Of a stretch of DNA of 64,000 nucleotides, positions 1 to 64,000 are shown piece after piece (position 1 is the first letter of the stretch; each line of letters starts with the position of its first letter). The DNA comes from an uncultured Nitrososphaerota archaeon. GTDB lineage: Archaea > Thermoproteota > Nitrososphaeria > Nitrososphaerales > CADDZS01. The notes below the pieces were generated by a model that was given only the letters and a program-made list of their open reading frames with translations, ran no database searches and had not been told where the DNA came from. The stretch is taken from the NCBI GenBank assembly GCA_963799845.1, contig CAWCYI010000006.1, positions 128,001 through 192,000 on the forward strand. The letters are read 5' to 3'. A program made the translations under genes and the position numbers.

Positions 1-323
1 GAAAAAAGCGGACGAGTCGGGAGGAAACGGGCGGATCGAATTTCGTTCCGATATCTCTTAGATTGGAGGACGATCCGCTGGAGATCAAAACGCGTTTCCA
101 GATCATCGATGATATTCTGAAAAGATCGAAGGCGCAGTTTATACCAGCTCCAAGCCTGGGCACTATCTATCTCAGCCGGATAATGTCAATGCTGTACGTT
201 CTTGACTATGCGACCTACTATACTGCCATCTTCAAACACATCGATCCTATCCAAACTCCGTCGATTGATTACATGAAGAGTGAACTGAAAACTAGGTTGA
301 ATTTTCTGTCTCGGATAGTCTAA
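1..323 (+). CDS. Bifunctional phosphoglucose/phosphomannose isomerase, C-terminal part (5' end outside window)
   Basis: C-terminal motif LDYATYYTA...IDP..TPSIDYMK resembles archaeal PGI/PMI; next to an NDP-mannose pathway gene. Confidence 0.75.
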   Translation, partial: KKRTSREETGGSNFVPISLRLEDDPLEIKTRFQIIDDILKRSKAQFIPAPSLGTIYLSRIMSMLYVLDYATYYTAIFKHIDPIQTPSIDYMKSELKTRLNFLSRIV

Positions 324-376
324 ACAAAAATTCATATCTGTGACCAATACTAAGGAAATCCGTTTTCTTTTCTCCG

Positions 377-2887
377 GTGTTGGTGTTTTTGGAAGCCGTG
401 GTCATGGCAGGAGGAGAAGGTTCCCGACTGAGACCACTCACGTCTACGAGACCCAAACCGCTCGTGCCTGTTGTAAATCGCCCGATCCTTTGGCACGTTC
501 TGAGGCTTCTGCAAAAACACGGAATAAACCAGGCTCACATTACTTTGCATTATCTGGCGGATCAGATTACCACTGCTTTTTCTGGGTCTCGCGACATTAA
601 TCTTCACATCAATTATTCATTCGAGGACAGGCCTCTTGGCACCGCTGGATCGGTCAAAGCAATCGAGCAAGAACTGACCGATACTTTTCTCGTGATATCG
701 GGGGATGTCATGACTGATTTTGATCTTTCCCGGCTCATTGAATTCCACAAGAAAAGTGGAGCAACGGTGACCATAGGGCTGGCTAGAGTCCAGAACCCGC
801 TCGAGTATGGGGTGGTAATGACCGATTCCGAGCACAGAGTAACAAGGTTTTTGGAAAAGCCCGGTTGGTCGGAGGTCTTCAGTGATACGGTCAACACCGG
901 GATCTACATTATCGACCGCGAGGCGCTCGAGCAAATCGAGCCAGATAAGCAGTGCGACTTTTCCAAAGATCTATTCCCAAAACTCCTGAAAAATGAAAAT
1001 TCTATTTTCGCTTTGCCCCTCGATGGGTACTGGTGCGATGTCGGGATGCCATCGCAGTACATTACAGCGCATCACGACATCTTGTCGGGCAAGACGGGCG
1101 TAGAAATTCCCGGGAAAAAGAACTCGGATAATATCTGGGTCGAGGATGGTGCGGAGATTCATCCCAGCGCCCAGCTTGTGGGACCGTGTTTGATAGGAAA
1201 TCGAGCGTTGGTTGCGAAGAATGCCTCGGTGGGGCCACTGTCGTGCATCGGTTCGCACGTATCCATAGAATCGGGGGCCGTAGTTTCAAGGTCAGTGGTG
1301 TACGATTTTGCCTACATTGGAAGAGATGCTGAGGCGAAGGGATGCGTCATTGGGAAGAGCGCCGTCCTCAGGCCGAGGGCTCGCGTCTTCGAAGGCGCGG
1401 TGATCGGTGACGGGACTCAGCTCGGAACTGGCTGTGAAGTCTCCCAGAAGGTGAGAATTTGGCCCGACAAGAGTGTCGAGAGCGGCGCGGTCGTCCGCGA
1501 GAACCTCGTCTGGGGGCTTACCTGGCAGAGAAACATTTTCGGGTCTCGGGGAATAATTGGTATTTCAAACGTCGAAATCACGCCGGAAATAACTGCGAAG
1601 CTCGGAGCAGCTTTCGGGACATTCGCGGGTTCGAAGGGCAAGGTGGTTGTAGCGAGGGACACTCTCAGATCCTCCAGAATGCTGAAGCGGTCGTTTATCG
1701 CTGGACTGCTTTCGACAGGAAACACCGTCTTTAATCTAAGAGCTTCCCCTTTGCCGCTGATGCGATTGTCTGTAGTGTCAAACAGATTAGATGGGGGAGT
1801 CTACTTCGGGGCAAATTCTAACGAACCGGATTATTCCATTTTACAGTTCATCGATTCAAAGGGGTACAACATCAGTTCCGATACTCAACGGAAAATTGAG
1901 AGTATTCTGTTCAAGGAAGAAATTCACAGGGCTTCGTATGAAGAGCTTTCAGACATATTCTATCTTCCGCAGAGCGAAGATGCTTACGAGGAGATCGTCC
2001 TAAACAATATCGATTCCCGACCGATTTCGGGTACTCGTCCTAGGATCGTAGTCGATTGCGCGCTCGGGCCGGTCTCAGTAACTGCTCCCCAGATCCTGTC
2101 GAAGTTGGGTTGCGAAGTCGTGAGTCTGAATGCGAGTACGGGGACGTATTCCACAACTCTATCCGTGTCTAGCAGTCCGTCAAACTTGAAAGACATAGTA
2201 ACGGCAGTTGGAGCAGTTGCTGGATTCCGCTTTGCGGGTGCGGGTGATACGGTCCGAATCGTGGACGAAACTGGGGAGATGTTGAGCGGGGATGAATCTC
2301 TTGCGTTAATGTCTGAGATAATGTTAAGATTGCAGCCGGGGACTATAGCCGTCCCGCTGAGTTCCTCCGGCCTGATCGAAAACATTGCAGAAAAAAAGGG
2401 TCAAAGGGTACTCCGACTAAAGACAGAACCCCGCGCATTGATGGAGGCGGTAGGATCGGGAGAGGCGAGTTTCGCGGGCAATGACGCTGGTGAGTTCATA
2501 GTGTCAAAGGATCTTCCATTCCCGGATGGTCTACTAGCTGCTGGAAAGGTGGTCGAATACTTGGCAACATCAGGTGCCCGAATCCACGAGATCAAGAAGG
2601 CAATCTATCAGCCAAGACTTGCTAAAGGCATCGTGCTTGTGCCATGGAACGAAAGGGGAAGAATAATGCGCCGGCTCGCCACGGATTTCGGTGAGAAAAG
2701 AGTCGAGAGCTTGGAAGGAATCAAACTACTGGTAGATGGCGGATGGGTACTGATCAATCCTAGTACGGACGAGCCTGTGTTCGAGATAGTTGCAGAATCT
2801 GCCAACTCCCAGAGCTCAACGACTATCTTGAAAGATTTTCAGAACCGAGTTTCTGAGATCGTAAACGGCAGCGATAGCACGGCCTAA
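377..2887 (+). CDS. Sugar-1-phosphate (mannose-1-P) guanylyltransferase with hexapeptide repeats, fused to a phosphomannomutase-like domain
   Basis: AGGEGSRLRPLT..RPKPL NTP-transferase motif, LbH repeats, PMM-type IFGSRGIIG...ARDT region. Confidence 0.85.
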   Translation: MLVFLEAVVMAGGEGSRLRPLTSTRPKPLVPVVNRPILWHVLRLLQKHGINQAHITLHYLADQITTAFSGSRDINLHINYSFEDRPLGTAGSVKAIEQELTDTFLVISGDVMTDFDLSRLIEFHKKSGATVTIGLARVQNPLEYGVVMTDSEHRVTRFLEKPGWSEVFSDTVNTGIYIIDREALEQIEPDKQCDFSKDLFPKLLKNENSIFALPLDGYWCDVGMPSQYITAHHDILSGKTGVEIPGKKNSDNIWVEDGAEIHPSAQLVGPCLIGNRALVAKNASVGPLSCIGSHVSIESGAVVSRSVVYDFAYIGRDAEAKGCVIGKSAVLRPRARVFEGAVIGDGTQLGTGCEVSQKVRIWPDKSVESGAVVRENLVWGLTWQRNIFGSRGIIGISNVEITPEITAKLGAAFGTFAGSKGKVVVARDTLRSSRMLKRSFIAGLLSTGNTVFNLRASPLPLMRLSVVSNRLDGGVYFGANSNEPDYSILQFIDSKGYNISSDTQRKIESILFKEEIHRASYEELSDIFYLPQSEDAYEEIVLNNIDSRPISGTRPRIVVDCALGPVSVTAPQILSKLGCEVVSLNASTGTYSTTLSVSSSPSNLKDIVTAVGAVAGFRFAGAGDTVRIVDETGEMLSGDESLALMSEIMLRLQPGTIAVPLSSSGLIENIAEKKGQRVLRLKTEPRALMEAVGSGEASFAGNDAGEFIVSKDLPFPDGLLAAGKVVEYLATSGARIHEIKKAIYQPRLAKGIVLVPWNERGRIMRRLATDFGEKRVESLEGIKLLVDGGWVLINPSTDEPVFEIVAESANSQSSTTILKDFQNRVSEIVNGSDSTA

Positions 2888-2955
2888 GTCATAATAGCAA
2901 CGCTTATTCACGAAGCTCGAAGGCACGAATTTCTGTTCTCGAAGAGTTGCGCTGA

Positions 2956-4167
2956 TTGTCCACTGGTGATTCGAAACCCATGAAAATCCTGATGTTCACC
3001 TGGGAGTATCCTCCGAGGATCGTTGGCGGGATTTCAAGGGTTGTGGAGGGACTCTCGCGCTCTCTAACTGAGTTAGGGCAGGAGGTCCACGTCATAACGA
3101 ACGAAATGCCTGGATTTCCCGCCGAGGACAACGATAGAGGGGTGCTCGTTCACCGGGTGGCGATAGAATCACCGACACCGAACTTTCATACCTGGGTGAT
3201 GATGATGAACCACTATTTTGCAAAGAGAGCCGGGAGGCTAGTGCGAGAGGTAGGCAATTTCGATATCAGCCACGTCCACGACTGGCTTGTGCTTCCCGCT
3301 GGAGCTGAGACAAAGAGTTACCTTGGGACAACGCTAGTTTCGACGCTACATTCGTTGGAATTTAGAAGAAGTGGTGGGGTTGACACGCCTGAGAGTAAAA
3401 TGGCGGACAGCCTGGAGTGGTGGATTACCTACGAGTCCTCCATTATAATTCTCTGTTCAAAATCAATGAAAGACGACACGATCAGTCACTTTCGAGTGCC
3501 TCAGGACAAGTTGCGAGTAATCCCGATCGGAATCGACCGGTCAAAGTTCAAGGATAGAAAACCAGATAGAGAAAAGACGAGGGAAAAGTATGGAGTACAT
3601 TCCGAAGAAAAACTAGTGTTGTTCGTCGGCCGTTTGACCAGTCAGAAGGGCTGCGAGTATCTGATTCGCGCGATTCCCTATATTGCCAAATTCTTCAATG
3701 TGAAACTACTCATTGCGGGCGACGGATATCTCCGTGGAGAACTTGAGGGCATCGCAGTTCGCGCGGGAGTTCGAACAAGGACAATTTTCGCCGGCTTTGT
3801 TGGAGACGATGATCTTACCGACCTTTTTCTTTGCTCAGATCTGATGATGATTCCATCGGTCTACGAACCTTTTGGTGTTGTCGCGCTTGAAGCGATGGCT
3901 GCGCGCCTCCCCGTCGTCGCGAGCAACGTCGATGGACTGGCCGAAATAATAAAGCATGAGGAAAACGGAATACTCGTTTTTCCGCGGGATAGTTCTTCCA
4001 TCGCCTGGGGTATATCGAGGATACTTTCAGATCAAGCCAATACCCAAAGGCTTGTCGAGAACGCATGGCGAGATGTCGAATCTAGGTTCTCATGGTCTAC
4101 AGTTGCGAGGCAGACTCTCGAGGTCTACAAGGAAGCAAAGCTTTCAGCGTCGAAGGATATCCGCTAG
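2956..4167 (+). CDS. GT4 family glycosyltransferase (glycogen synthase-like)
   Basis: WEYPPRIVGG, HVHDW and YEPFGVVALEAMA motifs. Confidence 0.9.
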   Translation: MSTGDSKPMKILMFTWEYPPRIVGGISRVVEGLSRSLTELGQEVHVITNEMPGFPAEDNDRGVLVHRVAIESPTPNFHTWVMMMNHYFAKRAGRLVREVGNFDISHVHDWLVLPAGAETKSYLGTTLVSTLHSLEFRRSGGVDTPESKMADSLEWWITYESSIIILCSKSMKDDTISHFRVPQDKLRVIPIGIDRSKFKDRKPDREKTREKYGVHSEEKLVLFVGRLTSQKGCEYLIRAIPYIAKFFNVKLLIAGDGYLRGELEGIAVRAGVRTRTIFAGFVGDDDLTDLFLCSDLMMIPSVYEPFGVVALEAMAARLPVVASNVDGLAEIIKHEENGILVFPRDSSSIAWGISRILSDQANTQRLVENAWRDVESRFSWSTVARQTLEVYKEAKLSASKDIR

Positions 4168-4250
4168 AAAAGTCATGCATTTTGTTAATATTCCAGTGGT
4201 TAAATTATCAGACCAGCTACGATATTTTAATTTGAAAAGTGTAATCAATT

Positions 4251-4469
4251 TTGAGTGAAGAAATTATCACTATGCTTTCGAACCTCGGGGCTCTCGATGA
4301 GGATAAGGCAGTGAGCAAGAAACTCCTGAACAATTCAGAGCGATTGAAAAACTCTTACTTAGACGATGATATCAGATCGCTCGAAGAACGAGGATATGTG
4401 AAGCAGGTGCAGGACAGACTTTATCTGACTCAATCCGGCCTCGTCAGAGCCCTGTCCAACTTTAGTTGA
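4251..4469 (+). CDS. Small winged-helix-like protein
   Basis: 72 aa with LEERGYV...LYLTQSG wing motif; AT-rich promoter upstream. Confidence 0.55.
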   Translation: MSEEIITMLSNLGALDEDKAVSKKLLNNSERLKNSYLDDDIRSLEERGYVKQVQDRLYLTQSGLVRALSNFS

Positions 4470-5168
4470 TCAGATATTCGGCGGGGGAACCGCATATTCT
4501 TCAATCGGATTTGACACGATAAGGCAATCTCCTGTCTCCAGTTTCATTCGCTCCCGCCAGCGTGGTGAAACTGTAATCGTCGGCGTTTTGATACTGAGTA
4601 CAGGCCTGCTCCCCTGGTCAATCTCGTCTGACCTTTTCAAAATCAGTTTGTCCTGGGCAGAGTCACTCGATCCATCGATCCTTTTGGAGTTCCTCGATCG
4701 AATCGATCTGACTTGAACTACTCCGCCCGAAGCATCGGCGATATTCAGAATAGACTTTTCTGAACTGAACGCAATAAAGATGGATCTAAGAATTCCGTAG
4801 GTATCATTCCCGTCCTTTGCAAAAAATTCTATTCTCTTGACCGGAGGAATATCGTCCATTCCTTCCTTTATTCTTGATAGAACTCCCCTCGGATAGATTA
4901 CCTTGGCAGAATCAACCCTTTTCAAAAGATCCGGGAATTCAAACGTTCGTTTTCTCCGAGTTTCCTCAAGCAGGCTAGAAGAGCGCATAGAATACGTGCT
5001 TACCTTATCTGATCCGTTGCGAATAGCCAGTTCACCAAGTGAAATGACTGGCGAGTTGATTAAGGTATTGGAGATGAAAGAGCGAACAGGGATTCGGATT
5101 CTTAATCCTGAAAGTTTCTGGTTTGTACAACCAACAACTAGGACAACAGGTCTGTCGATCTCTTCCAC
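4470..5168 (-). CDS. Hypothetical protein (true start probably near 5050)
   Basis: Long ORF downstream of the Mrp gene; no family recognised. Confidence 0.55.
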   Translation of the reverse strand: MEEIDRPVVLVVGCTNQKLSGLRIRIPVRSFISNTLINSPVISLGELAIRNGSDKVSTYSMRSSSLLEETRRKRTFEFPDLLKRVDSAKVIYPRGVLSRIKEGMDDIPPVKRIEFFAKDGNDTYGILRSIFIAFSSEKSILNIADASGGVVQVRSIRSRNSKRIDGSSDSAQDKLILKRSDEIDQGSRPVLSIKTPTITVSPRWRERMKLETGDCLIVSNPIEEYAVPPPNI

Positions 5169-6286
5169 GCGATTGGCTTTGCCGTAATTCCTCCGAGTTC
5201 TATTATATGATTTCTAATCTTTCGCACGAGCGCAGCGGTTTCTTCGGAAGAGTACCGATCGATTTTTCCTTGATCTGCCAGCTTGTTCACCTCGGGATCA
5301 AACGGAAGCTTTCCCAGAAAGTTGACTTTGACTTCCTTTGCAACAGACTCGATATCAGAATCTTGAAACATATGGATTGTTTCCGAGCAGTGCGGGCACT
5401 TCATATAACTCATATTTTCGACGATTCCGGCGATAGGCACGTTCAACTGTTTTGCCATGTTTATTGATTTTCTGACTATAAGCATCGAGAGATCCTGCGG
5501 AGTCGTGACTATCACGACCGCGTCCACGGGAAGAGACTGGAAAACTGTTAGCGGCGCATCTCCAGTCCCTGGCGGAAGATCGACTAGAAGGAAATGCAGA
5601 TCACCCCAGTTAACGTCGTTGAATAGTTGTCTTATGACTCCGTTGATTATCGGCCCCCTCCAGATCACTGGAGTATCTGGAGTATCCAAGAGAAGGTTCA
5701 TGGAAATCACCTTGATTCCGGTGTCAGATGTTTTTGGCACAACGCCAACTTCGTCCGCAAAAGGTTTCCCAGACAAGCCGAATATCTTCGCAACGCTCGG
5801 GCCCGTAATGTCACCGTCGAGTATGCCGACCTCATAGCCCTGTCTTCGCAATTCTACCGCAATCATCGCCGTGACGTATGACTTGCCAACACCACCCTTA
5901 CCGGACATTACGGCGATGATGTTCTGGATTCCCTTCTTCTCCAGTTTGTCGATCCCGGCACTGAGCCCCGGCGCTTTCCCAACTGATTTTTGGTCGGCTT
6001 TCATCTGTTGAAGTCTGGAACTGAGCTTGTTGACCTCATCCTTCGTCATTGAGCTCATTCTTACATTTACTTTCGAAACGCCCGGTAGTCCTCCCAGTAC
6101 TCGATTAATATCTGTCTCAATAGTACCGGCGAGCGGGCAGCCCTTCACGGTGAGGGCAATGTCGATGTCAACATTCGAGCCGTTAATTTCGAGCTTCCGG
6201 ACCATTTCCAAATCTACGATGTTAATGCCAATCTCCGGATCCACCACTTCGCGGAGCTTGGAAATCATTTCATCTTTTGATGCCAT
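5138..6286 (-). CDS. mrp: Mrp/NBP35 (ApbC) Fe-S cluster carrier ATPase with N-terminal DUF59 domain
   Basis: VVDPEIGINIVDL (DUF59), SGKGGVGKS Walker A, DLPPGTGD, ENMSYMKCPHC. Confidence 0.92.
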   Translation of the reverse strand: MASKDEMISKLREVVDPEIGINIVDLEMVRKLEINGSNVDIDIALTVKGCPLAGTIETDINRVLGGLPGVSKVNVRMSSMTKDEVNKLSSRLQQMKADQKSVGKAPGLSAGIDKLEKKGIQNIIAVMSGKGGVGKSYVTAMIAVELRRQGYEVGILDGDITGPSVAKIFGLSGKPFADEVGVVPKTSDTGIKVISMNLLLDTPDTPVIWRGPIINGVIRQLFNDVNWGDLHFLLVDLPPGTGDAPLTVFQSLPVDAVVIVTTPQDLSMLIVRKSINMAKQLNVPIAGIVENMSYMKCPHCSETIHMFQDSDIESVAKEVKVNFLGKLPFDPEVNKLADQGKIDRYSSEETAALVRKIRNHIIELGGITAKPIAWKRSTDLLS

Positions 6287-6347
6287 CTAGAACCAAACCT
6301 AATCTCAAAAGTACTAAGCAGGTACAGTCGCGTTCTGACTTAAGACT

Positions 6348-7214
6348 CTAGCGGAAGTCCTTCAAAAGTTCCTCGTACTTTGGAAGATTGGCCTCCAGAC
6401 TCAAGTTCTGGAGAGCCATCGGTTCTTTGCTCGTGAGCGTGTTTGTCTCCAAAGAGTTTGTCTCGCCGGTGAATATCAAGCCCGTGGGTATCTTTCCCTG
6501 TGATAACAGCTCCGATGCCCGGGCGAAAGCCATGACACGACTTTTCGGCGAGTATGAAGTTTCGGCATCGAAGTTGTGAACCTGCTCCCTCCATTCCTTG
6601 TAGGTGTCATTGTAGGTGACACAAGGACTGAGGATCTCAATGAAGGCAAATCCCTTCAGAGAATTCGCATGCTGAATTCCTTTTTTCAGCAGGTCGGTCA
6701 ACTGAACCTGATTCCCCGAGAAACCTCTTGCAATGAAGGTCGTATTTTGGATCGAAAGGGCAGTCATCACAGCGTCGAAGGGAGCTTCGACGTTTCCCTC
6801 GTAGCCAGGAACTGCAGTGGGAGAAGGCTGGCCCTTTGTAAGACCGTAAGTTCCGTTTTGCATTACTATGTAGACTATACTAGGATTTCTTTTCAGAGCA
6901 TGAATGAAATGCCCAGCTCCAATAGCGTAACCATCTCCGTCCCCTCCAGCAGCTATCACCGTCAGGTTGGGATTTGCAAGTTTCACTCCGATGGCAGTCG
7001 GAAGAAGCCTTCCGTGGAGGGAATGTATGCCATAGCATTCGAGATCATTGTGGATAGATCCCGAACATCCGATTCCGCCAACAATTACGGTGTCCTTCGG
7101 CTTTATCGCAAGTTCGGACAGTGTCTTTTTCAGAGAAGCCAGAACGCCGAAATCTCCGCAACCAGGACACCAGATAGGCGTCGAAATTGGCACAGTCTTT
7201 GTCATCTTAAGCAC
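6348..7214 (-). CDS. 2-oxoacid:ferredoxin oxidoreductase beta subunit
   Basis: WCPGCGDFG, GIGCSG, GGDGDG ThDP motif, YGLTKGQPSPT. Confidence 0.93.
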   Translation of the reverse strand: MLKMTKTVPISTPIWCPGCGDFGVLASLKKTLSELAIKPKDTVIVGGIGCSGSIHNDLECYGIHSLHGRLLPTAIGVKLANPNLTVIAAGGDGDGYAIGAGHFIHALKRNPSIVYIVMQNGTYGLTKGQPSPTAVPGYEGNVEAPFDAVMTALSIQNTTFIARGFSGNQVQLTDLLKKGIQHANSLKGFAFIEILSPCVTYNDTYKEWREQVHNFDAETSYSPKSRVMAFARASELLSQGKIPTGLIFTGETNSLETNTLTSKEPMALQNLSLEANLPKYEELLKDFR

Positions 7215-9000
7215 TCACCCTTGGTGCCAGCCCCGACAAAACCGCGCCGGTTATCTCCTTCGGTTTGAACGAGCTGCCGTCGAATTTCGTTATGCTCTCA
7301 ATTCTATTAGAATCACCGACTGAACTTCGGATCAAGTTTGCCAGTTGTCCCTGGTAGTTGTTTTCAACAACATAAACGATATCGAGTTGATCTATGAATT
7401 CATGAAGGTCATCCTCAAGCAACGGCCAGATTGTCCTAATTTGGTGGAACCTGACTTCGACTCCCTTACCTGCGAGCTGCTCCATGCTTTCAATGATCGG
7501 ACCGTAAGTTGAACCAAATCCAATTATCCCGATTTTGGCGGTTTTCGGACCGAAATTATTCCCCTTCGGAAGATCCTTCTTCGCGAGCTCGAGTTTGTTC
7601 ATTCTCTTTCGCATCATTCTCAGGCGGTTGGTTCTGTCGGTCGACACCGCCCCAAATTCGGTGTGTTCGTTTCCGGTGACCTGAGATTCTCCACCCTCTT
7701 CTGAAGGAATAGACCTCCACGAAATCCCATCTTCAGTAAACTCATAACGCTTGAATACTGCAAGTTTCGCAAGGTCTTCCTCCGTCGCCAGCTTCCCCCT
7801 GTCGATGGTTAACTTCGTAAGATCGAATGGCTCGATGCTGGCGCTGTTCTGGCATAGAGCCTGATCGAGCAATAGGAAAACCGGCAGTTGATACTTTTCA
7901 GCGAGGTTCATCGCCTGAGAAGTAACGTAGAAACATTCGTTCGCGGTTCCTGGTGCGATGACGAGCCTGGGAAACTCCCCGTGAGATGCAAACACAACGT
8001 GATTCACATCCGACTGTTCATTTTTCGTCGGTTCGCCAGTACTTGGACCAACTCTCTGGCATTCGACAACTACTATTGGGATCTCGGCTTCTCCCGCGTG
8101 ACCGACTCCTTCAGTCATTAGAGACTGCCCGGGTCCTGAAGTTGCAACCATGACCCTGGCACCGGCATAAGCGGCGCCAATGCCCATGTTGATTACGGCC
8201 AATTCATCTTCCGCCTGCTTTACCACTCCACCAAACTTTGGCAAGCGGGGAGTGAGCCACTCCATAATGTCCGTGGCTGGAGTTATTGGATAGCCGATGA
8301 AGAACCGACCTCCGCTAGCAAGAAAGGCGAAAGCGACTGCTTCGTTGCCAGTTGAAAGAATCTTGTTCGAATTGGATGCTCGAGCGAGACTGTAAGGATT
8401 TGCCACGATATTCTTAGTCGCATAGTCAAGGCCGAGCTGCAGAGCTTTCAAATTGGATTCGAGCGCTTCTTTTCCGCGCCTTTCATACCGGACAATCAGG
8501 ACTTTCTTGAGAAGCTCGTCGTCGAGTCCGAGCAGCCTTCCCAAAACTCCGAACGTTATGGTATTCTTGAAAATATTCCTTCTGAGCTCGGAAGCAGCCA
8601 TGTTGCCGAACGGCGCCGAGTAAATCCTGAACCCCGGTTTTCTCAGTCCCGCGGAAAGCTGCCCCTTTGAGCTGTCAAATACGATCACAGCGGTGTCAGA
8701 AAGGTCAGAAAGACCCATCTGGACGGCTTCCTCGTCAAACGCGACAAGAACATCGACCTGATCTCCGATACTGTGGATATCCCTCACAGACGCGCGAATT
8801 ACTCCATCGGCGTGCCCGCCCCTGATTCTCGACAGAACATTTCTTGCATCGTAGATGTTGAGCCCAATGTCCCTGAAGACTCTACCAAGAAGATTCACTA
8901 CGGTGAGAGTTCCGTCACCGCCTTGACCCCCTATCATTACGCAAACATCGTTTTTGAGTACAGTCTGGACCTCTGATGCTTGCTCTAATTTAGTCGCCAA
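7207..9000 (-). CDS. 2-oxoacid:ferredoxin oxidoreductase alpha subunit (fused gamma-alpha)
   Basis: GGQGGDG, YPITPAT, QAEDE, ATSGPG, QRVGPSTGEPT motifs. Confidence 0.93.
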   Translation of the reverse strand: MATKLEQASEVQTVLKNDVCVMIGGQGGDGTLTVVNLLGRVFRDIGLNIYDARNVLSRIRGGHADGVIRASVRDIHSIGDQVDVLVAFDEEAVQMGLSDLSDTAVIVFDSSKGQLSAGLRKPGFRIYSAPFGNMAASELRRNIFKNTITFGVLGRLLGLDDELLKKVLIVRYERRGKEALESNLKALQLGLDYATKNIVANPYSLARASNSNKILSTGNEAVAFAFLASGGRFFIGYPITPATDIMEWLTPRLPKFGGVVKQAEDELAVINMGIGAAYAGARVMVATSGPGQSLMTEGVGHAGEAEIPIVVVECQRVGPSTGEPTKNEQSDVNHVVFASHGEFPRLVIAPGTANECFYVTSQAMNLAEKYQLPVFLLLDQALCQNSASIEPFDLTKLTIDRGKLATEEDLAKLAVFKRYEFTEDGISWRSIPSEEGGESQVTGNEHTEFGAVSTDRTNRLRMMRKRMNKLELAKKDLPKGNNFGPKTAKIGIIGFGSTYGPIIESMEQLAGKGVEVRFHQIRTIWPLLEDDLHEFIDQLDIVYVVENNYQGQLANLIRSSVGDSNRIESITKFDGSSFKPKEITGAVLSGLAPRVSA

Positions 9001-9318
9001 AATTCAAATCACCTTAAAGATCTCCTTTGAGACCGAAAACACCCAGAAAACTTGTTGCATTTCCTTTATGGTAATTCATAATATATAAGCATGGCTTGGT
9101 AAAAAAATCACTAAAAGATGAAAATTCTATAAGAATTGGATTTCCTAGTTGGATGCTCACAACGATTAGGATTCAAATTAGAAATTGCAGAGAAACTATG
9201 AAACTATCGTGACGTGATACATCTCAAGGAAAGTGTTTCATTTAGTTCCAAGATTAATACCTTTAAATATCGCGAAGGCACTTTTTCACTTCTGAGATCG
9301 GACTAACGGTCTTGTATC

Positions 9319-9714
9319 ATGCAAACCCCCTATGAAATTGCCTCTAAATCCGTAATTCCTGCCATAAGAGGAATGATATCGAGGGGATTGATTGAAAGAG
9401 ATTTCACTCAAGCTCAAATTGCGACTGCACTCGGTATAACTCAACCTGCGGTCTCAAAGTATTTTTGGGATAAGCGCGGTCGTGCGATAGACTTTGATCA
9501 CAGGGATGACGTAAAGAACATGACCGAAGCTATTACCGACGGGATTGCAAACGACAGGCTGGATAAAGTTCAGGTTGCAAATATGATAAAAGATATTTGC
9601 GACTATGTTATGCGAAGCGGGTACATGTGCGACCTCCATTTCGAAGTAGAGCCTCAAGTCAAGAACTCGAATTGCAAGATCTGCATGGAGCCTCAGGCTA
9701 CTTACTTCCAGTAG
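9319..9714 (+). CDS. Archaeal HTH transcriptional regulator with C-terminal Cys/His motif
   Basis: PYEIASKSVIPAIR...TQAQIATALGITQPAVSKY HTH; CDLH...CKIC; divergent from the OFOR operon. Confidence 0.8.
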   Translation: MQTPYEIASKSVIPAIRGMISRGLIERDFTQAQIATALGITQPAVSKYFWDKRGRAIDFDHRDDVKNMTEAITDGIANDRLDKVQVANMIKDICDYVMRSGYMCDLHFEVEPQVKNSNCKICMEPQATYFQ

Positions 9715-9744
9715 CCCGCCACTAACGGTTTTCCGTATTATTTA

Positions 9745-9779
9745 TTCTGGAAGGGAGTTCCATAAACTCCCTTCCAGAA
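9745..9779. repeat. Perfect 15-bp inverted repeat with 5-nt loop (hairpin or operator)
   Basis: TTCTGGAAGGGAGTT-ccata-AACTCCCTTCCAGAA. Confidence 0.85.
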
Positions 9780-9821
9780 ACAGAATAACTCTAATACCTT
9801 TGTCTTCATGCCTCGTGGCAG

Positions 9822-10871
9822 ATGCCCGAACTAAGAAAAGACTACTTTACCCGGAAGCTCGTTCTGGTGTCTGCGGAGAGAGGCAAGAGACCGATGGAAT
9901 ACAAGGTTTCGGTGAGCGATCCTCCTGAAAAGAGCTTGTGCCCCTTTTGTCCAGGGAACGAGGATATGACTCCACCTGCAGACCTTGTTTTGGTCTCGAA
10001 TGAAAACACGCTCCTGAAACTTGCAGACTCTGACACAGACAGAGTTCACGAATGGTCGGTGAGATATTTTCCCAACAGCTTTCCAGCGGTATCGCCAGAG
10101 TCCGAGACGACGTTCAGCGACTATCCACTCCAGAGCGAACCAGCTTTAGGTTACCATCACGTAATGGTCGTAACACCGAATCACTCCGCGACGTTCAGCA
10201 CTCTTTCAGTCGATCACTGGACAGAGATACTGACCACATTGCAAGATAGGGTCAGGTGGCTTTACTCGAAGAAAACAGTCGGCTATGTCTCCGTGTTCAT
10301 TAACAACGGTTATGAGGCAGGAGCATCATTTTCGCACCCACACTTACAAACAATAACATTGACAAAACTTCCTCCCACGATCGAGGAGGAAGCAGAGGCC
10401 GTTCACGAATCAATGTCGGAGTTCGGCGTCTGTCCCATGTGCAAGGTCGTAAACCTCGAATCGAACGGCCCGAGGCTAATCCTTTCTACAGATAACTTTG
10501 TTTCATTCGCACCCTGGGCTTCCTCTCATGCCTACGAATTTTGGATCTTTCCAAAGAAACACGAGACATCGTTCCTCAAGGTTTCTCAGAAGGAAATACA
10601 GGATCTTTCGACGATGCTTAAATCAACTCTTGGTGGCCTGGATGCGGTACTAAGCAACCCCTCATACAACATTGTTTTTCACATCTCCTCCGAGAAAAAG
10701 ACTACAAAGCAGATTCACTGGCACATCGAAGTTTATCCGCAGGTGATAAAGTGGGCGGGGTTGGAGCAGGGAAGCGGAGTATACGTGAACCCCGTGCCCC
10801 CGGAGATGGCTGCTCAACAACTGGGCGCGTCGGCGAGAAGACAGATTTCTACGTTGATCGGAATTACCTAA
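9822..10871 (+). CDS. galT: Galactose-1-phosphate uridylyltransferase
   Basis: ELRKD...RGKRP, CPFCPGNE, GASFSHPHLQ catalytic HPH, HWHIE. Confidence 0.9.
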   Translation: MPELRKDYFTRKLVLVSAERGKRPMEYKVSVSDPPEKSLCPFCPGNEDMTPPADLVLVSNENTLLKLADSDTDRVHEWSVRYFPNSFPAVSPESETTFSDYPLQSEPALGYHHVMVVTPNHSATFSTLSVDHWTEILTTLQDRVRWLYSKKTVGYVSVFINNGYEAGASFSHPHLQTITLTKLPPTIEEEAEAVHESMSEFGVCPMCKVVNLESNGPRLILSTDNFVSFAPWASSHAYEFWIFPKKHETSFLKVSQKEIQDLSTMLKSTLGGLDAVLSNPSYNIVFHISSEKKTTKQIHWHIEVYPQVIKWAGLEQGSGVYVNPVPPEMAAQQLGASARRQISTLIGIT

Positions 10872-11163
10872 TCATCGAATATTCGAAATTCATCCAGAGC
10901 AGTTAGGCAGTCACCCAGCTTGTAAAGCAGTTGGTCATCCAACCAACTGGTAGAGTGGTTGGCTTCGACAATAATAGACGAGAGATCATTGAATCTTCGG
11001 CCAAACGCCAATTTGTTCTCCGCAAGAAAGACAAATGAGATATGTGAGTAATCGAGTAAAAATCAGCAACATGCCTTGGGAAACGAAGGAGTGTTTCATA
11101 CAATGCCGGAATCATTTTAGTAATTAATTTGCCTCTGTTGCCACGGGCGGTGATAACAGTTTT

Positions 11164-11832
11164 TTGGATCCCCTCCTAAGGATCAAAACGACCGATAAGC
11201 TCGACGAGAAAATGAAAAAGCGAATTGTCGGAAAGATGAAAAGTCTCAATTCGGTGGTTTCAGACATCGAGAAGCTGTCGGGTTTGAGCTATCCCCAGTT
11301 CTACGTCGAACCAGTGCTGACAGTCACAGTTTCCCAAGACAATTTTGGGGGTATCGGGGTACTCTATGCCAGAACAATACCCGTAGACGCCAGCGGCAGG
11401 ATCGAAATCGTAGTCCAGGTCAGTGCGGCTCTTCTGATCTATTCCACCAAAGCAACTTTGAAGCTCGTGCTCGCACACGAATTCCTCCACTATATCGAGC
11501 TCGTCAAGGATTTCTCGAGCGGCAACATTTCATCCCAATTTACGTCAAGTTCTATATTTGAAGAGCGCTATCTTGATTCCCGTAGGGCTATCGATCCCCT
11601 GAAGCTGTTTCCTAAAAGGAAACTGGCATGGGACCTCGCAAGAGATCTTCACGGAGGTTTCGACGATGAAAAGCTGAATGAAAAGTGCCGTAAACTGTGG
11701 ATTGAGAAGGGCCTCCCGACAGCGAAAATCTCCATGGGAGAAAACCAAGTTAGAATTTCGATGGAATCCGTGGCCAATTCTCAGTTTGACCCGAAAGTCG
11801 TCGAGCTGTTATCCAAAATCGGGTCGAAGTAG
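11164..11832 (+). CDS. Conserved archaeal protein with zincin HExxH motif
   Basis: LAHEFLHY motif, 222 aa. Confidence 0.7.
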   Translation: MDPLLRIKTTDKLDEKMKKRIVGKMKSLNSVVSDIEKLSGLSYPQFYVEPVLTVTVSQDNFGGIGVLYARTIPVDASGRIEIVVQVSAALLIYSTKATLKLVLAHEFLHYIELVKDFSSGNISSQFTSSSIFEERYLDSRRAIDPLKLFPKRKLAWDLARDLHGGFDDEKLNEKCRKLWIEKGLPTAKISMGENQVRISMESVANSQFDPKVVELLSKIGSK

Positions 11833-11863
11833 AAAGCATATTACGACGCGAGGCAACTAACGC

Positions 11864-13525
11864 TTGTCGCTGAGTCGGTTGCGTGAACTTTCTCCGTCGG
11901 AAATTCAGAATGTTTCGAAAACAGTCGATCAGCTGACGAAGAAAAAAGAAGTACTCGCGATGGGAGTCTACGGCTCTCAGGTGGCCGGCTACGCGACAAA
12001 GTCGAGTGATTACGATGTTATTCTAGTATTGAAGCCGTTCAGCCAACGGATCAAGTATTTCTACTTGAAATGGGAAGCAGATTGCTCGGTTCTTGTCGTC
12101 GATCCGAGGGCGATCGAAAATGATTGTAAGAAATCGACCTTCGGTGAATTCGTCGCTGGGAGGCTACTCAATGTCTACTTGCCGGTTGTCGGTGAAGAAT
12201 TTCTTAGGGAAAATGAAGTCGCTTACAAGAAGAGGGTCATCGTCGAGGGTCTGTCGGAAGCTGTCGCCGACCATTCCCAGTTTGCCTTCGAGATCAATTT
12301 TCCGCTGAAGTATTTTCTGTTCGAGAAATTGCGAAAGAGAGCGGCAATCTATCCGCCGGTCGTCTACAGTTACTCGAAGACCTACGGCGACGATCTTCTT
12401 CAGGAAAACCTGGCAGCTTCAATGGTAGGATTCAGAAAAGCTGCCGAAGAGCTCCAGAGCGAGAACGTAATAACGTTTGATCAAGATTCAGATGCGATAA
12501 AAATCGTTCCGAACATTTTTCACGGAGGATTCTCCGCCAGAATCGAAGCGGCAGCTTCGTTTACTTCAAAGTCACTGAAACAGTACGCGATCCATGGGTA
12601 CGCTGGAAGAATAAGTCCCAACGTCGTCGGCAGGGAAGTGATTTCGAAGATCTCGCGATCGAGGAAGACGGGAAAGCTGCCGGAGTGGATACGAAATCCA
12701 AAGAATGAATGGTCGATACCGGACGGAAAACTTTTCGTTTCAAGCAAGGACTGGCTGAAGGACCTTATCGAGTTTCTAGGTCTGGACCCAAAATCCTGCA
12801 AGGTAAAGAAGAGTTCGATGGGCGAGATTTACACAGCGGCCGGATTTTACACACTTGAGGATGGTAATGGTAAGAACTTCTCGATAGCGATAAAGCGGTT
12901 CAAGGACGTCAAGGGAATGAAGTGGGGCGTCCTAAATCTGTGGTCGTTAAAGAACGCTAACTTTACTGTAAATCCCGCTGAACGATTGTACCGTGAGTAC
13001 AGGGCATCCCGCGAGCTCCGCAGGTTCGGGCTGTCGACGCCAGAATTCGTTGCTGTATTCCTTTCCCAGAAGATGAGTGTGAGTAAATTCATACGAGGGC
13101 GAGACCTTTCCAAAATAGAGTCAGCTTACCTCGACGGCACTTCCGAGGAATTGGAGCCTATATTCGCATTCGGTCGGGATCTGGCAATTATGCACAACAA
13201 CGGTTACTGCATGGGGGACACAAAACCGTCAAACTCGATTCACTGCGAAGAAGATGCGAAGATTTACTTTGTGGATCTCGAACAGGCCGTTCCCGACGGC
13301 AACAAGACCTGGGATATTGCGGAATTCATCTACTACTCGGTTCGATTCACGCTCAGAGAGGACCGGGCAAGAAGACTGGTGGCTTCATTCGTTCAGGGAT
13401 ATCAAAGCAGGAGTGAAGACCCGAAGGTTGTGGAAGAAGCGGCCGACTTGAGATACAGGGCGCCCTTCCAGCCGTTTATCGCACCGAACGTTCTGAACGC
13501 TCTGAGAAGTGATCTGAAAAAGTAA
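11864..13525 (+). CDS. Pol-beta-type nucleotidyltransferase fused to a protein-kinase-like (Bud32/Kdo/RIO-type) domain
   Basis: N-terminal YGSQVAG...SDYDV; C-terminal AIKRF, MHNNGYCMGDTKPSN, YFVDLEQ. Confidence 0.8.
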   Translation: MSLSRLRELSPSEIQNVSKTVDQLTKKKEVLAMGVYGSQVAGYATKSSDYDVILVLKPFSQRIKYFYLKWEADCSVLVVDPRAIENDCKKSTFGEFVAGRLLNVYLPVVGEEFLRENEVAYKKRVIVEGLSEAVADHSQFAFEINFPLKYFLFEKLRKRAAIYPPVVYSYSKTYGDDLLQENLAASMVGFRKAAEELQSENVITFDQDSDAIKIVPNIFHGGFSARIEAAASFTSKSLKQYAIHGYAGRISPNVVGREVISKISRSRKTGKLPEWIRNPKNEWSIPDGKLFVSSKDWLKDLIEFLGLDPKSCKVKKSSMGEIYTAAGFYTLEDGNGKNFSIAIKRFKDVKGMKWGVLNLWSLKNANFTVNPAERLYREYRASRELRRFGLSTPEFVAVFLSQKMSVSKFIRGRDLSKIESAYLDGTSEELEPIFAFGRDLAIMHNNGYCMGDTKPSNSIHCEEDAKIYFVDLEQAVPDGNKTWDIAEFIYYSVRFTLREDRARRLVASFVQGYQSRSEDPKVVEEAADLRYRAPFQPFIAPNVLNALRSDLKK

Positions 13526-13531
13526 GTTAAG

Positions 13532-13819
13532 CTACTTTTTCTTGAAGCTCGTATACCCGCATTTCCCGCAGGTCATCCGGTCTTTGTGCTCCGCAAGGAA
13601 CACCCCACGACCGCAACGCGGGCATTCTTTCCTCAATCTTTCGACTTTTCCGCCCTTTACCTGGTAAAACTTGTAAACGGGACTTTCATTTCGTTTCTTC
13701 TTCACCGGTGCTGGAGTTTTCGCAGCCGGTGCTGGAGCTGCTGGTGCTGGAGATTTAGCTGCCGGTGCTAGAGCTGCTTCGGGTTTTGGAGTCTGTTTTT
13801 GTTCTGACATTATTTCCAT
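13532..13819 (-). CDS. rps27ae: 30S ribosomal protein S27ae (eS31)
   Basis: [25 protein letters not shown]. Confidence 0.95.
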
Positions 13820-13825
13820 TCCTTC

Positions 13826-14179
13826 TTAGGATTTCTTGGCCGCTTCAGCGGGCGCGGTAGGCTTCGGTTTCAAGGCTTCACGCGCTTTCTTTCTTTCTTC
13901 CTTGGGCAATCCCCTGATCGCCAGATAAGCAGGCAGCTGTTTCTTAATCTGGCTTGAGTCCGTGTAAATATAGGCAACCGCGACCAAATCGCGGAGGCCG
14001 AATTTTCCTTCAAGCGAAATGATCCTGATCTTATCCTTCGGAATGCCTAATTTAGTAGAAATCGCCTCTGCGGCCGAGGATCTCGTAATAAAACCACTAC
14101 CGCCTTTGAAATTAAGGACGACTTCCCTTCTTGAGAGAAGCTTGTTTTCTAAATCTTTTGTTATTTCTATCGTCGACAA
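13826..14179 (-). CDS. rps24e: 30S ribosomal protein S24e
   Basis: ENKLLSRREV motif; conserved synteny. Confidence 0.92.
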   Translation of the reverse strand: MSTIEITKDLENKLLSRREVVLNFKGGSGFITRSSAAEAISTKLGIPKDKIRIISLEGKFGLRDLVAVAYIYTDSSQIKKQLPAYLAIRGLPKEERKKAREALKPKPTAPAEAAKKS

Positions 14180-14244
14180 ATGTGCACTAACTCGGTTTGG
14201 GAAAGATCAATCATTCCATCATAATATTTAATCGTTTAGTGTGC

Positions 14245-14817
14245 CTACTCATCTGTCGAGCTCGTCATTTTTGTTTTCGATCTCGTGAGAGAACTTATTC
14301 CCATCTCGCGCAAGATTTCTCGAGCCTTTTCCCCAGCTTTTGTAGATGACGCGACAACCAGACCTTCGTTGGGTTGCCCGTAAAACAAGACGGTATCTAC
14401 GGGGAAAAAAGCCAGTATCGGCAGTGCCAAGAGGTCTTCCTCCCCCTGGACTTCAAGTCTGATCTGCTTTCGAGAGTTAAGGATCGTTTGCAGACATTCT
14501 GCAAGTTTCTTCAAAGCATCGTCGCCAATAGAACCGCGGGGGTTTGACGTCTTGAGAATAAGGCGGTCTTTTTCAAAGATCTCTGGTAAATTTCTGCCGA
14601 TTCTCTTTTCTAAAGAATCAACAATTTCGAGGGTTGGCGAAAATCCAAACCCGTGCACCCGTTCAGTGGTGCGATCCCCGACGCAGACTGTGATTCTTTG
14701 ATCGGCAAAATAGTCAGCGAGTAAACCGTTCGTTAGCTTTGAGTCCTTGATTAAACGCCCTAAAGGAACTTTGAGCTCTTTTCGAACCTTATCGCTGATT
14801 AGGATTTCAGAGGGCAA
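14245..14817 (-). CDS. GTP-dependent dephospho-CoA kinase (DUF359)
   Basis: CVGDRTT, GEEDLLALP, YGQPNEG motifs; conserved synteny. Confidence 0.9.
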   Translation of the reverse strand: MPSEILISDKVRKELKVPLGRLIKDSKLTNGLLADYFADQRITVCVGDRTTERVHGFGFSPTLEIVDSLEKRIGRNLPEIFEKDRLILKTSNPRGSIGDDALKKLAECLQTILNSRKQIRLEVQGEEDLLALPILAFFPVDTVLFYGQPNEGLVVASSTKAGEKAREILREMGISSLTRSKTKMTSSTDE

Positions 14818-14838
14818 CTGAATTTACAGGAATGCTGA

Positions 14839-15027
14839 TCAGCTTACTTTTAGAGCATACCGGCCGGGTTTCGTAATGTTAAGTGTCTTTGAAACAGTTG
14901 ACTTGCTTGGCTCCACGACTACGATCAAACCTGACCAATCAGGAGTCAGCTCCGTGCTGTGGCAGTTTTGACAGATCTTTCCCGTGGTAAGCGTCCTACA
15001 CTTTCGGCAAGCAAATTCTCTTGGCAA
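14839..15027 (-). CDS. spt4: Transcription elongation factor Spt4 (RpoE2)
   Basis: ACRKC...CQNC, WSGLIVV, PGRYALKV. Confidence 0.95.
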   Translation of the reverse strand: MPREFACRKCRTLTTGKICQNCHSTELTPDWSGLIVVVEPSKSTVSKTLNITKPGRYALKVS

Positions 15028-15033
15028 TCAATA

Positions 15034-15659
15034 TCACTTTTTGCTAGTTTTCTTCTCAGGCTTCTCGGCTTTCTCCTCTTTGGCCTCTGCCTTCTTTCCC
15101 GCTGCGCCCTTTTGCGCTTTCGCTACGTCCTCTTCGATCCACTCCCAGGCTCCCAGGAACGGTTGCCGGCAAGTTACTCCGATCTTACCCAGTGCAGCTC
15201 CTCGCGGAAGACTGACAGCAGTAATCCTGACCCTCACTTTGCTCCCGACTTTGAGAATTCGTTTGGACTGGCTCGCGAGAATCATCCCCTGTTTTACGTC
15301 GCTTGTGAGATAATCATCAGTAATCTGGGAAAGATGTAGAAGAGCGTCGGTCGGTCCGATGCGAACGAATGCTCCAAAGTCCGTGATTTCCACCACTTCT
15401 CCCTCGACTATCTCCTGTACCTTGGGGAAGAAGGTCATGACATCGAAGTTCACCTTATGGAAAGTTGCTCCGTCGCCTGGTATGATCTTGCCGGTAGGAT
15501 CTACCGCTATATTGGTAATCAAAATGATGTAACCGAGATCCGGGTTTATCGTACTCTCGTACTTGCCTTTGAGAATCTCCCTGGCCACCTCGTCCAACTT
15601 GGCCCCGAACTTGGCCGGAGTACCCGGATAACATCTTCTAGCTCGGAAATTTGAAACAT
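15034..15659 (-). CDS. rpoE1: RNA polymerase subunit Rpo7 (RpoE1); 1-nt deletion near 15620
   Basis: ATG at 15659 reads MFQISELEDVIRV, then a frame change gives PAKFGAKLDEVARE; S1 domain FGAFVRIGPTDALLHLSQ. Confidence 0.92.
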
Positions 15660-15682
15660 GAGTGAAAAAATCCTTATTGTAA

Positions 15683-16111
15683 CTATTGCATTTTATCCAA
15701 TAAATAGGTTGCTGAGGTAAATGTACGGTAAAATGGCCGATTATTTCTCAATGTCAGATAGGGCAGTTTTTTTCTTTCAAGGATAGACAAAAGATTGCCG
15801 TCAAGGGTTGCAACAACTGCCTTCCCTTTCGATCTTTCGGCAAAATCGATCAACAAACGGTCCGCGTCAGCTTTCTCAGACGACGGTGCCTGGTTAACTA
15901 GCTTCACGGATTGATGCAGGACTCTCATTGCCGTTCTCGCGTTTCTCGCCGTTGACGGAATTCGGCTGAGCGACAATCCCTTTAATTCATTTTCGATTCT
16001 CGGAATCGTTGCAATTTCAAAATCAGGGTCGGCCAAAAAAGCCGCTAGCTCTGGCATCGGTTTGACTGTAACCTTCATCAAAAAATCAGTATCACACACG
16101 ATTAGGACCAT
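15683..16111 (-). CDS. PIN-domain protein (Fcf1/Utp24-like)
   Basis: CDTDFLM...ENEL...ADADR...VATLD; conserved position after eif2g. Confidence 0.85.
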   Translation of the reverse strand: MVLIVCDTDFLMKVTVKPMPELAAFLADPDFEIATIPRIENELKGLSLSRIPSTARNARTAMRVLHQSVKLVNQAPSSEKADADRLLIDFAERSKGKAVVATLDGNLLSILERKKLPYLTLRNNRPFYRTFTSATYLLDKMQ

Positions 16112-16129
16112 ATGATTTTCCCGTTTCGG

Positions 16130-17410
16130 CTACCGAACCTGACCGGCACCAATCAATCTCCACCGATCTCCGATCCTCCGGCTTATCGCCACTCTGCTAC
16201 CTTTTGATGCGCAGATCGGTTTTTTCAATTTGCAATCGACGATCGATTCTCTTGAGGAGCTGACTATCCCGACTGTGACCCCGGTTCCAACGTTAAGCCT
16301 TAGGACCTCGCTCATCCTGATCTTATCGACCTTCACAAGTTCCTGAGTTCCCACCGCAGTGTCGAAAAGTTTGACATCCAAAGATAGAGACTCGAAAACA
16401 GGCGGAAGATTGTTCGGCTTGCCAAGCACTGAACCAACCAAAAGATCGCTCCTGGTGTAAAACGGATCCAGTTCAGTTCCAACCGCGACTAGGCCTCCCG
16501 AATGGACCTTGTCCTGATGGCCAGCCGAAGACATCAGTGAGGTTATTCGAGTAACGATTGGTTCTCCCTCAGTTTTCCCTTCTTCTATTATTCCTGGCTT
16601 GAGCTCGACTTCGTCGTCTTCGGAAAGAACTCCCTGCAGCAAAGTGCCGCCCAGAACTCCACCGACGAGTTTAGACTCATCAAGGCCGGGATGGTTCACA
16701 TCGAAAGATCTAAGAACCTGCATGAGAGGTGGCGCACTTTCGTTTCGCGCAGGTGTCGGTATAGTATTTTCAACCGCCTCGATAAGTGCATCAATATTCA
16801 GACGATGCTGCGCAGAAATCGGAATTATTGGAGCGTCGGCAGCAACGCTTCCCGACACGAAATTTCGGATGGCCTTGTAGTTTTCAGCAGCTTCAACATT
16901 AGAAATCAAGTCCACTTTATTTTGCACTATGACAATATTTTTCATCCCCATCATTTGCAACGCCAGCAGATGCTCGCGCGTCTGCGGTTGCGGGACCTTT
17001 TCATTTGAAGCAATTACCAGTATCGATCCATCCATGACCGCCGCGCCAGAAAGCATGTTAGCCATAAGGCTCTCGTGGCCAGGGCAATCCACGAAACTAA
17101 CGACTCGGAGGAGATTCGGCTCGCCACCACAGCCTTCGCAGCTGGGCTCGGTTCGATAACATTCGGGAGCACCGCATCCGCTGCATCTGTAAAACGCGGC
17201 ATCAGCATAGCCGACTTTTATCGTGATACCTCTTCGCAATTCCTCGCTATGTGCACTAGTCCAAACTCCAGTAATGGCTTGGACAAGAGTCGTCTTGCCG
17301 TGATCAACATGTCCAGAGGTTCCAATGTTCACCTCGGGTTGCTTTGGAATCTTTCGAGTTTTGACCTCAGTTTGAATTACAGTCGTCATAAGGAGACTAG
17401 ACATAATCAC
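16130..17410 (-). CDS. eif2g: Translation initiation factor 2 gamma subunit
   Basis: QPEVNIGTSGHVDHGKTT, RGITIKVGYA, DCPGHE, WRLIGAG. Confidence 0.97.
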   Translation of the reverse strand: MIMSSLLMTTVIQTEVKTRKIPKQPEVNIGTSGHVDHGKTTLVQAITGVWTSAHSEELRRGITIKVGYADAAFYRCSGCGAPECYRTEPSCEGCGGEPNLLRVVSFVDCPGHESLMANMLSGAAVMDGSILVIASNEKVPQPQTREHLLALQMMGMKNIVIVQNKVDLISNVEAAENYKAIRNFVSGSVAADAPIIPISAQHRLNIDALIEAVENTIPTPARNESAPPLMQVLRSFDVNHPGLDESKLVGGVLGGTLLQGVLSEDDEVELKPGIIEEGKTEGEPIVTRITSLMSSAGHQDKVHSGGLVAVGTELDPFYTRSDLLVGSVLGKPNNLPPVFESLSLDVKLFDTAVGTQELVKVDKIRMSEVLRLNVGTGVTVGIVSSSRESIVDCKLKKPICASKGSRVAISRRIGDRWRLIGAGQVR

Positions 17411-17492
17411 TAGTAAGGATATAAGCGCTTTCAGACGGAGAGTGTACTAATCGAGGAAGAATTTCTAAATAGAAAGGAATGCGAGGATTAGG

Positions 17493-17838
17493 TCATTGGA
17501 CTAGAAGCGCGTTAACTTGGTAGATCTCATCGGTTATCGTGTTCCCTCGAACCAGCTTCCTCTTCTTCAGACCCTCGCCAGCACCTTTGCGAAACCCGAT
17601 ACCCTTAGTCATCAAGACATATTTTTTGACTCCGCCCATTACGTCGCTACGCATCGGGAATCCAGCTGTGTCGCTTCCGCCGGTAATTTTTACTTTACCA
17701 CTCAGGCCCATAAGGGAGCCGTCTAGTTCGTCTCCAATCTTCAGTCCTAAGAGGGGCTGAGCCTCCTGATCCTTTCAGCTCAACCGATTGGGACTTTCCC
17801 GTCTTGGGATCGGCTACAACAATTTTGAACGTTGCCAT
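17493..17838 (-). CDS. rps6e: 30S ribosomal protein S6e; 1-nt insertion near 17774
   Basis: MATFKIVVADPKTGKS in one frame joins LGLKIGDE...KITGGSDTAGFPMR...VRGNTI in the next. Confidence 0.93.
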
Positions 17839-17882
17839 GAATGGTCACGCGAGAGTAAAAATTACCAATCCAAATCATCGCT

Positions 17883-17892
17883 AATAAGTATT
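17883..17892. repeat. Putative attL core AATAAGTATT, overlapping the rps6e TATA box
   Basis: Identical to 33049-33058; lies between the rps6e start and the integrase start. Confidence 0.65.
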
Positions 17893-17969
17893 CTTGGGTG
17901 AATAATCCATCGAATAATTGAAGCGAACTAACCATGTAAAATACAAGAAAAGAGAAAAGTGAGAATTGG

Positions 17970-19151
17970 ATGTCAACAGAAACAGTACAAATCCCTGATA
18001 AGAGCGTCGTGGATTCTTTCCTAAAGTCTCTGCGTACTGAGAAAACAAGGATGACTTACGCGCTGGCATTCCGCATAATGCTTGAGGGTCATCCCGAGAC
18101 ATTCCTCAATATGGCAGCCACTGACAGAAGGAAAGCGGAGCAGATGATCCTTGACTGGATTTATGAAAATCAGGAAAAGCTTAGTGGGTCAACTATACGA
18201 ACATATTTGGCCGCGACTCGCTCTTTGCTAGAGTTTGCTGAGATTCAAAATTTCAACTGGAGAAAAATAATCAAAGCATCCCCAAGAATGAGCAAGTCAG
18301 AGGACAGACCGCCAAACCTTCAAGAATTGAGATCCATCTTTATTCCCGGCGATGTAAGGTTCAAGTTTCTTGTTTCTGCCATGGCATCCGGCGGTTTCCG
18401 TGTAGGTGCCTGGGATTACTTCAGATTCAAAGACCTGAAAATAATTCAAGTCGAGGATCAATCTTTGAAACTAAATCCGAAGAAAATCGAGATTGGCCTT
18501 CTCAAAGTCTATTTTGGCGAACCGGAAAGCTACGAATGCTTTGTTAGCTCTGAATGCGTACAACTATTCCGGGAATACGTCAAGGAGCGAATCCGTACTG
18601 GGGAAAAAGCTCGAATCGTCGATGGAGAAACGACTCTTTTGCCTGATGCTCCCTTGCTTGCCCATCTAGTTTCATTCGAAAGCAAGAATCCAAAAAGAGA
18701 ATTGACTTGTTCCGATTCTGTAAGGAGCCAAATGACCTATTCTTGGAAAAAAGCTGGATTCTGGGAAGACAAGGAGTTCAAAGGCTGCCATGGTACCCGA
18801 AAATTCTTCAAAACTCAACTTGAGCAATTCGGGCTAAAGTCGATTGTCGTCGAAAGGCTTCTCGGGCATTCGCAAGGACTCGATTCAAACTACTACAGAC
18901 CGACAAATGATCAGCTGGCATAGGAGTACGTCAAATTTCAAAATTGTCTGTTTCTGGATCCTAGTCTGACTTTGAAATCTGAGAATGAATCTTTAGCGGC
19001 AGAAGCAAGGTCAGAGATCGCAGGGCAAGCCAGTGAGATCCAGCTGCTGAAATCGAAAGTTTCAGCATTGACGGATGCGTTGAGTAGTGTGACTGAAATC
19101 TTGAAGAAAATCGAGCAAGAGAGGAAAAAAGAAAATCCTACAATCAGCTGA
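17970..19151 (+). CDS. Tyrosine recombinase/integrase; in-frame TAG at 18921-18923 removes the C-terminal coiled coil
   Basis: SGGFRVG (R), HGTRKFF (HxxR), LLGH, DSNYY (Y); frame stays open after the TAG until TGA at 19151. Confidence 0.9.
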
Positions 19152-19337
19152 GTTAAAACTGAGCTTTACAGATTTTTTTGAGCTGACAACGGAAGCTCCA
19201 ACCCGAAGTCATTTTCTCCGATTTATGACATTACGGGAGAGGTTACCATACTTGCTTAGAGGGGTATCCAATAGTTACTATAGCCCTCCATCTTCCGCCA
19301 AACAGTGTTTATTTCTTCTTGGCGGCCCGCGCTTTTC

Positions 19338-19457
19338 TCATAGGGAACCAACGTGGTTATCTTCCATCTTCCTCGCAGCTTCGAGAGCTGATTCGCTTGA
19401 GGGACTAGTTACAAGTTCTCTAAATCTAAAATCCTTCAGAGTTAGGAATTGTGCAAT
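19338..19457 (-). pseudogene. CBS-domain gene fragment
   Basis: Translates to ...ELVTSPSSESALEAARKMEDNHVGSL*, resembling the first half of a CBS repeat. Confidence 0.55.
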
Positions 19458-19533
19458 TTAACGACTAGAACTTGAGTTTCTTGTGCAAGGTGATCGGCTG
19501 ATTCACCGAGAACAGACTTTTCTGAAGGCTGTT

Positions 19534-19896
19534 CTATTGTTTTACGACAGTCTTACTCATTCCCTTAGGATTCCACGCATCGTATTGAGACTTGCAGCCA
19601 TAAGCGAACGTGAGGCCTCCAATTGCTTGGAATGCTGCGCCGGAGTATCCCAAAATCTCAGGTAGAAGTCCACTTGGTAGGTATGTAGAAACGCTAAGGT
19701 CTAGTGCGATAATTCCATAGATGAAGAAAAATGCAGCGAATGAAATGTACTTCCACCCTTTTGCGAGAATACCATTCTTGAAGCCCTTCAGTAATCTGAC
19801 TGCATTCACTCCCATTCCCAAAATTCCTAATATTGTCGTGACGCCGAGGATTGCGACAATCAAACTTGTTATGTCATACATTTTGTTTCTTCTCAA
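19534..19896 (-). CDS. Small membrane protein (3-4 TM helices)
   Basis: Hydrophobic segments; 9-nt gap to the upstream gene. Confidence 0.75.
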   Translation of the reverse strand: MRRNKMYDITSLIVAILGVTTILGILGMGVNAVRLLKGFKNGILAKGWKYISFAAFFFIYGIIALDLSVSTYLPSGLLPEILGYSGAAFQAIGGLTFAYGCKSQYDAWNPKGMSKTVVKQ

Positions 19897-19905
19897 CTCT
19901 TATTG

Positions 19906-20250
19906 CTAAGATCTCAACTGCTTTCGAGCTTCGTGTATTGCACGAACCAGGCTGTCTGAATAAGTTACTTCCGTTAGATGGAACGCATCTACCAAAGAAG
20001 CTACAATAGCGGTTTCCACATGATAACCCCTATCTCCAAAGAAAGCGCGAAGACTTTCAGAGAATAATTCCGGCTTTCTTGGAATCTCACTTCTTTCGCA
20101 ATTGTAGATTGTTTTGAATCTCCAGTAGATTACGCTCTTGACGCTCGTTCCGAAGACATCCAGGCCATTATCGATGCATTCGAGGATTTTTGACTCGGAT
20201 TCATTTCCTGCAAAAATCGTACTCGATATAGGCATCTTGAGTTCTTTCAA
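19906..20250 (-). CDS. DUF3227/NitrOD-like small helical protein
   Basis: IDNGLDVFGTSVKSVIYW...IPRKPELFSESLRAFFG pattern, as in thaumarchaeal signalling output domains. Confidence 0.65.
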   Translation of the reverse strand: MKELKMPISSTIFAGNESESKILECIDNGLDVFGTSVKSVIYWRFKTIYNCERSEIPRKPELFSESLRAFFGDRGYHVETAIVASLVDAFHLTEVTYSDSLVRAIHEARKQLRS

Positions 20251-20513
20251 AATAGAATCTGACTCTGCTTACAATATAACTACGGTGGACTTGATATCTG
20301 TACGCAAAAGCCAAGAGCTCTTCTATGTACTGGCTCCATTTCACTTACTACCCCAAAGGCTAGACTGGATTAGAATAACAGGAGACGTAGGTTACTATCC
20401 TAGATGGAAGCTGACTTTCCAGATTTTTTTGACTTTACGTCGTAAGCTCCAACCTTACTATTGGAACCGCTAACAAAGTTCAGTTAGTAATTTCGTCTCG
20501 GTTTACTCACATT

Positions 20514-20541
20514 AAGAAAAAAAGAGCTGCGTTTAGCAGCT
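20514..20541 (-). terminator. Hairpin plus U-tract terminator
   Basis: Minus strand AGCTGC-taaac-GCAGCT-CTTTTTTTCTT. Confidence 0.55.
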
Positions 20542-20703
20542 TACTTTGAACGTCGGAGCCCCTGCTGGAGGGAAGTAGAAATAACCGGCCGAGCACTCTT
20601 TCCCGTGCTGATTCCAAACTTCGAATACCGCTATAGTATTCGGCGCGGCTTGGAATACAGACACTCCCTTCGAGTTCGTGTACTCAGTCGTGTCAAGTTG
20701 AAA

Positions 20704-20973
20704 TCATAACTCTGATCTTTTCATAAGTTCCCTATAACGAAGTTCGCTTATGGTGATCGGAAGTTTTTCATCGGCTTCCCGAATTTGCCGTGTGGATTTC
20801 AATTCCAGTTTTGACTCTTCGCGGTCGAGTAATCCAGAATTCCTTATCGGATAATAGTATTTCAAATGCCCTTCCGAGCTGCAAGATTCTGGCGGTTTAA
20901 GGAGACAAGATTTGCCACAGCTCAAGCAATTCCCATTTTTTATCCAGTGCGCTGTCAACTTGTCAGAAGCCAT
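20704..20973 (-). CDS. Small Cys/His zinc-binding protein
   Basis: CLSCGKSC...C...H, 89 aa. Confidence 0.55.
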   Translation of the reverse strand: MASDKLTAHWIKNGNCLSCGKSCLLKPPESCSSEGHLKYYYPIRNSGLLDREESKLELKSTRQIREADEKLPITISELRYRELMKRSEL

Positions 20974-21065
20974 TTTATTTCATGTATATCAATCGTTCAG
21001 AACCCAAGGTCAAATTTCTGAGGTTACGCAGGGAGCGATCTCAACGTGGGGACTCGTGTCTCCTA

Positions 21066-21248
21066 TTACATTGGTGTTATGTCTCGGACACCAAATGATG
21101 GCTCCTTACCAGACCCTTCTTCTCCGATCGTGAGAAGACGCTTGAGTTCTTCGCATATCTCATCCATTGTCGGCATAGGCATCGGGTTCCCGTTGTCATC
21201 CATTTGAGAGCTGAGTTCGAGTCTGAGTTTGACATAGACTTCTTGCAT
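21066..21248 (-). CDS. Small hypothetical protein
   Basis: 60-aa ORF with GTGA purine-rich site upstream; co-oriented with neighbours. Confidence 0.4.
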   Translation of the reverse strand: MQEVYVKLRLELSSQMDDNGNPMPMPTMDEICEELKRLLTIGEEGSGKEPSFGVRDITPM

Positions 21249-21295
21249 GTTTTGTTTTCACCACAAAAAGAAAAAGGGAGGGAGACAAGTGTCTC

Positions 21296-22003
21296 CTATG
21301 AAGTTGGACAGATTGCGGTTAGGCTGTATGTGATCGAGATACCAGTGGTTTCGGTAGATACAATCTGTACGAAGGCTGCTGACCAAGTGTTGGTGTAAGT
21401 ATTGTCTCCACCCGATGCTACAACGTACGCACCGATGTCGCCATCTATGATAGGATTGTTGAAGAGTTGTACGGTAACAGTGTCCGAGCTTCCAACACCT
21501 GATGTTAGAAGTGTCAGTGTTATAGTACACGGGGATCCACCTGAATCAAACAACTCTACTGCTACGGTTCCGACTGCAACATCTGAACCAGACTCGTCTT
21601 CAACATTTGGAGTTAGCGTGGCTGTAGAAGTCGTTGTGACTGTATCAGTTACAGTCGCAGTTGTCGTCTGACAGCAGACAGCGGAAGTTGTGGTTGAGGT
21701 TATTGTTGAAGTCGATGTATCCGTCACTGTTGAAGTTGCCGTGGTTGTGCTATCAACAAAAACGGTACTCGTTGTGTGATCTGTTTTCGTGATAGTCTTC
21801 GTCACAGTTTTCTCGCTACTGTGAAGTGTGTTCGCACTCAAAGTCCCTGCTTGTGTAGAAGCTGAGACGCCAACAGAACAGGCATAGAGTACGAAGAAGA
21901 CCACCGCAAGCACAGCGATGGCCGACTTGGTTGTTGTATTGCCCGACTTGGCGAACTTACGACTGCTCTTACTTGCGGATTCTTTTAGGCTCAATCGAAT
22001 CAC
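21296..22003 (-). CDS. Secreted or surface Thr-rich protein
   Basis: N-terminal hydrophobic segment, long Thr/Ser tract, beta-rich C-terminal domain. Confidence 0.75.
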   Translation of the reverse strand: MIRLSLKESASKSSRKFAKSGNTTTKSAIAVLAVVFFVLYACSVGVSASTQAGTLSANTLHSSEKTVTKTITKTDHTTSTVFVDSTTTATSTVTDTSTSTITSTTTSAVCCQTTTATVTDTVTTTSTATLTPNVEDESGSDVAVGTVAVELFDSGGSPCTITLTLLTSGVGSSDTVTVQLFNNPIIDGDIGAYVVASGGDNTYTNTWSAAFVQIVSTETTGISITYSLTAICPTS

Positions 22004-22004
22004 C

Positions 22005-23285
22005 CTAAACGATTGTGACAGTCTCCGTTCCTGAGACGCTGTATGTTTGTCCGAGGAAATGCACTATGACTGCACCTGTAGCAGTTCCATCCATTGTAGC
22101 GATTTCGACTTTGGTTGGTGTGCTAGAGAATGAGGACTTACCGATGTTTGCTGTGTATGATCCCGTATAACCAGGATTTGCATTATTGATACAGTTAGGT
22201 GAACTAGCTGTTGTGCAACCATCACTCTGGACGATTATTCCGATTGGGTTGCCGTTGAAAGTGTTCTTGGAAGCCGAGTATGTATTTGGTGAGTCATATA
22301 CGTAAAGACCCGCTACGGTGTTGCCGTGGAAGTTGTTGGAGTTAGCAGTTGCTTGATCGTTGACTAGACACGCGCCTAATTGGTTCGCTTGTAGCTTGTT
22401 ATCATTGACCGTAGTTCCTGTTGCAGATTCGTAGGTTAGGATACCACAGCTCTCTGTTTGAGTGAAGGGGTTCGAACCACACACTGAAATCAAAGTGCAG
22501 ACATTTCCAGTAACTGTGTTATCAGTTACCCATCCTTTGGCACCAAAGCCTATCTGAATACCATTGGGGGCGATGAGAGCAGTGTACGGTGCATAGGGAT
22601 AGACTGTATTCCACGAGACCCAACACGATGTATCTGGATCGTTGCAGGTGATACCGTTCTTGTTGTAGTTGATAGCGTGATTGTTTTCAATCACAACGCC
22701 ATAGGATCCAATTTGGGTCTGGACGGTGATTGCGTCTCCGGGTTGACAGCCAGCGAGACTGACGGGGAGAAGAATGTTCTCGACTGTGTTGCTGAGTATC
22801 GAACCACCAGCGTTGAGAAAACCTATTCCATTGTAATCAACACCACAACCTGTGAAAGACGATTCTGCTTTAGAACCATCAACAACAAGATTCTGTATGA
22901 CTACGCCAGTCAACCCTACTAACGCTAGACCCGCGAGGATGATGTCTGCTGTTGGAGCCGATGTATCAGGATCGATTGTATTGGGAATGAGAGAAGTTGG
23001 TTGGATGAGAGTTGGATGCAGAGATGTTCCAAGACCACGGAGAACCAAATCTTTGGTGATAGATAGTTGTTCAGGATACGTTCCTGACGAGACACAAATC
23101 ACAGCACCACTAGAGGCACTCTTGATCGCGGTCTGAATGGCGTTGTTACCAACATTCTCACCAGTTATTGTTGTAGTACATGGAGGAGAATGGGTTGCGA
23201 ATACGGTTGTCGTTACGGGCAGAACTGACAGCAAAAATAATGCAGCTACCAGGACTGACATTGAAGTAAGTTTAGTTTTGTTCAT
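22005..23285 (-). CDS. Secreted right-handed parallel beta-helix (pectin-lyase fold) protein
   Basis: Signal peptide; IQTAIKSA..G..ICVSSGTYPEQL start; repeated N..N...GI motifs. Confidence 0.85.
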   Translation of the reverse strand: MNKTKLTSMSVLVAALFLLSVLPVTTTVFATHSPPCTTTITGENVGNNAIQTAIKSASSGAVICVSSGTYPEQLSITKDLVLRGLGTSLHPTLIQPTSLIPNTIDPDTSAPTADIILAGLALVGLTGVVIQNLVVDGSKAESSFTGCGVDYNGIGFLNAGGSILSNTVENILLPVSLAGCQPGDAITVQTQIGSYGVVIENNHAINYNKNGITCNDPDTSCWVSWNTVYPYAPYTALIAPNGIQIGFGAKGWVTDNTVTGNVCTLISVCGSNPFTQTESCGILTYESATGTTVNDNKLQANQLGACLVNDQATANSNNFHGNTVAGLYVYDSPNTYSASKNTFNGNPIGIIVQSDGCTTASSPNCINNANPGYTGSYTANIGKSSFSSTPTKVEIATMDGTATGAVIVHFLGQTYSVSGTETVTIV

Positions 23286-24442
23286 GTCTTATTTCCTAAC
23301 GATATCGTGTTTACGGCGATACCCATCAAGCACTTGAGCTCTGCATCGTAAGCGTTCCTGAACACGGATGAGAGCCACTGGCAAATGATGCCACCAACAA
23401 CGGGTATAATCAAAAAAGGCTCAGCAAAAGTACGCAATGCACACCCTTTCTGAAGGATGTTACTACTCATCTACGTAGAGTCCGCAGATTTTGATCATAG
23501 ATCGATATCTCAGTACGACTTTCGCAGGGAGAACTCATGGAAGTAAACCTTGGCCTAGGCCAATAACGTCCTCTTTATAAATCTTGTATTTATATCGGGA
23601 TCCGGTATATTCCTTAATTATTCTATATAGCCAAATGATCGATTTTCGTCAAGAAAAGAATGGCGATCGCGATTTGATTTCTATAGCCTGCTAATTCCAT
23701 GCGACTGGCGATGGTGATTTTAAAAAAAGTATAATCGAGGAGCCATTTTCGGCCTCTCTCTTACTGTTTTGTTACGTGCAAGTACTAACCCTCTTTCACT
23801 GCTTTAAGACGAGAAAAACTGCGCTATAGAGCGTCAATTTGGTCTTTTGTGGAATCTTCACGACCTCCCTAATAACTACAACAGCGACAATCCTCAGTTT
23901 CGATAATCTCTTTCAGGGAATCAGGAAGGGAAAAAAAAGTAAGTCAACGGTACGGTAAATCTGAGAACTAAGATTGCTTTGTCTCCAATTACGCCTTCGT
24001 TTTGCCCGTTTATGATCTTCTTTACTATGGCAAATTCGTACTGATGAGACAAAACCTATCCTCTTTCCGTACTTTCAGTCCAGCTTTCCGAAGCTCTTTC
24101 TGAATCATTCCCTCTTTACCGTGAAATTTCTTCCTTAGACCAAATCTTTTCTGTTCCCGAAGGAATCTCTTACGAACAAATCATACAGTTGCTTAGTGCC
24201 AACCGTATCATTCATTTTTGCCATAGTGGTCAAGAAATATTTCTCTATGCTAGAAACTAGCTCATCGCTCGATAGAGAAAATCTAGAAGTTAGTAACAGG
24301 CCCGAAATTTTCACCCGACTGTAACGGGTAGAATTTCACCCGAGAATGATAACGAAACCCTTCCTTTCGAGTTAAAGAGATAATTAATATCACTCCCTTT
24401 GGTCATGTGAAACGGTTGGAATGTAGAAATACAAGATTTTCC

Positions 24443-25941
24443 GTAAGAGGTTACCGTTCTGAAGCTGAATTCAGGTAGTCGAGCGCGTAATCATAGAAGT
24501 TAAGTTTTCTCAGATTGCAAGTCTCTCTGACACTCATCAGCACCTTGTGGGCATCGGCTCCGTTAGTCGATTGGTTGCCATAGGTTATTTTTCTAATCAC
24601 TACACTCGGTCTTACCGCTCTCTCAGCTGCGTTGTTGTTCCAATCAACTCCCTTTTCTTCGAGAAAGGTGAAGAGCATATCCTTCTCTCGATTGAGGCGC
24701 TTCAAGAACCTCTTGCAGTTCTTTTCTCCAGTGGATGAGTACGCTTCGACGAGTGTCTCCATCCTCCTTTCGAGCCTCTTCTTTGTATTTAGGCGATCGC
24801 TCTTCACATTTACTCTCCTTCCCACCTTTATCGCGTCGTTCAGTATGCGTTTGAGCTTCTTTGCAAATGCAAGAAATTCTATCCCGGGACTCTTGTAGGT
24901 GAGAGTGTCATCCACGTCTCTTCGGTAGTGCTGCAGGCACCTCTGGTGCTTTTTACCGACGTAGTTCCACGCCGGCCACGAATCGCTTATCACGGTTCCA
25001 GGATAGTCACTCCCGAGAATCTCGAGTGGTACATCCCTGCCCCTTGAATTTGCTATCTCGTAGACGACAGACCATTTTCCTACGAACGCCCACAGCCAGT
25101 GGTTCTTTCCCTTGATCCTCCAGCTCGTTTCATCTCCGTTGAGACTCTTCTCCCTTCTGATATCAGAAATGAGCTGATCGTACACCGGACCAAAAGCTTC
25201 TGCGACCTTGGATACGGAGTGTTCTATCGCCGCATCAGTCATCTCCAGATTGAAGAGCAGCTTGAAGAGTGAACTAATCTTTGCGTATGACAACCCGAGC
25301 AGTTTCAGTGAAACTACGAGGAGCATGAGACGCAGACCGAATCTTTCATTGCTTCCTCCACCAATCACGTTTGGAATGGCGGGAGAGACCTGCCCTCCAC
25401 ACCTCTTGCAGTACCGCCTCTTGATAACGTACTCAGTTGCAACGAGTCTCGCAGGAACAATGTCCTCGACCACCCTGGTGTATTCATCCGTTGGATCTTC
25501 AGAGAGATGCCCGCCGCACTTCGGACAGGTTGTCTGGTCAAGCTCGATTCTTGCGTCAATGTGCAGAGGCCTCCTTCTGCTCTTCCCCTCATGGCCGTTC
25601 TTCCTGCCTGGTGGTCTCGTCTTCTTGTGATTGGAGGAGGAGTCTGCCTTTGCTCCTATTCCTCTTGCAACAACGGCTGATACCGTTGTCTTGAGCGAGG
25701 AGAGCTCTTCATGCAGCTGTTTGTTTTCTTCGACGACGAGTTTGTACTTCTCTTCGAAGCCGGATAACTTTTCCTTCAGCTCTTTGTTTTCCTCTTTGAG
25801 TCTGGAAAGCTCCTTCCTGAGCTTGTCATTCTCGACATCAATCTCCTCCTCAACGGTCGGCAAGAGTCTTGCGGTACAAATGAAAACAAGACTCGGCCAA
25901 ATGTCTTTCGGCCTAGGAGCTTCAAAACACTAAATGCTTAC
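24443..25941 (-). mobile_element. IS66-family insertion sequence
   Basis: Imperfect 24-bp TIRs starting GTAAG (18/24 match); 8-bp TSD GATTTTCC at 24435-24442 and 25942-25949. Confidence 0.93.
24451..25863 (-). CDS. IS66-family transposase
   Basis: Coiled coil, GRKNGHEG, CPKCGG/CKRCGG, GDETSW, QRCLQH, NNAAERAVRP. Confidence 0.95.
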   Translation of the reverse strand: MPTVEEEIDVENDKLRKELSRLKEENKELKEKLSGFEEKYKLVVEENKQLHEELSSLKTTVSAVVARGIGAKADSSSNHKKTRPPGRKNGHEGKSRRRPLHIDARIELDQTTCPKCGGHLSEDPTDEYTRVVEDIVPARLVATEYVIKRRYCKRCGGQVSPAIPNVIGGGSNERFGLRLMLLVVSLKLLGLSYAKISSLFKLLFNLEMTDAAIEHSVSKVAEAFGPVYDQLISDIRREKSLNGDETSWRIKGKNHWLWAFVGKWSVVYEIANSRGRDVPLEILGSDYPGTVISDSWPAWNYVGKKHQRCLQHYRRDVDDTLTYKSPGIEFLAFAKKLKRILNDAIKVGRRVNVKSDRLNTKKRLERRMETLVEAYSSTGEKNCKRFLKRLNREKDMLFTFLEEKGVDWNNNAAERAVRPSVVIRKITYGNQSTNGADAHKVLMSVRETCNLRKLNFYDYALDYLNSASER

Positions 25942-26034
25942 GATTTTCCTAATTTTAGGTACAGTAGCGTCTGTAAACGACAAGAAACACTTGGAAAACG
26001 CCAAAAGCTACGAATCTAGGAACAGAATCGACAT

Positions 26035-27078
26035 TTGGGCCAGCTCACTCCGGAAGTTCGTGAAAAAATTCGAGAATCCTACAACAGGACTCTGAGTTAT
26101 AAGAAGACGAGCGTTGAGACAGGCGTAGACTGGAGGAAAGTCAAGAAGGTCGTTATCGCACCGCCGAACGAAGAATCCAAAACCCCAAAAAGCGTTCAAA
26201 ATCGGGCGTATTCACTGTACGCAAGGGGTAACTCACCCGTTGATGTGGCTAACGATCTTTCTATAAGTGCAGACGAAGCGCTTGGTTATCATCTTGAGTA
26301 TCTGAAACTCATTGGAAAAGGTGAACTTGCGAAGTCCCTCGCAAGGCTCGATACGCAAGAAACGAGAGCGATCTTATCACTGCAAAGTGAATTGGAAAAA
26401 CTTCGATTAAGCCCTTCAAAATTCGCGTTTATGCTTAATCTCACGGAGAAGCTCAAGAACGTCGAAGCTAGAACCAGAAATCAAGATGAAATACTTTCCT
26501 CAAGAAGATCTGAGGTACGGGCGATAAACGACCAGTTCCAGAAGACCAGCGTAACTCTTGCCTCAGCCCAGAGAGAGTTATCAAAAGTAACTTCCGAAAA
26601 AGTTTGTTTGAATGGGGAAATTACTAATCTTGAGTCCCAGAGGAATCAGATCTTAGCGGAGATACGAGCCGCGAAGAGCGATACTTCACTCGCAAAGTTC
26701 AAGGAACTCGCCGAGCAGGAGGCCAGGCGAGTGCTAGACGGAGTTAATCGACGTCGGATGATCGCAATCGCGGTTTCTTGCATGATTGATGCTCTCAGAT
26801 ACGACAGGAAAACACGAATCATGTTAGAACTAGGAGCGTCGAGCGAAAATGAAGCAACTAGGCTTTATGGAGACAGTCTTACCAACATAGTCGAGAGGTC
26901 ATTTGACGCTGAAGCCAAGAGGTTCACATCTCAGGTGATTTCGCAAATGGCGAACTCATCCAATGTTCTTCAAGCAGCCCAGCCGATAACATCATTTCAA
27001 CGCATTCCTTTCGCTGTATCGATCTTCGAAGAAGCTCGGTCAAGCAAAACGACAATCAATGAGCTTGCTCTGCATTAG
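26035..27078 (+). CDS. HTH plus coiled-coil protein of archaeal mobile elements
   Basis: Two HTH-like segments (LSYKKTSVETGVDWRKV; AYSLYARGNSPVDVANDL) followed by heptad repeats. Confidence 0.7.
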   Translation: MGQLTPEVREKIRESYNRTLSYKKTSVETGVDWRKVKKVVIAPPNEESKTPKSVQNRAYSLYARGNSPVDVANDLSISADEALGYHLEYLKLIGKGELAKSLARLDTQETRAILSLQSELEKLRLSPSKFAFMLNLTEKLKNVEARTRNQDEILSSRRSEVRAINDQFQKTSVTLASAQRELSKVTSEKVCLNGEITNLESQRNQILAEIRAAKSDTSLAKFKELAEQEARRVLDGVNRRRMIAIAVSCMIDALRYDRKTRIMLELGASSENEATRLYGDSLTNIVERSFDAEAKRFTSQVISQMANSSNVLQAAQPITSFQRIPFAVSIFEEARSSKTTINELALH

Positions 27079-27912
27079 AGGATCGAGGCCGTGATTCCTC
27101 TTCCATCTGATCAAATTCTCGTCTGAGAATCTTCGGGAGCGGGGGCGGCGGGCCAAGCATTTGGTTTTGTCTCCTCTCGGGTTGAGTCAAGACTTTTATC
27201 ATAATGTCACGTCCGTCAGGAATTTCCAATAATTCGTAGAGTGAATTCTCAACGAATTCCTCAATCATTCTGCCTGGAGTTCCGTCAGGAGACAATGCTC
27301 CATCGAACTTTCGATATAGTCCTCGATATTGCCGAAAGTGTTCCGCTACATCACTTTGCCTTAGTCTTCGAGCCAACCAATTCCAAATTGGTGCAAGTCC
27401 CTCTTTACCTGAAGGGCTCAGAACATCTGGATTGAGGTAACCTTTCCTGATCATCTCCCCGATCCCGTCGATTATCCAGCATCTCAAAAATTTTGAAAAA
27501 GCCGTGTCATCGGAATCTTTGAGAATCTCGGAGCAGAAATCGAAGAAAGTATTTGATTCCCTATTTATCCTAAAATTGATACTTGGATCCACGAGTATCG
27601 CGATCAGTGATCCTTTGAAGGTCAGGTCAAAAATAGGAATCGTTTTCTTGTTCTTGTTTTTGCTTGGTCTCGAACCGCACATTCTCAGATATCCATCATG
27701 TACCAACCTATTCACTCGTTTGCTTACAACTTTCTGGGAAATGTCACGCAATTCGGGTTCTAAAGATGAATTGATTTTCTTTTTGAGTTTAGATTTGGAC
27801 ATCTTCCCATGTCTTGCAAACATTCTGAACACCCGCAGATTCAGCGGCCTAGCTTTACCTCTAAGGGCAAGCTAAGCTCTTTGTCTCGCTGTTGTTGCGC
27901 AATAGTAGACAT
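27056..27912 (-). CDS. Winged-helix regulator (ORF 27056-27832; probable start 27912 with an indel near 27875)
   Basis: VSKRVNRLVHDGYL...FDLTFKG wHTH wing; divergent from the RHH gene. Confidence 0.7.
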
Positions 27913-27947
27913 GAGGTTACCTTTCGTCTAATTTCGAACTAATAAGC

Positions 27948-27966
27948 AATCAGTGTCTAACTGATT
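27948..27966. promoter_or_regulatory. Palindromic operator upstream of the RHH gene
   Basis: AATCAGT-gtcta-ACTGATT between TATA-like CTAATAAG (27939-27946) and ATG 27973. Confidence 0.55.
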
Positions 27967-27972
27967 CATCAT

Positions 27973-28149
27973 ATGAACAACACCGTTTTCGCAAGAATGA
28001 AACAAGAACACGCACAACTTGTTAGAGAGGTCTGCGATAACCGCGGAGAAGATGTCTCCGACTTCATTCGAAGGGCAGTACTGAAGGAGCTGGCATCCCT
28101 TTCCTACCTCAGTGAGGCGGAGAAAAAGTCGCTCGGAATGCGGGAATAG
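27973..28149 (+). CDS. Ribbon-helix-helix (CopG-like) protein, absent from the ORF track
   Basis: 58 aa MNNTVFARMKQEHAQLVREVCDNRGEDVSDFIRRAVLKEL...; beta strand, helix, G-x-x-VSDFIRRA. Confidence 0.8.
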   Translation: MNNTVFARMKQEHAQLVREVCDNRGEDVSDFIRRAVLKELASLSYLSEAEKKSLGMRE

Positions 28150-28289
28150 AGGTTTTAGACTAAGTGTCAACTTTCCAAATTTCAAGGAAATCGGACATCA
28201 TGAACCCCAGGAGCGATACATCTTGACAGATTCAATCTTGAAACTCTGCCGAGAGGGAATTTGTGCTATTGAAAAAACACGTGTGAGGC

Positions 28290-28703
28290 TTGCGACTCTC
28301 GATCGCGAAGCCTCCAGTAAACTCTCTGCCAGCGATGGAAGTGAATTTGAACATGAAAGCGCCGACCCTATCTAAAAACAGTCTAGTTCGCTCGACTATC
28401 CCCGGGATCGAAGCATTGGAGCCGGGCAAATTTCTCTGCAAATGTCACGCAAAACCTCGAGAATTTTCGACTTTCGAGGGGCTTTTCCTTCATACAACTC
28501 GAACACGAAACGGGAGATTTCCCAAGAATTACGGGGCGAGTCAAGGGCATGTTTTGGGTAATCTAGACGACTCTGGAAACGAAATCGACGAGCTCTTCCT
28601 TCATAACAAACGAATGTACAACCGGTTGAAAAAAGGATCAAAGGTACAACCCGGGACGAAGATCTCGGATGAAATTTCGGAATCTGGGGAATGGTGGAAT
28701 TGA
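28290..28703 (+). CDS. Zinc-finger-like protein upstream of the primase
   Basis: FLCKCH...FSTFEGLFLH resembles a C2H2 finger; overlaps the prim-pol start. Confidence 0.55.
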   Translation: MRLSIAKPPVNSLPAMEVNLNMKAPTLSKNSLVRSTIPGIEALEPGKFLCKCHAKPREFSTFEGLFLHTTRTRNGRFPKNYGASQGHVLGNLDDSGNEIDELFLHNKRMYNRLKKGSKVQPGTKISDEISESGEWWN

Positions 28704-29590
28704 ACCGGATCGAACCATTTACCAAATTATATCGCGATCTTGGCTTCAATATCATCCCACTGAAGCCGAAAACGAAAGAGCCCGCTATTCAATCATGGAA
28801 AGAGTATCAAACTCGGAGAGCTACTTCTGAAGAGATTAACAAATGGTGGCTGGAAGGAGCCGAGAATCCTAACAATCTTGCCATAATCACCGGGGAGATT
28901 TCGGGAGACTTAGCGGTCTTGGATTTTGATTCCACAGCCGCTTACGAGAATGCTCTCACCAAACAAGAAAGAGAGAGAGTCGAAGACAGTACGATAGTTG
29001 TCTCGACTGGTAAGGGTTATCATGTATATTTCACTTCAAGTGAACTGGAACGGAATCAAGCCTATCAAACTCCTTTCGGTCACGTTGATGTGAGGGGTGA
29101 AGGCGGTTATGTTGCCGCAGCGCCTTCAATTCATCCAACTGGCAGAGCCTATACTATCATAAGCAAGACAACCCAGATGTGGAAAGTGAACTTCAAACTT
29201 GTAATTCAAGATGTCCTAAATAATCTTGGTCATACTGGAAGAATTACAACTCTTCCAATCTTGGATTACTCCGATCTTTTCCTTCTCGCACTGAAGAAGG
29301 ATGAAGAGCTAAAGGATCTCTTCGAGGGACGTTGGACGAACTGGATTAAGAAAACCCGAAGCGAAGCAGAGTTCAGACTTATCAAGAAACTTGTCCTTTT
29401 TGGATTCTCAGACGACGCGATAAGATCCTTTATGCCTTCCTGCCAAATTGGAAAGTGGCAAGAAGAGGGTGGACCTTACCAGAGATTGACATTAGAAAAA
29501 GCACGAAGGCAATTCATACAATCGAAAACAAGAACGATGAAACCTAGAAGGCTGAATCATCCGTACCAACTAAAGCCAGGAGTTGTATAA
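28691..29590 (+). CDS. Bifunctional primase-polymerase (prim-pol, AEP superfamily)
   Basis: GFNIIPL..K.P...WKEYQ, NLAIITG, VLDFD, TGKGYHVYF, DVRGEGGYVAAAPSIH. Confidence 0.93.
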   Translation: MVELNRIEPFTKLYRDLGFNIIPLKPKTKEPAIQSWKEYQTRRATSEEINKWWLEGAENPNNLAIITGEISGDLAVLDFDSTAAYENALTKQERERVEDSTIVVSTGKGYHVYFTSSELERNQAYQTPFGHVDVRGEGGYVAAAPSIHPTGRAYTIISKTTQMWKVNFKLVIQDVLNNLGHTGRITTLPILDYSDLFLLALKKDEELKDLFEGRWTNWIKKTRSEAEFRLIKKLVLFGFSDDAIRSFMPSCQIGKWQEEGGPYQRLTLEKARRQFIQSKTRTMKPRRLNHPYQLKPGVV

Positions 29591-29593
29591 ATC

Positions 29594-31006
29594 ATGGAAG
29601 AACCTTCACAAACACCTAGGGATCAAGAAAAGATTCCGACACTTTCAGAAGAAAGAGAATCCTTGATTTCGAAAGTTTTGAAGGACTTACCATTAGTTTG
29701 TCTCGCTGACACCGAGGAATTAACGCTTTATCGAAGAGGAGTTTATGTCCTGGGAGGAGAACAGAAGCTTAAGGGATATTTGGAAAGAACCGTTCAAGAT
29801 TGCAGCACTCGCAAAGTAAATGATATTCTGGACAGTGTGAAGCGCCGTACTTACGTCGATCGTGAAGAATTCGACAAGTACCCGACAATTCTAAACTTGA
29901 AAAATTGTCTCTACGATTTAGAGAACGATCGAGCCCTAGAACACGATCCAAAACACTATTCTTTCGTTCAACTTCCAGCTATTTACAAAGAAGGCGTCGA
30001 TTGTCCAAAGATCAAGAAATTCCTTTCCGAAGTTCTCTACGAAGAGGATATACCACTAATTCAAGAATTTTTTGGATTCATCCTTTGGAAAGAGTACCCA
30101 TCAGCAAAAGCGTTAATGTTTGTCGGCGAGGGCTCAAACGGAAAATCCACCCTTCTCAATCTGATTAAAGCGTTAGTCGGAATCGGAAATACATCAGCCC
30201 GAGGTTTGCAAGAGTTAGAAACCAACCGATTCGCAAAAGCTGACCTGTACGCGAAACTTACGAATCTCTACGCAGACTTGCCCGACGTCGCGTTGAAATC
30301 TGGTGGTACCTTCAAGATGCTAACTGGCGGCGATCAGATTACAGCCGAAAAGAAATTCCAACATTCATTCAATTTCATCAACTGTGCAAAACTACTTTTC
30401 AGTACAAACAAGATCCCAGAAGTAAACGACGATACTGATTCGTTTTTTCGGCGCTGGTTCTTGATCACCTTCCCAAATACGTTCGACGGAAAAACAGCCA
30501 ATAAGAAACTAATCAAGGAGTTAACTACTGAGGACGAGATTTCAGGGCTCCTAAATTGGGCTCTTGAAGGGTTAAGACGTTTACGAAAGAATGACTGGAA
30601 TTTCTCGAATTCTAAGAGTACTGATGAAGTTCGACTTGAATACATTCGAAAATCTTCACCGATCAAGGCGTTTCTTCTGGATTGCACACTTGCCGAAAGC
30701 GAAGGCTGGGCACCTAAACAAAGGCTGTTTGATGCCTTCTGTGAGTATTGCAGACAAGAAAAACTTCCGATAGTGGGGCGGGATTCATTCTTCAAGAAAT
30801 TACCCGAATTCCAGCATGTAGAATCTCAACGTCCGGAAATTAATGGGACTCGGACGCCATGTTTCATAGGCATATCACTCCGACTTAATCAGAACTGGAA
30901 AACACTGGCCAAGGAAGGAGAAACCCCTGAAACCGAGGAAAATTGGACTAAACTGGAAAAAGCCCTTGACAGACCTGACAGCCCTGCCACGATGGACGGA
31001 TATTGA
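29594..31006 (+). CDS. SF3 (D5/P4-type) replicative helicase
   Basis: LNLKNCLYDL (D5_N), GEGSNGKST Walker A, KMLTGGD, FSTNKIP, FFRRW. Confidence 0.93.
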   Translation: MEEPSQTPRDQEKIPTLSEERESLISKVLKDLPLVCLADTEELTLYRRGVYVLGGEQKLKGYLERTVQDCSTRKVNDILDSVKRRTYVDREEFDKYPTILNLKNCLYDLENDRALEHDPKHYSFVQLPAIYKEGVDCPKIKKFLSEVLYEEDIPLIQEFFGFILWKEYPSAKALMFVGEGSNGKSTLLNLIKALVGIGNTSARGLQELETNRFAKADLYAKLTNLYADLPDVALKSGGTFKMLTGGDQITAEKKFQHSFNFINCAKLLFSTNKIPEVNDDTDSFFRRWFLITFPNTFDGKTANKKLIKELTTEDEISGLLNWALEGLRRLRKNDWNFSNSKSTDEVRLEYIRKSSPIKAFLLDCTLAESEGWAPKQRLFDAFCEYCRQEKLPIVGRDSFFKKLPEFQHVESQRPEINGTRTPCFIGISLRLNQNWKTLAKEGETPETEENWTKLEKALDRPDSPATMDGY

Positions 31007-31036
31007 TTTTGGCAAGGGTGACAGACGTGTCAAGGG
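30963..31036. repeat. Imperfect 27-bp inverted repeat with TGACAG units; candidate replication origin
   Basis: CCCTTGACAGACCTGACAGCCCTGCCA (30963-30989) matches the reverse complement of 31010-31036 at 21/27. Confidence 0.6.
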
Positions 31037-31177
31037 TTATTCTAACTTTAAGCAAAATATTGAGGGATTCTTGAATGAACCCAGAGCCTATAGCGTGTTT
31101 TATGAGTGGTTCTATTCTAAGCGCGATTAGCGGAGAATATTCTTTCTCTAATGAAGATAATGTATTCTTCTGTGCTT

Positions 31178-31501
31178 TTAGTGAAGACTCTTCGAGCCTA
31201 AAGCCTTGTTCAGAGGATTTCGTTTCTTTGTTCGTAGCATTCCGATATATGGAGGGGCATCCTTTGTTGGCCGTATTGTAAACCTAAGAGTTGTGATTTT
31301 CTGCCTTTGATATTTCCCTGTTGCGTCAGCAACGATGAGCTTGATTCCGCCTCCGGCTTCCTTAATCTCGGTCACCGCTAAAGAAAACTCAACTGGGCCG
31401 ACTTCTGATCGACTTTGCTCAGCGGCATGAAATATGTCTTCAAGAGATTTTTCAATAAAAGAATAAAGTTCCGACTTGTCGGCTCCCTTCAACTGTTTCA
31501 T
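31178..31501 (-). CDS. Trypco2-like (trypsin co-occurring domain 2) protein
   Basis: L..FI...L..I helix, then VEFSLAVT..KEAGGGIKLIV.......ITTLRFTI beta hairpin. Confidence 0.7.
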   Translation of the reverse strand: MKQLKGADKSELYSFIEKSLEDIFHAAEQSRSEVGPVEFSLAVTEIKEAGGGIKLIVADATGKYQRQKITTLRFTIRPTKDAPPYIGMLRTKKRNPLNKALGSKSLH

Positions 31502-32028
31502 TTGAGATTCGCTGAAGAGCCTCGATTTTGTCGAGAAAAAGGTTTGCTTGCTGGTTCAAAAGTCACCTTCAATTTGCTCTCTTGAAAAGTGATATCATAC
31601 ATTTCGAAGAAAGGCTTCCTGCCAAGTAAGGGGAAGTTCAAATTCGTATCTTCTTCTGCCTCTGGTTCATTACGTTCAGGTAATTTTTCCGGCACAGAAA
31701 CAGGGACTGAACCGAGGGGAATCTCCTTCTTGTTTAAGATTAGCCAAATTTCCACCGCTGAGGTTCTGACATGAAAAAGCCCAGAGGCTGCCACGTTTGG
31801 CTTTGTCTCTTCCGAAAGTTTCATTTCGAGAACCTCTGCAACATCAAAAGGAATAAGAGAAATATCGGCGCCTGAGTCTAACAACATAACCGTTCTAAAG
31901 GTATGAGTTCCATTCTGCAGACGAACAGGCAACCGCGGTCGAAAAATCGGATCTCCTTGAATTAGATCCCGAGTATAATCCACTGTAAAGGCAAGAGTTC
32001 TGAAGCCTTTACTCAAAAAATCAATCAC
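31498..32028 (-). CDS. Retropepsin-like (clan AA) aspartic protease
   Basis: RPRLPV, MLLDSGADISLIP catalytic DSG, PLLGRKPFF. Confidence 0.9.
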   Translation of the reverse strand: MIDFLSKGFRTLAFTVDYTRDLIQGDPIFRPRLPVRLQNGTHTFRTVMLLDSGADISLIPFDVAEVLEMKLSEETKPNVAASGLFHVRTSAVEIWLILNKKEIPLGSVPVSVPEKLPERNEPEAEEDTNLNFPLLGRKPFFEMYDITFQESKLKVTFEPASKPFSRQNRGSSANLK

Positions 32029-32222
32029 AGAATCTGATCTATTTTGGATCGCGGAACCCTAATGAAGAAAGGCTTTTGACCCTTCGACTTTGAATTTGCT
32101 TCTGCGTAGACAACTTTCAAGTTCTTGCCATGAGAAATTACTTCATTTTCAAGTATTGCAATCCATTCCCCGGCAAAACCGGAAAGGTCTTTCTTGCTGT
32201 AATACTGAAGCTCTGTTGACAA
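32025..32222 (-). CDS. DUF5678-family protein
   Basis: FAGEWIAILENEVISHGKNLKVVYAEA...PFFIRVP. Confidence 0.8.
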   Translation of the reverse strand: MSTELQYYSKKDLSGFAGEWIAILENEVISHGKNLKVVYAEANSKSKGQKPFFIRVPRSKIDQIL

Positions 32223-32575
32223 CTCAGACCACCAGGGAAGCTAAACTTTCAGCGACATCCAATATAGACATTTGGTACATAACCCAGAAGGAAGATGGTT
32301 TAGTACCTAGAGAATCTGCACGATTTAGAGGAAAAAAGTCAGAGTCCTTTAAAGCTTTAACAGTTGGCCTCTCAGTATATCGGATCCAGCAATAAACAAG
32401 CTCTCCTAACCACTGGTAAAAGGTCATTCATCGCCAGCGTCAAAGTAAATCCTGCATAACGAGAGCGCCGGCGCTGTTTCTTGATCGACAAAGTAAGGTG
32501 TCGCGCTCGTTGAAACCATTGTACGAGCGTAATCGATTCCACCTGTACTAATGGAAACGAACCAAACGACACTTA

Positions 32576-32821
32576 TCATGAGAAATACAACGGGTCCAAA
32601 AGTACTCTTTGACGGCGTACTTTTTCTTCGAATTCTTTTATGCGACTGCGTTCAAGTCTAAGATGCGGGTTGGGCGGTCCAACTCTTTTGCCAACATGAT
32701 AGCAGGGAATAGAGCAATATTTCGATTCAGGTCTAATTGACTCATACTTTCTATCGCAATTTTTGTTTTGGCAGACTAGCTCGTACAATTCTTTCAAGCT
32801 CTCCGAGCCGAGTGATGCCAT
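32576..32821 (-). CDS. Small zinc-finger protein
   Basis: CQNKNC...KYCSIPCY. Confidence 0.55.
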   Translation of the reverse strand: MASLGSESLKELYELVCQNKNCDRKYESIRPESKYCSIPCYHVGKRVGPPNPHLRLERSRIKEFEEKVRRQRVLLDPLYFS

Positions 32822-33048
32822 TTGATATGATCGCGAAGCTCGATTTCAGTCCCAAATTTTGAATCGCCTAAGCCTGAATGTTGGCAGTACCGGCAGGAGA
32901 AGACCGGCTCTCTTGGTTCGTAGCTATACCGAGAGTTATTTGGCACGTCTCCCGTTTGTCAAAGCATCTAAATTTAATCCGGTAAGTTCGTTTTTTGAAA
33001 GGAATTTATAGCCCGGGAATCTATTATCTGAGCGGTTAACCGCGCTCA

Positions 33049-33058
33049 AATAAGTATT
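33049..33058. repeat. Putative attR core AATAAGTATT
   Basis: 8 nt from the infB stop; identical to 17883-17892; adjacent palindrome TGAGCGGTTAACCGCGCTCA (33029-33048). Confidence 0.65.
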
Positions 33059-33066
33059 ATTTTCGT

Positions 33067-34860
33067 CTAATATCCGTAAAGGGGAGAAACTTTGCGCCTG
33101 ACCGAAATTATTTCCTTGAGTAACTGTCGATCATCGTTCGATATCGCTTGAAGGTATTTTTGATTTAGCAGTCTCACTTCCTGCTCCGAGGGTACTGTGT
33201 ACAGTATGTCTCCTTCGTTCACCTGTCTTCCAATAGTAGGTCCACTGATCGAAACTGCGATCTGCTCGCCCTTCTTGGCTTCGGCAATTGTCTTGCCCTC
33301 TTCCTGGATCTGATGAATTACGCCAATAGTCTTTCCCGTAACCCCCATTATATTGCATTTCTGCCTTAATTTTCCTTCGATAATTTCAACGCCGAAAACA
33401 GCCGGATCGTTACGCCTAAAAGAAAACCCCTTGAGAAATTGAAACTTACATAACGGGGTCAGAGCTTCCAGCCCTGTCTTTTGTTCCGAGTCTTGCTCTT
33501 GCGTTACCCAGCCAAGATAATTGTCGATCAGATTGTAGATTATCTGATCTGAAAACACTTTCAGTTTGCTGTCTTGAATCTCTTGCTCCGCATCAGGGAG
33601 AATCTTCACACTGAATGCGAGAATCACACCTCTGTACTTGTCATTCTTTCTCACCGCTGAAGCCTCCACTACGTCTCGCCTTGACACAGGGCCAATATCC
33701 GCTCGTTTGATTGGTATCTGCCGTGATTTTAGCATCTCTACAATTGCTTCAAGAGATCCCAACGTGTCCGCCTTCAGGATAATCCCGTTGACATCGGATT
33801 CGATCATTACCTGCTTAACTTCGGATTCGACCATCGCCTTAGTTTCGTCCATTCTAGCTTCATCGAACGCAACCAAAGGAGAGCCAGCTAGAACTCCTTC
33901 AAGATCTGGAGTCACAATTTTGACTCCCGCCGCGGCTGCGATGGAGTCTACACTTGCAAACTTATCCCGCGGATCCCGCATTTCATCCAGTGGTTTTGGC
34001 ATGAAAATGGCTTTGATCTTCGTAACGACTGCTCCGTCTTTTTTAGCCATTACAACCTGATCGCCGTTTCGCAGCACACCCTCGAGGAGGATAATATTTG
34101 CAGTCTCCCCGACCCCGGGCTCTTGTTTGACTTCCAAGACAATGCCGCGGGCGCGAGCGTCCGATGATACCGACAGTCTCTTTTGAAGATACACCTGAGT
34201 TAATCCAACCAAAACTGCGATCAACTCTGGTATCCCTTCTCCGGTCCTTGCACTGACGGGAACAATTGCGACTTCCTTTCTGAAATCTTTGATTCTGTAG
34301 AGCGCTTCGGAGTTTATTCCTAATCTGGACAGCTCACCGACTACCGTGTATATTTTCTGGTCCAGAATGTCTACGACCGATTTTGGTTGATTCTTGATAG
34401 CTTGGGTGATAAATTTGGAAGTTCCTTTCTTCCAACCAGCTATCGTATCTACTTTGTTCAGCGCAATAACGAACGGAACTTTTCGTTGTCGAAGTATTTC
34501 CAGGCTTTCTTTGGTTTGAATTTCGAGTCCTTTCTGGACATCAACGACCAGAATGGATATGTCTGCCGCGGAACCGCCACGATTTCGCAGATTGGTAAAT
34601 ATTTCGTGGCCAGGAGTATCTATGACAAGAAGACCCGGGACACGAATTTCGCCGCCACCGATCGTTTTCAAAAGGGGGCCGCATATCTCTTTCAGTGTCT
34701 CAGCGGGGAAGAAACTTGCGCCGATGTGCTGAGTAATTCCCCCCACTTCTCTTGCCTGGACGCCAGTTCCTCTTATCTTATCTAGAAGCGAGGTTTTTCC
34801 CGAATCTACATGGCCGAGTACCACTACAACCGGCGATCGTATTTGAGAAGTGGTTTCCAT
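33067..34860 (-). CDS. infB: Translation initiation factor IF-2 (aIF5B)
   Basis: RSPVVVVLGHVDSGKT, GGITQHIGA, DTPGHE, KADTLGSLEA. Confidence 0.97.
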   Translation of the reverse strand: METTSQIRSPVVVVLGHVDSGKTSLLDKIRGTGVQAREVGGITQHIGASFFPAETLKEICGPLLKTIGGGEIRVPGLLVIDTPGHEIFTNLRNRGGSAADISILVVDVQKGLEIQTKESLEILRQRKVPFVIALNKVDTIAGWKKGTSKFITQAIKNQPKSVVDILDQKIYTVVGELSRLGINSEALYRIKDFRKEVAIVPVSARTGEGIPELIAVLVGLTQVYLQKRLSVSSDARARGIVLEVKQEPGVGETANIILLEGVLRNGDQVVMAKKDGAVVTKIKAIFMPKPLDEMRDPRDKFASVDSIAAAAGVKIVTPDLEGVLAGSPLVAFDEARMDETKAMVESEVKQVMIESDVNGIILKADTLGSLEAIVEMLKSRQIPIKRADIGPVSRRDVVEASAVRKNDKYRGVILAFSVKILPDAEQEIQDSKLKVFSDQIIYNLIDNYLGWVTQEQDSEQKTGLEALTPLCKFQFLKGFSFRRNDPAVFGVEIIEGKLRQKCNIMGVTGKTIGVIHQIQEEGKTIAEAKKGEQIAVSISGPTIGRQVNEGDILYTVPSEQEVRLLNQKYLQAISNDDRQLLKEIISVRRKVSPLYGY

Positions 34861-34960
34861 AATTTCTGCTCTTCCTCTAGGGCCCTATAGACGAGGAAAA
34901 ATTGTGTTTTGAAACGGAAAAAGTTAACTGATGAAGATTGTTGGCACTAAGATACTTGTT

Positions 34961-35365
34961 TCACAATTCGGGAAACAAAATCTTTGATTCCCGAGCATAA
35001 CTTTCTTGAGAGTCTGAGGCGTGGACAACGTTATCGGTGTAACCCAGACCAAAATCCCCCCTGATTGTTCCGCTTGAAGCCTCGAAGCTCTTCGTGACGC
35101 CGATCATTCTTCTTACTACGTCGACAGCGTTAGCTCCTTCAACCACAATCGCAACCACTGGTCCTGAAGTAATGAATTGCTCTAACTCGGGGAAAAAAGG
35201 CTTGCCAACATGCGGAGAATAAAAATCGTTTGCGAGTCCATTGTCAAAAGATAGTTGATTTAATGCAATGATTTTGAATCCCTTCTTCTCGAACCTGGAA
35301 ATAATCTCCCCAATGAGTCCACGCCGTACCCCATCAGGCTTGATTACGACCAATGTTCGGTCCAA
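34961..35365 (-). CDS. ndk: Nucleoside diphosphate kinase
   Basis: IKPDGV, GTIRGDFG, NVVHASD. Confidence 0.97.
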   Translation of the reverse strand: MDRTLVVIKPDGVRRGLIGEIISRFEKKGFKIIALNQLSFDNGLANDFYSPHVGKPFFPELEQFITSGPVVAIVVEGANAVDVVRRMIGVTKSFEASSGTIRGDFGLGYTDNVVHASDSQESYARESKILFPEL

Positions 35366-35370
35366 TGGGA

Positions 35371-35613
35371 CTAGGCCTTTTCCTTTGCAGCCACGGTCGC
35401 CACCTGGGCGGGACGGCTAGCCTTGACCGGCGGTTTCGGTCTTTGCCTCGCCCATTTTAGAGACCTCGGATCTCTCTTAAGGATCGAAGCGTTCTTTCGG
35501 CACTTTGAAGAATCATACCAGAACGTTGCACCGTCATTTTTGATATACATCACACCGGTTCCCAGAGGGATCAATTTACCGCAAAATGAACATCTCTTAG
35601 CGCTGTAGGACAT
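35371..35613 (-). CDS. rpl24e: 50S ribosomal protein L24e
   Basis: CSFCG..I..GTG.MYIKNDG...SSKC...LKW. Confidence 0.95.
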   Translation of the reverse strand: MSYSAKRCSFCGKLIPLGTGVMYIKNDGATFWYDSSKCRKNASILKRDPRSLKWARQRPKPPVKASRPAQVATVAAKEKA

Positions 35614-35644
35614 TTCAAGAAATCGACCGTTTTGCCCTAATTTC

Positions 35645-35860
35645 CTACTTTATCTTTCTTGCTTCACGCTCAGTTTCGCGAAGCATCAAGACATCCCCCA
35701 TGCGGACCGGCCCTTTTACATTACGCGTTAAGATTCTGCCCCTGTCTCTGCCCTCAAGAAGTTTGACTCGAACTTGAGTAATCTCTCCGGCGACTCCTGT
35801 TCTCCCAACGACTTGAATGATCTCCGCTGGAGTGACGCGCTCTTCTGCTCTAGTACTCAA
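35645..35860 (-). CDS. rps28e: 30S ribosomal protein S28e
   Basis: GRTGVAGE...[20 protein letters not shown]. Confidence 0.97.
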
Positions 35861-35894
35861 ATAACTACACTGTTCTACTCGTTATTGACTGGAC

Positions 35895-36278
35895 TCAGGA
35901 AGTAGCGGGAACTTTGAGCTTCGATATCTCAGAAACGACTTGGTCGATAAGAGGCTGCGCATCTCCCGATTCAATTATGCATGCAGAAGCAGCCCCCACG
36001 TCAATCCCCAAGGCGGGTCCCATGCTAGCGCGAGTTGGAACAAAAACAAACGGAACGTTGCGCTCCTCGCAAATAATTGGAAGATGTGCAACAACCTCTG
36101 GCGGTTCGACATCCTCGGCTATTATCACAAGCTTGGCTATTCCACGTTCAATAGCTTTCGTAGTTTCATTAGTGCCTTTCCTAATTTTTCCGGTCTGCTT
36201 CGCTTGCCTTAGTGCCTCATAAGCGGCATCGGAGATCTCTTTAGGAGTTTCAAACTTTACAAAATACGGCTTTGCCAT
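35895..36278 (-). CDS. rpl7ae: 50S ribosomal protein L7Ae
   Basis: KGTNETTKAIERG...AEDVEPPEVVAHLP. Confidence 0.97.
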   Translation of the reverse strand: MAKPYFVKFETPKEISDAAYEALRQAKQTGKIRKGTNETTKAIERGIAKLVIIAEDVEPPEVVAHLPIICEERNVPFVFVPTRASMGPALGIDVGAASACIIESGDAQPLIDQVVSEISKLKVPATS

Positions 36279-36331
36279 AGTCTCAATCCAACTTTACGAA
36301 AGCAACAGCTGGAATTGCGACTATTTCTGCG

Positions 36332-36354
36332 GGGTTCATCTTATTCTTTCGCCC
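36332..36354 (-). promoter_or_regulatory. K-turn/K-loop in the rpl7ae 5' UTR (putative autoregulatory site)
   Basis: Minus strand GGGCGA-aagaataa-GATGAACCC about 25 nt downstream of TATA CTTATTAA (36378-36385). Confidence 0.6.
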
Positions 36355-36456
36355 AAGATCTATCATTTTCCGTCCCTTTAATAAGTTGTATCATTGGATT
36401 ATTGGTTTGATTTCGATCGTTTACCGAAATACGAGCTCAGATCTATCGAGCTGACT

Positions 36457-38215
36457 TTACTTGTGGGTGAAGATTGCCGATTCAGGCGAGTCGAGTCTAC
36501 AGAAACCAAATCGAACAAATTGAAAAATCTCGCCAACTTTTAGATCGCGCGCCGACAGCTCCGCTTTGCCTTCCGAAATTTTCAAACTGTCAGGATTATA
36601 CTCTTCATCAATCAAGAGCGGACCCGTGACAGCGACTTGGAAGGGAACGGACTTTTCAGGCACAACCCATTGAAATTTCATCATCTTTTCGGAACTTTCT
36701 TCAGAAATTCGTTTTGCCTTTATCATATTATCTTGAATCGAGTAAACTTCGCAATTACAAACCTCAATTAACCTGAATCTTGAGCCGATTTTGAGTTGGG
36801 AAGCATCTAACCATGAAATTAGAAATCTTCCATTCGTCTCAATTACTCGAGATCCAAGATCCGCATCCGGGTGAAACTTTAATGATACTTCGATTGGCGG
36901 GGACCCGTCAATCCCAAGGCCGACGGGATTTTCCACGAAGAAAAATCTCCTCGTGATTGGATCCAACAATTTTCTGTTTATGCTTTCGAGCAAGTCCCAC
37001 GTGGGTTGGGACTCCACTTTGCTAACACCCATTGAGAGAACAAATTCTCTTATGGCTCCTGGAAGAATCCCACGACGTTTGAGTCCTGAAATCGTGGGCA
37101 ATCGCGGATCGTCCCAGCCGTTCACTTTTCCTTCATCGATAAGTTTTCTCAGATTTCTCTTGGACAGAGTAGTGTTTTGGAGTCGCAGTCGCGAAAATTC
37201 AATTATCTTCGGTTTCCGCAAGTCAACAGAATCCAGTATCGCGTAGTACAGTTCATCCCGGAGTTCGTACTCCTTGCTTCGCATAGCATGCGTGACACCG
37301 TCTAGACTGTCTTCGACAGGGCCGTCAAAGTCGTAAGTCGGCCATACCCTGAACGACGATCCCTTCAATGGATGAGGATGCTCAACGACCCTAAAAAGAA
37401 CGGGATCACGCATCGTCGTATTCAAGCTCTGCATGTCCCCAACAAATCTCAATGTCGAGTGCTTCGCTTCAGTTTTCTCTGTAATCATTAGCTCCCATAA
37501 GGAAATATTTTGATTCGCAGTTTGCGACCTGTGCTCGCAATTCAAGCCCGACATACGGTTCTGTCGCATTTTTTCTTGAGTACAGCTGCAAACATAAGCC
37601 GCATACTTCTCAATCATCGCTCGGGCTATCTCGTAGAATTTAGGCATATCATCTGAGGCATTTCTTATCAGATCGGCCTTGATCTCCATCCACTCAAGAG
37701 ATTCCAGAAATGCACCATAGAATTCTTTCTTTTCAGCAGCGGGATTCGTATCGTCAAACCGAACTATGAACTTCCCCTGGTATTTTTTCGCATATTCAGA
37801 ACCGATAATCGCCGCCTTCGTATGACCTATATGCATGTAACCATTCGGCTCTGGAGGAAATCTTGTAACTACATTTCCGATTTGTGCATTGGGTAGATCA
37901 GGAAGAGTAAATTTCTTCTCTGAATCATTCTTGGAAATTTCCTTTTTTCGAGCGATTGTCTTTTCAATTTCCCCGGGAAAGTCTCTTTCAAGGACGGCTT
38001 TTTGCTCGGCGATTGTCATCCCATTTATCATGGAGACGACCTTAGTAGCTATTGACTTGACTCGACTCGGATCTTTTCGCAGCTCGGGTTTTTCTGATAA
38101 TATCCGACTGATTACTGCCCCTGGGTTTGCTTTGCCATTGTGTCCGATCGCATTAAGATAAGCGATCTTTTGAATAAGAATAGAAATCTCGTCATCGGAA
38201 TCCGTCTAAATTCAC
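36457..38215 (-). CDS. gltX: Glutamyl-tRNA synthetase (indel at the start; frame open from 38205)
   Basis: RFPPEPNGYMHIGH, FDDTNP, LSKR, WDDPRL; in-frame N-terminal extension AYLNAIGHNGKANPGAV upstream of the annotated ATG. Confidence 0.95.
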
Positions 38216-39336
38216 CTCAAAGTCTTCCAGAATGGACTTCGATTCAATAGTCGCGAGAGCTCAGGGTACTCCAGGAGAGACCTCGTTTGCCTGTATATTC
38301 TTGGATGTATTTTGGATTGTTCAGAAGTAAGTTCGTCAAACGATTCCATTGCTAACCGAGAATGATTTGAGGCAACACCACGAGCATAATCAATGGAACC
38401 GCTCTCTATCATTAGATCAAAAACCCACCTGATTTCGTCCGCCGATTTTTCAGAGCGTTGTTTGGATAATATTTCAAGGACCTGAGTCTTCCGCTTCTTC
38501 TCCAAGTGATCCAGTAAATGAATTAGCATGATAGTCCTCTTCCCTTCGAACAAATCACCAAGAATTTCCTTTCCATACTTTGCTTCGTCTGCAGTCAAAT
38601 TCAGAACATCATCCACAATCTGAAAAGCAATTCCGAGGTTTGTGCCGAAATCAACGATTCGTTCCAAGGTCTTCGTTCTTTCCAGGCTTTCCTCGTCATC
38701 TTTGCCTACGGAAGAGAGAAGTACGCCCAGCCTACAAGGGGTAATACAAGTGTACCAGGCTGCTTTCTTGGTGACCATCACCAGATAGTCTTTCTCGCTT
38801 ATCTCCCAGTTATTCAGGCATGTCCAAGACAATTCAATTTGCTGACCTTCGGTTGTTTCATTGAGCATTCGCGTGAATTCAGCGAGAATATTGAGAGTCA
38901 AGTCCGCGCCCATAGCACGTTTGTTTGTGAGCAGCAGCTCCCACATCTTTCCGTGCAAGGCATCCCCCGCATTGATGGATAATTCGATACCGTGTTTTTT
39001 ATGCAGCGCAGGCAAGCCTCGTCGCAGGTCTGATCCGTCTTCTATATCATCGTGAATCAGAATCCAATTCTGAAAGAGTTCTAGTGCAGAAGCAGTCACG
39101 AGTGCATTCTGTTTCTTTCCCGAGAACATCTCGCACCAAAGAAGGCACAAACTACCTCTGAGACCTTTACCGCCCCGACTAGGATAGTCCCTCATCATGT
39201 CATAAAGAAGCTGAATTTCCGTCGATTCTGCAGACCTCGGCAAGAAATCCAGAACTATCTTATCGAGTAGTTTCTTGTTGGAGCTTAACATATCTAGCAG
39301 GTTTTGAGTCTCAGTTCTGAGTTCCATTTGGTTCAA
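38212..39336 (-). CDS. Geranylgeranyl diphosphate (polyprenyl) synthase
   Basis: GGKGLR, LIHDDIED...RRG, GQQIEL, FQIVDD; last residues probably frameshifted. Confidence 0.92.
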   Translation of the reverse strand: MNQMELRTETQNLLDMLSSNKKLLDKIVLDFLPRSAESTEIQLLYDMMRDYPSRGGKGLRGSLCLLWCEMFSGKKQNALVTASALELFQNWILIHDDIEDGSDLRRGLPALHKKHGIELSINAGDALHGKMWELLLTNKRAMGADLTLNILAEFTRMLNETTEGQQIELSWTCLNNWEISEKDYLVMVTKKAAWYTCITPCRLGVLLSSVGKDDEESLERTKTLERIVDFGTNLGIAFQIVDDVLNLTADEAKYGKEILGDLFEGKRTIMLIHLLDHLEKKRKTQVLEILSKQRSEKSADEIRWVFDLMIESGSIDYARGVASNHSRLAMESFDELTSEQSKIHPRIYRQTRSLLEYPELSRLLNRSPFWKTLR

Positions 39337-39383
39337 ACCTTGGAGTTAAGGGCCTTCTCCATCATCCGTTCGATTCAGAGACT

Positions 39384-40183
39384 TCAATTACTCCGCGAAT
39401 AAATCTTTGTCGCGAGGACATTATTATCCCCGCGAAGCAATCTAGACAGCCTTGTTCTCTTTGACCCGTTTACGAAGAACACGTCTGCCCCGAGCTTTGA
39501 TAATTCCAAACCGGTAGTTATTTTCGATTGCAAACCCCCAGTTACGTCGAAGTCTCTGATTCTACTTTTGACTTGTAGCTCACCATTTAGTTCTCGAATT
39601 ATCGGGCCGTTCAATTCAGCAGATCTATAAACGCCGTCAACATCCATGGCGAATATTGCTTTTCTGACTCGAAATTTTCTTGCTAGAGCTCAAGGCGATC
39701 TTGTCGCCAGAAATAATGTAAGAGCCGTTTTCCAAAACAGAGATGTTTCCGAAGGTGATCGGTACGAGTCCGCTTTCTAGCATTGAAGAGATCCGAGATT
39801 CTCCAGTAGGAGTAACGGAATCTCCATTTTTTGAAAGTATCTCGATTGGAAGGATTGTTCCGCAAAAGACTCCGGCAGAGTTCAATTCTTCAAGCATGAT
39901 GGAATGAAGTTTGATCATCGCAGATGCAGTCCTCAGCTAATCCTTCGGGCGAGACGTTTCTTTCCAGAACTGTTCCTAAGCCAAATTTTTTTGCGAAGAA
40001 ATGGCCAAAGGAGCCACCGCCATGAATAAGGACCAATTGCAGGGCTTTGTCCGTCGAAATTGCCTGTGAAATTTCTCGACAGAGTAATTTCATTTTTGGA
40101 ATGTTTGCGCTTTCGGGAATATCCTTGTTTGTAATTAGACTCCCGCCCAGCTTCACAATTACGAGATTTTCGATTCTTCCCAT
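39384..40183 (-). CDS. ipk: Isopentenyl phosphate kinase, split over three frames
   Basis: VKLGGSLIT, HGGGSFGH, IISGD, DVDGVY, DVTGG found in consecutive fragments. Confidence 0.88.
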
Positions 40184-41121
40184 CGAAGACCTTCCTGAGG
40201 AATCTCGGTTATGAAGCTATAGGGATAATGCTCTAAAGACGATTTTAGAACAACATCGATCGCTTCTGGTCGGGTCGAAACGATTACACTGCCACCACCG
40301 CCCGCTCCGGTTAATTTTGATCCGAGAACATTTTTCCCTGAAATCCTTTCAATAAGCTCGTCCAGTTGCGAAGTCGACACATTTATCCAAGATAACTGAC
40401 TCTGGGCAGTCGTGAATAACGATCCCAAGCGATCCATATCTTTCGAAATCGCAGCTTCAACAACCTCCTGGCTGACGTATGACGCAGCCTTGACTAACTG
40501 AGCGAAGTAGTGAGGAAATTTCTCCTTTCGTCGCGCGACCTTTGCTATCAATCGAGACGTGCTCCGTTTTTTTCCAGAAAAAATGACTACCAAACTGAAT
40601 GATTCTGGAACCGGTATCTCTGTCGTACCGGTTTTCCTGTCGAACAAGATGAGACCCCCCGAAATGCTCGCTTGAATGTCCAATCCTGAAGGATTGCCAT
40701 GAACTTTTTTCTCGCCCGCTAATGCTTCCTCAGATATCGTTTTCCGATCCAGCGAAAGGCCAAGGAATCTGGAAAGAGCAGCAACAGATGCTACAGATAC
40801 GGCCGCAGACGAGCCCAAACCAGATCCGGCTGGTATCTCAGAAGAAACGGAAATTTCAAACGATCTCTTATCCCTGGACGATCTCGCTAGAACGTTCCTA
40901 ACTACTGTCTTGACCACGACAAAGCTACCGTCGTCCAAATCGAAATTTGAACGAATATTATCAGAAACTATTCGTGATCTTGCATCGGCGTCTATTTCGC
41001 GAACTGTAACGTATACTCTTTTGTTAATCGCTGCAGCAACCGCTAATGATCCGTGGACCACAAAATGTTCTCCCGAGAGTATGATTTTTCCAGGTGCGCT
41101 GGCGGCTACTTGGTGAATCAT
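40159..41121 (-). CDS. mvk: Mevalonate kinase
   Basis: APGKIILSGEHFVVHG, PAGSGLGSSAA, HGNPSGLD, KLTGAGGGG. Confidence 0.95.
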   Translation of the reverse strand: MIHQVAASAPGKIILSGEHFVVHGSLAVAAAINKRVYVTVREIDADARSRIVSDNIRSNFDLDDGSFVVVKTVVRNVLARSSRDKRSFEISVSSEIPAGSGLGSSAAVSVASVAALSRFLGLSLDRKTISEEALAGEKKVHGNPSGLDIQASISGGLILFDRKTGTTEIPVPESFSLVVIFSGKKRSTSRLIAKVARRKEKFPHYFAQLVKAASYVSQEVVEAAISKDMDRLGSLFTTAQSQLSWINVSTSQLDELIERISGKNVLGSKLTGAGGGGSVIVSTRPEAIDVVLKSSLEHYPYSFITEIPQEGLRWEESKIS

Positions 41122-42009
41122 GCAAAGTGCACCGACGGATAGCCAACAACGGAGGACTTGTCCCCAGATGTATCTCCACTTGTGGCATACTTCAGAATCT
41201 CTCCCTTCCTTTTACTTAATTTCTGTGAAAGCTGCATGGTAGCTGCGATGGCGCCGTATCCGCACGCCGACAAGTTCAATTTTTCAATTACCGTGTAAAA
41301 AGCGGGAATGTCCATTTTTTCAACTTCCTTGAGGAGCTTCGAGTCCTTCGCAAATGCTCTTTCGTATGGTTCATAATGAGTGAGATCGCTTGATCCTAAC
41401 ACAACAAAAGGAACATCCACTTCGTCGATCATGCGAAATAATTCATTTCCCACCTCTTTTGAAGTCTCAAAATCTTGGAGCATCATGCAAATCGGCAGAA
41501 TCGAGACCTTTTCAATTAGTGTTCCAGCCATTGCTTGTAGGAACGGAATCTGAACCTCGATCGAGTGTTCCCTAGAATGAGCCACGTCATCTAGGTCGAT
41601 GATGCTGGACCTTTCTGTCAATCGTTTCGCAAGTTCAAGATCAACTTTCACTTTTCCAATTGGCGTTTCCCAAAATTCGGAGTTTGAGAGGGCAACACCA
41701 CTTCCAATGCCATAGTGATTAGGTCCGAGAATAATTACGACGACCTTCTTTTCACTATTGAATGATTGGAAGAAATCGTGAATCAGATCGAAAGCTGTGA
41801 GCGGCAACTGGACCAGAATAAATGTAACCGGCGTGTGGAACCAATAGAGATTCCACTCTGCTAACTTTTCTTTCCTTGACCGACTTGGAAGGAAACTTTC
41901 CGGGACCGATTGGATCGGTGAACGATCTGTGAATTAGTTCGAAAAGCTCGTCTCTATCAGAGGGGTAAAACTGGCCGGCGACGCTCGGAGGTCTTGTCTT
42001 TGAACCCAA
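41118..42009 (-). CDS. MEMO1 family protein (AmmeMemoRadiSam B); one frameshift
   Basis: RPPSVAGQFYP, VPHAGYIYSG, GPNHYG, EHSIEVQIPFLQ, SSDLTHY. Confidence 0.9.
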
Positions 42010-42042
42010 TTACTTAGCATCGTTCTGGAGACAATACGAAAA

Positions 42043-42714
42043 CTATTCGTAAGATCGCTCTTCGTCTTCTTCTACTAGCTTCGTCTCAAAATCCTCTATT
42101 GAATACTTCAGCTGCTGGTCAGAGTTTAGAGCACCGCTGTGCATCAATACGTATCTAGCAAGCAACCAGAAGATTGCGGCGAGCGCGCTCCTTCCTCGAT
42201 TGTTGGCTGGGATCACAACATCGACGTTGGCCGTTACATTGTCCGTGTCACAGATTGCTACCACGGGGATTCCCAGTTTTGACGCCTCGTCCAGCGCTTG
42301 ATAGTCAACTGCCGGATCGGCAACGACTACAATTTCTGGGTCAAGGTGGCGGGGAAAAAGTGGATTAGTAAAAGTACCAGGCATGAATCTTCCGGTGAGC
42401 GCTTTGGCGCCCGTCGCCTCGCAAAACTTGTCGATTGGAGTCTTGGCATACTCCCTTGCTGAATAAACTACTACCCTTGAGATTTCAGAACGGGCGATGA
42501 ACTTGGCAGCGATGTCGATTCTGCTAAGAGTCTTTGAAACATCAATGACGTGAAGACCGTTAGCCTGCGTCCTGCTCACAAACTGAGCCATACTTTTCGT
42601 CTTTACTAGAGTACCGATTCTAATGCCTGTTGAAAGAAGGGCTCTCTCAGACAAACCTGGGGCAATTGTTGCCTCGGCCGACCCTTCGTCCTCTACTTCG
42701 TCGCTTTGAGCCAA
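42043..42714 (-). CDS. rps2: 30S ribosomal protein S2
   Basis: GRFMPGTFTNP, CDTDN, IPANNRG. Confidence 0.96.
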   Translation of the reverse strand: MAQSDEVEDEGSAEATIAPGLSERALLSTGIRIGTLVKTKSMAQFVSRTQANGLHVIDVSKTLSRIDIAAKFIARSEISRVVVYSAREYAKTPIDKFCEATGAKALTGRFMPGTFTNPLFPRHLDPEIVVVADPAVDYQALDEASKLGIPVVAICDTDNVTANVDVVIPANNRGRSALAAIFWLLARYVLMHSGALNSDQQLKYSIEDFETKLVEEDEERSYE

Positions 42715-42791
42715 AATTGGAAATACCGATAATACCGAACTGTTGTTTTTGTTTATAAAATGCTTACCGTGGGATCGGCGCTATCGGAATT

Positions 42792-43325
42792 TTAGCCGAT
42801 GTACGAAGTACTCGAACTATCGAATTTCTGAACGACCTCGAACTCTTTCGAAAAAGGCTGCTGAGAAAGAGACTGAAGCTGTGGGTACAACTCGAGCCAG
42901 TTTGCGCTCGCCAGCTTGACGCTCGGATGATCTGGGCCCAGGGCATCGCTGGAAACTCGCTGGGACACTCTGCGAACCTCAACTTCATCCAAATATCCCA
43001 GACTGTGCAAATACTCGTGAAGGAGAATCATAAACACGAAGGCGTTGATTTCCTTCGGGTTCTTGGTCACAGCCTGCATTCCGTTGATTAGAGATTTGTT
43101 TACAACGATGATATTGGCGCCGACTGGGTGATACGCTCCAACCGTACTTGGCATGTTCGCCAAAACAAGGCTGAGTCCTGCCCTGTGCGCACCCAGTTCT
43201 TCTTCGACAACTCTCTTCACTAGCTCGAATATTTCGTCAAAATTCTGCGCTCTATCTACACGTCTAGCGAGATCTTCCTGCCTCTCCTTCCTTGTTATGA
43301 AAAAGGAACCTGAGTTATCTTTCAT
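42792..43325 (-). CDS. Zincin-like metallopeptidase
   Basis: LLHEYLHSLGYLDE. Confidence 0.75.
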   Translation of the reverse strand: MKDNSGSFFITRKERQEDLARRVDRAQNFDEIFELVKRVVEEELGAHRAGLSLVLANMPSTVGAYHPVGANIIVVNKSLINGMQAVTKNPKEINAFVFMILLHEYLHSLGYLDEVEVRRVSQRVSSDALGPDHPSVKLASANWLELYPQLQSLSQQPFSKEFEVVQKFDSSSTSYIG

Positions 43326-43352
43326 GCTCTGTAGGGATCACTCTTGTTTAAC

Positions 43353-43695
43353 TTAGGCGATCTGATTTTTGGAAAGTAGTTTCTCATAAAATTCTGAAGG
43401 CGCTGCACCGATGGCTTGATCAACGAGCTTTCCCATCTTTGAAAACCATTATCGTTGGAATACTCATGATATTGTACTTCATTGCAAGCTCCTGATTATC
43501 GTCGACATTAACCTTCACAACTTTGACTTTTCCGGAGTACTTACCGGCAAGCTTCTCGATCACCGGCGAAACCATTCTGCATGGACCACACCATGGAGCC
43601 CAAAAGTCCACCATTACCGGGACATTCGATTGTTCCACTTCCTTTTTCCAGTTGGAGTCTGTTCCAACAACTATTTGTGGTGAAGCGTTTGACAT
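43353..43695 (-). CDS. trxA: Thioredoxin (1-nt insertion near 43430)
   Basis: [12 protein letters not shown]; C-terminus [10 protein letters not shown]... continues in the adjacent frame to TAA at 43353. Confidence 0.93.
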
Positions 43696-43764
43696 AAGTT
43701 CCTAATTAGCACCCGATTATATTTAAGGGTTCTGTCCCGAACTTCCGTAACTAGTCCCGAATAA

Positions 43765-44049
43765 TCATTCTGATATTAGTTTGAAACATATCCTACGCCG
43801 ACCCAACTCGGAATCCCCTTTTTTCAGATATGCCTCGACTATTCCAATTCTTTCAAGTAAATCCATGTGATCCATAACCGTAGAATATGAAGCCCCCGTC
43901 TCCTTCGCAAGATCGTCCGCCGTTTTGTCAGACCTTTCCAGTGCCTGAAGGATCTTCACGCGAGTGTCGCATGGTGTCACGAGTTTGAAACCAGAAATCT
44001 CGATCACACAGAACGAACCCATTCTGCTTGAGATTTCCCTGACCTTCAT
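43765..44049 (-). CDS. ArsR-like winged-helix regulator
   Basis: TRVKILQAL...ADDLAKETGASYSTVMDHMDLLE. Confidence 0.85.
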   Translation of the reverse strand: MKVREISSRMGSFCVIEISGFKLVTPCDTRVKILQALERSDKTADDLAKETGASYSTVMDHMDLLERIGIVEAYLKKGDSELGRRRICFKLISE

Positions 44050-44093
44050 ACTAAAAAAGTACGTGCAATCCTGGCTTTTTAGCGTTTAGCCCA

Positions 44094-44111
44094 AGTCCCG
44101 AATAATCGGGA
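44094..44111. promoter_or_regulatory. Palindromic operator TCCCGA-N4-TCGGGA, with a 14-bp copy at 43753-43766
   Basis: AGTCCCGAATAATC occurs upstream of both the ArsR gene and trxA. Confidence 0.55.
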
Positions 44112-44118
44112 TTGAAAC

Positions 44119-44355
44119 CTAATATCTATCGCTAGAGAATTCTAGATGTCTCTTCCACATTGCCTCGTTGTACGGCATTAACTGGTCTATGACATCCATG
44201 CTGGAGATGAGCATCCTTCTACAGCAGTACCTCTTTAGGCCCAGAGAGTTCAGAACCTTTGCAGGGTCCTCCCCGTTTTTCACTTGATTTACAAACTCGT
44301 TGTACTTGTCGGCAACGAGATTGCCGCAGGTAAAGCATCTAACTGGAACGATCAT
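44119..44355 (-). CDS. rpoN: RNA polymerase subunit Rpo10 (N)
   Basis: PVRCFTCG...RYCCRRM. Confidence 0.97.
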
Positions 44356-44362
44356 GTTCTAA

Positions 44363-44779
44363 CTACCTGTATGATTTCTGTTTCCTTCTTCTGGCGCCCG
44401 GTCCGCCGAACTTTTTCGATTCAGACTGCCTTGCGTCGCCAGATAACAGATGAACGTCGTGTTCAATAATTCTTTTGCGCAACTCCTGTCCCCTTGTCCA
44501 GTCAACTAGGGCTTTGGATATAGCCATAGCGGAAGCTTCTGCTTGACCCATGAAGCCTCCTCCAGAAACTCTGACATCAATGTCAACTTTGTCACGTAGC
44601 TCTCCCGAAAGTACAAGAGGAGTCATCACTCGCTGGCGAGAAACGGTAGGAGTCATAATCTCCACCGGTACATTGTTTACTCGTATCTTTCCGGTCCCGG
44701 GCATTATGGCCGCTGTCGCTCTTGCTTGCTTTCGAGCTCCTGCATACAACTTGGTTTTTCTTGCAGTAACCATCTTCAA
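44363..44779 (-). CDS. rps9: 30S ribosomal protein S9
   Basis: GGGFMGQA, KKFGGPGARRRKQKSYR. Confidence 0.97.
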   Translation of the reverse strand: MKMVTARKTKLYAGARKQARATAAIMPGTGKIRVNNVPVEIMTPTVSRQRVMTPLVLSGELRDKVDIDVRVSGGGFMGQAEASAMAISKALVDWTRGQELRKRIIEHDVHLLSGDARQSESKKFGGPGARRRKQKSYR

Positions 44780-44784
44780 TCACT

Positions 44785-45282
44785 CTATTCTGTGGGCGCG
44801 CCTTTCCAACCTATTCTTTCTGCCACTTCGCCTAACGGGACATAATATGCGAGCGGCTTTGTTGCTCTTGCTTCCTCGAAATTTATGAACGAAATTTTTT
44901 CTAGCCCCTTCGGAACATCGGTGTAAACTCTCAACCTCCTCAGCGCAGAAATTCCACTCGGCTTCGTCCTGGGAATCATTCCTCTGACCATTCTAGTCAT
45001 GATACCGGCAGGCGTTCTCGGATGGAATGGACCGTGCTTTGGGTGGACGACGCTGGCTATCTTGAGCCTTTCAAAGAAATCGCCCATGACACTCGATCTG
45101 TGACCGCTGAAAAGCGCCTTGTCAGCGTGAATGATGACGACGCTATTGCCTGTAAGTAAAAGCTTTGCAACCTTCGAGCACATGCGTCCGATAATCTGTC
45201 CGCTAGCATCAACAAAATATTTGGTCGGCGCTTCCGATTTCTTCTCCATCTGGAGAGTCGGCTCTTGCAACGAGCTAGCCAA
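44785..45282 (-). CDS. rpl13: 50S ribosomal protein L13
   Basis: DASGQIIGR...GPFHPRTP...VRGMIP. Confidence 0.95.
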   Translation of the reverse strand: MASSLQEPTLQMEKKSEAPTKYFVDASGQIIGRMCSKVAKLLLTGNSVVIIHADKALFSGHRSSVMGDFFERLKIASVVHPKHGPFHPRTPAGIMTRMVRGMIPRTKPSGISALRRLRVYTDVPKGLEKISFINFEEARATKPLAYYVPLGEVAERIGWKGAPTE

Positions 45283-45625
45283 GTAGCAACACGCCCTTTA
45301 CCGAAGCATTAGTGTCCATAAATTCTCTTACACTCAAACAACTTCCCCCGGAAGCTTTGATTTTCGCTCTCGCATCCTTTGAAAAGGAAAACGCTCCAAC
45401 AGTTACTTTGTGATCGATCGCTCCCAAACCCAGCACTTTTCCTGGAACGAGGATCTTAGCACCGTCCTTCGAGTTCCGTGAAATATCCGAGACGTTTACC
45501 TCAGGTCTGTTTTTCCGGCTTGCGAGAACAGCTTCTGATGCGTCGCCCCAGATCATCTGTTTTGATTTCTTGGAATGTCTTTCCAGATCAAAGCCAAGTT
45601 TTAACCTGAATTCATTTTCCTTCAT
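45275..45625 (-). CDS. rpl18e: 50S ribosomal protein L18e
   Basis: EVNVSDI, VPGKVLG, AFSFS..A..KI. Confidence 0.93.
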   Translation of the reverse strand: MKENEFRLKLGFDLERHSKKSKQMIWGDASEAVLASRKNRPEVNVSDISRNSKDGAKILVPGKVLGLGAIDHKVTVGAFSFSKDARAKIKASGGSCLSVREFMDTNASVKGVLLLG

Positions 45626-45637
45626 TCTAAATCACCA

Positions 45638-46282
45638 CTACTCGGCCAAAAGCTGGGCAGAAAATTCCTGAAGACTCTTCTGAAGCTTCTCTATGGATCT
45701 GATAAAGATCTCGGGAGCGGGGATTGAGCCGACTGATTCAATATACAACTCGTATTCATCAGGCTTACCGGTTTCGGATAGAACAGAAGCGGAAGTCGCT
45801 TGCCACTTTGCATGCTCGCTTCCCTTTCCAAGTCTGGCGTAAGCCTCGAGTTTTACTTTTTGCCCAGGCGCCAGCTTCACAATAGGGATAAGATCACTTA
45901 TGGGTTTAGTCTCTGGATCTTCTGAAACAAGATCGCCCGAATTTACAGTTCTAATCTTGTCGGTCGCCTCTGCATCCAACACAAGTAGCACCCGGCACTT
46001 AGGACATCCTAGCGCGCTCTTACAATCGCAATCCTCTGGAAGGTTGTATCTATTCAAGTCAGTCTTTAGCGGAATTAGACCCAACCTGTGTGCGACTAGT
46101 TCATCGAACATTACGGAAGAGTTCTCCAATATCACGACATCGTCAATGGCCATAGTAGGAACTTGCGAAATAGCAATCCTTCTAATTGCGTTCGCGTAGG
46201 CCCTCTCGACACCCTTCATCCGAAGCCTAATTCGGGAGGGCTGAGACTCTATTACATCAATTGTTACCACTAGAATAAACAC
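45638..46282 (-). CDS. rpoD: RNA polymerase subunit Rpo3 (D)
   Basis: ANAIRR...VPTMAID, DELVAHRLGLIPL, HAKWQ. Confidence 0.96.
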   Translation of the reverse strand: MFILVVTIDVIESQPSRIRLRMKGVERAYANAIRRIAISQVPTMAIDDVVILENSSVMFDELVAHRLGLIPLKTDLNRYNLPEDCDCKSALGCPKCRVLLVLDAEATDKIRTVNSGDLVSEDPETKPISDLIPIVKLAPGQKVKLEAYARLGKGSEHAKWQATSASVLSETGKPDEYELYIESVGSIPAPEIFIRSIEKLQKSLQEFSAQLLAE

Positions 46283-46450
46283 TTCTCAAACAAAAATGAC
46301 AGAACGAAACTAATCGTAACAGAACCTCTGGGCTTGATGAGTTTAAAACCTTAACGGGTAGCATGATTTCTGCCGTTAACTTAAGCGTGATTTGAACCGA
46401 ACGGCCTATGGCCCAGACTGTCTGAAACCCTTCGTCATGATGTTAGGATT

Positions 46451-47487
46451 TCTCTTTTCCGACAATTATTTCGCAAGCTGGTAAATAGGAGTAGACTGGG
46501 AGAGTTTTGGAAGAGCGTAACAAAGCGTTACGAGAAACATGTGCCCGCGAAGCTTGATAGCGACAAGATCAGTTACCTCTTCAGAGCTAGAGAAAGGGGC
46601 GAGACCTGCGCAAACATTGCTCTCCAGCTCGGGGTGTCAAAGAGGAGGGTTGAGCAGATACTTGCCCAGCACAGGAAAGGTGGGGGTGCGCCTCTCCTCC
46701 TCAAGAAACCAGGAAGGAAAAGCATTCCAATTACCGACGAGGAAACTTCGCTCGTCATTGATGCTTATCAGAGATACAGGGCAAACGCCCTCTACCTTGA
46801 ACGAAAGATCGAGAGCGATAGCAAGATTCACATCAACCACAACAGGATACACAGGGTGCTCCTGATGAACTCCTTTGCGTCAAACTCTAGGAAGAAGTGG
46901 ATAAGGAGGAAGTGGGTCAGATACGAGAGGGAACACTCGAATTCATTATGGCATACGGACTGGCACGAGGTAAAGGATCCGAGGTGGAAGGGCAAGTGGC
47001 TCACCTGCTATGAGGATGATGCTTCTCGTCTCATTACCGGATTTGGGGTCCATGAAACGCTGACCTCGGAGTACTCTGTTTCCTGTCTTGAGAGCGCCAT
47101 GAAGGAACACGGCAAACCTGCATCGATCCTATCCGACCACGGAACCACATTTTACACGATGGAATCTGAGAGGAGGGAGAAGGGGATGACAGAATTCGAG
47201 AGGTGTCTCTTGAAGCACAAGATAAGATTCATCCTCGGAAGAGTCAACCACCCCCAGACGAACGGCAAGATCGAGAAGTTCTTCGACATATTCGAGAGTA
47301 AGATCAAGTGGTTCTCCTCGATAGATGAGTTCATGAAGTGGTACAATGAAGTGAGGCCTCATGGAGCCCTTGACCTCAAGACGCCAACCCAGGCTTACTA
47401 CGAGAAGATGCCGCAGTTAGATGCTCTTGAATATCCTTTGTCTATGGAGGTCTCCTGACAGATGCGAAATGATTTCTGGAAAAAACA
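46451..47487 (+). mobile_element. IS481-family IS
   Basis: 25-bp TIRs (19/25 match); 15-bp TSD CATGATGTTAGGATT at 46436-46450 and 47488-47502. Confidence 0.92.
46541..47458 (+). CDS. IS481-family DDE transposase
   Basis: RYEREHSNSLWHTDW, DDASR, LSDHGT, HPQTNGKIEK. Confidence 0.95.
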   Translation: MPAKLDSDKISYLFRARERGETCANIALQLGVSKRRVEQILAQHRKGGGAPLLLKKPGRKSIPITDEETSLVIDAYQRYRANALYLERKIESDSKIHINHNRIHRVLLMNSFASNSRKKWIRRKWVRYEREHSNSLWHTDWHEVKDPRWKGKWLTCYEDDASRLITGFGVHETLTSEYSVSCLESAMKEHGKPASILSDHGTTFYTMESERREKGMTEFERCLLKHKIRFILGRVNHPQTNGKIEKFFDIFESKIKWFSSIDEFMKWYNEVRPHGALDLKTPTQAYYEKMPQLDALEYPLSMEVS

Positions 47488-47531
47488 CATGATGTTAGGA
47501 TTGTTCAATGAATTAAACCGAACATTCGAAA

Positions 47532-47993
47532 GTGCCGCAAAAGATTTTCGTAAGTCGAGCGATTCTGGCAGAAGCGGTTGAACTATCCATGGCACGTTCG
47601 TGGGAAGACAGGGTCGCAGAGTATATTGATTCACCAAGACTGCGCCAACGTCTGAAGGTCGATCAACAGATCTCCTGCGTAGTCGATGGTAATTATGGCA
47701 TATACAGAACTCAAGCTTCCTTGAAGAGCAAAACGAAGTCTTTTTCCTGTTCCTGTCCCTCAGACGACTATCCCTGCAAGCATGTGGTCGCCTTGTTACG
47801 GACGTACAAAATCCATCCGCGATCCTTCCTAGATCTTCATGCAATTATGAAAAGGCTAGTCAAGATGGAAAAACCCGAGCTCCTGGAGGTGATCCGTAAG
47901 ATGGTCGTTGAATCTCCGCCATCGCTATCCGCGTTGGGCGTGAAGGGCTTCGACGAACCTCGGATAGACTACGACGAGGAAGAAGGTTGGTGA
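47532..47993 (+). CDS. SWIM zinc-finger protein
   Basis: CSCPSDDYPCKHVVALL (CxC...CxH). Confidence 0.85.
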   Translation: MPQKIFVSRAILAEAVELSMARSWEDRVAEYIDSPRLRQRLKVDQQISCVVDGNYGIYRTQASLKSKTKSFSCSCPSDDYPCKHVVALLRTYKIHPRSFLDLHAIMKRLVKMEKPELLEVIRKMVVESPPSLSALGVKGFDEPRIDYDEEEGW

Positions 47994-48063
47994 TCGAGCA
48001 ATCTATTTGCCTTCTGCTGGAAATAGGAAGGCCTTTATCCTGGGTACGCCCTAACGTATTTTC

Positions 48064-49574
48064 ATGACCGGCTCAAACAACCAGAAGAACGATTATGTGA
48101 AAGGACAAGAAAGGGATCAGCTCATCCTTTTTCCTGGTAGCGTTGAAGAGTACATCGATGAGGATAACGCTGTCAGAGTGATAGATGAATTCGTAGATAG
48201 CCTCAACTTGGAGGAGCTCGGGTTCATTCACTTCGAGCCGAAGGATCTTGGTGGGAGACCAGCTTACAACCCCTATGATCTGCTAAAGCTCTATCTCTAC
48301 GGATATTTGAACGGCATAAGGACGAGCCGGAAACTGGAAAGAGAGTGCAAAAGAAATATCGAACTCATGTGGCTCCTCAGGAAGGTCACACCAGACTTCA
48401 GGACCATCTCAGATTTCAGGAAAGATAATATCGACTGCATCAAGAAAGTGTTCGGGAAGTTTGTTGAGCTTTGCAAGGGTCTTGACCTGATATGAGGAGA
48501 GCTCGTTGGGATCGACGGAACAAGCTCAAGGCTGTCAACTCAAAGGGCAGGAATTTCAACAAGGGGAAGCTCGAATACAGGATAAAACGTCTTGAGGTTC
48601 ACGTAGCCGAGTATCTCAAGGAGCTTCAGGTGAATGATGACAAGACTTCTTCCTTCGCATCATCTTCTTCCATCGCCGATGTCACAGCACAACAACATGC
48701 CAAAGAAGAGATCGCGAAACTCGAATCCAAGAAGACCGAATACAACTATTTACTGGCAAAACTCAAAGAAATGGGACAATCCGAGGTCTCGCTCACCGAT
48801 CCTGAAAGCAGGACAATGAAGAATAATGAGCGGCTAGAACCATGCTACAACGCTCAGGTTTCAGTGGATTCCAAATTTCATCTTATCCCTGAGTATTACG
48901 TAACGAATGAACCAGTTGATCATTCGCAGCTTTCAAAGATTGCAATCAGCACAAAAGAAGTTCTTGGGGTTGGGAGATTGGATGTTACAGCTGATAAGGC
49001 GTACTTCAATTCGCAGAAGATCAAGGAATGTTTAGAGAGCGGAATCGTCACATACGTTCCTGAATTAGGAAAAGACGGAATTGTTGCCAATCCAATCGGC
49101 GTGCCAAAACCCGCGTTTTACAGAAACAAATTTCATTATGACAGTGAGCAAGACATCTACATCTGTCCAGCCAATCAAGAGCTTCTCTTTCGAAAGTGGC
49201 AGACTGACAGGTACGGCAAGAGAATGAAAATCTACAGAACTGAACGCGGAACGTGCAGTGCCTGCCAGTTCAGAGCCAGGTGCACAAAAAGTAGCTCAAG
49301 AGCAATAGAAAGGTGGGAAAGTGAAGAGATAATCGAAGAGTTAAGGTCGAAGCTCAAAACTCGTGAAGCTTCGAAGATAATCGAAAAGAGAAAGGAGCTT
49401 ACTGAACATCCATTTGGAACGATTAAGAGAGCGTTCAATCAGGGTTATTTGCTCTTGAAGGGTCTTCGTAAAGTCAATGGGGAAGTCGGTCTCACAATGC
49501 TATCTTACAATTTGAGGAGAGTAATCAACGTGCTTGGAAGCAAAAATCTCGTCATGGCAATCAAGAAAGCCTAG
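48064..49574 (+). pseudogene. IS1182-family transposase with a nonsense codon and a frameshift
   Basis: GGRPAYNP, SRKLE, PDFRTISDFR, then DLI*GELVGIDG and a frame change to KLKAVNS; TDPESR, YNAQ, ADKAY, EHPFG. Confidence 0.9.
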
Positions 49575-49717
49575 ATACGGAAGAAAAGAAGTCGTGTGAT
49601 GCGGAGAGGCAAAATCCCAGCGAAACTCTAGCCTTGTGGAAACAAAAAAACCAGTGGCAAAATGAGGTTTTCAGACAGTCTGTGCCGAGAGCTCGCTCTC
49701 CTACCATTTGATTTTGA

Positions 49718-50298
49718 ATGATGGAAAGAGAACGAACTCCATTGGAGGTAATATACCACGCCATCTATCTAGTTTTCGAGGGACTGTCCTTCAGGGCATG
49801 CTCTCGAGCAATCGAACCATTCACTAAGAGAAGCCACGTTGCTGTCTGGCAGTGGTGCCAGGAGATGGGCTCGTACGAGAAGATGCACAGATTATTCAGG
49901 CTTGGAAGAGAGCGAGTTAAAATATTCGCAATCGACGAGACGGGAGTGAACGTTGCCGGTGCTGAAGCATACTTTTTCGTCGCATACGAGCCATTCGCAA
50001 ACAGAATCCTTGGATTATATTTCGCGTGGAACCCAAATTCCATATCAGTAGAAATGTTTCTTCGGGATCTAGTGAGCAAGTACGGCCACCATCCTGTCTG
50101 GACGGATGGAGGTGACTGGTACCCTCCAGCTTGTGTGTCGACGAATCTCAAACACCATGTCTACATGCACGGTTCTTGGCTCTGGAAGGTCATGGAGAGG
50201 CAGATGGAGAAGCTGAAGGATAGAACTGAGGGATTCGATGACCTGTTCCCTTGCAGGAGCCACGGTACAAGATGCAGATTGCAACACGTCTTCAATTG
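49718..50298 (+). pseudogene. IS6-family transposase interrupted by an IS481
   Basis: GLSFR, SHVAVWQW, AIDET, TDGGDWY, LKDRTEGFDDLFPC; frame resumes (NWVDL) after 51334. Confidence 0.8.
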
Positions 50299-51334
50299 TG
50301 TTCTATCAAAGAATCATTTCGCTCTCCCACATGATTGAAGGATCTATGAGTTCCTCTTTTATTTCCATCTTCCTGTAGTAGGCTTCCAGTGGAGTTTCAG
50401 CTCTCTCCAGATCAAGGGCTCCGTGGGGCTTGATGCAGTTGTACCAGCGTACGCACTCCTCAATCGGAGAGAATCCCTTCGCGAGTCCTCTTTCAACCGT
50501 ATCAAAGAGCTTCTCCAATTTTCCATTGGTTTGGGGATGTCTCACTCTTGAAAGAATATGTTTGATGTGATTCCTCATCAGATAGAGCTCGAATTCAGTG
50601 AGACCTTTCGTTTTTGTTTCAGCTTCGACCGCATAGAAGGATGTACCTCTGTCTGAGAGGATTGATGCTGGTCTGCCATGTTCCCTGATCGCTTCCTTCA
50701 GGACGCTCACTGCATTTTCAGACGACGGAGAGTCAAACACGCCATAACCCATGATGTACCTCGATGCGTCATCCTCGTAGATTACCAGCCACTTGCCCCT
50801 GTATACTGACGATTTCATCTCGTGCCAATCGACGTGCCACAACGAATTGGAATGCTCCCTTTCATATCTGATCCACTTGCGCTTGAAGCGCGTCCTTGCT
50901 GTATTGTACAACAATCCTTCCTCCTTCAATACGCTATAGACTCGCATGTGGTTTGTTTCATCGATGCCGTAATCTCTCTTGAGGATTGAAACGAGGTAGC
51001 AGGCTCCGACGCCAAACTTCCTTGAAGCTTCGATGATCGCATTCCTCTCCTCAATTGGGATCTCGATTCTTTTTCTGCCTGCCTTCTTGAGAGATGGTAT
51101 CTCTCCGGATTCCCTGTATTGGGCATAAAGCTGCTCCACTCTTCTCACGGTGATGTTCTGGGTTGATGCGATATCCCTGGCTGCAAGGCCGCTCTCTCTA
51201 GCCTTGACCACCCACACCACCTTTTCCTCTGAAAGCTTTCTTGACCCATAGCCATGCTTCTTCCAGATGCTCCTCCAATAGTCCCCCAGCCTAACCTTGT
51301 TGACTATGGAGCGAAATAATTGTTTGATAAGAGA
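50299..51334 (-). mobile_element. IS481-family IS (second, diverged copy)
   Basis: TIRs TGTTCTATCAAAGAATCATTTCGCTC and TCTCTTATCAAACAATTATTTCGCTC; no TSD visible. Confidence 0.88.
50306..51220 (-). CDS. IS481-family DDE transposase
   Basis: RYEREHSNSLWHVDW, DDASR, HPQTNGKLEK. Confidence 0.93.
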   Translation of the reverse strand: MVWVVKARESGLAARDIASTQNITVRRVEQLYAQYRESGEIPSLKKAGRKRIEIPIEERNAIIEASRKFGVGACYLVSILKRDYGIDETNHMRVYSVLKEEGLLYNTARTRFKRKWIRYEREHSNSLWHVDWHEMKSSVYRGKWLVIYEDDASRYIMGYGVFDSPSSENAVSVLKEAIREHGRPASILSDRGTSFYAVEAETKTKGLTEFELYLMRNHIKHILSRVRHPQTNGKLEKLFDTVERGLAKGFSPIEECVRWYNCIKPHGALDLERAETPLEAYYRKMEIKEELIDPSIMWESEMIL

Positions 51335-51352
51335 GGTTGACCTTGAGAACGT

Positions 51353-52309
51353 CTAGAGTTTAAGGAAGATCGGCATTCCGCTCGAACTGCTCGCGAGCGC
51401 GGCCTCGGCGATGGTCGTGTTGTTCAGGCCATCCTTCGGCTTGACGAGCGGAGCCCTTCCGTTCCGCAGGGAGTCGAGGAAGGCTTCCATTTCTGCGACG
51501 AGCGGTTCTCTGACGTCGCGCCTCGGAATTGTCGTCCCCTTTACGTCGTCGAACCGAATTTCCTGAGTGATAAAGTCCAGAGAAATTACTCCCTGAGTAC
51601 ACGCGATTGTCAACTGCCTCAATCTTTTAGGCGTTACCCAGTTGGAGACGATGAACGCAGTTTTCTTTTGATCGAAGCCGAGGGTAACCGCGGCAAAGTC
51701 TTCCCTTGATTCCGATAGAACGTTTCCAACTCTCGCAAAGACAACTTTCGGTTCTTCGTCAAACAGCCACCTCGCCGTGTCGATATCATGCACGGTAGTA
51801 TCAGCGACGATTCCGACATCGGTTATCCTCCCCGCCCACTTGTTTTCCCTGTGGAACTCCAGCAAAAGAGGCTCGCCCAACATTTTCTCCTTAATTGCTT
51901 TCTTCGCATCCACCACAGCTGGATTGAATCGCTCGATGTATCCGACAGTCAGGAATACGCCAGACTCCTTCGCAATCTCCACCAGTTTTTGTCCCTCGGA
52001 AGCTCTGGCCGTCATCGGCTTCTCGACGAAGGTATTGATCTTTTTTTCAAGAGTCTTTGACGCTACGCCAAAATGTGTAGACGTGGGAGTGCAAACAGTT
52101 ACCGCATCAAGCTTCTCCGTCGCAAGCATCTTGTCAAGATCCGTGTACGCGTTGCAGCCGTATTTTGAGGACCACAGTGTCGCCCTCTCCGGATCGATGT
52201 CGCACAGCGATGCGAGTACTCCGAACTCGCTGAACACTCTAAGGTGATTTTTTCCCCAGCCGCCCGTCCCGATGACTCCAATTCTCAACTTGTCCATTTT
52301 CCAGACCAA
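51353..52309 (-). CDS. Gfo/Idh/MocA family oxidoreductase (NDP-sugar 3-dehydrogenase-like)
   Basis: GVIGTGGWG, VEKPM, GYIERFNP, DTTVHDID. Confidence 0.9.
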   Translation of the reverse strand: MVWKMDKLRIGVIGTGGWGKNHLRVFSEFGVLASLCDIDPERATLWSSKYGCNAYTDLDKMLATEKLDAVTVCTPTSTHFGVASKTLEKKINTFVEKPMTARASEGQKLVEIAKESGVFLTVGYIERFNPAVVDAKKAIKEKMLGEPLLLEFHRENKWAGRITDVGIVADTTVHDIDTARWLFDEEPKVVFARVGNVLSESREDFAAVTLGFDQKKTAFIVSNWVTPKRLRQLTIACTQGVISLDFITQEIRFDDVKGTTIPRRDVREPLVAEMEAFLDSLRNGRAPLVKPKDGLNNTTIAEAALASSSSGMPIFLKL

Positions 52310-52311
52310 CT

Positions 52312-53475
52312 CTAAGAAACAAACTCAACCGGAAGATTCGCCCGAATCGAGTGAGATTTAGTCATCTCGATCTGTTCCTCATATAACTGCATCAACTTCA
52401 GCTCTGCACTCCCGGAAAGAAAAACCATGAGGTTCGTCTTGTCCAGCCCCATCGGAAAGTTAAACCCCTCCTTCATCACATTCATGTAATCGATGTCAGA
52501 GAAGTAGTCCCGCAGTCTTTCAAGAAGATCGGCCGCAAGGCTCAACTTGTCGCCGCGCATTTCGAGGATGTCAGTGTCGCTGAACAGGATAATTTTGAGT
52601 CTCGCAGCTTTCAGTTCCTTCAACCTGACGAACTCCCTGACTCGCTCGACCAGAAACCTGCCGTAGCTTTCGATGCTCTTATTGGCGCCCGATGCGAGAT
52701 ACAAAATCGGATCGCCCGTTTCTAGAGAATCCAAAACGAGGTTAAGATCGTAGAGATCAGAGCTGAGGTCTTCAGCAAACACCTGCTTGTACTCCCTTGG
52801 ACTGTCGGTACCGGATTGCGTTAGACGTCGAGCAGTTTCAAATGCGGATGCCAGACTGGAATATTTCGCAACGACCTTCTGAGCGTGAACAAGTTCGGAT
52901 TTCTGAAGGCTCATTACTTCCGTTGCAAGCCCTGCAGCCTCGATGACCGTTGGACGGGGCGCCTCCTTTCCGTCGCAGCCAAAAACGCTCGGTCTCCCTT
53001 CGTCAAGCGGAGAATAAACAAACCAGAACTCCTTCCCGTTCACCAGACCCGAAGAGTGCTCGATCCGATCGATGATCTCTTTCGTCCCGCCGATCCCAAC
53101 TGGGAGGCAGAAGACAAACACTGTTTCGGCGCTCATCGTCTTCGTTGCGTCGGAGACTCTCGATTTAACCTCGGCAAGAAGCTCTTCATCCTTCCTGCGA
53201 AGCTTCGGAGCAAAAAAAAGGACTTTCGCGTTAGAGATAGACTCCTTTTTCGATCTAATTTCCATGAGTAGCTCGTCGGAAAGAAGCGATCTGAGGTCTC
53301 TGTAGTCTCCCGCAACCTCGGGCCGCAACTCCATAGCAGTTCCGAGGAGTTCGTCAATCAATGTGACCTGATATCCTTTTGTGGCAAGTTTCGATCCGAT
53401 TTGAAAGCCTTCGGAGCTCAGACCAAAAATAACCGTCGACTCTTTTGGTTTGAGCTCGGAGGAGCTTTCTGCCAT
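52312..53475 (-). CDS. Divergent nucleotide-sugar dehydrogenase-like protein
   Basis: Rossmann-like IFGLSSEG start and LPVGIGGT...SGLVNGKEFWFVYSP recall the UDP-Glc/GDP-Man dehydrogenase family; catalytic motifs not evident. Confidence 0.55.
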   Translation of the reverse strand: MAESSSELKPKESTVIFGLSSEGFQIGSKLATKGYQVTLIDELLGTAMELRPEVAGDYRDLRSLLSDELLMEIRSKKESISNAKVLFFAPKLRRKDEELLAEVKSRVSDATKTMSAETVFVFCLPVGIGGTKEIIDRIEHSSGLVNGKEFWFVYSPLDEGRPSVFGCDGKEAPRPTVIEAAGLATEVMSLQKSELVHAQKVVAKYSSLASAFETARRLTQSGTDSPREYKQVFAEDLSSDLYDLNLVLDSLETGDPILYLASGANKSIESYGRFLVERVREFVRLKELKAARLKIILFSDTDILEMRGDKLSLAADLLERLRDYFSDIDYMNVMKEGFNFPMGLDKTNLMVFLSGSAELKLMQLYEEQIEMTKSHSIRANLPVEFVS

Positions 53476-53585
53476 GTGCCCTGACTGACCTAATCGGATT
53501 ACGATTGTTTTGAAATAGTTATTCTCTAGATGCCGAAATCTTAATTGGCACTCTTTACACGTTGAGTCTGAAAACCTGCGACTTT

Positions 53586-53707
53586 AGCCCGGTGGTGTAG
53601 GGCTCCAATCTAGAGCGCAAAACGGTCAAGCAAGCGTTGATCTAGTCAACGACCTTGATTACTGGCCTTTGGAGCCGGTGACCTCAGTTCGAATCTGAGC
53701 CGGGCTA
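53586..53707 (+). tRNA. tRNA-Gln(TTG) with two introns (53601-53622 at position 15/16; 53633-53659 at 24/25)
   Basis: Acceptor stem AGCCCGG/CCGGGCT, anticodon arm CTGGC-CTTTGGA-GCCGG, T arm CTCAG-TTCGAAT-CTGAG; removing both introns restores the D arm GTGT-AGCGGTCAA-GCAT. Confidence 0.93.
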
Positions 53708-54155
53708 TCTTTTGCTTTTACTTTAGAGGATTGTCTCCAGGATTTTTTGGATACTCCGTTTCGACCTGTCTTGCCCTAAATTGTTAGTAATCGATTTTTC
53801 CCGGTTTCATGTCGAATCCAGGATATGTCCGCTCTGCCACTAGCGAATGAATATCTTGAATGCTGCGAATGTTGCAGCATCCCTCGAAGTTCGATGAAAT
53901 ACAATATTCAGAGCCAAACTATTGCTGAAGATAAGGTTGATTCCTCGAAATGACGGCCAAAAACCCGACAGATCGCAGCAGTGGAGAGGTCTAGTCATAT
54001 GTCCGCTACTCCAGAATAACTATAAGCGAGTCCAATAAGGAATTCACAATTCCTTTTGCGATTACTTCTTCCTAGCTTTAGTTCTTCCCTCCTAGTCAGC
54101 ATCACCAACGGCATTTGTCAAAGTTAAGTAGGAGGCGTTCACTTCTGCCGTCAGA

Positions 54156-54464
54156 TTGCCAGAAACCATTACCATTGATGGAAGGGGAATCACAATCCAA
54201 GAAGCGATAAAGGAGATGTGGAATAGAATGCAACCGCTTGAGCAAAGAGGCTTCCAACCTATTACCGAGGTCGAAATTGTCGACACATCCAAAAAAGAGA
54301 TAATCCAAACATTCCAACTGACTGATCCGGAATTCCAGATCCATTTGAAATTTGATCAGGAGGAGAAAAGCGAACAGGTCGCCGACAGGCTGAACCAGAA
54401 CCCGCACGCTCCCGAGAGCATAGAACACTATCCCTACATTGCACGGATTCGACTAGAGGGCTAA
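54156..54464 (+). CDS. Hypothetical protein
   Basis: 102-aa ORF with GGAGG upstream. Confidence 0.5.
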   Translation: MPETITIDGRGITIQEAIKEMWNRMQPLEQRGFQPITEVEIVDTSKKEIIQTFQLTDPEFQIHLKFDQEEKSEQVADRLNQNPHAPESIEHYPYIARIRLEG

Positions 54465-54613
54465 TCGCCACCTGATTAGAATCTTGACGCCCTTTTCCCT
54501 TAATCATTTCCTGCCTCGTGAATCGACCATGAATTATGGAGTAGAAAGTCAGAAAGGATATTGTGCTCCAATAGGCGACTTCAAGAATTGATTGAACCGA
54601 CAATGTTGTACGC

Positions 54614-55216
54614 CTAACTCTTCGGACGATCCAACTCCGCAATTGCGAGATGATAGGCCGACCTGCCGAGCGTCGAAATGATTTCCTGATCGCTGTATCC
54701 TCCCGAGTCCTTCAGACTCAAAACCGCTTCGGCACTTATAATGACCGACAGGGCAAGTTGTACATCCCGACGCCGTTTCTTCCCCAATCGCCTTGGGATT
54801 CGTTCGAGCACCGCATCAATAAGCCCCAAGCGGAATGCCGGCCGTAGTTCCCCCGCGGAATGAATCTCGTCTGAGTTCCGAGTTGAATACGACAAAGCGA
54901 TGAGCGCTCGAACTTGAGCCTCGTTCTGAATAATCGTGCGCGCCATAGCTTCTGCGGCAAACCGCGCCCGCTCTCCAACAGTCGGAAGTGCGCGCAGATC
55001 CGCAAGCACTTTTTCCAAACCGGGCCAATTGACCGCCAGGGCGTCCTGCAACAGGCTGCGTGCGCTGGTGTAGTAGCGGTAGGCGGTAGCTTCTGATATC
55101 AGAGCTCGTCCTGCGCTGGCTGCTACTGTCGGGGCGCGTCCTTCTGCGAGCAGCTCCCGGGCAGCTTCCAGTAACGCCTTGCGGGTCCTCTCCTTTTGCT
55201 TGGTTCGGCTGGTCAT
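54614..55216 (-). CDS. TetR/AcrR family regulator
   Basis: RTRKALLEAARELL...ISEATAYRYY. Confidence 0.9.
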   Translation of the reverse strand: MTSRTKQKERTRKALLEAARELLAEGRAPTVAASAGRALISEATAYRYYTSARSLLQDALAVNWPGLEKVLADLRALPTVGERARFAAEAMARTIIQNEAQVRALIALSYSTRNSDEIHSAGELRPAFRLGLIDAVLERIPRRLGKKRRRDVQLALSVIISAEAVLSLKDSGGYSDQEIISTLGRSAYHLAIAELDRPKS

Positions 55217-55260
55217 CCCTTAATCCGCCTCCCTGTTACTTCATACTGCAATTTCATTCG

Positions 55261-55284
55261 TGAGACTAGACTCTCATTATGAGA
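55261..55284. promoter_or_regulatory. Overlapping palindromes; putative TetR operator
   Basis: TGAGA-ctagac-TCTCA and TCTCA-tta-TGAGA in the divergent gap. Confidence 0.55.
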
Positions 55285-55300
55285 ATAGCTAATATAGTGT

Positions 55301-55786
55301 TTGGCAACATGGAACAATCAGAAGATTAGTATGGCAACCATCAACACGATTCTTAAGGGAACCGGAGAAATCCTTCAAGTAGGTCAGATTCGGGCCCGCG
55401 TACTGGAAGATGGATCTCGCACGGATGACCGCATCGGCGCTGTCGAGATCACAGTTCCGCCTAATACGGCCCAGACGCCCCAGCACTTGCATCGTATGCA
55501 CGACGAGACATTTCTCGTCATTAGCGGCACGCTGCGGTTTACCGTCGGCGACACTGACCACGATTTCCACGCTGGCGACTACGTCGTCGTTCCTACCGGG
55601 GCATCTCATACATTCTCGAATCCATTCGACGAAACGGCTGTCTTTTTCAATTCGTTTACACCCGCGTATTACGTAAATTATCTGAGAGACCTCGCGGCAC
55701 TTGGCGCGAAGGATGGTCTTTCGCAAGAGGCCATTCTTAATGTCATGGCGAGATATGCAACCGAGCCGGCAGGAAGCTCGAATTAA
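55301..55786 (+). CDS. Cupin-domain protein
   Basis: HLHRMHDETFLVISG...GDYVVVPTGASHTF. Confidence 0.9.
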   Translation: MATWNNQKISMATINTILKGTGEILQVGQIRARVLEDGSRTDDRIGAVEITVPPNTAQTPQHLHRMHDETFLVISGTLRFTVGDTDHDFHAGDYVVVPTGASHTFSNPFDETAVFFNSFTPAYYVNYLRDLAALGAKDGLSQEAILNVMARYATEPAGSSN

Positions 55787-55800
55787 GAAGGCGTTTTGAA

Positions 55801-56592
55801 ATGTCGGATACTTCGAAGAAATTAGTAAAACTATTTGCGGAAACGCTTGAGCTTAGCATTGTCGAATCTGGAAAGGGGCGCCCCTACCTTCTTTTGCATG
55901 GTGGTGCCGGCCCGGCGTCTCTTGCCTCGTTGGCAGGTGGGTTGTCGAAGGATGCGAGAGCAATCGTGCCGACCCATCCCGGTTTCAACGGTCAACCTCG
56001 ACCGGAATGGTTCTCGACGGTCGAGGATCTGACGCTGGCTTATTTGGACCTGCTCGATCGGTTAGATTTGAAGGACGTTATCGTCGCTGGTAATTCTCTT
56101 GGTGGTTGGATCGCGGCGGAGATGGGGCTGCGGAATTCCCCGCGCATTTCCGGGATAATCCTTCTCGACGCCGTTGGGATCGATACCGGTTCCCCCGAGA
56201 AAAAGATCGTGGACCCGGCAACCTTACCTCTGCAAGAGACGCTAAAACTTTCCTTTTACAATCCCGCGAAGTTTGCAGTAGCGCCTTCCGGCCCGGACGC
56301 AGTAAAAATCAGGGCTGAGAACCAGCGGACGTTGCGGATTTATGCGGGAAGTGCCTTGATGTATGATCCTACCCTGAGGGCTCGCCTGGCAAGCACCTCC
56401 AGTCCTGCTCTGGTCATCTGGGGGGAAAGCGATGGTATAGTCGATAAAGAATACGGCCGTCGCTTTGCTGACTCGATCCCCGGCGCTCGTTTTGAGACTG
56501 TTCCAGAAGCGGGCCATTTCCCGCAGATCGAGCAGCCCGATAAAGTGCTGAGCTTGATCAACGGGTTCGTCAGTGACTTGCATGAATCGTAA
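55801..56592 (+). CDS. Alpha/beta hydrolase
   Basis: LLHGG, GNSLGG nucleophile, WGESD, AGHFP. Confidence 0.92.
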   Translation: MSDTSKKLVKLFAETLELSIVESGKGRPYLLLHGGAGPASLASLAGGLSKDARAIVPTHPGFNGQPRPEWFSTVEDLTLAYLDLLDRLDLKDVIVAGNSLGGWIAAEMGLRNSPRISGIILLDAVGIDTGSPEKKIVDPATLPLQETLKLSFYNPAKFAVAPSGPDAVKIRAENQRTLRIYAGSALMYDPTLRARLASTSSPALVIWGESDGIVDKEYGRRFADSIPGARFETVPEAGHFPQIEQPDKVLSLINGFVSDLHES

Positions 56593-56889
56593 CTAAACGA
56601 AACGACTAGAGGATTGGCAAATTCGCTCCCGCGACCAAATCGGTGAGATCCAGGGAGTGATTCAAGCCTGTCTCTTTCGCAGTATAGTATGATTCGATCC
56701 ACTTTTTTTGTGATGGTCTGCACGGCAGGGTTGAAACCTTCAACTCGTCTTGACAGAATTGGTAGATTTTGACAACAGAATCCTCTTGACGGAGCGAGCA
56801 TCTCTCGCAGATTCCACTCTGAAAGTGATGATCAACTGACTCGCTCGTATTATCTGACCTTCAATCCAGACTCAAAATGGATAATATTT

Positions 56890-57204
56890 TTGGGTATCGC
56901 ATGTTCACTATTGGAGAACGGCAACACCAACTTTATCTCCAACTACCAAGTCAAAAGGATAGATAAAATGCGAAAAGCTTCTCCAAAAGAAGGCGATACT
57001 TGTTCATCTTGCCAAAAGGGAATTTTAGAATACTTCAGAAATGATAATAATAAGCTCGAATTGAAATGCAATAATCCAAAATGCTCGAATAGTCACGATG
57101 GTCTTCGCTCAAGCACTCCAGGAAAAGCCAGCGAATCCGTGACGCCAGAACATCGAGACGATAACGCACAGACTATGCTCAGATCTCGATTTGGGCAAAG
57201 ATAG
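56890..57204 (+). CDS. Small zinc-ribbon protein (start probably 56968)
   Basis: CSSCQKG...CNNPKC. Confidence 0.5.
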   Translation: MGIACSLLENGNTNFISNYQVKRIDKMRKASPKEGDTCSSCQKGILEYFRNDNNKLELKCNNPKCSNSHDGLRSSTPGKASESVTPEHRDDNAQTMLRSRFGQR

Positions 57205-57310
57205 AATATCCTAGACTCTGGAGTCCTTGTTAATTGAGACGGAATTCCTCGCCGGATTAAGCGCTGAGGAAGTTAAGGATGGAAAGTCGATTCAGTGTGG
57301 CTGGATGTAA

Positions 57311-58843
57311 TCATGAATAAGCCAGCAAGCTTCCGAAGATAGCTGAAGGTATCACATTATCCGGCGGAGCATTTCTAGTTCTCATCCAATTGAAGGTCAT
57401 GTAATGAGATGAGGGCAAGCCGTTGATGAAGACAATGTCCGCGTACGACTGGCCGTAAGTTAGAGTGCTGTCAGTTCCCTTCAACTGCTGGACTCCATTG
57501 TAATTCGCGTATTCCGATCCGGTCGAGGGCCACACCATCGATCCAACTCCCGTCCACCCAACAAACGAACCGTTAGAAACTGTAGAACCATTTTCACCTG
57601 AACCCTGGTCCAGATGAATCGAGAGAGTATTGCCGCAACCGCAGAGAAAATCTAGGCTGCTGTAAGAAGAATAGAAGCCATTGTCAAGATATCCAGTTCT
57701 AGGCAGGTTCGTGTCCATGGAATTGTAGCGGTACGCAGCCTCGGAGCCAACGCTTGTTGGAAGATCTGTCCCGACGACATTTGAATCGATGGCGGAATAC
57801 GATTCTGGTGTATTCAGATAGACGTGATAGCCGTATCCTGCTCCGCTAGGAGCTCCCGTCGCGGTGATCATGAGCCCGTTGGAAATACTGTAACTTGCGG
57901 ACCCACCCGTATACAATCCGCCCAAGAACGGCACCGCAGTCAAACAACTGCAGAGAGATGAACCGTTGAAGTTGTTGTAAAAGTCGAAAACCTCCGGACC
58001 GTTGTCATACTTCCCATATGTCGAAGTTAAAGTCGGGTACGCGCCCCAGTATCCCGAGCTGCTGTACTGAATCGATGAAACCGGAAAGATGTACATGAAC
58101 ATCAGCTGTTGACTGTAAGGCTGGATAGTTGCATTATCCTTTATCCAAACGTTCGAAGAGCTTTGAGTATTTCCGCAATTTGATTCGCACCACGCATAAA
58201 GCGGATCGCCAGACGCATCGGTGAATACCACGTTTCCCACGTTCGGAGCGAGATGGGAACTGTAAGCGTTCCAGTCCACGTTTAGAAGTATCTGCGTGTT
58301 GGGAGAGGTAGCCGATGACTGGCCGTTCGAAATGATAACGGGGACACAATAGACAGGCGTACCCGAGCCTCCAAAAATCGAACACGCGGTGCTGCCGGAT
58401 ATGGTGGAGGTTATCGTAGAATTACTCGATGTGACTGTCACTGTTTGAATCAATGTCTCAGTCAATGTCGTGGCGGTGTAGTTCTCATACACCGTTGTCG
58501 TTCCGTTTTCGTAAATCGTAGTCTCGGTGCCATTCACAAAGACGGTTGTCACTGAGCCATTTTCGATGAAAGTAACCGTTACCGTGGTTGTCTCAAGTCT
58601 CGAACTTGTTCTGGCGGAATTGGCGCTGATAGTTGAGCCATAAGAGCTCATTGTCGTTTTGTTCAGATAAATCGTAACCGGTGAACTTGAACTCGAATTG
58701 CTAAATGACGAAGAAATTGATGTAGAGTTGGTCGAGCCCTGCAAATTCAAAGTTGGAACATAAATCACGGCGAGACCAATACTGATTGCAAGGATTACGG
58801 CCGCGACACCGCCCGCGATTATCTGCCTCCGATACTCAGCCAA
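57311..58843 (-). CDS. Membrane-anchored surface protein with Ser/Thr stalk and DUF2341-like domain
   Basis: N-terminal TM, Thr/Ser linker, PVIISNGQSSAT...NVVF...LYAWCES...YDNG..VF.FY.NF.G. Confidence 0.75.
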   Translation of the reverse strand: MAEYRRQIIAGGVAAVILAISIGLAVIYVPTLNLQGSTNSTSISSSFSNSSSSSPVTIYLNKTTMSSYGSTISANSARTSSRLETTTVTVTFIENGSVTTVFVNGTETTIYENGTTTVYENYTATTLTETLIQTVTVTSSNSTITSTISGSTACSIFGGSGTPVYCVPVIISNGQSSATSPNTQILLNVDWNAYSSHLAPNVGNVVFTDASGDPLYAWCESNCGNTQSSSNVWIKDNATIQPYSQQLMFMYIFPVSSIQYSSSGYWGAYPTLTSTYGKYDNGPEVFDFYNNFNGSSLCSCLTAVPFLGGLYTGGSASYSISNGLMITATGAPSGAGYGYHVYLNTPESYSAIDSNVVGTDLPTSVGSEAAYRYNSMDTNLPRTGYLDNGFYSSYSSLDFLCGCGNTLSIHLDQGSGENGSTVSNGSFVGWTGVGSMVWPSTGSEYANYNGVQQLKGTDSTLTYGQSYADIVFINGLPSSHYMTFNWMRTRNAPPDNVIPSAIFGSLLAYS

Positions 58844-58992
58844 GATTTTTCAACGGTTTGCCAGCAGATTACGGAAGCCTCCAATTAATACTGATCTTTA
58901 GTATGGCCCGTACTCATTCGTATCGAAGCCTAGACGAGGAAAGCTTCAAGATGTACATTAATTGAACAGGATAACTCGAACAAAAGAAGACC

Positions 58993-59449
58993 ATGCGCAA
59001 GAATGGATCTGGAAGTGGGTCTCCAGGTACAGGTGACGATTTACTCAGGGGAACCACGCTCAGGATCTACAGGTTCATGTACAAAGAAGGCAGGCCGATG
59101 GGCCTCCATGAGATTCAGCGAGCGCTTGGCCTGAGTTCGGCTTCGATACCACAGTATCACATTAACAAGTTGATCTCCGCGGGCCTTGTCAAAGAGCAAG
59201 AGGACGGCGGGGGATATTTCGTTGACCGCCTGGTCTTCGAAAACATGAATCAGGATCAGGAGATCGTTGATCCCGTTCCAGACAACGTACACGATTTTTT
59301 TCTGTACAACGCTCGTTATTCTGTTCACGCTGCTCAGGCCGGAAGTTCTGACCCCCCTTTTTCTCTTCGCCGTCTCGATCAATCTGGCGGCAATTTTCAT
59401 CTTCGCGTCGCAAGCATACAGAACCCTCAGGAGGAGGAATTCAATCTAA
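58993..59449 (+). CDS. Membrane-tethered winged-helix regulator (frameshift near 59248)
   Basis: LRGTTLRIY...EIQRALGLSSASIPQYHINKL, then two TM helices in the next frame. Confidence 0.75.
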
Positions 59450-59515
59450 TTTTGTTACATTAATTCACGCAAGATCATCTTAAAAATCCAGTCATGAGAC
59501 CCAAAGAGGACTGAA

Positions 59516-59752
59516 TTGGCATCAATCCGAGTCGTTGACGATGGCGCTCCGCCGATTGTTGAGAAGGGCCGCGAAACTCCATTCAAGCAGGGAGAATACT
59601 ATGTATTCGATGTTGAAGACGACATTGCGAGGTATTGGAACAAGTTGGCCCCTGCAAAAAGAGCCGAGCTCTCAAAGCAATCGAGAAAGGTGAACAAGGA
59701 TCTTCGGGTAATTCTCGATCCGTTTGTTCACAAGCCTCGCACGATGAAGTAG
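59516..59752 (+). CDS. Hypothetical protein
   Basis: 78-aa ORF with GAGG upstream. Confidence 0.45.
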   Translation: MASIRVVDDGAPPIVEKGRETPFKQGEYYVFDVEDDIARYWNKLAPAKRAELSKQSRKVNKDLRVILDPFVHKPRTMK

Positions 59753-59909
59753 CTGTTGGCAAATAAGGCACTCCGCCTAAACAAATCTACCCGTGTTCGA
59801 CGATCCATTTTAATCAGAAAGCTTGATTCCCACCTTTAAATGTGGAAGTTGATGCTTCGAATAGGAATTGTAATTTACTCTGATCTAATCAAGTAACTCG
59901 CAACTCCGC

Positions 59910-60209
59910 ATGGTCAGTTACAAATCAACTAGTTGTACCATAGGCGATCATCAGAACTGCACATTTTCGACAAACTGCCGGTGCTACTGCCACAATATGG
60001 AAAAGCAGAAAGTTCAACTTGAACATTATAAGACGCTAGTCTTGCAAGTGGGGGAAGCACGGCGAATGCAAAGACGATCAGGGAAAGTGCTCCTGTTCGT
60101 GCCATCGATAGAGCATCATTTCGTTATTGGTACTCCAGCCTCTTGTGGACTCGACAGGGCAATCTTCGCGGGCTTGATCGCGAGGCGGATGATCCTGACA
60201 ACTAGGTAA
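59910..60209 (+). CDS. Small Cys/His-rich peptide (CxCxCH)
   Basis: CTIGDHQNCTFSTNCRCYCH; 3' end overlaps the permease gene, so the true length is uncertain. Confidence 0.4.
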   Translation: MVSYKSTSCTIGDHQNCTFSTNCRCYCHNMEKQKVQLEHYKTLVLQVGEARRMQRRSGKVLLFVPSIEHHFVIGTPASCGLDRAIFAGLIARRMILTTR

Positions 60210-61000
60210 AGACCGAATGCTATGGCGGTTATGAAGAAGCTGACAGGGTATGGCGTGTAAAATGCAATTAAGAGTCCTACCCACGTTGCCGATAGAGCAA
60301 TCAATACTGAAATCAATATCGCGCGCTCAGGTCGTCTCGACAGGTACTGGGCGGTTGCAGCAGGGGTGACCATCAGCGAGAAGATTAGAAGGACACCGGT
60401 AACTTGCACGGAGAACGACACTGCGACAGCAACGAGGATCAGGAAGAATGTCCCGAGGAAGAGCATCGGCATCCCCTTTGCTTCAGCTACGTCCTCGTCG
60501 AGCGATGCGAAGAGAAGCGGCCGGTAAACAAACCCGATTCCGGCTAAGATCCCCACACCGGCAACAAACGTCAGCAGAACATTGCTGTAGCTGATACCGA
60601 GTATTTCTCCGAACAGAATAGAGTAAGCTTCGGTAGCATACCCTGTATACAGACTGATGAATAACAATCCCAATCCGAGCGCGAACGCTAGCACGATGCC
60701 GATTTGGGTGTCGCGATTGGCGGCCCGGCGGCCCAGAGCCGATATCGCCAAGGCCCCTAAAATTGAACCTGTAAGGAGCCCTGCAATGGGCAGGATATTC
60801 AGCAGCACAGCTCCGGCCGCTCCAGCGAAACCGATCTCAGAGAACGCATGAGCCGTAAATGCCGACCGACGTAGCACTACGAAGTAACCGGTGACTCCGG
60901 CGATGATTGCGATTATTGTTCCAGCTTCATAGGCGTGCTGCATGAACTGGTAATACAACATCTGTTGCAGATCGGAAAGCAAATTGATACTGAAGGTCAT
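60116..61000 (-). CDS. Zn/Mn ABC transporter permease
   Basis: FMQHAY, HAFSEIGFAG, LFGEILG, DEDVAEAKG, GVLLIFSLMVTPAA. Confidence 0.93.
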   Translation of the reverse strand: MTFSINLLSDLQQMLYYQFMQHAYEAGTIIAIIAGVTGYFVVLRRSAFTAHAFSEIGFAGAAGAVLLNILPIAGLLTGSILGALAISALGRRAANRDTQIGIVLAFALGLGLLFISLYTGYATEAYSILFGEILGISYSNVLLTFVAGVGILAGIGFVYRPLLFASLDEDVAEAKGMPMLFLGTFFLILVAVAVSFSVQVTGVLLIFSLMVTPAATAQYLSRRPERAILISVLIALSATWVGLLIAFYTPYPVSFFITAIAFGLYLVVRIIRLAIKPAKIALSSPQEAGVPITK

Positions 61001-61821
61001 ACCATATCACCGTGGTGTTCTTCGACGCCTATGATAGCGACGTTTCCGTGTGGATCTTGTAGAACCTCGACCTGGACCCCGTACAACTGAGTTAGGCTCT
61101 CTGAAGTCAGAACTTCTAGAGGCTTTCCCGTAGCCACCCTGCCGTTCGCGATATACATTACCTTGTCGAGGTGGGGCAAAAGCGGGTTGATGTTGTGGGC
61201 GATCAGCAGCGCCGTTACGCCGCGCGAACGGACCGCATCGTTGATGAGGTGCAACAGTTCCGTTTCGCGTCTCAAATCGAGGTTCGATAACGGCTCGTCG
61301 AGCAACAAAATGTCCGGGTTGCTGGCCAATGCTTCAGCCAAAAATATTCTTTGCAGTTCTCCCCCGGACAGAACGCCCAAGGGACGATGCGCCAGCTCAG
61401 TCCCACCGACTGCTTCAAGCGCTGCAAAGGCTGCGTTCCGATCTGTATGCGAAAACGGATTGAAACCCCACTTTTTCCCTGAAAGCCCAAGCCGTACCAA
61501 TTCAAGACATTCGATATTCGTCTCGCTGTCTATTGTGTGACGTTGCGGCACGTAGCCAATCCGAGGATTTCCGCGAGTCGGCTGAGCACCAAATATTTTG
61601 ATTGTCCCGCCTATCGGCGGCTGCAGCCCGAGAAGTATTCGAAAGAGAGTCGTTTTGCCGGCACCGTTTGGGCCTATGACCGCTACGAACTCTCCTCGTC
61701 CAAAAGAGAAGTTCGCATCCCGCCAAACGGTCTTCTCCTTGTAGCCGGCCGCCAGGTTTTCAGCGGTCATGAGGTTGGACTGCACTGCGACGGGAGCAGT
61801 TTTCGAACCTATTATATCCAT
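60997..61821 (-). CDS. Zn/Mn ABC transporter ATPase
   Basis: GPNGAGKTT, GYVPQR, LSGGELQR, LLLDEP. Confidence 0.95.
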   Translation of the reverse strand: MDIIGSKTAPVAVQSNLMTAENLAAGYKEKTVWRDANFSFGRGEFVAVIGPNGAGKTTLFRILLGLQPPIGGTIKIFGAQPTRGNPRIGYVPQRHTIDSETNIECLELVRLGLSGKKWGFNPFSHTDRNAAFAALEAVGGTELAHRPLGVLSGGELQRIFLAEALASNPDILLLDEPLSNLDLRRETELLHLINDAVRSRGVTALLIAHNINPLLPHLDKVMYIANGRVATGKPLEVLTSESLTQLYGVQVEVLQDPHGNVAIIGVEEHHGDMV

Positions 61822-61828
61822 TCAATAA

Positions 61829-62860
61829 TCATTGACCGAGTGCTTGCGCATTCAATGCATCCTGGAGGGAGATTAATTCAGCGCCCTGCCAGACCTGGAA
61901 TAAAACATCGGGCGGCTGTATTGTCTCGGTTACACCGATGATTGGAATCTCGTGTTGAGCGGCCAGTGACTTGATGCTCTGCGTTAACGGAGTGACAGTC
62001 TGCTCATTGTAGACAAGTACATGCACGCTGCTATTTCCTTCGTCCATAAGATTCTGCATGGTGGCGACATCCTGCGCCGAGGGGTCGTTTCCTTCAGCAA
62101 CAGCCTCCATGAAACCCGGCGGCGAAACAACATTCAGGCCCGTGGCGTTTGCCATGTAGACGAAAATGCTCTCGGTAGACGCAACTGGCGCGTTGGCATA
62201 CTCCTGCTTGATCTCGACTTCTCGGCTCATATAGGATGACCAAAGAGACGCGTTCAGTGTGACATACTGTTGATGGAAGTAAGCCGTGTCGGCAGGGTCG
62301 ATGCTGACCAGATCATTGTACATCGCATGCACTGTGTAATTTACATAATAGGGACTGTACCAAAAATGAGGATTCACACACCCCTTGCTCGACGTCTGCG
62401 AGGCTTCGGCACAACCAGGATTGACGGTCGAATTTAGGAGTTGTTGCACATTCAAGACTTTTTGATTCGGTGTATTGCTAGCAGAAATAAGCTGGAGAGC
62501 CCAAGTATCGTACCCGGCGCCGTTAACTATGACGAAACTGGCGTTGGCGACTGCCTGCGCATCTGCGCTGTTGCTTTCGTATTCATGCGGGTCAGCGTTA
62601 GGATCAGAGACTATGCTCACCACACTGACGTGATTCCCGCCGAGTTGGGAAATCAAGCTTCCCCAGAAATTCTCTGCAGCCACGACCTGGATCACTTTAG
62701 TTGAGCCAGAGCTTATGGTTGAACTTGTAGTAGTTGAACTCGTCGTTGAGCTTCCATTAAGATATAATCCTGCGAATATCGCAACAGCCAGAACTAAAAC
62801 CACTATCACTGCGACAACAACGAGCGTATTTCTTTTCATGTGTTCTACATACTTTCCCAA
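61829..62860 (-). CDS. Zn/Mn ABC transporter substrate-binding protein (ZnuA family)
   Basis: AAENFWG, ADPHEYE, NGAGYD, NPHFWY. Confidence 0.93.
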   Translation of the reverse strand: MGKYVEHMKRNTLVVVAVIVVLVLAVAIFAGLYLNGSSTTSSTTTSSTISSGSTKVIQVVAAENFWGSLISQLGGNHVSVVSIVSDPNADPHEYESNSADAQAVANASFVIVNGAGYDTWALQLISASNTPNQKVLNVQQLLNSTVNPGCAEASQTSSKGCVNPHFWYSPYYVNYTVHAMYNDLVSIDPADTAYFHQQYVTLNASLWSSYMSREVEIKQEYANAPVASTESIFVYMANATGLNVVSPPGFMEAVAEGNDPSAQDVATMQNLMDEGNSSVHVLVYNEQTVTPLTQSIKSLAAQHEIPIIGVTETIQPPDVLFQVWQGAELISLQDALNAQALGQ

Positions 62861-63471
62861 ATAAGGTATTTTGGATTGTTCATCGTCATTTAATAAAGAT
62901 TATGAGATAATTATGAATTACCACACTCTTGCTTCTCATTTCTTATTAAAGCTGGACAATGAAAATTATAACTCACTACAACTAGCGGTTCCCGCATACG
63001 ACCTAGGTGGATAATCGATAATCAGCATTTGACTTTCATTCGTCATTTCAAAATTCGACCTAGAATCAGGAGATCGTGCAGAGCCATTGTATAGTAGGGG
63101 CCCCCTAGTGGAGCTTCGCATCCGCGCGCATGTACTTCGCAGATTTGTATTCTAGGAGCTCGTTTCAAGCTCTTCGGCCAGATTCTAATGCTATAGTAAA
63201 TAACGGAGCAGCTTTCAACATTCTGCAGCGAAGTCGTTATAATCACGCCTAAAATCAGGTAGTTTTGTACTCTCAGACCTGAATCGACAACAGCGAAGAA
63301 CCCGCTGTAATCTCATCCTTTGTGAATCTGTTCGATATCCTGCTCGAACCGTAAGATGGATTAGGATAAATAACGTTCCAGCGATGTTATCGAAAGCAGG
63401 CGCAGTGATAGTAGCTGCCGATTGTTTATTCGACTTTTCGTTTCACGACAATTTGGTGAGGGGTTAAGATA

Positions 63472-63954
63472 TTGTTCAATCAGGGAGGGGGAGACTTCAG
63501 AAGGAGAATCTACGCAATAGCTCAAAAATTCAGGGACGCAGGAGCAACTAGCCCGGAACGCGCGATGACTGCTCAGGAGCTGGGACTGCCACCGAGGTTC
63601 GAGGAAGCGATGAAAAGACGGTTAGGACAGACCGGAATATTCGTAGAGGTGAACGGAAAGTACTACCTGAATGAAGCGAGATTAGAGCAGATGGGACGCG
63701 GAGGTACTCGCTACGGAGGAAGAATGCAGGGACGAGGAAATGTCCGAAGCAATATGCTCACTCTTAGAATGATTAGGCTGACAATCGGAATTGTAACTTT
63801 GCTTTTGATAATCGCGAACATTTTCTACTTAAGGAATCCAGAAGTTTGGATAGCTGTCGGAGTGTTGCTCGTCATTACGATCGCGATATCAATTGCGCAA
63901 ATTTACTATCTTTCAAGAGCGAGAAGAATGAGGAATTTCGGCACGATGCCTTAG
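63472..63954 (+). CDS. Hypothetical membrane protein with N-terminal wHTH-like region
   Basis: KFRDAGATSPERA...GKYYLNE, then two TM helices. Confidence 0.7.
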   Translation: MFNQGGGDFRRRIYAIAQKFRDAGATSPERAMTAQELGLPPRFEEAMKRRLGQTGIFVEVNGKYYLNEARLEQMGRGGTRYGGRMQGRGNVRSNMLTLRMIRLTIGIVTLLLIIANIFYLRNPEVWIAVGVLLVITIAISIAQIYYLSRARRMRNFGTMP

Positions 63955-64000
63955 TCCGCTCGGTTGTTATTCCCTGAGGATCAACATAAGCGGCTCGGAA

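Follow-up and report, generated by a model that had tools for sequence, protein, structure and literature searches.

A DUF5678 and retropepsin-like protease pair followed by a Trypco2/Pepco-like gene on an integrated thaumarchaeal element: candidate effector module or chance neighbours

Near the right end of an integrated element of an uncultured Nitrososphaerota archaeon, three short genes coding for a DUF5678 protein, a retropepsin-like aspartic protease and a small protein resembling the Trypco2 family follow one another without a gap. The locus raises the question of whether the protease controls the protein encoded behind it, so that the three genes would form a protease-activated defence or toxin system as the original prediction had it, or whether a self-contained pair of genes has come to lie beside a gene with which it has nothing to do.

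Trypco1 and Trypco2 owe their names to the trypsin-like peptidases with which they occur together in conflict systems, according to the part of the survey by Kaur et al. (2020, PMC7159879) that was available to us, and have been renamed Pepco by Evans et al. (2025, bioRxiv 10.1101/2025.11.14.688446). In the accessible text of that preprint, SsPepco is described as forming heat- and detergent-resistant beta barrels of 9-10 subunits that are pre-assembled. The adjacent Avs4 serine protease cuts SsPepco behind a conserved Ile and thereby removes a tail of 2 kDa that is charged and rich in Pro. SsPepco truncated exactly at this point kills E. coli, an effect which requires the basal amphipathic helix. 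The same text presents the cleavage-activated, oligomeric and membrane-damaging nature of the effector as experimentally shown for Pepco/Trypco with serine proteases, and the partner proteases that it names are serine and cysteine enzymes only. As far as the accessible parts of the literature go, no pairing of Pepco/Trypco2 with an aspartic protease or with DUF5678 was found, and supplements could list such neighbourhoods; a literature search on retropepsin-like proteases in archaea likewise returned no such pairing, and one on DUF5678 returned nothing related.

The trio and the element that carries it

The ORF listing of the window, i.e. the whole stretch of 64,000 nt that was analysed, confirmed three overlapping ORFs on the minus strand (Table 1). 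The stop codon of gene 1 overlaps the start codon of gene 2 in the tetranucleotide GTGA at 32025-32028, and the stop codon of gene 2 overlaps the start codon of gene 3 in ATGA at 31498-31501, exactly as the coupling of the three genes had been predicted. Since these 4-nt overlaps leave no intergenic room for a separate promoter of gene 2 or gene 3, the trio is proposed to be read as one transcript. Unrelated genes on compact archaeal elements often overlap by four bases, and to that extent the layout is also compatible with a chance juxtaposition. No RNA sequencing run was listed as containing the trio locus. Parts of the locus were present as short contigs of low depth in four DNA runs of one soil study; these runs show no indel at the site where gene 3 of a sibling contig is frameshifted (see below), the cover being broken between 31259 and 31303, and the Logan contig of run X1 over 31303-31515 matches the window without gaps.

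Table 1. Position of the trio and of the element features discussed in the text
Feature	Position	Strand	Description and support
Integrated element	17893..33058		15.2 kb, trio near right end; insertion relative to four congeners
Tyrosine integrase	17970..18923	+	317 aa, left end of element; phrog_1, E 2.6e-7, residues 14-314
Prim-pol	28691-29590	+	Prim-Pol, E 5.4e-25
D5-type helicase	29594-31006	+	DUF5906, E 1.4e-20; D5_N, E 2.4e-13
Gene 3, Trypco2/Pepco-like small protein	31178..31501	-	107 aa, ATG start
Gene 2, retropepsin-like aspartic protease	31498..32028	-	176 aa, GTG start
Gene 1, DUF5678 small protein	32025..32222	-	65 aa, TTG start; first of conserved pair

The borders of the element were obtained by comparison with congeners; a repeat search alone did not show them. 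In four congeners (G420, G470, G455 and G483), the aIF5B gene and the small neighbour of the eIF2-gamma gene are separated by a distance of between 0 and about 1.9 kb, which identifies positions 17893-33058 of the window as an insertion. The 10-nt direct repeat AATAAGTATT delimits the element at 17883-17892 and 33049-33058. This sequence occurs exactly twice in the window (none of 100 shuffles gave two matches), and the empty sites in G420 and G470 contain one sequence each that is related to it. Housekeeping genes flank the element on both sides, namely the eIF2-gamma gene (16130-17410) on the left and, on the right, the aIF5B gene (33067-34860) followed by the genes of NDK, L7Ae and GluRS. 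The window contains no tRNA genes, hence the attachment site is not a tRNA. Besides the integrase and the replication module (28691..31006, plus strand), which is convergent with the trio, the element encodes an IS66-family transposase, while virion or transfer genes were not recognised in it and no NTPase or sensor family was found among the element ORFs scanned. With an integrase, a prim-pol, a helicase and a direct repeat, and with its absence from four congeners, the element bears out the assumption that the trio occupies the cargo slot of mobile DNA.

Properties of the three proteins

Gene 1 clearly belongs to DUF5678 by its profile match (PF18929; E 1.9e-10, 40.9 bits at a cut-off of 23.2), and the protein, whose C-terminus is hydrophobic and conserved, is proposed to be a partner or inhibitor of the protease. 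Its AlphaFold2 model has a pLDDT of 79.1, and a fold search of the DUF5678 model against the PDB retrieved nothing at E <= 0.001. Screening of genes 1 and 3 against NCBIfam and PADLOC revealed nothing beyond a weak match to PDC-M21A (E 0.028).

The protein encoded by gene 2 contains the motifs LLDSGADIS (D51-S52-G53-A54) and LLGR (G136-R137). In an alignment of 62 protease sequences, D51, S52, G53, A54 and G136 are invariant and R137 is nearly so; these residues include the DSG motif that the original prediction had noted. As a single sequence, gene 2 gave weak matches to Asp_protease_2 (E 0.0017, 19.5 bits at a cut-off of 24.3) and TIGR03698 (E 0.0014, score 19 at a cut-off of 57), and the PADLOC profile PDC-M52B matched it weakly (E 5.6e-5) in the active-site region only. 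A profile of the protease family found retroviral proteases in the PDB, the best match being 1mvp (E 5.7e-5), which together with the DSGA and LLGR motifs justifies the designation "retropepsin-like". The enzyme consists of a single domain with no fused sensor. Proteases of the clade to which it belongs are extended at the N- and C-termini and are therefore longer (162-176 aa) than the others (about 140 aa).

Gene 3 had been assigned to Trypco2 by eye. Its match to the family profile (PF19631; E 1e-4, 22.9 bits) falls just below the Pfam cut-off of 24.2. A complete search of 1.84 billion representatives with phmmer yielded 47 relatives, mostly of 83-124 aa. The alignment made from them comprises 43 sequences, i.e. 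the query and 42 single-domain matches; the frameshifted P0002 and the multi-stretch matches P0012, P0013, P0018 and P0037 were left out. Trypco2 is matched at E <= 0.01 by 36 of the 43 aligned homologues (best 5.8e-8), yet only one of the ten nearest relatives of gene 3 exceeds the cut-off. Judged by these profile scores, gene 3 is a peripheral member of the Trypco2 (Pepco) branch, and in this form the assignment holds. A search of the PDB with the Trypco2-subfamily profile at the level of sequence found nothing, and a viral contig set scanned with the gene-3 alignment contained no relative. Protein homologue searches started from gene 3 returned only gene 3 and P0002, and those started from P0010 only P0010.

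The AlphaFold2 model of the gene 3 protein, built from the 43-row alignment and of moderate confidence (mean pLDDT 65.7), comprises a helix (residues 11-29) and two strands (37-44 and 69-76), while the tail has no structure, consistent with the helix, beta region and basic tail that the original prediction had described. The N-terminal helix is amphipathic. Position 76 marks the end of the last strand and is occupied by I in 22 and by V in 15 of the 43 homologues; in the protein from the window, I76 is followed by R, and the tail of 31 residues contains nine charged residues and four Pro. The length of this tail and its KDAP.Y.G.L patch are common only to P0010, the closest homologue. The patch, which reads KDAPPYIGML in the gene 3 protein, is a hydrophobic stretch of the kind that aspartic proteases favour. 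A predicted complex of two protease copies with residues 64-107 of the gene 3 protein had a score of 0.00, which speaks neither for nor against binding.

Distribution of the pair and of the trio

Apart from the window, 142 protease loci were compiled. Genome contigs contributed 80 of them, 401 genomes of the order to which the host belongs 29, and metagenome contigs 33; the three sets overlap in part, and one of the loci from the order stems from the unpublished genome G611. A DUF5678 gene is located directly upstream of the protease gene in 110 of the 142 loci and is fused to it in one ORF in two others, in agreement with the earlier statement that DUF5678 neighbours proteases of clan AA. The pair occurs in DPANN archaea, Thermoplasmatota, Nitrososphaerales and several bacterial phyla, including candidate phyla (CPR), and is a widespread, self-contained two-gene cassette. 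Its distribution is patchy; within the order, the protease was found in 32 of 401 genomes, and 8 of the 38 matches there carry internal stops. Strict adjacency, occasional fusion, patchy spread and this share of internal stops are indirect signs of a toxin-antitoxin-like pair, and a module of conflict or addiction would be in keeping with the patchiness, the internal stops and the presence of the pair on mobile DNA. An all-against-all comparison of the downstream ORFs with a length of 60 aa or more, 51 in number at the 80 genome-contig loci, revealed no recurrent unrecognised third gene behind the protease, only small lineage-specific groups, the largest with five members. Genes 1 and 2 of the window share gene order and motifs with the general cassette, and their stop/start overlap is as in L128. 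The general cassette differs in that none of its 142 other copies has a Trypco2-like third gene. In L128, the closest readable locus (protease 60% identical), the GTGA-coupled pair is followed by a convergent unrelated gene.

Of 401 genomes drawn from the whole phylum, 4 contained the Trypco2-like subfamily, and so did 13 of 401 from the order; both figures include the genome of the window. None of the 15 other Thermoproteota loci of this subfamily has the gene of the retropepsin-like protease or a DUF5678 gene within 1.5 kb, and no peptidase families were detected among the 28 ORFs that flank 14 of them. In one genus, the Trypco2-like gene occupies two conserved chromosomal settings, one beside the gene of a DRG-type GTPase and one between hemerythrin and methyltransferase genes, and such housekeeping synteny suggests that the subfamily, as a rule, functions with no protease encoded beside it. 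Three genomes (G572, G415 and G561) harbour the protease and the Trypco2-like gene on different contigs.

Adjacency of the two genes was seen only in the window and in a near-identical sibling contig of 19,893 nt, whose protease (P0003) is 98% identical to gene 2 and whose gene 3 (P0002) is frameshifted after residue 53; it probably also exists on one more diverged contig, at about 60% identity. P0010 is 62% identical to gene 3 over its full length, and the protease fragment P0007 is 60% identical to gene 2; both are from Logan, each from a single contig of 1013 nt. Matching source and size, the one ground for joining them, suggest that P0007 and P0010 probably belong to the same contig and represent a second, diverged instance of the trio. 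A maximum-likelihood tree was calculated for 15 proteases, comprising the first 12 rows of the 62-row alignment together with P0004, P0007 and P0009, the other 50 rows being left out. The window protease groups with P0003 and P0004 (support 95/95), the latter being a protease with 78% identity to gene 2 from a JGI contig of 2487 nt, P0007 is adjacent, and the pair-only P0005 (= L128) and L129 fall into a separate clade (support 98/99), a topology which is consistent with a single gain of the third gene.

The trio is not a recurrent operon, and the pairing with gene 3 is lineage-specific. With no further case at the 142 protease loci and the 15 Trypco2-like loci, the recurrence by which the original prediction was to be judged is largely lacking, whereas the protein families, the adjacency of DUF5678 and the mobile location stand as they had been proposed.

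A possible Pepco-type module and related systems

We tentatively favour the view, to which we give slightly less than an even chance, that the locus is a lineage-specific Pepco-type module gated by the aspartic protease of the DUF5678 cassette. On this view, a gene of the Trypco2/Pepco type would have been added immediately behind the DUF5678-protease cassette, an event confined to this one thaumarchaeal lineage. The DUF5678 protein would hold the dimeric protease latent, and upon loss of this restraint, due to infection or to loss of the element, the protease would clip the disordered C-terminal tail of the Pepco-like protein. By analogy with SsPepco, the latter might be a pre-assembled barrel of the helix-plus-hairpin type, and its clipped form might permeabilise the membrane, resulting in abortive infection or addiction. 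This module reading is supported by the translational coupling of the three genes, which leaves gene 3 no promoter space of its own, and by the membership of gene 3 in a family which, in the accessible part of its description, is defined by its link to peptidases. The layout of the gene 3 protein is that of Pepco, with a helix, strands and a disordered tail after I76, and the tail is shared only with P0010, the probable second instance. Moreover, the protease tree fits one gain, and the pair is patchy and located on a mobile element.

Nearly as likely, in our judgement, is a chance juxtaposition, in which a portable cassette landed by an orphan Trypco2-like gene, and gene 3 is co-transcribed with the pair but not processed. 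The pair would then be a toxin-antitoxin-like system or a regulated protease with targets of its own on a gene-dense mobile element. The distribution argues for chance and against the module, as the pair lacks a Trypco2-like gene in all 142 other loci, including the 60%-identical L128, and the Trypco2-like subfamily lacks a protease in all 15 other loci, some of which show conserved chromosomal synteny. The frameshift in the sibling strain points in the same direction, and so does the protease, which is devoid of any sensor domain and in this respect differs from the characterised Pepco partners, as far as these are covered by the accessible text. The occurrence of the two genes on different contigs in three genomes, and the score of gene 3 below the Pfam cut-off, with one of the ten nearest homologues above it, likewise weigh against a Pepco-type module. 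On the other hand, both genes are rare in the order (32 and 13 of 401 genomes, respectively), which makes an accidental adjacency a priori improbable. It would also be a coincidence that the neighbour of the protease belongs to the one small-protein family defined, in the accessible source, by co-occurrence with peptidases, that a probable second instance at about 60% identity takes a congruent place in the tree, and that the long tail motif is confined to the two homologues that sit, or probably sit, behind the protease.

It appears improbable that the element itself uses the gene 3 protein as a membrane-active or structural factor, for example in release, transfer or superinfection exclusion, which would be expressed together with the pair but act without proteolysis. 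The gene does reside on an element with integrase, prim-pol and helicase, one relative (L086) is fused to a coiled coil and encoded between a Rep-like gene and an integrase gene, and the modelled amphipathic helix and strands would suit membrane binding. However, most relatives of gene 3 are chromosomal and located off elements, virion or transfer genes were not recognised in this one, and the characterised Pepco members are latent toxins rather than structural proteins, according to the accessible text (bioRxiv 10.1101/2025.11.14.688446). That gene 3 is a decaying or non-functional remnant, as the frameshifted sibling copy and the score below the Pfam cut-off might suggest, is very improbable in view of its intact frame, the presence of all of the nearly invariant family residues F39, V43, G51, G62 and F74, the gapless match of the run X1 contig and the full-length P0010 at 62% identity.

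If functional, the trio would be an archaeal Pepco module whose protease is of the aspartic class. We regard as rather unlikely the more far-reaching claim that an aspartic, retropepsin-like protease gates a Pepco-type pore effector here for the first time, in an archaeon and with DUF5678 as a labile restraint. Experiments reported in 2025 established death effectors of bacteria that are activated by proteases, the latter being serine or cysteine enzymes attached to sensors, as described in the accessible sources. If the module reading is true, protease-licensed cell-death modules would gain a third catalytic class and would reach a second domain of life, and a retropepsin-gated Pepco in a soil thaumarchaeon would mean that this effector can move between protease classes and between domains of life. 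The DUF5678-retropepsin cassette, which is common in DPANN, CPR and Thaumarchaeota, would gain its first readable output and could be regarded as a latent protease "toxin" to which an effector can be coupled, with gene 3 as natural substrate and reporter of the cassette protease. Should the cassette and gene 3 have come together by accident, the integrated element simply carries an orphan gene with an ordinary passenger cassette beside it.

Among known systems, retroviral proteases (PDB 1mvp, 2rsp, 5fiv, 1fmb and others) resemble gene 2 in that the family profile aligns with them over the DSGA region (E 5.7e-5 to 7e-3), but gene 2 is a free-standing gene of a cell or mobile element, outside any polyprotein, and is accompanied by a small partner gene of its own. 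According to the accessible text of Evans et al. (bioRxiv 10.1101/2025.11.14.688446), bacterial gasdermin-protease and EACC1-protease modules also consist of a latent pore-former that is freed by an adjacent protease; their effectors have unrelated folds and oligomerise after cleavage, whereas Pepco is pre-assembled. The sensor that characterises Avs/STAND-type sensor-protease-effector modules was not found at the trio locus. The closest counterparts are the Pepco modules themselves, with SsPepco-SsAvs4 as the example. Like SsPepco, the gene 3 protein has a helix, strands and a charged, Pro-containing disordered tail, and the I76 that precedes the tail, at an Ile/Val position of the family, may correspond to I97 of SsPepco; as in Pepco modules, its gene is directly beside a protease gene on mobile DNA and matches the Trypco2 HMM. 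The differences are that the partner is a 176-aa retropepsin-like aspartic enzyme instead of one of the serine or cysteine proteases named in the accessible text, that this protease lacks a fused STAND, FGE or other sensor, that it is preceded by a DUF5678 gene, and that the host is an archaeon. Gene 3 moreover scores below the Pfam cut-off, and its pairing with a protease is found in one lineage only. The gene order is reversed as well, as the Pepco-like gene follows the protease gene at this locus, whereas SsPepco is encoded upstream of its protease.

Integration site and contents of the element

The element that carries the DUF5678–protease–Trypco2-like trio is delimited by direct repeats (see table) and lies in the intergenic region between aIF5B and a small gene flanking eIF2-gamma. 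The congeners G420 and G470 have empty sites for it. A tRNA was ruled out as attachment site. Because an IS66-family transposase gene is located within the element, the latter has itself been a target of transposition. Two small overlapping ORFs with Cys/His patterns occupy its extreme right end, 5' of the trio and on the same strand; their products could be regulators of the element.

A 67-aa ORF, situated upstream of the DUF5678 gene, is probably not a gene. Window positions 32307 and 32313 both fall within it, and at each of them one base is missing in contigs of two sequencing runs retrieved from Logan, reflecting either small indel errors of the window or strain differences.

Features of the integrated element and of a tandem cassette in another genome
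Feature	Sequence	Positions	Strand	Basis or remark
Integrated element, 15.2 kb	window	17883-33058		10-nt direct repeat AATAAGTATT at both bounds
Tyrosine integrase of the element	window	17970-18923
IS66-family transposase	window	24451-25863	-	DDE_Tnp_IS66 (E 1.1e-36), zf-IS66
67-aa ORF	window	32224-32427
Two small overlapping ORFs	window	32576-32946	-	Zinc-ribbon and C2H2-like Cys/His patterns; Pfam matches marginal only
DUF5678-protease pair, copy 1	L010 (Nanoarchaeota contig)	3729-4378		HMM scores identical to copy 2
DUF5678-protease pair, copy 2	L010 (Nanoarchaeota contig)	4790-5439		HMM scores identical to copy 1

Trypco2-like sequences outside the trio

The hairpin region of the third gene product is matched by 3 to 15 separate stretches in each of four homologous proteins, P0012 (1069 aa), P0013 (2873 aa), P0018 (1176 aa) and P0037 (301 aa), as if the Trypco2-like unit also occurred as tandem repeats within giant proteins. 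Six species of genus g202 retain orphan Trypco2-like genes, coding for a putative pre-pore, in two conserved chromosomal neighbourhoods (loci L116, L118, L119, L120, L123 and L124), one adjoining a DRG-type GTPase gene and the other flanked by hemerythrin and methyltransferase genes; no protease gene was found close to them at any of these six loci.

Decay, duplication and fusion of the DUF5678-protease cassette

Internal stop codons interrupt 8 of the 38 protease matches obtained from 401 genomes of the order, suggesting that the cassette decays frequently. The two tandem pairs of the Nanoarchaeota contig have identical HMM scores, which suggests that one arose from the other by recent duplication.

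The C-terminus of DUF5678 proteins is hydrophobic and conserved, with the consensus ETMIF in our alignment of these proteins (A6); the protein encoded in the window has DQIL at its C-terminal end. DUF5678 and the protease are fused in a single ORF in two bacterial loci (L060 and L068). The hydrophobic C-terminus and the fusions are reminiscent of a substrate- or product-like tail, or of an autoprocessing junction.
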